Source of the DNA: Octopus sinensis | Taxonomy: Eukaryota | DNA: 54,091 bases | Assembly (NCBI RefSeq): GCF_006345805.1 | Contig: NW_021835240.1 | Coordinates: 1-54,091 of the forward strand | Reading direction: 5' to 3' | Shown: positions 1 through 54,091 of the stretch, piece after piece | Numbering within the stretch: position 1 is the first letter of the stretch | Layout: the number at the start of each line of letters is the position of its first letter | Made by a program: the position numbers and the translations under genes | The notes under the pieces: generated by a model | The model's database searches: none | What the model was told of the DNA's origin: nothing | Seen by the model: the letters and a program-made list of their open reading frames with translations, nothing else

Positions 1-1958
1 CTTGTCCTCCCCGCGAATCGATGTGGTTTGGCTCGCTTGAAGATCTGATTTCCAACCCGAGGTCTTCAACCAGCGTCTTTAGAGCCAAACCATGCGCGTT
101 GGTTACCTCTGAAACCGAGCTCTTGGTGCTTGGCATTCAGGTCCCCAACGACCATCGCCTTCGGATGCTTTCCAAAGAACTCCCGTACGTGCCAAGAACA
201 CGCCGTAAAGTTCTTCGAATACATCGCCCCTAGGTAAAATGTTAATTACCTATGCGAATCCTCACTTGGAGGAATTCACATAGGCTACAAGAACATAAAC
301 CTGAGCTCCGGAGAGCAAGGTACGGCTTGTAGAAGAGGCTAGTTCCCGTGCCACATATTGACCCCTGTTTCCAGGGAGTGTGACAAACAGTTGTAGCCAT
401 CAACTACGTACGGACCCCCTTTACCTTCGTTTCGTTGACCACCAGAATGTCCGCACTCGTGGTGGCCAACATCCTCTGAACGGCGTCTCCTTTACCAGAC
501 AAGGAGCGCGCGTTCACCGATATAATGTTGAGCATCATATCGGTTCCTCACCAAGGATCTTCTTGGCCTCAGCCATGTTGCAATGTAGCATATCTGCTAC
601 ACTGCACTTCGTCGCCCTACATAATTTTAGTAGGCGCACACACAACTCCACCGCAGGACTAACACTGTCCTGGGGAGCACGCTCGCCAGGGGGGGAGTGC
701 GGTGGCATTTCCACGTATGGAGGACGCCTTTTCCCCCTAGGTTTTGCTGGGCGGTATCACCTGTAGCCCACTCGGAAGGCTTAGCACGCTTCGGCATCCG
801 AACTGACTCGGATGTTATTAGCGGCTCAGCCGACTTTGTCGGCGAAGGTGGTACCGACTCGCTCGCAATGTGGCTTGCAGGCTTCACAGGCCTTGCCACC
901 GAAGCAGTCTTGGGGTGGTTTGGACTGCTTTGCCCGCTTGCCAGGTTGTGGGCCCAGTAACTGCGACGCTAGCCGCGCGACTTACCTTCGAGATTACAGC
1001 CGCACCTACCTTTCGGGTTGCCTCCTTGAACTTGGGGCAACCTTTGAAGTTGGCAATGTGTCCCAACTACCGCAGTTGACACAGTACCTCTTCGTAGGTG
1101 GCGAGGGGCATGCCTTGCGACCATGCTCGCCACCGCAGGTCAAGCACTTCGCCTTCTCAGGAACCTCGTGCTTATGTGCCCGAAAACCCTGACACCGAAA
1201 GCATTGGGTGGCTTTCGGGCGGGGCCGGACAGCACGAAGCCTAACGTAGCCGACCCTCGTACCCAGCAGTATGAGGCGCTCGGCTTCCGCAGGAGATCCC
1301 AGCGTAACCTCCACCACTTCAAGAGGCCGATAACCTTGCTTGAAGCGTGCAATGGCAGAGGTACTGGGGTACTCCCGCTGCAGGTGCTCTAAAAGGTCGT
1401 TATCCTCAAAGTCCCGGGGGACCCCCAAGGAGGAGGACTCTTACCTGCCCTACCTGCGTTCGAACCTGACAAGCCGATGCATGCCAGGACCGAACGGGAT
1501 GGACTTTTCCAGCTCCCTTTCGAAACTGAAAAAGTCCTCAGACTTCTCCCACCCAAGCAGGAATTGGGGGGCTCCCTCTTCAGGACTCGATACCGCTTAG
1601 ACGGCTGTATCGAGTCCAAGATCCCTAAAATTTTAACGACTGAGGCCTTTCCACAGGTGGGAAAGACCTCTAGTCGTGCTACAACGCCGAAGGTAATTCT
1701 ACCCCCGGCGCGAGCGGTCTTCTTCGACGGCGGATCCATCTCCGAAGACGAATTGCGAGAACCTAAGTTGTTAGAAATTGGACGGCAAGCGACACGTTTA
1801 GGTTTCCCAACGGTACGCCAGCCGTCCTCATGGGCTACCTGAGCAGGTTCTACCACATCCCCTTCTGTTCGGGATGGCTTTGCACCCCTTTTTTCTGCTT
1901 TAAGATTGTCATTTTTGCGCATCACAGGAAAAACGACCATGCTTGCACGCTACAATTT
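1..1958 (-). mobile_element. LINE-A copy 1 (Jockey-like non-LTR retrotransposon; ORF1 gag and start of APE endonuclease; runs off the window start)
   Basis: Near-identical to 19503-21461 but with several 1-bp indels that break ORF1. Its 5' end (...TAAATTGTAGCGTGCAAGCATGG on minus) coincides with that of copy 2. Confidence 0.92.
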
Positions 1959-1959
1959 A

Positions 1960-2430
1960 TTTGAATCAGTGACCCCTGCGGAACCCCTCTTCGGAGTGAA
2001 ATATCTCTTGAGCGGAAACTAGATTCGGAGATAAATGAGTATCGTTCGGAGAGAAAGCAGAGCAGCCAGAGGTAGACTTCCGCTGTAGGCACACAGAGTT
2101 GGACCCTTTCCAGTAAGTCTCTGTGCCAGACGGTGTCGAAAGCTTTTGAAATGTCCAGACATACAAGAGATAGAGTTTTTTTGAATTCCATTGCTCTTGA
2201 AATCGTGGACTGTACCTTTATGAAACAGTCACTGCAGCTACGCCCAGAGCGAAAACCCCATTGCTGCGTTAGCAGCACTATCTTCTCTTCAGTATGGAAG
2301 TCAAGGCGCTTGGCCATGATTTTTTCCATCAGCCTTGAGATAGTTGGGATTAGGCTTATGAGACGGTAGCTGCTAGCGAGGTTCACAGGCTTCGCAGGCT
2401 TTTTGATCATCCGGATCTCTGAGATTTTCC
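1960..2430 (-). mobile_element. Non-LTR reverse transcriptase fragment
   Basis: KPAKPVNLASSYRLISL, QWGFRSGRS, CLDISKAFDTVWH and RRGVPQGS RT motifs; truncated before YADD. Confidence 0.88.
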
Positions 2431-2471
2431 ATCAAGGTCGCGCATCCTACCCAGCTACTCGAAAGAAAGTT

Positions 2472-2817
2472 TTATTTCGTAAGAAAGTTGCAAAAAAAAC
2501 TTGATAAAGAAAGATCGCAATGTGCAAGCGTTGCCTTATTTTTGTGACCAATAGTTTCTGATGAGACTTCCTTCCATGCATCAGAAATCACTAATAAAAC
2601 CTGACGTAAATTTATTTTCTTCATAGGAGTTGTATTTTTAGGTATGAAAAATAATTCTATGTTTGAGAATTCCAAATGAATATGAGGCCCAGCATTGCCC
2701 AATAGCAGAATAATTTTCCGATTTTGTGATAAAAAATATTTATTAATCATATGAAGCCAATATCTAAACATATCTTTAGTCATCCATGCATTTTTAGTCT
2801 CTAAACATAATGGAATA
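2472..2817 (-). mobile_element. pogo/Tigger-type DDE_1 transposase fragment
   Basis: KNAWMTKDMF...RKIILLLGNAGPH...IELFFIPKNTT matches the AWMT / LLLDN..H / FLP.NTT pogo motifs; catalytic D changed to G. Confidence 0.8.
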
Positions 2818-3918
2818 TGTCACAGGCGCTACCGGTTACCGAGCGCTACGGGTTACTGAATGCTCAAATTTAACATTTAAAGAATTTTTTATAAAAATTG
2901 AACCTAAATTTTTTTAGTTATTATATTTAAAAGTAATAAATATATAATTTCAATATTTTTAAAAGGCGCAGCATTTGATAATTTTTAAATAGATAATTTA
3001 CCATGCGTATTCTATAAAGTTTTCTTGATGCCTCGCTGTTTTGTCAAAACTGTACAAGAATATGATCATATAGTTAAAATATTGGAAGAGCAGGGGATCA
3101 TTGGAATATCTAAACAAAAAAAATACAGATTAACTCGAAAGTCCAAGAATTTTACTTTCATTACCGGGCGGCTATATCTTAAAGACTCACGTGGAAACCA
3201 TAAAATAGTCATTTCTGCAGACAATCATGAGGTGATGCAATTAGTGGCTACGCAAATTCATCAAATGACTCATTGCGGACATAACACGTTGGAAGAGTTT
3301 TGTAATCAGAGATATTTTTTTGTTAAACGCGAAATCATCTGGAAAGTAGTATCGGAATGTGATATATGTCGATTTGCAAAAATAGTTGATCCTGAAAACC
3401 ACATTATAGCCTCACAACCAAATGAGAGATTTCAGATAGATCTGATTGATTTCAAATGTCCGACGGAACAATGAAAAAAACCCACATGAAACGAATCAAA
3501 AAAATAAATAAAGATCAAAAATAATTAAAATTTTAGTTATAATCCATTAAAAAAGTTTTTTCAATTTCTGTGTAACGTTATATGAAAATTTTGGAGCCTT
3601 AGTGTTTAAACGTCTTACGCCTTATTCTTGAATTAAATCTGTAGTAGATACATTTAGAATTGTTTTTATGTAAGATAACAATTATTAAATCTTAATAAAT
3701 ATATTTTATTTTAATATAGTAATTTTTAAAGCAAGTTTTTGTGCATTATAATTTTAACAAATTAAAAAATATCATAAAAAAATTATAACTTCTTTTACGT
3801 GTTTGATAAAATTAAGTATATTAATTTGAAACATAAAATTTCAAGTATTTTTTCTTGATTTTTTTCTAAGTCCACTCGGGTAACCCGTAGCGCTCGGTAA
3901 TGCCCAGCGCCTGTGACA
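2818..3918 (+). mobile_element. Ginger2/TDD-like DNA transposon family G1, internally deleted
   Basis: ~39-bp imperfect TIRs starting TGTCACAGGCGCT; 5-bp direct flanks GAATA (2813-2817 and 3919-3923); ORF 3025-3474 with integrase zinc-binding H..H/C..C region and ASQPNERFQIDLIDF. Confidence 0.8.
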
Positions 3919-4525
3919 GAATATTTCTCCTTCAATGCATCATGAGAGAAACACACGACCTTCTACATGTAAATCACAACCAACCTCCTCTGCAACTCTT
4001 AATCGAGCACTACCTTCCAATATCCGATCCAATGACCTATCAGAAGATATTCTGGGGGGTTAGGAGGTGAACAAACTACAGACATTAGAAGAGCGGGACA
4101 ACAATCGTTTTCCATTGCATTGAATGTACCAGTCGATCGAGCAATCCGTTCAATTTCAGCTTCAATTGCCAGCTGAGTTTCTTTACTTTTCTCCAATGTT
4201 CGTCCAGCTTAGACTTCTGTCTTGCTAGTTCAGTAAATTCTGTTTTCTCCACATTTACATTGAGGGAACCACTCAGCAAGTCTATTTGCCATCACCTCCA
4301 GTAGGCTTTCCAGAGCGTCCCTGTCGGAGAGAAATAAAATCCACGTCATCCGCGTATGCCATCACATTGATCTTTCCTTCATAGTATGATTTTTTTCTCA
4401 ATGCAGCTTCCAGATATATGACAAACAGTATAGGAGATAACGGATCCCCTTGAGGTGTTCCAGATGTTGTTTCAAATGGTTTAGAGCACTTGTCTCGTAC
4501 CCTGACCGATAGATAGGTTTCTACA
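3919..4525 (-). mobile_element. RTE-like reverse transcriptase fragment
   Basis: TPQGDPLSPILFVIYLEAALR and AYADDV motifs, cleanest in the copy at 16565-17171 (+). Confidence 0.82.
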
Positions 4526-4539
4526 AAGTTGAATAGAAG

Positions 4540-4950
4540 GAAGAATATACGTCCAAATAATTACAACTTTGACATTGTGGTGTGCGGAGAATATTCTGTG
4601 GACCAATCTCTACTCAGAGCAGCCGTATGGGGGACACAATGTGTGTGTTTATGTATATGGACAAAGCTCGGAAAGATTACTACTTCAGTCTATTGGAAAA
4701 AATAAAAAAGCATACAAGTGAAGTGAAGAGAATCGGAGGAGAGTGTAGCCTGTTTTTCTCTGCAGTGGATTTTAATGATGGGGACATGATAGGCTTGCTT
4801 CAAAATCGCAGTCGAATCTCTAAAGAGGGTGTGTCTACTCTATGTTTGGATGAGGATGTCCTTATCTCGAGTTTGGAGAGAAGAGGTTCGGAGTTCACCG
4901 TGTCTTTCAAATCACGATATTTAATAAGAAGGCAGGTTTCTGATTTTTAA
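4540..4950 (+). pseudogene. Degenerate kinesin motor-domain fragment (kinesin-14/Kar3-like)
   Basis: Across frameshifts reads YNFDIV...SLLRAAVWGHNVCVYVYGQSS/GKITT...FSAVDFNDGDMIGLL, resembling F.FD.V, GYNVCIFAYGQTGSGKT and SFLEIYNE.I.DLL. Other copies at 16146-16559, 22797-23210 and 25751-26164. Confidence 0.45.
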
Positions 4951-4957
4951 ATTTCAT

Positions 4958-5400
4958 GTGTTTGCCAAAAGACCAAATGAACGATTCCAAGTAGATCTTA
5001 TAGACGTTAAAAAATTTAACGATTCAAATGATAGCTACAAATGGATATTTAAAGTCATTGATGTTTACAGTAAGTATGTCATCTGTAAAGAAGTTAAAAA
5101 TAAATCTGCAATAGGTATATTTAAATCTGACATTGGTATTTAGATATTTGTGAAACCTTTGAGAAAATTTGTTTTGAAATCGGTCTTTGTGAGATTCTAC
5201 AAACAGATAATGGAACGGAGTTTAAGAATAATTATTTTGATTCTTTCTGCCTTAAAAACAAAATCAAACATATTTATGAAAGACGAAATCATCCTCAATC
5301 ACAAGTAATGATACAATATTTATTTGTTTCAGGGTATCGTGGAACAAAATCCCGTCCTTAAAGTAATGTATACTTACTTTTTACTCAATTTAGTTTTTGA
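4958..5400 (+). mobile_element. Ginger-like rve integrase core with micro-introns
   Basis: Removing GT-AG introns 5115-5143 (29 nt) and 5305-5332 (28 nt) gives PNERFQVDLID...VIDVYSKY...LQTDNGTEF...HPQSQGIVE in one frame (D,D,E triad). Confidence 0.82.
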
Positions 5401-5419
5401 CACAGAATAAAAATATGCC

Positions 5420-5760
5420 AACTATTAATAGATTCGGTGGTGGTTTACAGTGAGTGAGTAGAAGTAACGAATACGACCTACTTGCAAACGAACTGTCGGT
5501 TTTCTATGAAGCAAAAGTGAAGATTATTCGAATTGTCTTGACATGGGATGGAGTTGTCTCAAAGTTCTTTAAAAGTCATATGAACAAGTTATCCATTGAA
5601 GAAGGAACGAGGACATACATCACAGTTGTGATGAAAAGGACGCTAGAGAGTATGCTTATCGGGCACAGACATGTGATGAAGGTAGACAACGAGGAGTACG
5701 CCTCTGCCGCCAATCAACTTACGGAGGTGACATCTCGTGAGGACACTCAGCTGAATAAAA
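5420..5760 (+). mobile_element. C-terminal restriction-like endonuclease fragment of an RLE-type non-LTR element
   Basis: EYDLLANEL...IVLTWDGVV...KRTLES, the K..KY..L / IP.V...G.V region of RLE domains; repeated at 15308-15634 and 26675-26950. Confidence 0.7.
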
Positions 5761-7112
5761 TTATTCCGCCGAGTCGAGGGCCCTCCGTATGATGTCATTC
5801 ATGGCAGAGTGCCTCGGGAAACGTCCGGCACTCCTCCTGCACGATAAAGGGTTCAGACCGAAAGGGTCAACAGTGCAGCCACAGCGGCACGTGTGCGGGA
5901 CACATTGCCTTAGTCCGAGTCGCAGAGAGACTCCGATCCTTACCGCTTCATCGTCAAGGAGAGTGCCAGATGGGGCGTTCAGGAATGCACAAAGCCAAGC
6001 TCCGCTAGCCGAGGATGCTGCCAACAGAAGGCAAGCGCGGCGGTGCTGGTTGGACGACTCGAGCAGCAGATTGAAAGTTTGCTTGCATCTAATTCGATCC
6101 CAGGCTCGTTGAGACATTCGATCTTCCGGAAAGTCAAGACCTTGTTCTCTCCAGACTTCGCTGAAATGAGCCACATTTGTGTCCAAGGAAAATTCAGAAA
6201 AGGAGCGTAGAATTTCCATGACAAGTGTGTGGCTCGCGGAGACGGAAGAGAGGTAAGCAGGTAACGATAGGTCGGAACATGAGCGGATGCCGAGCCCTCC
6301 AAAAGATAACGGGAGGGTTGCCTGTCTCCAACCCATGTCGTCGAAAGGGGAATTGCATACGTTCTGAGTGCAAGTGCGGATAAGAGGGTCAATGGCTGAA
6401 AGCCTCTCTGGAAAATCAAAAACACGGAGAAGAGCGAAGCAAATAGGAGAGCTTTTGGATGAAAAGCAATTCCGTAGGAGGAATAATGCAGTGTGCGAGT
6501 CCAGCTGTCTGATACGATCAAAAGCTTCCTCGAGGAAAAATTCTTTTTTACGTAGGGCCACATCGATAGAGTTGCCAGCTACCGGGGCTCCGAGGATAAA
6601 AAGTTCGTCAATGGGAGTAGATTGAACTCCCGGGATAAGATCGCAGAAAGCGGAAACAGCGTCTTCGAAAATAGATTGCGAGCATCCGAGGTTGGTAATT
6701 TCACATTTGGAGGAATTTAAAATGAGGCCGATTTTCTCCAGAGCCGGGATGATTTTAATTATGTCCTGCAAGACGATGTCCGGAGGGCCACCGAGAGTGG
6801 CGTCGTCGAGATACCAGAGGTTTAATGGAGAAGATAGAAGCTTGGTCATCTCGGAGATTCCAAGACAGAAAAGGAGTGGCCCCAGAGGGTCTCCCTGTTG
6901 TCTCCCGAAGCAGACGGGATAGTGTCGGAATCAAAGATAAGGGAAGATGGTTGGCCATATGATTGGAAAGCGAGCCCAAATAAGGAAGGACAATACTCAG
7001 AGCAGGCCTCTAAGACTCTGTCCCGTCGGATACTGTTGAATGCATTTCTGATGTCAAGCTTGATAAGAATGTTTGGACATTGTGATTTCCTGCACGCTTC
7101 TGTGAACGTGAA
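5761..7112 (-). mobile_element. CRE-clade-like non-LTR retrotransposon fragment (RT and zinc knuckle)
   Basis: VKLDIRNAFNS, frameshifted QQGDPLGPLLF, WYLDDATL, ATLPLSFGGLGIR, SGAWL, C.C...H/NPLSC and RHSAMNDII motifs; truncated before the RLE. Confidence 0.85.
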
Positions 7113-7809
7113 ATAGTAAAATTATTTACAACATTAGTAAATTATAATGTGAATTATTTTTATTTTTGATAATATAAATTGCAACATAATTCAACCGGTC
7201 ACATTAATTAATAGATATTTAATAGTTATTTTTTTTACTACAATGAACGCCCATCTTCCTATTCATCCTCTTTAGTATTGATCATCACCACCGATCGTTT
7301 GTATTTCAAAATTAAATGATGTTTCTGCTGACGATTCTTCAGGTTGCTTAAAATGTCCCGCCTTCTACAGAGTCAATGATCAAGATTCGACAGTACAAAG
7401 GAATTACTAATTTTTCAATTTTGCCTTTCAAATAAAATCTTTAATTATCATTTATTTGACAAAATTGAAAACTTTTTTGGCCAACCGCGTTTGCTTCGAG
7501 CATTCATATCCTCCGGGAATATCCCGATTAACGCTTCCTTAATTTGAATGTATTCGTTAATGTTTCTGACGTAACCCTTAAACCCAGACATCACAAAGTG
7601 TGAGTAACCACGCTGTTAAAATTAATATACTTTTGGGTAAGCCATTTTTAAAAGATAATTCAAATGTAATTTTAAATTAAAATAATTGATTAATCTACAC
7701 TCTTCCATATATAAATTGCTATATTCAATATTTAATACCTTTTCTGCGGTTTCCATAGAAACACGTAAAAGGACTGGCTGCCCATAGCGACATAGTCGCC
7801 CATGTGACA
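7113..7809 (-). mobile_element. Ginger-like family G2, one end plus integrase N-terminus (partial)
   Basis: Ends ...CCCATGTGACA at 7809; homologous to parts of 36768-37667; MMSGFKGYVRNINEY-type N-terminus. Confidence 0.75.
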
Positions 7810-8084
7810 TATTATCTCTCACATGTTTCCTGGTGTGACAAAAAAGTTGTCTTTTATTTGAAAATGTGGCATCACATTGATTGAAGTTACATTTCAAACT
7901 CAAATTTGAATGAAATCTTTTTTTGTGTCGAGATAAGGTTTGTTTAGACACAAAAGTGGCATTACAATCATCGAATGGACAACTTTAAATTCTAAAAATG
8001 CTAATAAACTTTAATTTTGTTGTTTCTTATTGTTTGGTGGGATGACTGATGGATTGATGTCTTAATAAATGTTGTTTGCGTGTA
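7810..8084 (-). pseudogene. GTF3A: 3' half of a TFIIIA-like C2H2 zinc-finger gene (end of finger 2, fingers 3-4)
   Basis: TRKQHLLRHQSISH, 27-nt intron 7983-8009, CPFDDCNATFVSKQTLSRHKKRFH and CNFNQCDATFSNKRQLFCHTRKH; in-frame TAA at 8027-8029; cut by Ginger G2 after finger 4. Confidence 0.68.
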
Positions 8085-9304
8085 CACTCCTCGACATTAA
8101 AATCCGGACAATTAATAAATCGTCATTTTTATTATTAAATTTAGAAAAAAAAACCTTTGAGCATAATATTCTTTTCTATATTAAAAAAGATATATTTACA
8201 AAAGTTTTATAAAACGATATTTAAAAGCATAAAATGTGTTTTCAGCGGAGTAAAATTCTGGACACTTTTGCTATTATAATTAAAAGAGCTAATTTTTTAA
8301 AATATTTTAGAAGAAATTAATGGATTCTTTTTGTAAAAGACAAATTATTTCTTATTACCAGCAAAATTTTTCTTATAGGAGAATTTCTGATATCCTCGGA
8401 GTTCCGAAATCAACCGTTTTCGATGTTGTTCGAAAATACATAAACTCAGGAACCATTTATAGAAAAAGTGGGTCTGGAAGACCAACATTACTCAATACAA
8501 ACGAAATCAAAATATTAGTGGAACTTTCTGAAGCCAATAGTGAAAAAATCTGCTAAAGACCTCGATCTAGAAATGAAAACCATCACTAAAAAGTAATTTC
8601 CCCACTAACAATTACCCGGAATTTAAACAAGAATGTTTTATTTGGAAGAGTAGCAAAAAAAACCATTGTTAAGTAAAAAAACACTCAAAAGATATGAAAT
8701 ATCGAAAATATTCGTTGGTATGTATGATGAAGGATGGAGATATATCATTTTTTCAGACGAGTGTACTTTATTATGCACCAGAAAAAAAATAATATACCGA
8801 AAAAGGGGAAATGAATTCAAAAATTCAAATTATCACCCAACTGTTAAGTGTGGTGACGGCAAAATTATGGTCTGGAGATGCTTTTCATATTTTGGAATGG
8901 GTTCGTTATGTTTCATCGATGAAAATATAAACATTCTTGCTAACAATCTGGAAAAATCAGCCATTAAAATGGAATTAAACACCTTCATATTCCAGCAAGA
9001 CAATGCCCCATGTCATACTTCGAAAGCAACAAAGGAGTATTTTTCTGGAAACAAAATTAATTTACTCGATTGGCCGGCACAATTCCCATTGAACATATTT
9101 GATCAAAAATTAAATATAAATTCTCGAGGGATGATACAGAAAATTGACCAAAAAATAAACATCAACAAAAGGATAAAATATTAGAAATTTGGAATAAAAT
9201 TCCAATTGATTTTATTCGAAAATTAATAAATTCGATGAAAACTCGTAGTTTAGAGTTATATAAATCGAGAGGAAAGCATATTCCTTACTGATATTTTATT
9301 TTTT
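8085..9304 (+). mobile_element. Tc1-family transposon (left TIR plus frameshifted transposase)
   Basis: TA at 8083-8084, then TIR CACTCCTCGACATTAAAATCCGGACA; HTH, GSGRP, IIFSDE, FQQDNAPCH and DWPAQ motifs; ends KSRGKHIPY*. Confidence 0.9.
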
Positions 9305-9442
9305 AATTACATTTTTAATAAAATAAATTACATATAAATATATTTTTATGTATAATATAATATTCCTTACTGATATTTTATTTTTTAATTACATTTTTAA
9401 TAAAATAAATTATATATAAATATATTTTTATGTATAATATAA
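9278..9442 (+). repeat. Tandem duplication of an ~82-bp AT-rich unit
   Basis: ATATTCCTTACTGATATTTTATT... starts at 9278 and again at 9360; the unit straddles the Tc1 breakpoint at 9304. Confidence 0.9.
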
Positions 9443-9523
9443 TGGCCAATTAATCGGTATCGGTGAAATTGGCCGATAATCGGTAATCGGCAAAATCCAA
9501 AAATGGTTATCGGTGCATCACTA
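9443..9523 (-). mobile_element. Isolated hAT-like transposon end
   Basis: Reads TAGTGATGCACCGATA on minus with repeated CCGAT(T/A)A subterminal motifs; no partner end found. Confidence 0.5.
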
Positions 9524-9878
9524 ATAGTAGGTTTTCAGGACTTATGAATAACATATTTCTTGATCTGAGATCAATTTGTATTATGTTTGAGGCATTTGAA
9601 AGAGCACTTTACCCAGAAATGATAAAAATTGTCGGTCTTTTGGTATTTTGTGTAAATTAGGTGATTTGGGTAGTCTCAGATGAGAAACTTTGGTAAACTT
9701 GGTGGGGGTATTTTTTATTTTGGGAGGTCATAATCTCCATGTGTGCTATCAAATATAAAGGCTAGACGATAGCCGATCCAAATTTATTCATTTATAATAT
9801 CGTTTTCAATATTATAGGTAATACAAACAATTATTTATTAAATTAAAAATATTAATAATTTAAAAAAACAATAATAAA

Positions 9879-10040
9879 ATGCATCCTTGCAAGTTTAAAT
9901 CATGTGACAAGTCATTTACTCGTCTATACAAATTAGAAACACACATTCGAACACATTTAGACGAAGTAATCACTAATCATAACAAAAATATTAATAGAGA
10001 CCACAAATCTGCAAAATTGACTGGTGTAACAAAGCATATA
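9879..10040 (+). pseudogene. GTF3A: 5' half of a TFIIIA-like C2H2 zinc-finger gene (finger 1, start of finger 2)
   Basis: MHPCKFKSCDKSFTRLYKLETHIRTHLDE, 32-nt GT-AG intron 9966-9997, then RPQICKIDWCNKAY; stops at TA 10039-10040 followed by a Tc1 TIR. Confidence 0.7.
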
Positions 10041-10288
10041 CACCCCTCGACATTAAAATCCGGACAGTTAATAAATCGTCATTTTTATTATCAATTTTAT
10101 TAAATTAAAAACTTAAGCATGCTAATATCATCTATATTTTTTAATTTTATAATATTTATCCATAAATCTTTTTAAAATATTGAGAATAAAGCAAAAACCG
10201 ATTTTTTAAGACAAAAAATTTCGGACAAATGTCAAAAAATAAAATATCAGTAAGGAATATGCTTTCCTCTCGATTTATATAACTCTAA
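10041..10288 (-). mobile_element. Right end of the same Tc1 element (right TIR plus transposase C-terminus)
   Basis: CACCCCTCGACATTAAAATCCGGACAG matches the 8085 TIR; 10234-10288 is the reverse complement of 9250-9304. Confidence 0.88.
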
Positions 10289-12575
10289 TCAGTCTTGATC
10301 CTCAAAGGAATCCCTCATTGGATCTCGACAGAGGACCTTAACCTCCACCTGAGAGAAAGTCTAGAATCGGACTTCAAGTCCGAAAGATTTTCTCGCAGTG
10401 GAACCGACATGCCTGTCGGCAGACTCACGCTGGATTCCAGAGCCGAGGTCAACACCCTCATCCGCTTTGGAATAACTGCGGACTTCAGCCATATCCGCTG
10501 CGAATGGCACAAGCCCCCAAACTCCGTTGTCTCCTCTGCGGTAAAGAACACAGGCACCAAAACTGCCCGAGTTCGAAGCCGATACCGAGCGTCCCAGCTG
10601 CAAAAACTTGCATTAACTGCAAGAACACTGGGCACTTGGCGTTCTACGGTGGATGTCCGCCTGCCAAAGCAGCAACAGCAGCCTCAAGGGTTGCGAAGAA
10701 CCCACAAGCCAAAAGCCCAGTCCGCTGGGTAAAAGCCAATCCCACAGAATCAGTCTGGACAAAAGGGTCTTCCTCAAGTCCGTCCAAAGTCGATGTCTAT
10801 ATTCAGACGTCGCCGGTCTCCAGCACACTCACAAGCTCGAGGTCGAACACTAATGAGTTCCAAAACACACAAGTGGTCCGCTCGGCTGGCCCCATATGAA
10901 GGCAGGAATCCACCGTGACAAAGCTTTGCCACAACGAGGTCCCCACTCGGATCAGGACCTACACAACAGAGATGCCCTACTGGAATTCTTTCGCCGTTGT
11001 GTAGGAGCCCTGACCAAACTTGGAGTGGACATGAATATGTTGCAAGAGCTCCTGCTAGAAGGGAGCAATTCAGCAACATAGCCACTATCAATATAATCGC
11101 TGTGAATGCCCGATCTATCAAGAGACGGCATCACGACTTCGTTGAGATGGTGAACAGCGGCCATCCAGACATTATTGTTGCCAACCAGTCGATGCTCAAG
11201 GATGATGACTCTTACCAGCTCTCAGGCTACCGGTCAGCTCTACGCCTGGGACTGGCTCAAGCATCTTCTATTGCGAAAAACTCCAAGTCCGTAACCTTAC
11301 TATCATCGAGGGGACACTATGTGAATTCCTCTCCCTTGAGGTGAAAACCGAATCTTTCTGGCTAAAGGTCGGTGAAATATACTGCAAATATCTTCCTCCC
11401 TGCACCAGTCTGATTAACGATTTCTTCTCAAATACCGCTCACTGCCTTCTTATCGAAGACTTAAACTCGAAGCACACGGCGTTTGGATGTCGATTAACCA
11501 ACCAGGATGGTCGAACACTGAAGAAGATCACTGACAAACTTGGTGTTTTCGTAAGAACATCTGAAGACCCGAACCACCAATCGCCCTTCGGCGAAGACAA
11601 CCTATCCCTGTGCATTTGTTCTCACTTGATCGCTAACATTATGGAAAAGCCTACAGTGCTTGACGATATCGGCAGCGATCACCTTCCAATGGAGATCAAA
11701 ATTCACACTAGCACTGTTAAACAAGAACGCATATCCACACGCTACAGTCTCTCAAGGATCAACTGGCCACACTACAGAAGCTCCATGAGTGCTTTCCTAC
11801 ATGTGAACACTCGCCCTACTGACTATAACACTGCCAGCGACATCGACTATGCAAGCGATGAGTTAACCAATTTCATGCTCCATTATTTAACATCGTACGG
11901 AACAGTGCCATGTACTGAACGGCCACGAAGATCCACTCCAAGAACGAAAGTGAAACTTCTCCTCAACGAGAGAAAGCGGCTGAGAAACAAACTCAAACGC
12001 TGTTTTGACCCCACTGACAGGGGTAGACTTAAAAACATGATCTCGAAAATTGGCTATGAAGTCCAAGTCGTGACAAAGCTGGAAACAGCCAGAAAATGGC
12101 AGAAGGCTTGTCAAAACTTAGACTACAGAAACCCAAATTTCTGGGACTGTTTCCGCAAAGTGGCTAACCTTGAAGGAAAATCCTGACCCCCGAGGCTGTG
12201 CAACGTATCTGGTATGTCCGCTTCGCCACAAGAAATCCCGAACATTTTCGCAGAACACTTGGCTATTATCCAGGAAACCAATCCGATAACGCCGCAAGGC
12301 ACGGAATCGGAGCCACCGCCGCGCGCTCTGTCGTCGGAACATCACCCGATCACCACTGCAGAGGCAACGCACCAGGTTCATCAAAAGGCAACGCACCAGG
12401 CCACGACAAAATACCGATGCAGCTCATTGAGAAATCTATCAGGTCTTTCCATAGAAGATCTCAAGTGACCGACCTTTTTATCGATCAGGACTAGTGACCG
12501 CCCAGCTTTTCCCGGACAGCTATAAACGTTTCTCAGAAGAGTTCGAGTGCCTCGAGCAACCATCTTTTTGTATAG
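10289..12575 (+). mobile_element. LINE-B copy 1 (Jockey-like; partial ORF1, APE domain; 5'- and 3'-truncated, frameshifted)
   Basis: CLLCGKEHRHQNC and CINCKNTGHLAFYGGC knuckles; INIIAVNARS, DLNSKH and IGSDHLP APE motifs; KAPGHDKIP RT start. Confidence 0.9.
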
Positions 12576-12719
12576 ACGTCAAAAATATTTCTGTACCAGT
12601 CTCTTGTTCTTTACAATAAAAAATTCTGTTCTGTTATTTGTCATTTTATAATATTTATCTTGACAAAATAGATTTTGAAATAGAATTCAAATATTTTTTG
12701 AATTTTTTTCCAAGTCCAA

Positions 12720-12762
12720 AAGTATAACCACCTAGGCTCGGTAACACCCTAGGCTTGTGACA
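12720..12762 (-). mobile_element. Terminus of Ginger-like family G3
   Basis: TGTCACAAGCCTAGGGTGTTACCGAGCCTAGG on minus; shares TGTCACA and GTTACCGAGC with the G1 TIR. Mirrored near 29545-29587. Confidence 0.6.
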
Positions 12763-13199
12763 TAATAATTTATAAAAATAATATAACAATAATTAAATTC
12801 GTGTTCAGTTTAAAAAAAGTCTAGAAATAGAAAAAATATAACAATAATGATTAAAATTTGGTAGAAATTGATCATTTTAGATTTTAGGGCGCTAAAATAG
12901 CAGATCGCCAAATCTGTGAACAAATAAATAAAAGTTTGGCATAAGAATATAAAGAAAAGAACTTTCTATCAAAAATAAGGTGAAATTCAATGAATAAAGA
13001 TAAATTAGAAGATTTCAAATAAGCGATATAAACATATTGAAAGAATAAACTCGCAAATATTACAAAATGATGAAATTTCAGATAATTTAACCATTAAAGG
13101 AAACTACATCGCGAAATATCCCTTCTGAATCCAATTAAATAAAAAAATTAAGATCGACCAAATAATGTAACAGGACAACAAGGTTTGTCAAAAGAGTGC

Positions 13200-14790
13200 T
13201 CACACGTGCCACAATTTATTAGGTTTTCTATTGATAATTGGGTAACTAAAAATTAAGATAATTTTAATTAAAACACAATTCTACCTAGTAGCTTATCAAC
13301 AGTGTAAATACCAGAGGGGATATCTCAATGATGGTCCAGATATCTGAAATAAAGACTGCGATAATAATATTTATTTCTGTTTCATAGAGAATCGACAATT
13401 AATTTGCAAGGAGATTGTATTTCTGAAATATCCACGTGCCAAATTTGTTTAACAAAAAATCTATACAAATCAATTTATGATAGGCGTTTCTAGAAAGGCG
13501 ATTCTAGGAAATAAAGAGTAAATTTTTTTAAATCTGAATATGCAAAACAATCATCATTTTTTGGATGTGGCGCCACATCTTTGTTTATAAGAGGTTTATA
13601 GTATCATTGTGTTATTCACCAGGAAAATTAAATTACAAAAAAATAAAAATGGAAAATGTTCCAAAATCGTTGTATTCATCGTCAATTGGATAAGGACAAA
13701 CGCCCTCAATCATCAAAACTTCAAATCTTTTATAAATGATATTGATGCCGATTGTGGAGATGTTATTCTTTATACTGCAGTTAGATTGTTGAGTCGTTCT
13801 GTATGTTTAAAAAGCTATATGATAATTATAAATTATTTGTAGGTTTTATAAATTGCTTTCAGAACTTAAAGAGTTTATTCCTCGTAACATCAATATCTTC
13901 AACTGAATAATGAAAATAGGTTGCCGACTTGGAATTTTTTGTTGATTTTTCATTACGTATTTTGGATTTGAACATTGGTTTACAAAGAAAAGACAAGCTT
14001 TGCTATCAATTATAGGATTTATATCCTCTTTATTCAAAAAACTATATTTGTGAAAGATTCAACTTTCAAATAGACATTCTTTGCTTTTTCCTATGCTCTC
14101 GGAAAATAAGGAAAGCGCATCGTATAAAAAATATATATCAATAATTGGCGACTTAATTTATCAATTTGAGTGCCGCTTTGGGGCTAAATTACAAATATAA
14201 TAAAATATAGAATTTTAGAGAAGACTTATCCACAATGAAAATATTTGAGACATCTTTTGATGTCAAAATTGGAAAATGTCCTGTACGATTCCAAATGGAA
14301 TTAAGTGATTTGACAACTAATTTAGAATTAAGTGCCTTATTTTATAATACTTTTCTTAGAATTTTACCAATGTCTACATAAAGAAAAATTTAGGAATCTT
14401 GTGAATAATCCATATATGAATGCTTCAATTTTCGGATCAACGTAAGCATATAAATCCATTTTCAGCAAAATAGCTAGAATTAAGAACAGATACCGCAATA
14501 GACTAACGGATGTTCATCTAAGTCAGTTGCTGCGGATTTTAACATCTAATTTTGTACCAGATTTTGAAAATATGATTAAGTAGTTTATAAATTCTTCCAT
14601 TTTTTAATTTCATTACGCTATATAAAAAATTTGCGACGATAGCACTCAACTCTAAAGTGCATGTACCCAGTAAAATAAAAATCATATGTATTTTGTTCCG
14701 TTCAAACTGAAATAAAAAATATATTATCTTCATTAAGTTAACAAAAAAATTTGCGGCCCTTATAAATAGAAAATTTGATTTGTGAATTCA
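13200..14790 (+). mobile_element. Heavily degraded hAT (Charlie/SPIN, GTF2IRD2-like) transposase
   Basis: IVNWIRTNALNHQNFKSF...DVILYTAVRLLSR matches the VN.IR...LNHRQF / EVRWLSR block; the 3' part resembles 51391-52169. Mirrored at about 27520-29110. Confidence 0.75.
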
Positions 14791-14919
14791 GGTCTGTATG
14801 TTAATTGCCAATTTCTCCGAACAACGAAAAGGTCTGATTTCTGCATTTTTATATCAAAAATAAAAAGCTCTGTATTTGAAATTTGTCGGAAAACTGGAAA
14901 TGATTGAAGAAAAACATTT

Positions 14920-15230
14920 ATTTAAAAAGAAGCTGTTAGTAGAGGTTAGATAAGGACCTTCAGCATTCCTGTCTTTTCAGTCCCCCACACACGCTCACCT
15001 CTCAGCCTCAAACTAAGACTTATTAAAAGCGGAGAAGGGAATACATTAAGCCAGGAGCCTGAGTATGGCTGACAGGCGGAACGGAAACAAGCCAGTCTGT
15101 GTTGGTCGATGAGTGGTTCCAAGTCAGTTGAAAATCGACGACAAAGAATTTTGTCTCAATCCCGCTAAAAAAAGACACCGGAAGGGACTTCAGAGAAATT
15201 GTGTTTCCAAAGTGCAAGCCTATTTTAAAT
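14920..15230 (-). mobile_element. 5'-truncated LINE 3' end whose 3' UTR is homologous to that of LINE-A
   Basis: 14928-15022 aligns by eye with 17331-17431 (GCTGTTAGT..GAGGT..ATAAGG..ACCTTC.GCATTCCTG.CTTTTC.GTCC..CACACACGCTC.CCTCTC). Mirror at about 27080-27390. Confidence 0.7.
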
Positions 15231-15299
15231 TATTTAATTAAAAATCTAGATTTTCAGTGATCTCTTCTTCGCTTGGAAGAAAAATTTTCTATAAACTTT

Positions 15300-17296
15300 C
15301 TTTCATTTTATATTTCTGCGTCAATAATTTTATTCAGCTGAGTGTCCTCACGAGATGTCACCTCCGTAAGTTGATTGGCGGCAGAGGCGTACTCCTCGTT
15401 GTCTACCTTCATCACATGTCTGTGCCCGATAAGCATACTCTCTAGCGTCCTTTTCATCACAACTGTGATGTATGTCCTCGTTCCTTCTTCAATGGATAAC
15501 TTGTTCATATGACTTTTAAAGAACTTTGAGACAACTCCATCCCATGTCAAGACAATTCGAATAATCTTCACTTTTGCTTCATAGAAAACCGACAGTTCGT
15601 TTGCAAGTAGGTCGTATTCGTTACTTCTACTCACTCACTGTAAACCACCACCGAATCTATTAATAGTTGGCATATTTTTATTCTGTGTCAAAAACTAAAT
15701 TGAGTAAAAAGTAAGTATACATTACTTTAAAGGACGGGATTTTGTTCTACGATACCCTGAAACAAATAAATATTGTATCATTACTTGTGATTGAGGATGA
15801 TTTCGTCTTTCATAAATATGTTTGATTTTGTTTTTAAGGCAGAAAGAATCAAAATAATTATTCTTAAACTCCGTTCCATTATCTGTTTGTAGAATCTCAC
15901 AAAGACCGATTTCAAAACAAATTTTCTCAAAGGTTTCACAAATATCTAAATACCAATGTCAGATTTAAATACCTATTGCAGATTTATTTTTAACTCTTCT
16001 TTACAGATGACATACTTACTGTAAACATCAATGACTTTAAATATCCATTTGTAGCTATCATTTGAATCGTTAAATTTTTTAACGTCTATAAGATCTACTT
16101 GGAATCGTTCATTTGGTCTTTTGGCAAACACATGAAATTTAAAAATCAGAAACCTGCCTTCTTATTAAATATCGTGATTTGAAAGACACGGTGAACTCCG
16201 AACCTCTTCTCTCCAAACTCGAGATTAAGGACATCCTCATCCAAACATAGAGTAGACACACCCTCTTTAGAGATTCGACTGCGATTTTGAAGCAAGCCTA
16301 TCATGTCCCCATCATTAAAATCCACTGCAGAGAAAAACAGGCTACACTCTCCTCCGATTCTCTTCACTTCACTTGTATGCTTTTTTATTTTTCCAATAGA
16401 CTGAAGTAGTAATCTTTCCGAGCTTTGTCCATATACATAAACACACACATTGTGTCCCCATACGGCTGCTCTGAGTAGAGATTGGTCCACAGAATATTCT
16501 CCGCACACCACAATGTCAAAGTTGTAATTATTTGGACGTATATTCTTCCTTCTATTCAACTTTGTAGAAACCTATCTATCGGTCAGGGTACGAGACAAGT
16601 GCTCTAAACCATTTGAAACAACATCTGGAACACCTCAAGGGGATCCGTTATCTCCTATACTGTTTGTCATATATCTGGAAGCTGCATTGAGAAAACTAAA
16701 ATCATACTATGAAGGAAAGATCAATGTGATGGCATACGCGGATGACGTGGATTTTATTTCTTCCGACAGGGACGCTCTGGAAAGCCTACTGGAGGTGATG
16801 GCAAATAGACTTGCTGAGTGGTTCCTCAATGTAAATGTGGAGAAAACAGAATTTACTGAACTAGCAAGACAGAAGTCTAAGCTGGACGAACATTGGAGAA
16901 AAGTAAAGAAACTCAGCTGGCAATTGAAGCTGAAATTGAACGGATTGCTCGATCGACTGGTACATTCAATGCAATGGAAAACGATTGTTGTCCCGCTCTT
17001 CTAATGTCTGTAGTTTGTTCACCTCCTAACCCAGCCAGAATATCTTCTGATAGGTCATTGGATCGGATATTGGAAGGTAGTGCTCGATTAAGAGTTGCAG
17101 AGGAGGTTGGTTGTGATTTACATGTAGAAGGTCGTGTGTTTCTCTCATGATGCATTGAAGGAGAAATATTCTGTCACAGGCGCTGGGCATTACCGAGCGC
17201 TACGGGTTACCCGAGTGGACTTAGAAAAAAATCAAGAAAAAATACTTGAAATTTTATGTTTCAAATTAATATACTTAATTTTATCAAACACGTAAA
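15300..17296 (-). repeat. Second copy of the composite block (RLE fragment, integrase, kinesin-like, RTE fragment, G1 end)
   Basis: Reverse complement of about 3794-5790; G1 terminus TGTCACA at 17172. Confidence 0.9.
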
Positions 17297-17428
17297 GGAA
17301 GGAAAATTTTTATTTTAAATAATTAGTTAGAGAGGCTGTTAGTGAGGTAACATAAGGAGACCTTCGGCATTCCTGCCTTTTCGGTCCAGCACACACGCTC
17401 GCCTCTCTACACAACCACAGGTTAGGAC

Positions 17429-20040
17429 TTACCGTCTTACCTGCCACCCAGTCATTATCTTCTCTAGGACCTCAGGGAGGCCTTTGAGGGACAATTCCTG
17501 GGCGTTGGAGAGCTCATCACGCCATCCTAAGCCATAGGCTAGCCGGATGGCTCGTCTTGTTACTTTCTTAAGCGCGTCAACGTACTTCTCCCTGTCCTCG
17601 CAGAAGTGCCAAGCGTGCACGCCATAGGTTAACACGGGTAACACCATGGCGTTGAACACACGGAACCAGGCACCTCTCTCTCAAGTGGAAAGCACGCAAC
17701 GCGCCTAATCGCTGCATTGCACGCATTTTAGTACGTGCAATGTGATCATCGAACTTACCTGACTGCTTGAAGACCACGCCCAAGTAAGTTGTCCGATCAA
17801 CTACAGCGATCGCTGACCCGTCCAGCGATAACCTAGGGATAAAATTAGTGTAACCCCTCGTCCTTTTACAGACTTTAAGGACACTGCACTTGTCCGCACA
17901 CATCTTTAGACCCCTACTCCCACACCAGTTTACAAGTTCATCCACAGCAACCTGTAGCCTACGACACGCACACTCTGGTTTCATCGACTGATCCCAGAGG
18001 ATAATGTCGTCTGCATAGATCACCATTCCAGTACGAGCATTGACTGGCATAGGTGCAGAGGCCATAAAGATATTAAACAGTGTGGGACTCAGCACAGAAC
18101 CCTGAGGGACCCCGCGAAGGACTGTTGCGACTTTAGAAAAGACCCCCTGGTGTCGCACGACCTGACCGCGAGATTCGAGGAACCCCGACAGCCAGCGCCT
18201 TAGACACGGAGAAACCCCACACGTGGCGAGGGAACTCCGCAGGCCGTCGTGCCACACCGAGTCGAAGGCCTTTTCTATGTCAAGACTAACTAACATACCA
18301 CACTCCCTTTTCTGGAGGGCGTTCTTCATTTCGGAAGACACCTTCCACAAGCAGTCTCCACATGAACGACCCTCCCTGAATCCCCATTGGAACTCCGGGA
18401 GGGCGTCAACCACCGTCAGCTCCTCCAGGAGCCTTCGGTGCATGATCCTTTCTAGGATTTTAGATATAGCGGGAAGCAAGGAAGGGCCTGTATCCCCCGG
18501 GGACATCATGAGGCTTCCCAGGTTTTCCAATGAGGATTACCTCAGCCACTTTCCACCTGGAAGGAATCATCCCAAGTCGCAAGCTCCCGCTAAACAAAAC
18601 CTGTAAGGCCGTGATCAACAACGGCGGGGCCTTTTTGAAGATGGACATAGGGATCCGATCTAGCCCCGCCGCGGTGTTCTTACTTCGGGAGATCGCTGCC
18701 AGGATCTCCCTTTCAGAAACTTCGCCTGCATCGACCCTTGATATGTCCAGCTGGCAGCGCTTGTTCCAAGACAATACCTCCTGGATAGTAACAAAAGACG
18801 ACGTCTCTACGAACTGACTTCCGTCAGTTCCCGAGATGTTGTTGAGGTGGGTTGAAAATATATCAGCCACCTCAACCGGGTCCGAGGCGAGGGTTCCATC
18901 AGAGCGCTTAAGGCGCACTGACTTTGCCTCCCCTCTCCCTCGACAGGCTCTTCAGTTTTTCCAGAAGTCCGGAAAGCGCGGGTCCACTCTTTGGCAGGCC
19001 CGCTCCCACCGTGAACTTTCGTGTTCACGAATTTCCCTCCGGATCTCCCTCTGAAGCCGGCTGATCCAGCCGCGAAACCAGACACGGTTCTCCTGGTAGA
19101 CGCATTTGTCCCGCAGTCTGGACAGCCGGCGCTTGAATCTAATTTTATTTAGCACCCGGTACGGGAGCGTGGAATGTGCCTGGCCCTGTACTGGGTTCTG
19201 TTTGAAATTATCTCGCATATAATCAGACAGGGCAGCATTGATTCCATTATCTAACGCCTCCAACTCTCGTATGTTGGCGCAGGTATTCCCCACCAGGAGT
19301 GAGGGCAACCTGCTGGCCATGAACCTCTCCAGGTTGGCCCAGGAACCGGACCGGAGGTCAAAGTATCCTGGGGCCCTTTGAGGAACTGGCTCACGGAGTT
19401 CGTGCAATAGAGGCAGATGGTCGCTCCCAATATCAGGCAATAAGATTGTGTTACTAACCCAATTTAGCATTCCGGGGCTGACCAGAGCAAGGCCTAGCCA
19501 GTCTTGTCCTCCCCGCGAATCGATGTGGTTTGGCTCGCTTGAAGATCTGATTTCCAACCCGAGGTCTTCAACCAGCGTCTTTAGAGCCAAACCATGCGCG
19601 TTGGTTACCCTGAAACCGAGCTCTTGGTGCTTGGCATTCAGGTCCCCAACGACCATCGCCTTCGGATGCTTTCCAAAGAACTCCCGTACGTGCCAAGAAC
19701 ACGCCGTAAAGTTCTTCGAATACATCGCCCCTAGGTAAAATGTTAAATTACCTATGCGAATCCTCACTTGGAGGAATTCACATAGGCTACAAGAACATAA
19801 ACCTGAGCTCCGGAGAGCAAGGTACGGCTTGTAGAAGAGGCTAGTTCCCGTGCCACATATTGACCCCTGTTTCCAGGGTATGTGACAACAGTTGTAGCCA
19901 TCAACTACGTACGGACCCCCCTTTACCTTCGTTTCGTTGACCACCAGAATGTCCGCACTCGTGGTGGCCAACATCCTCTGAACGGCGTCTCCTTTACCAG
20001 ACAAGGAGCGCGCGTTCACCGATATAATGTTGAGCATCAT
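17429..20040 (-). CDS. LINE-A ORF2 (APE endonuclease plus RT), broken by a few frameshifts
   Basis: NIISVNARS, VVNETK, GDLNAKH, GSDHLP, TAAGLDRIP, QWGFREG, LDIEKAFDSV, GVPQGSVLSP, YADD and YLGV; start overlaps the ORF1 stop as ATGA (20040-20037). Confidence 0.9.
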
Positions 20041-21443
20041 ATCGGTTCCTCACCAAGGATCTTCTTGGCCTCAGCCATGTTGCAATGTAGCATATCTGCT
20101 ACACTGCACTTCGTCGCCCTACATAATTTTAGTAGGCGCACACACAACTCCACCGCAGGACTAACACTGTCCTGGGGAGCACGCTCGCCAGGGGGGGAGT
20201 GCGGTGGCATTTCCACGTATGGAGGACGCCTTTTCCCCCCTAGGTTTTGCTGGGCGGTATCACCTGTAGCCCACTCGGAAGGCTTAGCACGCTTCGGCAT
20301 CCGAACTGACTCGGATGTTATTAGCGGCTCAGCCGACTTTGTCGGCGAAGGTGGTACCGACTCGCTCGCAATGTGGCTTGCAGGCTTCACAGGCCTTGCC
20401 ACCGAAGCAGTCTTGGGTGGTTTGGACTGCTTTGCCCGCTTGCCAGGTTGTGGCCCAGTAACTGCGACGCTAGCCGCGCGACTTACCTTCGAGATTACAG
20501 CCGCACCTACCTTTCGGGTTGCCTCCTTGAACTTGGGGCAACCTTTGAAGTTGGCAATGTGTCCCAACTTACCGCAGTTGACACAGTACCTCTTCGTAGG
20601 TGGCGAGGGGCATGCCTTGCGACCATGCTCGCCACCGCAGGTCAAGCACTTCGCCTTCTCAGGACACCTCGTGCTTATGTGCCCGAAACCCTGACACCGA
20701 AAGCATTGGGTGGCTTTCGGGCGGGGCCGGACAGCACGAAGCCTAACGTAGCCGACCCTCGTACCCAGCAGTATGAGGCGCTCGGCTTCCGCAGGAGATC
20801 CCAGCGTAACCTCCACCACTTCAAGAGGCCGATAACCTTGCTTGAAGCGTGCAATGGCAGAGGTACTGGGGTACTCCCGCTGCAGGTGCTCTAAAAGGTC
20901 GTTATCCTCAAAGTCCCGGGGGACCCCAAGGAGGAGGACTCTTACCTGCCCTACCTTGCGTTCGAACCTGACAAGCCGATGCATGCCAGGACCGAACGGG
21001 ATGGACTTTTCCAGCTCCCTTTCGAAACTGAAAAAGTCCTCAGACTTCTCCCACCCAAGCAGGAATTGGGTGGGCTCCCTCTTCAGGACTCGATACCGCT
21101 TAGACGGCTGTATCGAGTCCAAGATCCCTAAAATTTTAACGACTGAGGCCTTTCCACAGGTGGGAAAGACCTCTAGTCGTGCTACAACGCCGAAGGTAAT
21201 TCTACCCCCGGCGCGAGCGGTCTTCTTCGACGGCGGATCCATCTCCGAAGACGAATTGCGAGAACCTAAGTTGTTAGAAATTGGACGGCAAGCGACACGT
21301 TTAGGTTTCCCAACGGTATGCCAGCCGTCCTCATGGGCTACCTGAGCAGGTTCTACCACATCCCCTTCTGTTCGGGATGGCTTTGCACCCCTTTTTTCTG
21401 CTTTAAGATTGTCATTTTTGCGCATCACAGGAAAAACGACCAT
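20037..21443 (-). CDS. LINE-A ORF1 gag-like protein (468 aa, three CCHC knuckles)
   Basis: Open ORF with CFRCQGFGHISTRC, CLTCGGEHGRKAC and CVNCGKLGHIANFKGC. Confidence 0.92.
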   Translation of the reverse strand: MVVFPVMRKNDNLKAEKRGAKPSRTEGDVVEPAQVAHEDGWHTVGKPKRVACRPISNNLGSRNSSSEMDPPSKKTARAGGRITFGVVARLEVFPTCGKASVVKILGILDSIQPSKRYRVLKREPTQFLLGWEKSEDFFSFERELEKSIPFGPGMHRLVRFERKVGQVRVLLLGVPRDFEDNDLLEHLQREYPSTSAIARFKQGYRPLEVVEVTLGSPAEAERLILLGTRVGYVRLRAVRPRPKATQCFRCQGFGHISTRCPEKAKCLTCGGEHGRKACPSPPTKRYCVNCGKLGHIANFKGCPKFKEATRKVGAAVISKVSRAASVAVTGPQPGKRAKQSKPPKTASVARPVKPASHIASESVPPSPTKSAEPLITSESVRMPKRAKPSEWATGDTAQQNLGGKRRPPYVEMPPHSPPGERAPQDSVSPAVELCVRLLKLCRATKCSVADMLHCNMAEAKKILGEEPI

Positions 21444-21461
21444 GCTTGCACGCTACAATTT

Positions 21462-21616
21462 AAATATTTTTTCAAAAGGACTACCACCTGTTTGAGTCTA
21501 TACGGTAGTCACGCTTATGCCTGGCTTTGCCTAACTTGAACGTCTCAGCAAAACCAGACACAAATTAGTTAACTGCACACAAGCAGCAACCAGTTAAACG
21601 ACTACATCGTCTCAGT
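21462..21616 (-). other. rDNA ITS1 (~155 nt), not followed by 5.8S
   Basis: Directly downstream of the 18S 3' end; contains a GACTACC...GGTAGTC hairpin; no 5.8S consensus follows. Confidence 0.7.
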
Positions 21617-21740
21617 AGTGATCCTTCTGCAGGTTCACCTACAGAAACCTTGTTACGACTTTTACTTCCTTTAAATGAGTAGGCTCGGGTGTCTACTCGC
21701 ATGCTATAGCACACGATCCAACAACCTCACCAAATCATTC

Positions 21741-21784
<44 letters not shown>

Positions 21785-22157
21785 ATCATTGCAGGCTAAT
21801 GACCTGCGATTACTAGGAATTCCTTGTGCACGAGGAATAATTACAAGCCTCGATTCCTGCCACGAAGAAATTTTAAGGCTTAGTTCGCTTTTCCAAGCAA
21901 AACCCCCTCTGCTTTCTTCATTGTAGCACGCGTGCGGCCCCGAACGTCTAAGGGCAATCACAGACCTGTTATTGCTCATTTTCAAGTGTTTTTCACACTG
22001 ATCCTTTTTAGTAGTCGAACAACTAGAATCGAACGACTAGTAAGTCTGAGTCTCGTTCGTTATCGGAATAAACCAGACAAATCACTCCACCAACCAACAA
22101 CGGCCATGCACCACTATCCACAGTATCAAGAAAAAGCTATCAGTCTGTCAATCCTCA
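21617..22157 (-). rRNA. 18S: 18S rRNA, 3' ~540 nt only (divergent, short V7 and V9)
   Basis: AGGATTGACAG, GTGGTGCATGGCCG, GCAATAACAGGTCTGTGAT, TTTGTACACACCGCCCGTC and AAGTCGTAACAAGGTTTCTGTAGGTGAACCTGCAGAAGGATCA on minus. Confidence 0.97.
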
Positions 22158-25075
22158 TATGACTTTTAAAGAACTTTGAGACAACTCCATCCCATGTCAA
22201 GACAATTCGAATAATCTTCACTTTTGCTTCATAGAAAACCGACAGTTCGTTTGCAAGTAGGTCGTATTCGTTACTTCTACTCACTCACTGTAAACCACCA
22301 CCGAATCTATTAATAGTTGGCATATTTTTATTCTGTGTCAAAAACTAAATTGAGTAAAAAGTAAGTATACATTACTTTAAAGGACGGGATTTTGTTCCAC
22401 GATACCCTGAAACAAATAAATATTGTATCATTACTTGTGATTGAGGATGATTTCGTCTTTCATAAATATGTTTGATTTTTTTTTTAAGGCAAAGAAGAAT
22501 CAAAATAATTATTCTTAAACTCCGTTCCATTATCTGTTTGTAGAATCTCACAAAGACCGATTTCAAAACAAATTTTCTCAAAGGTTTCACAAATATCTAA
22601 ATACCAATGTTAGATTTAAATATACCTATTGCAGATTTATTTTTAACTTCTTTACAGATGACATACTTACTGTAAACATCAATGACTTTAAATATCCATT
22701 TGTAGCCATCATTTGAATCGTTAAATTTTTTAACGTCAATAAGATCTACTTGGAATCGTTCATTTGGTCTTTTGGCAAACACATGAAATTTAAAAATCAG
22801 AAACCTGCCTTCTTATTAAATATCGTGATTTGAAAGACACGGTGAACTCCGAACCTCTTCTCTCCAAACTCGAGATTAAGGACATCCTCATCCAAACATA
22901 GAGTAGACACACCCTCTTTAGAGATTCGACTGCGATTTTGAAGCAAGCCTATCATGTCCCCATCATTAAAATCCACTGCAGAGAAAAACAGGCTACACTC
23001 TCCTCCGATTCTCTTCACTTCACTTGTATGCTTTTTTATTTTTCCAATAGACTGAAGTAGTAATCTTTCCGAGCTTTGTCCATATACATAAACACACACA
23101 TTGTGTCCCCATACGGCTGCTCTGAGTAGAGATTGGTCCACAGAATATTTTCCGCACACCACAATGTCAAAGTTGTAATTATTTGGACGTATATTCTTCC
23201 TTCTATTCAACTTTGTAGAAACCTATCTATCGGTCAGGGTACGAGACAAGTGCTCTAAACCATTTGAAACAACATCTGGAACACCTCAAGGGGATCCGTT
23301 ATCTCCTATACTGTTTGTCATATATCTGGAAGCTGCATTGAGAAAACTAAAATCATACTATGAAGGAAAGATCAATGTGATGGCATACGCGGATGACGTG
23401 GATTTTATTTCTTCCGACAGGGACGCTCTGGAACGCCTACTGGAGGTGATGGCAAATAGACTTGCTGAGTGGTTCCTCAATGTAAATGTGGAGAAAACAG
23501 AATTTACTGAACTAGCAAGACAGAAGTCTAAGCTGGACGAACATTGGAGAAAAGTAAAGAAACTCAGCTGGCAATTGAAGCTGAAATTGAACGGATTGCT
23601 CGATCGACTGGTACATTCAATGCAATGGAAAACGATTGTTGTCCCGCTCTTCTAATGTCTGTAGTTTGTTCACCTCCTAACCCAGCCAGAATATCTTCTG
23701 ATAGGTCATTGGATCGGATATTGGAAGGTAGTGCTCGATTAAGAGTTGCAGAGGAGGTTGGTTGTGATTTACATGTAGAAGGTCGTGTGTTTCTCTCATG
23801 ATGCATTGAAGGAGAAATATTCTGTCACAGGCGCTGGGCATTACCGAGCGCTACGGGTTACCCGAGTGGACTTAGAAAAAAATCAAGAAAAAATACTTGA
23901 AATTTTATGTTTCAAATTAATATACTTAATTTTATCAAACACGTAAAAGAAGTTATAATTTTTTTTATGAATTTTTTTATTTGTTAAAATTATAATGCAC
24001 AAAAAACTTGCTTTAAAAATTACTATATTAAAATAAAATATATTTATTAAGATTTAATAATGTTATCTTACATAAAAACAATTCTAAATGTATCTACTAC
24101 AGATTTAATTCAAGAATAAGGCGTAAGACGTTTAAACACTAAGGCTCCAAAATTTTCATATAACGTTACACAGAAATTGAAAAACTTTTTTAATGGATTA
24201 TAACTAAAATTTTAATTATTTTTGATCTTTATTTATTTTTTTGATTCGTTCATGTGGGTTTTTTTCATTGTTCCGTCGGACATTGAAATCAATCAGATCT
24301 ATCTGAAATCTCTCATTGGTTGTGAGGCTATAATGTGGTTTTCAGGATCAACTATTTTTGCAAATCGACATATATCACATTCCGATACTACTTTCCAGAT
24401 GATTTCGGTTTAAAACAAAAAATATCTCTGATTACAAAACTCTTCCAACGTGTTATGTCCGCAATGAGTCATTTGATGAATTTGCGTAGCCACTAATTGT
24501 CACCTCATGATTGTCTGCAGAATGACTATTTTATGGTTTCCACGTGAGTCTTTAAGATATAGCCGCCCGGTAATGAAAGTAAAATTCTTGGACTTTCGAG
24601 TTAATCTGTATTTTTTTTGTTTAGATATTCCAATGATCCCCTGCTCTTCCAATATTTTAACTATATGATCATATTCTTGTACAGTTTTGACAAAACAGCG
24701 AGGCATCAAGAAAACTTTATAGAATACGCATGGTAAATTATCTATTTAAAAATTATCAAATGCTGCGCCTTTTAAAAATATTGAAATTATATATTTATTA
24801 CTTTTAAATATAATAACTAAAAAATTTAGGTTCAATTTTATAAAAAATTCTTTAAATGTTAAATTTGAGCATTCAGTAACCCGTAGCGCTTGGTAACCGG
24901 TAGCGCCTGTGACATATTCCATTATGTTTAGAGACTAAAATGCATGGATGACTAAAGATATGTTTAGATATTGGCTTCATATGATTAATAAATATTTTTT
25001 ATCACAAAATCGGAAAATTATTCTGCTATTGGGCATGCTGGGCTCATATTCATTTGGAATTGGAATTCTCATACA
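22158..25075 (-). repeat. Inverted copy of about 2667-5582 (integrase, kinesin-like, RTE fragment, complete G1 at 23823-24914, pogo fragment)
   Basis: Mirrored ORFs with coordinate sums of about 27732-27740; G1 here is flanked by TATTC/TATTC. Confidence 0.92.
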
Positions 25076-28000
25076 TGATTTTTTTTCTAAGTCCACTCGG
25101 GTAACCCGTAGCGCTCGGTAATGCCCAGCGCCTGTGACAGAATATTTCTCCTTCAATGCATCATGAGAGAAACACACGACCTCTACATGTAAATCACAAC
25201 CAACCTCCTCTGCAACTCTTAATCGAGCACTACCTTCCAATATCCGATCCAATGACCTATCAGAAGATATTCTGGCTGGGTTAGGAGGTGAACAAACTAC
25301 AGACATTAGAAGAGCGGGACAACAATCGTTTTCCATTGCATTGAATGTACCAGTCGATCGAGCAATCCGTTCAATTTCAGCTTCAATTGCCAGCTGAGTT
25401 TCTTTACTTTTCTCCAATGTTCGTCCAGCTTAGACTTCTGTCTTGCTAGTTCAGTAAATTCTGTTTTCTCCACATTTACATTGAGGAACCACTCAGCAAG
25501 TCTATTTGCCATCACCTCCAGTAGGCTTTCCAGAGCGTCCCTGTCGGAAGAAATAAAATCCACGTCATCCGCGTATGCCATCACATTGATCTTTCCTTCA
25601 TAGTATGATTTTAGTTTTCTCAATGCAGCTTCCAGATATATGACAAACAGTATAGGAGATAACGGATCCCCTTGAGGTGTTCCAGATGTTGTTTCAAATG
25701 GTTTAGAGCACTTGTCTCGTACCCTGACCGATAGATAGGTTTCTACAAAGTTGAATAGAAGGAAGAATATACGTCCAAATAATTACAACTTTGACATTGT
25801 GGTGTGCGGAGAATATTCTGTGGACCAATCTCTGCTCAGAGCAGCCGTATGGGGACACAATGTGTGTGTTTATGTATATGGACAAAGCTCGGAAAGATTA
25901 CTACTTCAGTCTATTGAAAAAATAAAAAAGCATACAAGTGAAGTGAAGAGAATCGGAGGAGAGTGTAGCCTGTTTTTCTCTGCAGTGGATTTTAATGATG
26001 GGGACATGATAGGCTTGCTTCAAAATCGCAGTCGAATCTCTAAAGAGGGTGTGTCTACTCTATGTTTGGATGAGGATGTCCTTAATCTCGAGTTTGGAGA
26101 GAAGAGGTTCGGAGTTCACCGTGTCTTTCAAATCACGATATTTAATAAGAAGGCAGGTTTCTGATTTTTAAATTTCATGTGTTTGCCAAAAGACCAAATG
26201 AACGATTCCAAGTAGATCTTATAGACGTTAAAAAATTTAACGATTCAAATGATAGCTACAAATGGATATTTAAAGTCATTGATGTTTACAGTAAGTATGT
26301 CATCTGTAAAGAAGTTAAAAATAAATCTGCAATAGGTATATTTAAATCTGACATTGGTATTTAGATATTTGTGAAACCTTTGAGAAAATTTGTTTTGAAA
26401 TCGGTCTTTGTGAGATTCTACAAACAGATAATGGAACGGAGTTTAAGAATAATTATTTTGATTCTTTCTGCCTTAAAAACAAAATCAAACATATTTATGA
26501 AAGACGAAATCATCCTCAATCACAAGTAATGATACAATATTTATTTGTTTCAGGGTATCGTAGAACAAAATCCCGTCCTTTAAAGTAATGTATACTTACT
26601 TTTTACTCAATTTAGTTTTGACACAGAATAAAAATATGCCAACTATTAATAGATTCGGTGGTGGTTTACAGTGAGTGAGTAGAAGTAACGAATACGACCT
26701 ACTTGCAAACGAACTGTCGGTTTTCTATGAAGCAAAAGTGAAGATTATTCGAATTGTCTTGACATGGGATGGAGTTGTCTCAAAGTTCTTTAAAAGTCAT
26801 ATGAACAAGTTATCCATTGAAGAAGGAACGAGGACATACATCACAGTTGTGATGAAAAGGACGCTAGAGAGTATGCTTATCGGGCACAGACATGTGATGA
26901 AGGTAGACAACGAGGAGTACGCCTCTGCCGCAATCAACTTACGGAGGTGACATCTCGTGAGGACACTCAGCTGAATAAATTATATTGACGCAGAAATATA
27001 AAATGAAAGAAAGTTTATAGAAAATTTTTCTTCCAAGCGAAGAAGAGATCACTGAAAATCTAGATTTTTAATTAAATAATTTAAAATAGGCTTGCACTTT
27101 AGAAACACAATTTCTCTGAAGTCCCTTCCGGTGTCTTTTTTTAGCGGGATTGAGACAAAATTCTTTGTCGTCGATTTTCAACTGACTTGGAACCACTCAT
27201 CGACCAACACAGACTGGCTTGTTTCCGTTCCGCCTGTCAGCCATACTCAGGCTCCTGGCTTAATGTATTCCCTTCTCCGCTTTTAATAAGTCTTAGTTTG
27301 AGGCTGAGAGGTGAGCGTGTGTGGGGGACTGAAAAGACAGGAATGCTGAAGGTCCTTATCTAACCTCTACTAACAGCTTCTTTTTAAATAAATGTTTTTC
27401 TTCAATCATTTCCAGTTTTCCGACAAATTTCAAATACAGAGCTTTTTATTTTTGATATATAAAATGCAGAAATCAGACCTTTTCGTTGTTCGGAGAAATT
27501 AGCAATTAACATACAGACCTGAATTCACAAATCAAATTTTCTATTTATAAGGGCCGCAAATTTTTTTGTTAACTTAATGAAGATAATATATTTTTTATTT
27601 CAGTTTGAACGGAACAAAATACATATGATTTTTATTTTACTGGGTACATGCACTTTAGAGTTGAGTGCTATCGTCGCAAATTTTTTATATAGCGTAATGA
27701 AATTAAAAAATGGAAGAATTTATAAACTACTTAATCATATTTTCAAAATCTGGTACAAAATTAGATGTTAAAATCCGCAGCAACTGACTTAGATGAACAT
27801 CCGTTAGTCTATTGCGGTATCTGTTCTTAATTCTAGCTATTTTGCTGAAAATGGATTTATATGCTTACGTTGATCCGAAAATTGAAGCATTCATATATGG
27901 ATTATTCACAAGATTCCTAAATTTTTCTTTATGTAGACATTGGTAAAATTCTAAGAAAAGTATTATAAAATAAGGCACTTAATTCTAAATTAGTTGTCAA

Positions 28001-31000
28001 ATCACTTAATTCCATTTGGAATCGTACAGGACATTTTCCAATTTTGACATCAAAAGATGTCTCAAATATTTTCATTGTGGATAAGTCTTCTCTAAAATTC
28101 TATATTTTATTATATTTGTAATTTAGCCCCAAAGCGGCACTCAAATTGATAAATTAAGTCGCCAATTATTGATATATATTTTTTATACGATGCGCTTTCC
28201 TTATTTTCCGAGAGCATAGGAAAAAGCAAAGAATGTCTATTTGAAAGTTGAATCTTTCACAAATATAGTTTTTTGAATAAAGAGGATATAAATCCTATAA
28301 TTGATAGCAAAGCTTGTCTTTTCTTTGTAAACCAATGTTCAAATCCAAAATACGTAATGAAAAATCAACAAAAAATTCAAGTCGGCAACCTATTTTCATT
28401 ATTCAGTTGAAGATATTGATGTTACGAGGAATAAACTCTTTAAGTTCTGAAAGCAATTTATAAAACCTACAAATAATTTATAATTATCATATAGCTTTTT
28501 AAACATACAGAACGACTCAACAATCTAACTGCAGTATAAAGAATAACATCTCCACAATCGGCATCAATATCATTTATAAAAGATTTGAAGTTTTGATGAT
28601 TGAGGGCGTTTGTCCTTATCCAATTGACGATGAATACAACGATTTTGAACATTTTCCATTTTTATTTTTTTGTAATTTAATTTTCCTGGTGAATAACACA
28701 ATGATACTATAAACCTCTTATAAACAAGATGTGGCGCCACATCCAAAAAATGATGATTGTTTTGCATATTCAGATTTAAAAAAATTTACTCTTTATTTCC
28801 TAGAATCGCCTTTCTAGAAACGCCTATCATAAATTGATTTGTATAGATTTTTTGTTAAACAAATTTGGCACGTGGATATTTCAGAAATACAATCTCCTTG
28901 CAAATTAATTGTCGATTCTCTATGAAACAGAAATAAATATTATTATCGCAGTCTTTATTTCAGATATCTGGACCATCATTGAGATATCCCCTCTGGTATT
29001 TACACTGTTGATAAGCTACTAGGTAGAATTGTGTTTTAATTAAAATTATCTTAATTTTTAGTTACCCAATTATCAATAGAAAACCTAATAAATTGTGGCA
29101 CGTGTGAGCACTCTTTTGACAAACCTTGTTGTCCTGTTACATTATTTGGTCGATCTTAATTTTTTTATTTAATTGGATTCAGAAGGGATATTTCGCGATG
29201 TAGTTTCCTTTAATGGTTAAATTATCTGAAATTTCATCATTTTGTAATATTTGCGAGTTTATTCTTTCAATATGTTTATATCGCTTATTTGAAATCTTCT
29301 AATTTATCTTTATTCATTGAATTTCACCTTATTTTTGATAGAAAGTTCTTTTCTTTATATTCTTATGCCAAACTTTTATTTATTTGTTCACAGATTTGGC
29401 GATCTGCTATTTTAGCGCCCTAAAATCTAAAATGATCAATTTCTACCAAATTTTAATCATTATTGTTATATTTTTTCTATTTCTAGACTTTTTTTAAACT
29501 GAACACGAATTTAATTATTGTTATATTATTTTTATAAATTATTATGTCACAAGCCTAGGGTGTTACCGAGCCTAGGTGGTTATACTTTTGGACTTGGAAA
29601 AAAATTCAAAAAATATTTGAATTCTATTTCAAAATCTATTTTGTCAAGATAAATATTATAAAATGACAAATAACAGAACAGAATTTTTTATTGTAAAGAA
29701 CAAGAGACTGGTACAGAATATTTTTGACGTCTATACAAAAAGATGGTTGCTCGAGGCACTCGAACTCTTCTGAGAAACGTTTATAGCTGTCCGGGAAAAG
29801 CTGGGCGGTCACTAGTCCTGATCGATAAAAAGGTCGGTCACTTGAGATCTTCTATGGAAAGACCTGATAGATTTCTCGATGAGCTGCATCGGTATTTTGT
29901 CGTGGCCTGGTGCGTTGCCTTTTGATGAACCTGGTGCGTTGCCTCTGCAGTGGTGATCGGGTGATGTTCCGACGACAGAGCGCGCGGCGGTGGCTCCGAT
30001 TCCGTGCCTTGCGGCGTTATCGGATTGGTTTCCTGGATAATAGCCAAGTGTTCTGCGAAAATGTTCGGGATTTCTTGTGGCGAAGCGGACATACCAGATA
30101 CGTTGCACAGCCTCGGGGGTCAGGATTTTCCTTCAAGGTTAGCCACTTTGCGGAAACAGTCCCAGAAATTTGGGTTTCTGTAGTCTAAGTTTTGACAAGC
30201 CTTCTGCCATTTCCTGGCTGTTTCCAGCTTTGTCACGACTTGGACTTCATAGCCAATTTTCGAGATCATGTTTTTAAGTCTACCCCTGTCAGTGGGGTCA
30301 AAACAGCGTTTGAGTTTGTTTCTCAGCCGCTTTCTCTCGTTGAGGAGAAGTTTCACTTTCGTTCTTGGAGTGGATCTTCGTGGGCGTTCAGTACATGGCA
30401 CTGTTCCGTACGATGTTAAATAATGGAGCATGAAATTGGTTAACTCATCGCTTGCATAGTCGATGTCGCTGGCAGTGTTATAGTCAGTAGGGCGAGTGTT
30501 CACATGTAGGAAAGCACTCATGGAGCTTCTGTAGTGTGGCCAGTTGATCCTTGAGAGACTGTAGCGTGTGGATATGCGTTCTTGTTTAACAGTGCTAGTG
30601 TGAATTTTGATCTCCATTGGAAGGTGATCGCTGCCGATATCGTCAAGCACTGTAGGCTTTTCCATAATGTTAGCGATCAAGTGAGAACAAATGCACAGGG
30701 ATAGGTTGTCTTCGCCGAAGGGCGATTGGTGGTTCGGGTCTTCAGATGTTCTCACAAAAACACCAAGTTTGTCAGTGATCTTCTTCAGTGTTCGACCATC
30801 CTGGTTGGTTAATCGACATCCAAACGCCGTGTGCTTCGAGTTTAAGTCTTCGATAAGAAGGCAGTGAGCGGTATTTGAGAAGAAATCGTTAATCAGACTG
30901 GTGCAGGGAGGAAGATATTTGCAGTATATTTCACCGACCTTTAGCCAGAAAGATTCGGTTTTCACCTCAAGGGAGAGGAATTCACATAGTGTCCCCTCGA

Positions 31001-32017
31001 TGATAGTAAGGTTACGGACTTGGAGTTTTTCGCAATAGAAGATGCTTGAGCCAGTCCCAGGCGTAGAGCTGACCGGTAGCCTGAGAGCTGGTAAGAGTCA
31101 TCTTCCTTGAGCTTCGACTCGTTGGCAACAATAATGTCTGGATGGCCGCTGTTCACCATCTCAACGAAGTCGTGATGCCGTCTCTTGATAGATCGGGCAT
31201 TCACAGCGATTATATTGATAGTGGCTATGTTGCTGAATTGCTCCCTTCTAGCAGGAGCTCTTGCAACATATTCATGTCCACTCCAAGTTTGGTCAGGGCT
31301 CCTACACAACGGCGAAAGAATTCCAGTAGGGCATCTCTGTTGTGTAGGTCCTGATCCGAGTGGGGACCTCGTTGTGGCAAAGCTTTGTCACGGTGGATTC
31401 CTGCCTTCATATGGGGCCAGCCGAGCGGACCACTTGTGTGTTTTGGAACTCATTAGTGTTCGACCTCGAGCTTGTGAGTGTGCTGGAGACCGGCGACGTC
31501 TGAATATAGACATCGACTTTGGACGGACTTGAGGAAGACCCTTTTGTCCAGACTGATTCTGTGATATTGGCTTTTACCCAGCGGACTGGGCTTTTGGCTT
31601 GTGGGTTCTTCGCAACCCTTGAGGCTGCTGTTGCTGCTTTGGCAGGCGGACATCCACCGTAGAACGCCAAGTGCCCAGTGTTCTTGCAGTTAATGCAAGT
31701 TTTTGCAGCTGGGACGCTCGGTATCGGCTTCGAACTCGGGCAGTTTTGGTGCCTGTGTTCTTTACCGCAGAGGAGACAACGGAGTTTGGGGGCTTGTGCC
31801 ATTCGCAGCGGATATGGCTGAAGTCCGCAGTTATTCCAAAGCGGATGAGGGTGTTGACCTCGGCTCTGGAATCCAACGTGAGTCTGCCGACAGGCATGTC
31901 GGTTCCACTGCGAGAAAATCTTTCGGACTTGAAGTCCGATTCTAGACTTTCTCTCAGGTGGAGGTTAAGGTCCTCTGTCGAGATCCAATGAGGGATTCCT
32001 TTGAGGATCAAGACTGA
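25076..32017 (-). repeat. Right arm of the ~6.9-kb inverted repeat
   Basis: Reverse complement of 10289-17234 with scattered substitutions and 1-bp indels. Confidence 0.95.
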
Positions 32018-32490
32018 GGCCTTCTCAGCTACTGAGGCAAGTTTATGGCCGCCTTCGCCAAACATATTCGATTGAGAGAGCTCTGCTTTGAATGCAGCAG
32101 CATCCTCGGGGGATCGGAATTTTAGGATGAACGTGCCGGACTTCTGTAAAGTTATCCGGGCTTTGGAAGCAGTTGGCGACTTGGATACGAGGTCTTGATC
32201 CTCTTGATCTTTCCAAGTGCCGGGTTTTCGATACTCAAAGTATGTGTGAGGCTTGAGCTGTTAACCTCAGTTGTCGTCTTATGGCATTGGGTCTCACTGT
32301 GTTTTTGAGGCACAGTAGACTTCGGAGGTTCTGTGGGATCTTCAGCTTTGATGGGTTCGCAAAAAGGCTGTGGCTTTACCGCTGTTCGTTTTTGAACTTT
32401 GGAGCAAGCTTTAACTGATGAGAGATTTTGATTTTTCTTGACCATGAACAATCAATCAATCAAATGATTTTTTTTCAATTGAAAACAAGT
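29740..32490 (-). mobile_element. LINE-B copy 2, retaining the ORF1 N-terminus
   Basis: Extends ~470 bp beyond the repeat arm to MVKKNQNL... near 32449; APE motif here reads IIVANESKLK with the catalytic E intact. Confidence 0.9.
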
Positions 32491-33094
32491 AACTATAAAA
32501 ACAGCCATTAATGACATGAACAAAGTTGAGAAAAACGTTTTAAATATGTTACTGGATTTTCTGAAAGATTTTTATGATTTAGAAAAAAAAATTATACGCA
32601 ATTTAAAATTAAAAAATTACTCATTATTTTAAACAATTTTTGTTTTCCGTTAAATTCCAAGGTTTATAATCAACAGAGTATAGTTATGTACACAAAAATA
32701 GTAAATTTTTATACGATTTTTGGAGCAACCTCTGTTTTGGAACAATTAATGTTCCAAACGAAGATTAGACTGCCAATAAATTACCACAATAATGTCTTCA
32801 ATTCATCCTTTTTGGCATTCCCTTTAGTCAAACAAAATTGGAAATAACTGTTGATGGCAGTAACGCTCTCCTCAATCAATTCTGTCCATTACTCTGTACG
32901 TCCAGTCGTACTCCCGCACTTGTTTCAGTTTGTTGCGGACATGATTCAGGAGAGCCTCTCTATACTGCACATAACAAAGTTTCTTATATTCCAGAAAGTC
33001 GTGTAAATTCATTATTTTCGAATCACCCTATATGTAAATCAGTTTAAAGTGAGTCATTATTAAAAGAAACAAAATTTAACTTAAGCTAGACTAT

Positions 33095-33400
33095 TTAATT
33101 TAGATTCTCAGTCCCGATTATTGGAATCTCTCTCCTCCTTTTAGGAGAAGAGCTTGCAACCAGTTCCTCCTCACTCTCCATCTCCCAGTCAGATAGATTT
33201 TCTATTTGTCTCATATCTTTCACCGGCGTGTCACGGCAGCATGCCACTTCTGCAAGCTGGTAAGCAGCAGAGGCGTATTCTTCGGCAGATACTCTCACTC
33301 CATGTCTGTGTTCAACTACCATGCTTTCTAGAGTCCTTTTTAAAACAACAGATTGAATATAAGTTCTTGTGGCTTTTTCGATCGATAATTTGTCCAAGTC
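33095..33400 (-). mobile_element. RLE C-terminal fragment, second family member
   Basis: MDKLSIEKATRTYIQSVVLKRTLESMVVEHRHG is homologous to the 5454-5760 fragment. Confidence 0.7.
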
Positions 33401-33529
33401 AGTTTATAGAATTAATTTATAAAAGTGAAATTGCCACATCTATGAACTGAAAGATAAAATATTTAATCATTCACAGTTAAGATATAATCAATCATGGTCT
33501 TCCTTCCGACCAGTATTTGATATTGTTTC

Positions 33530-34088
33530 TTAATACAAAAAAGAATCTTTCCACCGAGCTTTACCACTAACAAGCATCCTAAGAGTCATCCTTACTCTTA
33601 GCTGCTGTCGAGTAGATATGATATCTAAAAAATGCAAAGCAGGGGCACACTAAAGAGAACTCCCAAAAATCAGTCCTCAAAGTAGAAAGTAAAGATTAAA
33701 AATCGGCAGTTCTGGATTAGGCTGATCGATTCTGCACACACCCAAATCCACCAACAACTGGACAACCCAGGGCGAGGGAGGGACGTCGAAGTTGTTCAGA
33801 GACACGCAGGAAAATGTTCTGAAAAGACCGAGAAGAGTCTTGAGATAGCAATAAATAAATACTTGGATTGTGTCAGAACACGACATTGTTCCCTCGTGCT
33901 CAGTGCCTTTCTCATTTATTAAATTGGTCTATCAGTTGAAAAGAAGGGATACTATCGACAATATCAACGTGGAATATAGTTCTTCCTGATCGGCCAACTC
34001 TTTCTTAGCAATTTCTATTTTGCTGTCAAAAAATGATTCATTGAGGGAGTTGTAGAGTGACTCAAACCTCAAATGGTCGTCGGCATGT
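33530..34088 (-). CDS. Unidentified host-gene fragment with micro-introns
   Basis: Two 24-nt GT-AG introns (gtatcccttcttttcaactgatag and gtatttatttattgctatctcaag) join HADDHLRF...LILSI, TNLINEK...DTIQ and TLLGLFR...ELPIF in frame; start and end unresolved; no family recognised. Confidence 0.4.
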
Positions 34089-34289
34089 CAAAATTAATAT
34101 TAAAATATTATTACATTTTATATTCAGAATTTAAAATATTTATGAGATCCTGTTTTTGTTTAATGTGAAAATTCAGTTGATTGTTCGTTTGTGTATCATC
34201 ATCTACATCCGACATAACCCGATCTTATTAACAAATTTAAATAGTTTAAAAAACATGACATTATTTTATTACTTTTAAAGCATTTAACA

Positions 34290-34875
34290 GTGCTTGCACG
34301 GTGTTAGTCACTCTGGATATCGAAAAAGCATTCGATTCAGTACCGAAGAAAACTTCAACATCAAAAATTTTCTCCACTGGGATCCATCCGAAGATCAAGA
34401 TATGGCTGGCGAACTTCTTTAATAGCAGAAGTGGACAGGCTATAATGAATAACCGAAAATCAAAACAACGTACCTCCCAAACGGGGTCCCACAAGGATTC
34501 TCCTTATAACAAGAGATCTCCCAAATCCAAACGACGAAGATACAATCCTTTTATCATACGCTGACAATCTAATTATTACAGCAAAACATCAAGATTACAA
34601 AGAAGCCACGTGGAAAGATCAGGAGACGATTAACCGTATGAAGCCATGGTTTCTCAAAAACCGAATGAAGATATCACCTGGGAAATCAAGCACTACGATT
34701 ATCTCTTCATACAGGAAACATACAGCACTGGACATAAAAATAACTTGGGGTGGACAACTAATCCCAGTTAAAAGGAACCCTTCAATCCTTGGAGTTACAT
34801 TTGACCCATTAATGACGTTTAAGTGGAGTCAATTATTATTATTATTATTAGCACTGTCTAGGAACATAATGTAAT
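34290..34875 (+). mobile_element. Degraded LINE RT fragment
   Basis: LDIEKAFDSV, GVPQG, YADN, ISPGKS and SILGVTFD motifs across frameshifts. Confidence 0.8.
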
Positions 34876-34889
34876 TTTAAAAAACAATT

Positions 34890-35990
34890 AAGTTCCCACA
34901 TGTGCACATATGAGACTATCTTTTCGGTCATAATTTTCCATGATGTGCGGTTGTATGCTATACTCCTGAAGTATCTAGGTCGTCTCCATTTTTCAGTTGT
35001 CTTTTAACGCGTTGTAGTTCTTTTGAGATTACAATAGGTAGTATTTCGTGGGCGTCCTCGGGACGCAGATCTTTCGTCCTTTGCGTAATATGATTCCATT
35101 GCCCAGTGCATAAACATCCTGGTCGAGTCTTAGAATGTGGCCCAATAGGCGCCAACGTGCTTCGGTAATGTCCACCTGACGGGTCTGCTGTTGCAGATAT
35201 TGTATAGGGGGAGTTCTTGATTTTCTTTGGCCAGTTGATGCCAAAGAATTCTTACTGTCTTCTATGGAATGCATCAAGAGATTTTGATTCAGACTCAGAT
35301 ATTCCCCATGTTCCTCCGTTGTACAAAAGTATGGGTTTAATAAAAGCTTGTATAATTTGGCACGTAAGGCCGTTCCAACCTCGCGGTTTCGTAGCCAAGT
35401 GGTCGCAGTTTGTTAAGTGCAACAGTCGAGCATCTTTCTCCTCATAATGTCTTCACTATCTCCTAAAAGAGTTCCCTAACTTTTTTCGAGTTTCGCCATT
35501 TTCGTCTGTTCTATTTGCCTCCCGGTTGATTGTTACATATTCGTTTTTTCTATGTTCACTTTTAAGAACCATTTTTCCAGTGCCTGAGGAGCAATGTTCA
35601 GCAGTTCTTCGAGAGTCGACTTATCATGAGACAAAAAGTCTACATCGTCGGCATATATCACTTCAGTTATTGAAGTAGACTTCACTAGTTTTCTCAGATC
35701 TCTTAGTGCCGCTTCAAGATAGACAATGAATAGTACAGTGATATTGAATCGCCTTGGGGCGTTCAATGCTTGTTTTGAAAGATCTTGATTGTACGGGTCC
35801 GATCTTCACCGTTAACTCGGTGTCTATAAGTAGTGCTCGAACTTCTGATCGAGTCATTGTCAAGAATAGTTTTGAGGATCTCCATTAGCTTGTCTTGCGG
35901 ATTGTATCAAATGCCCTGCTCATATCAATGCCCAATAGTGGAGTCAATGGTTTCACGAATCCAATTCTCAAAGCCTTTGCCAGATCTCGA
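34890..35990 (-). mobile_element. RTE-like RT fragment related to 16565-17171
   Basis: LGIDMSRAFD, LFIVYLEAALR, IYADDVDFL, LKVNIEKT, LYNGGTW and RWRLLGHILRL. Confidence 0.8.
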
Positions 35991-35999
35991 ATATCTTCT

Positions 36000-36224
36000 A
36001 TTCCTCATTTTGAGTTATTATACAAACAATATATACTGCCTACAATTGAACACGCATGTGCGTCGTGGATTATGCCACTGTCAATATCCGCACAAAACAA
36101 ACTGGAAGTCGTACAGAACCAGTGCTTACGGATTTTACTGAAACGTGATAAAATGAAGCCGACTTTGGAATTGAGAAATACACTCAACGTCAAAAAACTA
36201 ATGGACCATCTCACAGAAAGATAG
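36000..36224 (+). mobile_element. LINE ORF2 C-terminal fragment
   Basis: LYKQYILPTIEHACASW...KLEVVQNQCLRILL. Confidence 0.75.
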
Positions 36225-36891
36225 GACATCTTCTTAATGATGGCAAGATCTACCGGAAGTCCCCCTGAAGAGGAGTATCTTGCCTCCTTTGTCAAGATAA
36301 TGCGGAGATCAACGTCCCATCATTTTGTGCCAAACGCGTAAAGTCGAATGCGTTTCAATTTGAAGCAAAGAATAATCAGGAGTCGGTTAATTTTATTCAT
36401 CTTGACAAAAGTCGTCTCAACTTATTTTATCGCTTAGATGTCCGAAAGCAGCCTCGGACGATGGACTCACTCGATGAAATATTGGGCGAGACTATACGGC
36501 CTCATAAGTAATTTGAATTATTGTGACTTGTTGAGAAACTCTTCGGTGTTTAGGGTCGAGAGAATAAGACATAACTATGAAGATATTATGTCACATGGGT
36601 GATAAGACCCCTATGGGCAACCTGGCCTTTACGTGTTTCCATGGCAACTACATAGAAAATATTTACTAAAAGGCCAACTAATATAAAGGCAAACGATACG
36701 AACTAATGATTGAACTTTAAATTTTTGAGAAAATGATGTTTTATATTTGAACCATGCTTGCTTTAAAATAGTAAAATTATTTACAACATTAGCAAATTAT
36801 AATGTGAATTATTTTTATTTTTGATAATATAAATTGCAACATTAGCAAATTATAATTTACATCAAATTTTTTGCAAAGTTTGTTACAACTT

Positions 36892-37034
36892 TAACTCTAA
36901 CCTTAACCCAAACCCTAACGCTGGCAAGTGACAACATAAATATATTCAAAATCTAACCCAAACCCTAACGTTGGCAAGTGACAACATAAATATTAAAAAT
37001 CTAACCCTAACCCAAACCCTAACGTAACCCTAAC
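36892..37034 (+). repeat. Telomere-like (CCCTAA/CCCAAA) degenerate repeats within a ~50-bp tandem duplication
   Basis: TAACCCAAACCCTAACG(C/T)TGGCAAGTGACAACATAAATAT occurs twice, followed by CTAACCCTAACCCAAACCCTAACGTAACCCTAA. Confidence 0.8.
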
Positions 37035-37085
37035 TCGAAATTAAATGATGTTTCTGCTGACGATTCTTCAGACATTTTTGACAAA

Positions 37086-37309
37086 CAAGACAAAAATTAC
37101 AGATAGCTAAGTTAGTTAAAGGCCTCACGAGACACCCGACCAGCCGCGCGAATGGCGAAGACGTTCCCTCGGATCACAGCAATCGACAGACGTTCCAGGA
37201 GCCAAGAAAACTCTCTTGGATCGTGACTAGTCCTTGAAATCCGTCGACCGAGCGAGCGAAGGAAGCGGAGTGTCTTGGAGTGTCTTGTCTTTTAAAAAAA
37301 AAAAAAAAA
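37086..37309 (+). mobile_element. SINE-like retroposed insertion (224 bp)
   Basis: A16 tail at 37294-37309; 10-bp TSD TTTTGACAAA (37076-37085 and 37310-37319); the 7113-7809 copy has the empty site. Confidence 0.72.
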
Positions 37310-38598
37310 TTTTGACAAAAATTGGAAGCCTTTTTGGCCAACCGGTGTTTGCTTCGAGCATTCATATCCTCCGGGAATATCCCGATTAACGCTTCTTTAA
37401 TTTGATTGTATTCGTTAATATTTCTGACGTAACCCTTAAACCCAGACATCACAAAGTATGAGTAACCACGCTGTTAAAATTAATATACTTTTGGGTAAGC
37501 CATTTTTAAAAGATAATTCAAATGTAATTTTAAATTAGAATAATTGATTAATCTACACTCTTCCATATATAAATTGCTATATTCAATATTTAATACCTTT
37601 TCTGCGGTTTCCATAGAAACACGTAAAAGGACTGGCTGCCCATAGCGACATAGTCGCCCATGTGACATATTATCTACACTTGTAATTTTACGTTGGTGAA
37701 ACAAACACATACAAATAGATCTCAATAAATTACCGCAATGAAATTTATTAGATCTTGCAGAACCCCGGCTGGAAATCGCTTTACTAGAGAATCAGTCTAG
37801 TGAAATTTAAATGGTTTATCTATTCCTCTCGCTGACCGTTTGGTCGTAGATTAAATACATTTAGACTAAAAACATTTGTAAATATTTTTAAATAAATCAT
37901 TATTCATATCTTTAAGTCGCATGTATTTTTATCAACTTTGGATATTTGTTATTTTGTTGAATCTATTTGATCATAGATATGGATATTTTCGATTATTACG
38001 ATTTTCATAAATATCGTGTCTCAGTAGGACATTGTCTCCTACGACTAAATCTTCATATACACTTTGTTGATTCAAACAATCGTCGTTGTTTTTGAAATAG
38101 TCATTTCTGATTTTACTTAATTCCTCCGTTTCATTTCCTTTGGAGAATAATAACGCTGATTCCGGAATTTGATTATTTCGTCATATGTTCAATCTAAAAT
38201 AATTATGTAACAATCACTTCGATAGTTTGCAGTTTAAAATGCGTAATCACTGGTTTTTGTATTTTACATATTATCCCTTAGTCTTCAAAAATTAACTGTT
38301 CTGATAATTTTTTGTATCTTTTTTAGATTTCTCTAATTGGTTCATAAAAATAAATCTAGTTGAACTTTTTTGATTATCCCAAGTTCATTTTTAGTAAGTT
38401 TAAGCAAAACCATTCCTGAAATATATATTTGATCAATAATACTTATTATTTTTTCAAATAGGAAAACTTAGATAACCAAAACAATTTTGCACACTGGATT
38501 AATTCAAAAAAGACTTTGATAAATTTCCAAAATAATTAAGAGCTCTCAAAAATTTCTACAATTTGCACGTTTTTCTGACATAAGTGAGAGAGAACATA

Positions 38599-40052
38599 CA
38601 GTGGGCGCAAAAAAAATCCGGTTTTTAATTTCTCTATTTTTTTATATTGTGCGATATAATATTTTTTTTTAATCTTAAATTTTAGTGAAAAGTAACTCTT
38701 ATTTTTTATTTTGATTATTTTCATTTTTTTTTTCAAGAATATTTCCAATTTAATTTACAATGGGCAAAAAAAACCCGGTTTTTTTTAAAAAAATGTCAAA
38801 TAATATTTAATATGCCGTCCTTTAGCCATAAAAACATCGTACACACCTTCTCGGCATGCTGTTTATGAGTTTCTGTATTAGATCTTTCGGCATATTTTCC
38901 CAAATTTCGATAATTTTATCTTTCAGCTCATGCATATTTTTTGGAGGATTTTCGTACAATTTACTTTTAATATATGCCCAAAGATGTTCTATTGGATTTA
39001 AATCTGGCGATTGCGGTGCCCAATCCAATAGTTTGACGCTTCTTTCGGCAAAGAAATCTTTCGTGATCTTTGATGTGTGTGGAGGAGCCATGTCTTGTTG
39101 GAATATGAATTCATTCAAGCACATTTTCGCAGCGGACTCCCACAGATTATTTGATAATATGTTCACATAAGTTGCTGAGTTCATAGTTCCATTTATAAAT
39201 ACTAGATTGCCTACTCCATAATACCCGAAACATCCCCACACCATTATTTTTCCCCCTCCAAATTACAAGTTGGAGATAAGTGCGATTTTTCTAGACGTGT
39301 GTTGTTTTTCCTATAACAAAATTCCTTTTTTTGTGATTAAAAATTTCGAAACAGCATTCATCACTAAAATAGTTGATTTCCATGACGTCATATTCAGTGC
39401 GATAAATTTTTTTGACAAGGAATATCGTTTTTCGATATTAATTTAGACAGATACGGTTTTTTTTGACACACACGTGAATATATTTCCTTTTGTTTCATAA
39501 TTCCCAATTGTTCGTTTTGAGACGATTTTCCTGTCAAAGAATGAAGATCCTTTGACAGGCAACGGGAAGATTTTTTCGGATTGTCAGAAACAAGCGTCAA
39601 TAAAGTATTTATATCATCATTATTTAATGTCCTAGGTCTTCCAGAACCGGACAGTCTCTGTGTTGTTCCATTTTTTGTATTTACGTATGTAATCTCCCAC
39701 TGTTGATCTGGGAATTTCTACTTCTTCTGAAATTTGTTTATATGTCCAATTAAGGAAATAAAGTTGAATAATTTGTCCTTTCACAATTTCTGAAATACAC
39801 GACATCCAACAACAACAAAAATGACAACAATTTCAAATTTTTGAGAATAAAAGACTCAATAATTAAAAAAACCGAGTTTTTTTTGCGCATTTAAAATTAA
39901 ATTCAAGATATCTCTATGAAAAATAAAAATACTTAAAATTAAAAACATACTCGATTTACATTTCAAAATGATACTAAATTAAAAAAAATAATATAAAATT
40001 TATATTGAAAAATTCGAAAAATAAGAAAACCGGATTTTTTTTGCGCCCACTG
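38599..40052 (-). mobile_element. Full-length Tc1 transposon (DD34E, IR/DR-like ends), frameshifted transposase at about 38800-39805
   Basis: TA TSDs; 27-bp TIR CAGTGGGCGCAAAAAAAATCCGGTTTT; inner TIR-like repeats near 38760 and 39866; IFSDE, FQQDMAPPH and SPDLNPIE with 34 residues between D and E. Confidence 0.95.
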
Positions 40053-40290
40053 TACATACAAAACTCTCAAAAGCACGATTGTTTCTTACAGGAACAGAGA
40101 ATTGAACCAAAGAAGACTTTTGAACTAGAAAAAAGAATATAAGAGAATCATCACCAAATAGTTATGGCACAACTTTGCCAGTACTTGTCATTACTTTGAA
40201 AGGAAAGAGTCGGGCTTGCCCATCTAAATCATATGCGAATAGCAAAAGTTACAAATAGATGGGAAAAATTATTTAAAGTTTAAAGCACAA

Positions 40291-41145
40291 ATGATTTATA
40301 TATCGAGACTATTACCAAATGGGGGCCCTCAGGGTTCTCCACTATCTCCACTTTTATTCAATCTCATGATGAACGACATACCACAGCCAGAAGGGGACAA
40401 CGATCTGTTATTACTATATGCAGACGATATTATCGTCGCATCAAGGGACGTGAGCATAATAAAAGCAACGGATAGAATATAGGATAACCTCAACAAGCTG
40501 ATTTCATGGCTATATAAAAACGAACTGGAGGCAAGTCCGGAAAAATCTATTTTGACTCTGTTTACGAAAAACAGAAGGCTTGGGAAAGTCTCAATTGAAG
40601 CGAAGTTAGACGGGGAAATTATACCGCAGAGCAAAACCCAGAAGATTCTTGGAGTTACATTCGACACCTTTCTAACCTTTTCAACCCACGTCGAAAATGT
40701 AGTTATGGCGGGTGCAAGAAAGGTTAACTTCCTGAATGCCTTCCTGAAGAACGCAGGAGAATGCAAAGGCCTATATGGCCTAAACAACATATATAATCAA
40801 TACTTGGAACCTACGATCGGCTATGCGTGTGGAATCTGGGGAACAAACTTAAGTGCAAACAATCAATCAAAAATCGACAAAATTCGGTTGAAAGCGGCAA
40901 ACCTGCTAAATACTTTCTCCGATAAAGAGATTATCCCAAAAGCCTGGAACAACATCATAAAGTCATCTGTAATCCATCTACGAGAGGTTCGTCCTGAAAA
41001 TCCTCGTCCGTACCGAAAATGCGTCGGGACAACGGCGGAACATCGGGAGAGGCTGCGCGAACTGCTGAGGGAGGCTGGGATCACCTGAATTCTTCTTTCT
41101 TTTGGCTATGACGGTGGTTTTCTGGTTCAATAAATAAATTTATAG
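40291..41145 (+). mobile_element. 5'-truncated LINE (RT to 3' end)
   Basis: GPQGSPLSPLLFN, LYADD, ASPEKS, KILGVTFD and YNQYLEPTIGYACGIW, followed by an AATAAATAAA-type tail. Confidence 0.85.
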
Positions 41146-41422
41146 ATTGTAAAGAGTAATTTCTTTTACTCAACCATACTTCTCAATAAATTTACAAGTA
41201 AGACCAATATAGATAAGTGTAGATTAAACAAATATTTATGCACGCTACACTCATATCATGTAACGGTAGGAGGCTAGCTAGTACTCAGGCAGAAATTTCT
41301 TTATTAATTATACCGAATTTTTGAATAGTTGATTATAATATTATACTTTTAATTAATTTATTAAACAAATTTAAATCTCGATCTATTGTTTTAAAACTAG
41401 TTCAATGTGCAAAATATCTAAC

Positions 41423-42012
41423 ATGGAAGATTTACCAGATATAATTAACTTTGCAAATTGTAACCTCATTTAATCATAATTTTCTAGCTGGGCCTCAACA
41501 GGAAATCGGTCCACCTATTCGGATGACACGACGCCGCAACAAAAAACAACCAAAAATAATAACAAAGCATTTTACCAGCAAAGTAAAGAATGATCTCAAA
41601 TTTGGTCGTCAAGACATTCCACGTCAGGTAACCACAACTATCTTTAAACAGATGTTCTGGCAAAAAAGATTACAAAACTACTTTCCGTCCGATGAGCAAT
41701 TTGGTCAAAAAATCAAATCCTGTCTTCCCGATGCGTTTGTTTGCACAGACTCAGGTCCCTCAGTCATGACATTGGCAGTGAGTGGAGCTCTCCAGAGTGT
41801 GGTGCACTGCCTTCACGAGGAACGCCACCATTTGGTTGGTCAACGGAATAATGGCGGAGATCTCTACGTCGATCCTGATCAGCCTTTGATTGCTGTTTGT
41901 GGGTTGAGTGAGGTCATAGAACTTTAATGTGACTGACGAGGACGTGGATGCTCAGCTCGAATATGTCAACTCCATCAGAGGAAAACTTGCTGGGTTTACA
42001 CGCAATTCGTGA
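41423..42012 (+). CDS. MBD2/3: MBD2/3-like NuRD subunit (170 aa), lacking a visible methyl-CpG-binding domain
   Basis: Introns 41460-41487 (28 nt), 41628-41651 (24 nt) and 41895-41919 (25 nt); spliced PIRMT...KQPKIITKHFTSKVKND...PRQMFWQKRL...QPLIANFNVTDEDVDAQLEYVNSIRGKL matches the MBDa and MBD_C regions. An in-frame upstream ATG lies at 41405. Confidence 0.85.
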
Positions 42013-42379
42013 TGAAACTACTTTTTTGACAATTCTCATTTTTAGTGCGCTTTTAGGCGATAATAGTGAGATATTAGAGAATTCTTTTTTGTTTGGATTT
42101 TGGTAGGTTTGAAGAATTTGCTTTTGACATTGGTGATCCACTTCTTTATCAACCACGACTGTTTTTCTTATTTTTTTACCCACATAAGTAACAGCCAGTC
42201 ATTTTGGGTGATTTGAGAGTTGATTTTGTGAAAAGCAAACGGTGGGTCTGGCGGGCGACGTTTGATGGGATACGCAGTTTTTCAATTATATAAAAATAGA
42301 GCTTTTGAAAAGTTATAAAACTCTTTGTAAATATAGATTTGCTAGAAAAGTTTAAATAGCAATGCTTTTCTAAATTCAG

Positions 42380-42580
42380 ACCGTCTGAACGGGCTGAAAA
42401 GAGAAAGAGTGTTTTCCCCCTGGCTGTTGAGACGTCAGGAATACAGGGGCCTTCTACTCGGAGCCTACTCCTGCAGATTGGCTCACTAATCGAAATGGTT
42501 ACTGGCGACCCGTGTGAGCACCGGTATTTAACCGAGCGAATAGCCATAGTCAGAGGGAATACTCTGGCTATCTGCCAATG
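42380..42580 (+). mobile_element. CRE-like RLE C-terminal fragment
   Basis: FPLAVETSGIQGP...VTGDPCEHRYLTERIAIVRGN matches P.AVET.G..G / TGD / QRISIA.QRGN. Confidence 0.75.
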
Positions 42581-43225
42581 ACCAGTTTTCTCTTGTCCTT
42601 TTATTCATAAAATTAAAGTAAAAAATTCAGACGTTGTTTTTGAAATCAAAATATCACATTTGTAGTTGAACTCAGATATCATTTGTAGAGTTTTAGAACC
42701 TTCATGCAAAGTGACACTAAATAATACTTATTTTGTTGTAGTCACCACTAGATTGTGTTGAACGACTAAAAATTTACTTTGCTAATTGAATATTTATGTG
42801 GAATGTCTTTAAAACACCCAATTATGACAGCTTGTGTCTGCTAGTCGCCCTTTGTGCAATTCTATCGTTGCATATGTAAATCTTATCATTACTCACAAAT
42901 CGTGATAAATGTACTTTTTCATAAAAAATTCTGACTTTTTGTACTTTTTCTAACTCAAATATTTAAAAAAGAAGTCTTTTTGAAGGGGACTTGCATCGGT
43001 TTCTTTCAGGAGTGAACTGATACTCTTTTAGTCCTTGAAAAGTTTTAAAAGACAGTCAGCAGTATGCTTATGGAGGTCGGAAATCCTGCAAGTGATAAAA
43101 ATACTGCACTTGGCTATAATTGCAGGTTTTTTCCCTCGAAGTATACAATTCTCGAGAATATGGATGTTGAGTTTTCAAAGATATTCAAAGAAAATAAATT
43201 ATTCACACACAAGAAATAAGAACAG

Positions 43226-43445
43226 TTAATAGAGCCTCTTGGTTTCTCTCTCGCACTCCAAGAGAGCAATCACGTCTCCCAAACGCACAGGGCCCTTGAC
43301 ATTCCTGATTATACTACGGTGGGCAGTGTTCATCAGGGTGACTCGCACTTGAGTGCACTGACCCTGCGAGCCTACTCTTCCAGTACTTTGGTCACCTTCT
43401 ATATTACTTAGTCATCACCTGTCCTAATGCAGCAGGGGCATCCAT
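43226..43445 (-). CDS. RPS28: 40S ribosomal protein S28 (one 23-nt intron; one apparent 1-bp deletion)
   Basis: MDAPAALGQ, intron 43396-43418, then VTKVL(G)[13 protein letters not shown]...[30 protein letters not shown]; needs one extra G near 43381. Confidence 0.92.
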
Positions 43446-43659
43446 CACAACAATACTTAACGTGACTATATTTATTACAAATATTTAATAATAAGAACAT
43501 ATAAACAAATAATAGAAAAAGAATAAAGTAAGACTACTACATGAAGTAACGTTTGGGGACTTGTATATATTGCAGTATGCGTGGGGAGGGAGTGAAGTGT
43601 GATGGGGAAGAGGAAGGACACTTGTTGTGAGAGTATAGTCAGGCGGACACATCGACAGT

Positions 43660-44160
43660 CTGATTACAGTGTCGGCAGTGTTGTGGAGTGTGACAGTGTG
43701 GGCAGACTGATGTGGAATGTGGACATCCCAGAGAACAAAAGGAATCTCGTCTCCTCTGTCTCCATGAGAGTACGGTATGCCCTGATTTCCGTGTCGAGTC
43801 TGCTTGTCGAGGATGTCCTTGTATATTCCCTTCCTACTCCTCACTTACCTGTCAAACATGGCTGTCTCTCATTGTTTGAAGGGAGTTCTCCGCCTCTATC
43901 TCCCCAATGTCTCCTTCTCCAACTGATCACGTGCCACACTCAATTGCTTTTCCACACTCTCCAAGTCTCGCTTTAACTTCACATCCTCACACGCCTCCTC
44001 CAGGGCTAACGACAGGCTCTCCATTTGTACAGTCTTGTGACCCAACTGACTGCTCAGACTCCCATACAGCTTCCTCAGTCTGGACACATCGCACTCACTC
44101 GCCTCCAGTCTGCAATGTCACTCCACCCTCACTTTCCTCGCAGTTCCTCCTCCTCCGCCA
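43660..44160 (-). pseudogene. Intermediate-filament (lamin-like) gene fragment, frameshifted and internally deleted
   Basis: 23-nt intron; LEKETLGR(I)EAENSLQTMRD (coil 1B end) and YKDILDKQ..RLDTEIRAYRTLMETEETR (IF consensus LD.EI..YR.LLEGEE.R); coil 1A and most of coil 2 are absent. Confidence 0.72.
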
Positions 44161-44369
44161 TCACTCGAAAAAAATTTTTTCGTCTGCGGAAAAATTTAGT
44201 AAAGAAAATAATCAAAAGTTAGATGCTAGGGTAGGTAATTGAGATCCAAGTATCTTTTTAGTTACTTACGTTGTCTGTTTTTTATTAAATTACAAAAAAG
44301 TCTAATCGTCCAATTTTCATCAATTCTTTTTTTCACAAAAATTGTCGATAATGCTTGTCCGAATCTTGC

Positions 44370-44990
44370 GATCTTCGGCCAGCCTCAAAACGTGTCCATG
44401 GTCGACAGCTGACAGAGCGAGAACGTGTCCGAGCAAGTGGAGTCCCAAATAAGCGATTTCCCCTGCTTGTAGGATAGGGTGGTCATGCCGTCTCCTCTAT
44501 CTAGCCCAATCGACTCGAGGATTGACGGGACACCCGGGAAAGCGAGGGCTCTCTGAATGATTGCGTTGAGTTCACTATGGCGAAAGGCACAACCGGCACT
44601 CCGACGGCAAGCAAGCGGGTGCAAACCGTACTCGTCAACAGTTCTTTACAGCGGCATTTGTGCGCTTGAAAAATCTTCAGTCCGACACGGAGGAAGATTG
44701 CGATTCTTAAGCAATCGCTTTCCACCCGATTCCGATTGAAGGGAGAGGGAAAATCTTTAACCAAGCACCGCTGTTTTGGCAACGACCTGCACGTAAGCAT
44801 GCAAGTCGGTGTTGGTTGGAGACGGAGGCCAGGGCTTCGCAAGTCGCCTGACAAGAGATCTGCCGCTGAATAGATGTAGAATTGGGCAGCCTCGGACCAA
44901 ACCGGGCAGCCAAGAATCTTCAGTCTGAGAGAAAATGGGAAGCAGAGTGAGCGGATAGGAATGCCGGAAGGACCAGCAAAGGGTCAAACG
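44370..44990 (-). mobile_element. CRE-like non-LTR fragment (post-RT to RLE)
   Basis: SGAWL, RIAIFLRVG, CRC..H.LAC, RHSELNAIIQRAL and GMTTLSYKQGKSLIWDSTCSDT. Confidence 0.85.
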
Positions 44991-45114
44991 CCTTTAAAAA
45001 ATTTAAGTTAAGAAAGATAATTCTCCTGTAGATGAGTGAGGTTTTAATTGTACAAAACACGACCTTTCTTATGTATTTTATCCGCTCTTTGTTGTCATCC
45101 AAAATTATAATCTT

Positions 45115-45826
45115 TTAAAGGCTCCTGGTGATCGTCTGATTTAATCGTTCAACAATTCCCTGACTCTGAAGATTGTTTGTTCTTCCAACTTGTTGGACAC
45201 AAAACTCTTCACATATTTTTGCCACATAAAAATTTTTGAATTCTGTACAGTTGTCTAATTGGAGAAATTTGCAGGGACCAAAATCCATAAAAATGTCATT
45301 TAAACTAGTCGCCACGTCTACTTTTATTTTCAAGATTCCTTGTAAACGCATATGCTGAATATACGTCTATTGTAGACACTCATTTTTAAATCTACAAAAT
45401 GAGCTAATTTTATACAGTTTAAAATCAATTAAATTTACTTGAAACCTTTCATTAGGTAAATCAGCGACAATATGAATTAAATCATTATATTGTTTTAGTG
45501 GAACTGAAAATTTGCACATATTGCATTCTTTAACAACTTGCAAATGATCAGTCTTTTCAATATGAACAATCTTCGTTTACATAAGGCCTCACGAACCTCA
45601 CGTGCAATTATTTTCATCTCTTCTAAGCTCGTGGAAGCAATTACGAGTTTGGTAAGCCGTTTACATTTTTAGGATATAGTTTCCCCTCTCTAATTAGGAA
45701 TTTTTCTGCATTCTTTTTGATTCGATACTTCTTGTATTTTTGAAGATCGACTTTTCCATTATTGATTATAGATCTCAGGAAACTATATTCGTCTTGATCT
45801 TTTACAAACAAACGCTGGACCGACAT
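45115..45826 (-). mobile_element. Degraded Ginger-like integrase (another family member)
   Basis: N-terminus similar to G1; VVKECNMC, PNERFQVNLIDF, LQLDNCTEF and QSQGIVERLNQTI. Confidence 0.8.
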
Positions 45827-46628
45827 GACAAAGTAAAGACAAAGTTATGCTTGCGTGGATAATATTTTATCTGGGTGAGTACAGTATGCCGGCAAAAAAT
45901 TATTTACATCTTTATGAAATAAATCAAAATAACGTCAAGAGTAATTCAAATTTATAAAAAATATGATGATGCTTTTTTATATTCATCAATTAAACTGACA
46001 GGCGATTGACAAATTGATGATAAATGTCAAAGTCGCTTGTTGGGCTCGCAACAGAAAACAACAATTAAATACTGCAATTTTAGTTAAATTTTTTTTTGCA
46101 ATAATTTGATAGGATATAAATGTCGATATTTATGTGCGTCATTAATGGGAATACGATAATCTAAACCGACCTGAGAGAATACCGCAAAATATATTCATAC
46201 AAAATTTTGATGAAAAATACTTCTATCTTAATATTATAACTAATAATTTTCGAAAAGAGTAAATCAATTTTGGTAGTAATGTCCAGATTGAACTGGGACT
46301 GGATTTGTTTACAAATGGAAAATTCACAATTTTGTTAAAAATAACTTAAGGGCGGTTCTAGACCGCAAAAATATTTCTTTGATCAATTTAATTGTTTTCA
46401 TTAGCTGTTTTTTGATTAAAAAATAAATATACCAAAGTGATTTATAATATATTTTTAACACTCAATGAATAAATAAATTTTAATTTGTTTTTATTATATC
46501 AAAATTAATATAAAAGATCAAATATAATAATTTTTTTCTACTGGTAGACAAGAATTTAACTACATTATTAATGACATTGAAAACTATCTCGCATTAGTTG
46601 ATATTTGATAAGTATATTCTAGTTTCGT

Positions 46629-49399
46629 ATGGCTGAAGCATACAATTTGGTCGGAGTGAGCTTTGAGATTACCCCTGACGGGTTCGACTGGAAATTTAAC
46701 TTTAACGTTTTCGGACAAATATTTCGTTCCATCCTTAGATCATGGAAGCGCAGATATGGTCGCTTTAAGGTGATAAATTTTACTTTTAAACGATTGACGT
46801 CATCTTGTCAGAGTTTAATGTAGTATAGAATCGGCTAATAAACAACGTCTATCCGCTCTCGTATAAATCTCTGCTCGTCTGTGTTAGTTTATCGAGTCTA
46901 ACTTTCCTGTTGAAAGTTCCAAAACTTTATTCGCTGCAAAAAAGTGTGGCGCAAATACTGAAAAAGTAAATTTTTTCATTTCAGCTCAAGGTTTCTATGG
47001 ATGGAAGACACTGGGATGTTCATAATATGCCTCAACGGTCTCCTCTTGTGGATTGTTAATATATTTATCTTCAAATACAGCCTCCGTGCTCTTCTTAAAT
47101 ACCAAGGATGGGTATTCGAAGAACGAAAAAACATTACATGGCGAACCAAAATATGGATGGCATTTAATTTTCCTAATTAATTAAATAGTTTACATTAACT
47201 TGGTTTGTCGGAGATAAGAATTTGAGGAGCTACCAGTCCTGCCTCCCTCGACTTCCTCTTCCAAGACTAGAGGACACAGTCAGTCGGGTACATTAGGAAG
47301 GTCATTTTAGTATCTGGAATCTGCAAAGTGCATATACCAGAATGAGCAGTTGGAGGAACTGAGGACTAATGCCTCCAGGTTTCTTACAACCCTGGGCCCA
47401 AAACTGCAAAAATATCTCATACTTAAATCATGGTGGGCTTCAAATTATGTTTTGTTTGTTTTTTGAATTTCAAGGTCTCCGATTGGTGGGAAGAGTTTAT
47501 TTACTTGGTCGACAGGTCTTCCATCGTAATAAACAGCAATTACTACACTCTGGGGTTGGCAGGGTACTCGAGGACCATGTCTTGTCGTCAGGCATCACGT
47601 GCCGCTGGGTTTGTCTCAAGTTTATTGGCTTTTCGTCGAAGCATCAACACCGAGAATCTCAAGCCTGTATTCTACGTTTTTTGACTTACAGTTGATGGTT
47701 TCGAAGTCAGTTCCACTTTGCACGGGTCAGTATGACAGGTTGTTCAACACGTCCCGAATTGCCTATACACTCAAGGGTCAAAAAAAAGCCTCATTTGTAG
47801 ATAAGTTGGAACATTATGACGTGAGTAATCACATTACCGTCTATCACAAAGGAAAGTACTTCAAAGTCTATATTTATTGCGATTCACAACTGGCCAGTCC
47901 CTCAGAACTGGAAAGGTTTTAGCATTTTAATGGTTTTTAGAGTCTTTGACATTATCATCAACGATACTTCCCAGCCAAAAAAAGGAGAGGAGTTTTTCGG
48001 AGTTGTTACTGCTGTCGACCGAGAGACCTCAGCCTCTCTTAGAAGGGAACATTTCTCGGACGGAGTAAACAAGGATTCGATTCAAGCCGTTGACAGAGTA
48101 ATTTTTATTTTCTATCACAGGCTGCTTTTCATTTGGTTCTTGAGGACTTCCCTGCAGAGTTGGAAGTGGACTCGGACAGTGAACAACTCAGTCACATCTC
48201 CAAACGCCTATTTCATGGAAAAGGATACGACCGGTGGTTTGAAAAGTCCTTTAACCTCGTCGTCTTCTCTGACGGACACGTGCGTTATACTCCTCACTGT
48301 GTTTAGGTTGCAACCATAGCGGAACACTCCTGGTAAAGTTAACATGATTGTCTTAGGGGGGACGCCCTTGTTTTATCTCACATGGTTGAAATGACCACTT
48401 TGTACGAAATACAAAATATTCGGTCAGTTTATTGATCATAGAATAAACAGATATCAAGAAAACGGTAGGATCGTTTGTACAAACTTGTCCAATTGTTCTT
48501 TAATAGATCCGATCAGACTGACATTTGACTTTGACGATGATGTAAGGAGAAATGACTCAGCTGTAGTTCGTCAAAGTTTTGGCCGATCATTCAAAGAGAA
48601 TGTTGTTGGAGGTGGAGAATTTAGATCTTCGAGTTTTCCATTTTAGTCAGTTCGGGAAAGGTTTTGGCCGAGTAAATAAACTGAGCACGGATTCCCTGAT
48701 TCAGCTGGCTCTACAACTTGCCTACTATAGGGTTAGCTGCTTTAGGCCACGTTAGGAGACGGAATCATTTGTTAATACTTACGAATCGGCCAGTACAAGA
48801 TTTTTTCTAGAAGGACGAACTGAAACTATTCGCTCATGTACAGCCGAATCCTGTAGATTCGTTAGAGCTTTGGTGGACGAGACTGATTCTGTACAGCTAT
48901 CTAGAGTATTCCTAGAATGAAAGTCTAAAAAGACTGGCATATGAAGCAATAAACTCACATCAACGAGTTACCAAAATGGCTTGCACTGGAATGGGGATTG
49001 ACCGTCATTTATTCGCTCTTTTCATTGTTTCGAGATTTTTGGTGGAAAAATCGGAATTTTTGGAATGCGTTCTTCAAGAGACATGGGGAATGTCTACTAG
49101 TCAAGTAAAACACATATCTTTTGTCACAATCAGACTCCAGTTTCTCAGACTTCTGATCCCGCGTTTTTGCACCTGACAAAGACTGCATTTGGTGGAGGGT
49201 TTGGACCGACTTGCTCCCGTGGATACGGAATTGCTTATTTCCCAGACGAGGACAGTATTTCGTTCCACGTATCGTGTCTAAAGGATTCTGAATGTCGGGT
49301 GTTTTCGATTTAAATTACGCTTAGAATTCTACAATATTCGGAGAAAGAATACAGACTGCATTGATAGATATCGCACAAGTAATTCAACAGGACATTTAA
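46629..49399 (+). CDS. CPT1: Carnitine O-palmitoyltransferase 1 (769 aa, 18 exons)
   Basis: Introns 46770-46828, 46966-46984, 47160-47188, 47288-47310, 47449-47474, 47667-47691, 47777-47800, 47916-47940, 48098-48120, 48280-48306, 48333-48356, 48423-48450, 48542-48566, 48732-48755, 48891-48915, 49105-49133 and 49299-49324 leave a 2310-nt open frame: MAEAY...[23 protein letters not shown] (catalytic His), [34 protein letters not shown]. Confidence 0.97.
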
Positions 49400-49849
49400 T
49401 CTAACCTCTTTAATCAAAACTATAATTTAAATTTGAGCATTTATGTTAATTGGCACTATTCTAATGATCTTAAAATGACACCAATTACTTAGTTCTCTTT
49501 ATTAACAATTCATGAAGCCGCCAAAAGATTAATTAGCCGGAATCTTTTACCAACATTCTAAAGGCAGTTATCATAAAAAGGCAACAAAAAATGGTGAAGA
49601 CAGCCTGTATTCCTGCGAGTCCCCTATACGAACTTTTGTTTAACTATCTTAAAAATCGTCCCCGTTTCGAGCTATCAACATGCCCTTTCTGGAGAGCCGT
49701 CCACGTCAGACAAAACCTATATTGCTATAGTCTGGGATCACTTAGTTAGCTAGGGCTCTTCTCTTGTTTTCTTTATACCCAATGATCCTGGGGTAACAAT
49801 AAATGAATAAAATATTAACAACACAAAGCTAGCGCATCCCAAAACCAAT

Positions 49850-50328
49850 AAATTCGCCAATTCTTAGATTCGCCTTTTTTTAAAAAAAAATTCTAGTTTC
49901 AATGGAAATTCGCCAATTCTGAAATTCGCCAGAATTTTTGAAAATTTTTAAATAAAAAATACAAAAAATATTGATAAATAATACATTTTTAAAAAAACAT
50001 GGCGCAACGTGGGTTTAGTACTATACCATTTCCCATACTAAATGGGATTAACACCATACTAAATGGGATTAACACCAAACTAAGTGGGAAAAAATCAAAA
50101 TATAAAGAGACAACAAATGGGACTGGAATATTAATTTAATAAAAAAGCCTAATTCTTTGTTAAAATAAAATTAATTTTTTCAATTACGTCAATTTTGGCT
50201 ATTTTCGAATTATTAAACAGTTCTACTCACATTCAAAAATTATTGATTATATTCTGAAATTCGTCATTTCTCAAATTCGCCGCAAAAAATGACGGAACCA
50301 AAAATGGCGAATTTGGGAGTATTCACTG
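49850..50328 (-). mobile_element. pogo-like MITE end with AATTCGCC subterminal repeats
   Basis: TA-CAGTGAATACTCCCAAATTCGCC terminus near 50328 on minus; AAATTCGCCAATTCT motifs repeated at about 49851-49930 and 50252-50282. Confidence 0.55.
50020..50095 (+). mobile_element. Isolated terminus of the IS630-like element
   Basis: ACTATACCATTTCCCATACTAAATGGGATTAACAC is shared with 52553-52590 and is followed by ~21-bp subrepeats. Confidence 0.7.
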
Positions 50329-50729
50329 TAGTTGTTTCTCTGATGACCTCCATCGAGAGACGCTGAAACAACCACCGGTCTCACGAGGGTCTTTAGTGCA
50401 CACAGAGATTAACAAACCAATCCTTCTGACGAAAGGGAAAGTGGATAGTCCAAAAATTCCGAAAGTTACCACGATTTTTCCCGTTCTCCGTTTCTCTCTG
50501 AGAACTTAACTGCATTGTACAAAAAAATGGCGAAATCAGACTAATATTTGTTGGTAATATATTTAGAAAACCTGTCGGAAAATTTGGTGTGCAAGATCAT
50601 CTATTCTCGTTTTAAAATTTTTTTGAAACATTCAGCTGAGCATTAGAGTTAAGGCTGGCTATAAACCTTCTGTCCACGTTGTAAGAAACTATTGAGTTTG
50701 CCCACATATCTTATTCGATTTGCATTCTG

Positions 50730-52520
50730 ATAATACTTGAGATGAAGAACGCATTTAATTGCATTAACCATACATGTTTCCTGAATAAATATTGGCTTAA
50801 CATGCCTGACTTATTGCTTCTGGCAAACATTTTTTATAGGAGTTGCTCTGATCTCCTTATTGGAGGAAGAACATTTAATCGTCAATTAGAGTTCAACAGG
50901 GTGACCCTCTCGGGTCATTATTGTTCTCTTTAGGAGCCAATTAAATCTCTCTCAATGTCAGTTCTCCGTTTAACATCTGGTTCCACGACGAGATCACTGT
51001 CGGGTGTCCATCAGATCAGACATAAATTTGATTTCAGTGACGCTGGAAAAAGTTACCCTTGCAATTAACACGCAAAAATGCAAGATCACCAATTTAAACG
51101 CCAGTCAAGCCGATTTTTTGTTTATCACTAATGAGCTTTATACACACATTCAGGAGATTAAAATAACTTGCGAAAAGATCTAAAAATATCTGGATCACTA
51201 CTATTAAAATCCCCGATCTGGAATTTTTTGAAAAAAATCTTCCGTTTTAGAATTCGCGACAAATCGTCTAACCCTACTAAACGCATACGACGGAAAAAAG
51301 TTTTGGCCGAGTAAATAAAAGGTTTTGGCCGACGGATTGTTCTTCCTGAAAAATTATATATTTCTGCCTAGGCCTCTGTATGTTCTAAGCCAGGGGTTCT
51401 CAACCTTTTTAGCTCATGGGCCAAATCGATAATTAAGAATATCTTTGCGGGCCGCACAAAAAATATTTTATGTTATTAATGAAAAGAAGGCTTTATTAAG
51501 TAATAAAAATCAATGCGAGACTTGATTCTGTTTGGCGTCTATTATTTTGTCGAAACAGGGAGTAAAAGTCGAACACGATGTGCGTAAAAGTTGATTTAGG
51601 TGTCCATCAGTCAATCGATTTCGATACTTTGTTTTTATTTGCGTAAGTTTGCTGAAAAGAGCTTCACATGTATACGTTGATCCGAAGACTGATGCATTCT
51701 TTTGAGCATTATCGACCAAGTTCGGATATTTCCACTGTGGAATTCTACCCCAAAAATCCAATAATTCACTTGACTTAAATAGGGCGAAAAGTTGTAAATC
51801 TGCCTGCATTTAAATTAGTTCCAGTTGATATATGTATGGAGCGGTTGCAGCATCTGTTTCCATAGGTGACGAAAATATTTTCATAATAGGTAGAGCTTCT
51901 TTAAAATCATTAAAACGTGTTTCGAATTCATCGATTAAGTCACTAATTACGCAGATATATTTTTCATAGGATCCATCTTCCCTGTGATTTGAAAGTATTC
52001 GTTTAACACGTTTATCAGACATCACAAACAACATTATTTAAACATTAATGTACAAAATTTTTAATATAAAAACAAAAAATATTTAATATATTTTTATAAT
52101 TTTAATCGGGCCGCACCAAAATTGTGGCTGGCCGCATGCGGCCCGATGGGCCGCGGTTGAGAACCGCTGTTCTACGCTCTGCCCCATGTTTCCAATGCCA
52201 ATTTTAATTATCCAAACTCAAATTGATAGTCCGAGTTTGTTCCGAAAGTAACATTCACTTTGACGATATATTCTGAAAGCAAGCTATTTTCCCGGTCCGA
52301 TTTGGAGGAATCGGATACGCTCACCTGCGGATGTCGCTTTACCCATGTATTTGTGCTCCCAAAATATGTGTGCTTCGCTCGTTGACGTCGTTCTCCCAGT
52401 TTCTTTCAAACGTAGTACGTTTACTTGGCTGCGCATGGATCTCAAAATTTGACAAGACAGAGGACTAAAGATTTCGGTTCTTACCTCTTTTTAAAAACAC
52501 TGGGACAACATTTTCTGCAA
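50730..52520 (+). mobile_element. Degraded CRE-like RT interrupted by a hAT element and a 42-bp insertion
   Basis: MKNAFN, VQQGDPLG, KYLGS, AYDGLFFLKNY, VLRSAPCF (restored by removing the hAT) and GGIG(I)RSPADVALP. Confidence 0.8.
51391..52169 (-). mobile_element. Non-autonomous hAT (Charlie/SPIN-like) element, 779 bp
   Basis: TIRs CAGGGGTTCTCAACC / CAGCGGTTCTCAACC; 8-bp TSD TTCTAAGC / TTCTACGC; dimerisation domain FGSTYTCEALFSKL...YRNRLTD. Confidence 0.92.
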
Positions 52521-52552
52521 GTCTTTTCACGGATCTTTGGAAATTTCTCTGA

Positions 52553-53090
52553 ACTATACCATTTCCCATACTAAATGGGATTAACACTAAACTAAGTGGG
52601 ATTAGCAGAATGTCTCTTTTCACGTGAGCTTTTACTTTGGACCATACATTGTAAAAATCATTAAATTCTTTCAATCGAAGAACTTCTTCGATACCACTGT
52701 GAGCTGGTGCATTGTCCAACATCATAATAACTGGACCACCATGTTTAATCCGTGCTTGCCTCAAACAAATTTTCATCCAATTACAAGCCTGCTCTTTTTT
52801 AAAAGCTCCCCTTCGGATTTCATAGTAAATGAGTCCTAGATTTGAGATGCATCCAATTATATGTATATTCGACCCTTTTGATGCAGCAGCTAGAGTAGTG
52901 CATCTTGTTCCTTTTAGCGATCTTCCTTCTGTCCTGCTGATATAGATATTAAAATTATCTGATTCATCCATAAAGCAAATTGGTCTGTTTTCCGATTGAA
53001 ATTTTAAATATTTTTCAACAAATTCCTTTCTCTTGATTTTGTTAATTTCACAATTAGCTTTTTCAAGCCATTTAGCTTACTATTAATCCC
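52553..53090 (-). mobile_element. IS630/Tc1-like (DDE_3) transposase fragment with terminus
   Basis: KANCEINKIKRKEF...FMDES...IIGCIS...MLDNAPAH...NVWSKVK; the PPYSP.LNPIE segment with the third acidic residue is deleted. Confidence 0.85.
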
Positions 53091-54091
53091 ATATTGTTTG
53101 GTATTAATTCCACTTAGTTTGATGTTAATCCCACTTAGTTTGACGTTAATCCTACTTAGTTTGACGTTAATCCCATTTAGTTTTCTGCTAATCCCACTTA
53201 GTTTTCTGCAAATCCCACTTATTTTTGTGCTAATCCCATTTAGTTTTCTGCTAATCCCACTTAGTTTTGTGCTAATCCCATTTAGTTTTCTGCTAATCCC
53301 ACTTAGTTTTCTGCTAATCCCACTTAGTTTTCTGCTAATCCCACTTAGTTTTCTGCTAATCCCACTTAGTTTTGTGCTAATCCCATTTAGTTTTCTCCTA
53401 ATCCCATTTAGTTTTCTGCTAATCCCACTTAGTTTTCTCCTAATCCCACTTAGTTTTCTGCTAATCCCACTTAGTTTTGTGCTAATCCCATTTAGTTTTC
53501 TCCTAATCCCATTTAGTTTTCTGCTAATCCCACTTAGTTTTCTCCTAATCCCACTTAGTTTTCTGCTAATCCCACTTAGTTTTGTGCTAATCCCACTTAG
53601 TTTTCTGCAAATCCCACTTATTTTTGTGCTAATCCCATTTAGTTTTCTGCTAATCCCATTTAGTTTTGTGCTAATCCCACTTAGTTTTGTGCTAATCCCA
53701 TTTAGTTTTCTGCTAATCCCACTTAGTTTTCTGCTAATCCCACTTAGTTTTGTGCTAATCCCATTTAGTTTTCTCCTAATCCCATTTAGTTTTCTGCTAA
53801 TCCCACTTAGTTTTCTCCTAATCCCACTTAGTTTTCTGCTAATCCCACTTAGTTTTGTGCTAATCCCACTTAGTTTTGTGCTAATCCCATTTAGTTTTCT
53901 GCTAATCCCACTTAGTTTTCTGCTAATCCCACTTAGTTTTCTGCTAATCCCACTTAGTTTTGTGCTAATCCCATTTAGTTTTCTCCTAATCCCACTTAGT
54001 TTTCTGCTAATCCCACTTAGTTTTCTGCTAATCCCACTTAGTTTTGTGCTAATCCCATTAGTTTTCTCCTAATCCACTTAGTTTTCTGCTA
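53087..54091 (+). repeat. 21-bp minisatellite, ~47 units (CTAATCCCA(C/T)TTAGTTTT(C/G)T(G/C)), runs off the window end
   Basis: Direct reading; a rare CAAATCCCACTTATTTTTG variant recurs 399 bp (19 units) apart at 53208 and 53607. Confidence 0.98.

Follow-up and report, generated by a model that had tools for sequence, protein, structure and literature searches.

A Tc1-family insertion and a proposed 984-bp inversion in a dead TFIIIA-like zinc-finger fragment

A C2H2 zinc-finger gene in this stretch of Octopus sinensis DNA carries one Tc1-family element, inserted at a TA dinucleotide inside its second finger. Judged from its sequence, the locus is a dead remnant of four fingers with nothing functional left in it, and the gene from which it came is plausibly TFIIIA-like. 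The history proposed here for this fragment combines the Tc1 insertion with an inversion of 984 bp and a tandem duplication of 82 bp. Its ancestral arrangement is inferred from a single sequence, and we regard the history as a whole as evenly poised between right and wrong. The locus represents the usual debris of a region rich in transposons and noisily assembled, and no new kind of system is involved. Throughout, the window refers to the whole stretch of DNA analysed, which is 54,091 nucleotides long.

The site of insertion can be read from the protein that it interrupts. Two half-fingers encoded on opposite strands join through one TA, in frame, into the finger CKIDWCNKAYTRKQHLLRHQSISH, the spacing of which (C-x4-C-x3-Y-x5-L-x2-H-x4-H) is that of a correct C2H2 finger. 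The surviving parts of the gene, in coding order, are:

9879 to 9965, plus strand: exon 1, MHPCKFKSCDKSFTRLYKLETHIRTHLDE, with its ATG at 9879 (translation and regular-expression scan)
9966 to 9997, plus strand: a 32-nt GT..AG intron in the linker between fingers 1 and 2 (sequence reading)
9998 to 10038 plus TA, plus strand: 5' part of finger 2, RPQICKIDWCNKA(Y) (translation)
8042 to 8082, minus strand: 3' part of finger 2, (T)RKQHLLRHQSISH, the minus-strand half beginning at 8082 (translation)
7982 to 8041, minus strand: 60 nt separating fingers 2 and 3 and containing two TAA codons in frame (exhaustive donor/acceptor enumeration)
7910 to 7981, minus strand: finger 3, CPFDDCNATFVSKQTLSRHKKRFH, with H-x4-H spacing (regular-expression scan)
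7823 to 7891, minus strand: finger 4, CNFNQCDATFSNKRQLFCHTRKH (regular-expression scan)
7818 to 7822, minus strand: GTGAG just 3' of finger 4, in the context ...AAA CAT/GTGAG/AGATAATATG (sequence)

Finger 1 lies at the extreme N-terminus of exon 1, and an in-frame stop is found six codons upstream of the ATG at 9879. Between fingers 2 and 3, exhaustive enumeration of donors and acceptors in 7982-8041 yielded no usable GT/GC..AG intron. The sole working pair, AT..AG, was rejected as the intron here since it leaves an implausibly short linker of four residues. The stops and the missing intron mean that either the gene or its assembly is defective here. The window contains three intact C2H2 fingers, all at this locus (9888-9956 on the plus strand; 7981-7910 and 7891-7823 on the minus strand), and elsewhere the pattern is matched just twice, by identical strings devoid of finger-like residues in the two copies of one LINE (LINE A). 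Chance matches to the pattern average 0.27 per window over 30 shuffles. A regular-expression scan and tblastn with four TFIIIA-type proteins found no more of the gene in the window beyond 7823-8083 and 9879-10040. In particular, fingers 5-9 are absent from the window by both methods, which shows truncation and does not imply an ancestor that lacked them.

The 3' boundary of the remnant is set by a mobile element:

7455 to 7817, no strand assigned: end of an unclassified terminal-inverted-repeat DNA transposon, 97% identical to 37311-37675

This transposon end meets the gene at 7817/7818, five bases past the codon for the last His of finger 4. Those five bases, GTGAG, probably derive from a 5' splice site, which would place the abutting transposon in an intron. 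The copy is itself cut on the left by LINE sequence, whereas the full copy at 36578-37675 spans 1.1 kb, with inverted ends of roughly 70 nt; the terminus AGATAATATGTCACATGGG is common to both. The earlier note had attributed the cut after finger 4 to a Ginger element. A transposon end does lie there, but its assignment to Ginger is not supported. Ginger elements have TGTNR termini, a short target duplication and an integrase-like transposase. Here, both copies share eight more bases outside the TGTCA (terminus AGATAATATGTCAC...), no direct target duplication was found in the flanks of 7455-7817 or 36578-37675, and no ORF was found in the 1.1-kb element. With only four fingers in the window, a transposon end just past the fourth and no canonical intron between fingers 2 and 3, the locus reads as a dead remnant, the remainder of the gene having been taken away by other transposons.

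Several comparisons suggest a TFIIIA-like origin. Among the best 30 colinear matches from 270 comparators, 25 are annotated as TFIIIA and align in register to fingers 1-4, and the tblastn pieces obtained with TFIIIA-type proteins are colinear across the TA break. Against models of individual finger positions, finger 2 of the remnant is matched best by the TFIIIA finger-2 model (26.6 bits; runner-up, 16.0 bits) and finger 3 by the TFIIIA finger-3 model (26.4 bits; runner-up, 19.0 bits), while fingers 1 and 4 rank second for the TFIIIA models of their own positions. The match to Varanus TFIIIA reaches 71.9 bits in a single stretch. However, the margin over GLI and CTCF is small: summed scores in a PDB search are 67.5 bits for Xenopus TFIIIA, 64 for CTCF and 62.7 for GLI, and fingers 3-4 alone do not separate the families, with REF6, CTCF and ZIC3 scoring above TFIIIA in the PDB comparison. 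Identity to any TFIIIA is low (about 30-39%), and a word-indexed protein search found no close homologue of the rejoined protein. All that a full HMMER scan of 1.84 billion representatives yielded were long poly-finger proteins, whose ranking by summed score is uninformative on family. The resemblance to TFIIIA proposed earlier is thus borne out by the in-register matches, but it is not decisive, with GLI and CTCF near and no close orthologue in the databases. The companion argument, that an essential gene must either survive intact elsewhere or expose the junction as a chimera, is moot for a locus that is reduced to four fingers, lacks a valid intron between the second and the third, and has none of fingers 5-9 within the window. 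If the organism has the usual working TFIIIA gene, it must lie elsewhere.

The features of the transposon and of the rearranged piece are:

8083 to 8084, no strand assigned: TA target-site copy immediately outside the terminal repeat at the left Tc1 end
8085 to 9304, plus strand: positions 1-1220 of the Tc1-family element, with a left terminal repeat of ~51 nt and the transposase
9250 to 9304, no strand assigned: left copy of the 55-nt duplication, continuous with Tc1 on its left and ending on its right at the novel junction 9304/9305
9278 to 9443, plus strand: 82-bp tandem duplication, two copies with one substitution, spanning 9304/9305
9305 to 9878, plus strand: AT-rich non-Tc1 DNA upstream of the gene's ATG, within the inverted segment, with no other copy in the window
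10039 to 10040, no strand assigned: TA target-site copy immediately outside the terminal repeat at the right Tc1 end
10041 to 10288, minus strand: right end of the same Tc1, inverted, with the right terminal repeat, the 3' untranslated part and the transposase C-terminus
10234 to 10288, no strand assigned: right copy of the 55-nt duplication, running on its left into Tc1, towards the segment interior, and ending at the novel junction 10288/10289

Copies of the Tc1 terminal repeat at 8083-8143 and 10039-10099 stand in direct orientation and are 93% identical. Once re-inverted, the two ends agree in 61 of 70 positions and differ in two of the first 51 nt. The decayed transposase starts at 8321 and ends in ...LELYKSRGKHIPY and a stop. 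Its frameshift-corrected translation matches PF01498 (HTH_Tnp_Tc3_2) at 32.6 bits, just over the cut-off of 31.5, and the transposase matches HTH_SB at 27.4 bits, under that model's own cut-off. A Pfam profile search that included the corrected translation did not detect DDE_3 in it, and the motifs FSDE and QQDNAPCH are seen by eye. DDE_3 matches at 38825-39244 and 52468-52971 mark other Tc1-like elements in the window, and no second copy of the element that splits the gene, or of the fingers, was found there.

A 55-nt inverted repeat (9250-9304 and 10234-10288), 100% complementary and far beyond chance, bounds the flipped piece exactly at both ends. Most of what the earlier note had described was reproduced: the frame and C2H2 spacing restored through one TA, the capping of each gene half by a terminal repeat of the same Tc1 with a TA outside each, the inversion of the 5' half of the gene together with the right Tc1 end relative to the rest, and the 55 bp duplicated at the breakpoints. 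Its proposal that inverting 9305-10288 rebuilds an intact Tc1 needs amendment. The element becomes contiguous only if one 55-bp copy is dropped, since in place the copies come to stand in tandem. Nor is it intact, as the reconstruction of 1,413 bp carries three frameshifts, at poly-A runs, and the region of its third catalytic residue (WPAQFPLNIFD) is degenerate. The earlier note mentions neither the 82-bp tandem duplication on the left junction, nor the 6.95-kb inverted duplication with its edge at 10288/10289, nor the noise of the assembly, in which indels dominate.

These features can be arranged as three steps. First, as the sequence shows, a Tc1-family transposon entered a TA within the codons of finger 2, duplicating the TA that is now seen outside both of its ends. 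Second, a piece of 984 bp would have flipped; it comprises the Tc1's final 248 bp and the gene's 5' half, together with about 570 bp of upstream DNA. Inverted duplications of 46 bp to 1.9 kb, often at one breakpoint only, are reported for inversions that the model of Ranz et al. (2007, PMC1885836) ascribes to staggered breaks, and breakpoint reuse is also documented there. By analogy, one of the breaks may have been staggered by 55 bp inside the Tc1, filled in and joined without homology, which would leave those 55 bp present twice, in inverted orientation, at either end of the flipped piece, as in the present layout. Third, and again shown by the sequence, the tandem duplication of 82 bp arose later, across the left junction. 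Because this duplication spans 9304/9305, it formed after that junction existed, and the substitution between its copies, amid assembly errors that are mostly indels, suggests that the junction has some age. A further repeat, two units of 27 bp at 9443-9496, lies inside the upstream AT-rich DNA. The two joins testable for microhomology, those with a known template flank, show 0 bp (10288/10289) and 1 bp (25075/25076) and are blunt, in the manner of end joining. Aberrant Tc1 transposition was rejected as a cause of the inversion since both breakpoints lie away from the Tc1 ends and what is duplicated is 55 bp and not a TA.

The main difficulty for this history lies on the right flank, where a larger repeat begins:

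10289 to 17234, plus strand: arm a1 of a 6,951-bp inverted duplication, its other arm at 25076-32017 being 99.6% identical

Junction 10288/10289 is, to the base, also the edge of this duplication, which has the same geometry, and the coincidence requires either breakpoint reuse or one complex event. Arm a1 starts in the middle of a LINE, but 10289 is not the start of an ordinary 5'-truncated LINE insertion, as the 6,951-bp repeat is composite, made up of part of a LINE, 2.7 kb of AT-rich sequence and a further retroelement that runs in the opposite orientation. In a homologue search with a LINE ORF, one match was obtained, at 35% identity. If both duplications are real, their shared boundary might tentatively be ascribed to two staggered-break inversions that reused one fragile site, or else to a single multi-switch rearrangement in the germline. 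Also weighing against the history are the modest score margins behind the TFIIIA identity and the visibly error-prone assembly. Repeat copies differ mainly by 1-bp homopolymer indels, the mark of an error-prone long-read assembly; for example, copies of one LINE differ by 3 substitutions as against 13 indels.

This noise bears directly on the question of an artefact, which the earlier note raised. That the Tc1 insertion is real and the flip is an artefact we consider less likely than not, though far from remote. Under this explanation, 9304/9305, 10288/10289 and 25075/25076 would come from chimeric fold-back molecules or reads, such as whole-genome amplification can yield, or from a misjoin in a long-read assembly rich in repeats. 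Three strand-switch junctions fall within 16 kb, and at two of them the strand is inverted over a jump shorter than 10 kb. This form is typical of chimeras from multiple displacement amplification (MDA), 85% of which are inverted, with jumps that mostly stay below 10 kb (Lasken and Stockwell, 2007, PMC1855051). The homopolymer indels betray a noisy long-read consensus, and a single path of strand switching across a single-copy genome would account for the 55-bp duplication, the 6.95-kb duplication and their common boundary together. However, complementarity of 2 bp or more is present at the join in 93.5% of proximal inverted MDA chimeras (PMC1855051), whereas the two testable joins here have 0 and 1 bp. 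The 6.95-kb arms differ by 16 substitutions in addition to indels, a substitution-bearing tandem duplication overlies the left junction, and amplification of the source DNA is without evidence. Sequence alone cannot separate a real inversion from an artefact of assembly or amplification.

A single replication-based template-switching event, through fork stalling or break-induced replication, could instead have made the 55-bp and 6.95-kb duplications together. Each duplication consists of an arm that is continuous with its neighbour on one side and meets a novel junction on the other, and the two share 10288/10289 to the base. This event nevertheless seems improbable, as microhomology is the usual trace of template switching and amounts to 0-1 bp at the testable junctions. 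Moreover, separate inversions are also documented to reuse breakpoints (PMC1885836), and the 6.95-kb unit could represent two copies of a larger mobile composite. It is very improbable that the halves derive from different gene copies or different Tc1 insertions and merely appear to fit. All that favours such an origin is that Tc1-like elements are generally abundant in the window, whereas two incomplete fingers complete each other exactly through one TA, the Tc1 parts overlap by an identical 55 bp, and the window contains no further copy of this Tc1 or of the fingers. Finally, a ciliate-like scrambled germline gene with TA-bounded eliminated sequence and TAA read as glutamine would suit the TA-to-TA rejoining that restores the frame, the intron of only 32 nt and the in-frame TAA at both stops between fingers 2 and 3, but it is rejected on codon evidence, as three long LINE ORFs (317 to 468 aa) use 36 CAA/CAG codons and zero TAA/TAG, and the Tc1 frame is broken by indels and not by TAA codons. 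Also against it, the region is full of GC-rich LINEs, and the 3' part of an 18S fragment seems to read more like animal than ciliate.

If the proposed history of insertion, inversion and tandem duplication is real, the locus would be a tidy textbook case. The insertion site is readable to the base as the split finger reassembles, and the 55-bp inverted duplication would record how far the break behind the flip of one half was staggered. Such a case would be useful for teaching or for calibrating breakpoint analysis, and would add no new biology. If the shared junction is real as well, it would illustrate, on an unusually small scale and with unusual clarity, the origin of inverted duplications and micro-inversions in transposon-rich chromatin. 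For users of the assembly, an indel-rich consensus with several fold-back junctions within 16 kb is a warning flag, and annotators should take the four fingers for part of a pseudogene and not mistake them for the TFIIIA of the organism.

Compared with known systems, the remnant resembles TFIIIA (GTF3A), a protein that binds 5S RNA and its gene, in having finger 1 at the N-terminus, four consecutive C-x4-C fingers, a finger 3 with H-x4-H ending in RFH and a non-canonical linker between fingers 3 and 4. Its finger 2, ending ...RHQSISH, closely resembles finger 2 (...RHQSSCH) of P0087, a TFIIIA-type protein with nine fingers. In contrast to TFIIIA, it holds four of nine fingers in a broken gene, and finger 6 (PF22110, which maps onto Xenopus residues 151-183) is missing, as that part of the gene is absent here. 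The transposon has the hallmarks of a Tc1/mariner insertion into an exon, namely a TA on both sides, inverted repeats of ~51 nt and Tc3-type and Sleeping-Beauty-type helix-turn-helix matches, but this copy is decayed and its right end is inverted relative to its left. MDA inverted chimeras likewise join in inverted orientation to a site less than 10 kb away and leave a partial inverted duplication (PMC1855051); they differ from the present case in its 0-1 bp of complementarity at the testable joins and in the later tandem duplication on the junction. The inversions of Ranz et al. (PMC1885836) are generally larger, from kilobases to megabases, whereas the segment here is a tiny 984 bp inside transposon debris. 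The likeness to them lies in a unique sequence duplicated in inverted orientation exactly at both segment ends, with one breakpoint duplicated; the copies are continuous with their original neighbours on the sides that the model predicts, 55 bp falls inside the reported range, and the breakpoint reuse described for those inversions may apply here as well.

Two directly oriented copies of a Tc1-type end, 8083-8143 and 10039-10099, share 93% identity, and a TA precedes both (8083-8084 and 10039-10040). The split zinc-finger gene is distributed around these ends as follows.

Left of the first Tc1 end, minus strand: 3' part of finger 2, in a frame reading (T)RKQHLLRHQSISH..., then two complete C2H2 fingers
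Left of the second Tc1 end, ATG at 9879, plus strand: first exon, opening MHPCKFKSCDKSFTRLYKLETHIRTHLDE
9966-9997, plus strand: 32-nt GT..AG intron after MHPCKFKSCDKSFTRLYKLETHIRTHLDE
After 9966-9997, plus strand: exon with the 5' part of finger 2, reading RPQICKIDWCNKAY

Fusing the gene halves via a single TA restores the frame and gives CKIDWCNKAYTRKQHLLRHQSISH, a finger with a complete C-x4-C-x3-Y-x5-L-x2-H-x4-H pattern. Because either half-finger is incomplete alone and is completed by the other, and because the finger pattern occurs at a frequency of 0.27 per shuffled window, chance is not a credible explanation for the rejoined finger. All structural statements that the earlier note made on 7810-10288 (the Tc1 ends, the TA, the half-fingers and the frame through one TA) were reproduced. 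The observation is thus confirmed, and the note's interpretation of it finds partial support.

The proposed resemblance to TFIIIA stood up to testing. No close relative of the rejoined protein was found in the databases searched. Among 270 comparators (150 top representatives of a large scan and 120 vertebrate TFIIIAs), ranked by their best single colinear stretch, annotated TFIIIAs account for 25 of the 30 best, in register with fingers 1-4, and Varanus TFIIIA ranks first at 71.9 bits. Two unlabelled top matches from the scan are also of TFIIIA type: the cluster of P0005 includes amphioxus GTF3A, and P0087 scores 189 bits against a nine-finger TFIIIA model and 26.9 bits against the finger-6 Pfam model, its finger 2 ending RHQSSCH, near the RHQSISH of window finger 2. 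When each window finger was scored with nine separate TFIIIA finger models, fingers 2 and 3 were best matched by the models for their own positions (26.6 bits, next 16.0; 26.4 bits, next 19.0), and fingers 1 and 4 placed theirs second. The tblastn pieces are colinear over the TA break. However, GLI (62.7 bits) and CTCF (64 bits) come close to TFIIIA in a PDB search, and fingers 3-4 by themselves do not favor TFIIIA. Judged from sequence, that the gene is TFIIIA-like is probable, not proven.

The window contains no fingers beyond these four. Behind finger 4 come five bases, GTGAG, plausibly a splice donor. A different transposon with inverted repeats then abuts by one of its ends, which shares 97% identity with a full copy at 36578-37675. 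The identification of this end as Ginger, probably based on TGTCA, is unsupported, since the terminus common to both copies runs eight bases further than TGTCA, and neither a target duplication nor an ORF was found for this transposon. Within the full copy, 36893-37030 carries degenerate CCCTAA-type (telomere-like) motifs in a 50-bp x2.3 repeat, a part missing from the truncated copy beside the zinc-finger gene. The 60-nt interval between fingers 2 and 3 contains two TAA codons in frame, which no GT/GC..AG intron could span; either the gene has decayed here as a pseudogene or the assembly is wrong. A ciliate-type code was rejected: three long LINE ORFs encode glutamine by CAA/CAG only, and it is indels, not TAA codons, that disrupt the Tc1 frame.

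The frameshift-corrected translation of 8321-9291 matches PF01498 (Tc3-type transposase helix-turn-helix) at 32.6 bits, above the Pfam threshold; the Sleeping Beauty HTH model also gave a hit, under its cut-off. Together with the TA duplication and the inverted ends, which match at 61 of 70 positions once re-inverted, this identifies a Tc1/mariner element. The earlier note took this element to be intact, but it is not: its length is only 1,413 bp, counting the duplicated 55 bp once, its transposase frame contains three shifts at poly-A runs, and DDE_3 was not detected in it by Pfam search. Two other Tc1/mariner-type elements with DDE_3 matches, unrelated in sequence, lie at 38597-40054 (inverted ends of ~190 bp, 76% identity) and 52468-52971.

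Most differences between near-identical repeat copies in the window (1-1959/19503-21462, 2668-5583/22155-25061 and other pairs) are 1-bp indels in homopolymers. In one pair of LINE copies there are 3 substitutions versus 13 indels, and the arms of a 6.95-kb inverted duplication have 16 versus 12. Such differences are the mark of an imperfectly polished long-read assembly, so errors might account for the frameshifts of the Tc1 and for the defect between fingers 2 and 3, and no frameshift in the window should be taken as biological unless checked.

The window as a whole is AT-rich eukaryotic DNA, dense in transposons. A GC-rich LINE is present in two minus-strand copies (17500-21462 and 1-1959) with a CCHC ORF1, an AP-endonuclease domain, RVT_1 (E = 7e-35) and an ATGA overlap of ORF1/ORF2; both stop at the identical 5' base, with different flanks. 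A ~3.1-kb retroelement, probably itself composite, occurs four times (2655-5765, 15323-17315, 22155-25075 and 25076-26983), with a weak integrase zinc-binding match at 3025-3474 (+; E = 0.0015) and a reverse-transcriptase fragment at 16687-17004 (+). The minus strand of 21463-22197 holds a partial 18S rRNA (Rfam model positions 1169-1823) and, after it, ~160 bp that could be ITS1; the stretch abuts a LINE 5' end (21462) on one side and a 3'-truncated retroelement copy (22155) on the other. It appears to be a stranded rDNA piece among transposons, with several normally invariant positions altered. A 21-bp satellite, TAATCCCACTTAGTTTTCTGC, forms 47 copies at 53105-54091 and continues past the window end; related short arrays lie at 50033-50089 (opposite orientation) and ~52553-52610. 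In the less repetitive right part, 47930-48316 (+) has a weak carnitine/choline acyltransferase match (E = 2.4e-4, under the Pfam cut-off) and may be a host-gene exon.

The inverted piece is bounded exactly by a perfect 55-nt inverted repeat (9250-9304 / 10234-10288), with novel junctions at 9304|9305 and 10288|10289. Each copy is continuous with Tc1 sequence on its left side, the left copy with the transposase C-terminus and the right copy with the Tc1 3' end. The Tc1 piece is indeed inverted, but simple re-inversion "in place", which the earlier note held to rebuild the element, would set both copies of the 55 bp one directly after the other; only one was therefore present in the ancestral Tc1. 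The layout is Lf-a-rc(M)-rc(a)-Rt (Lf and Rt, flanks; a, 55 bp; M, remainder of the flipped piece; rc, reverse complement), which would be the expected product if one of the two breaks was staggered and the other blunt.

Position 10289 also starts a segment of 6,951 bp, unnoticed previously, whose inverted second copy (25076-32017) is 99.6% identical to the first (10289-17234) across a 7.8-kb spacer. The segment is made up of part of a LINE, including its endonuclease domain, a 2.7-kb AT-rich tract and a second retroelement in opposite orientation. This composite structure indicates a segmental duplication, as opposed to a pair of separate insertions. The arms run on into neighboring sequence at different ends (17234|17235 and 32017|32018), a layout that fits an inversion in which one end was duplicated, as for the 55-bp repeat. 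Since both structures share 10288|10289, either a breakpoint was reused, or one complex event made both, or the join is artefactual.

We favor, with moderate confidence, a real rearrangement, either a simple inversion or one complex event. That the flip junctions are an artefact is less likely: an inverted join to a site <10 kb away is the hallmark of amplification chimeras (PMC1855051), but 93.5% of such chimeras have complementarity of at least 2 bp at the join (PMC1855051), whereas the testable joins here (10288|10289 and 25075|25076) have 0 and 1 bp. These blunt joins speak for a real rearrangement, as do the substitutions between the 6.95-kb arms. So does the left junction itself: an 82-bp unit spanning it, 27 bp from the Tc1 and 55 bp from the new neighbor, is present as two tandem copies that differ by one substitution, which implies that the junction existed on a molecule that later changed. 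The staggered-break model was put forward for Drosophila inversions by Ranz et al. (PMC1885836), who found inverted duplications ranging from 46 bp to 1.9 kb, in many cases from a single breakpoint, and frequent breakpoint reuse. The locus thus shows an event of a known kind, a Tc1 insertion plus a proposed micro-inversion by staggered breakage, within the fragment of a dead gene.
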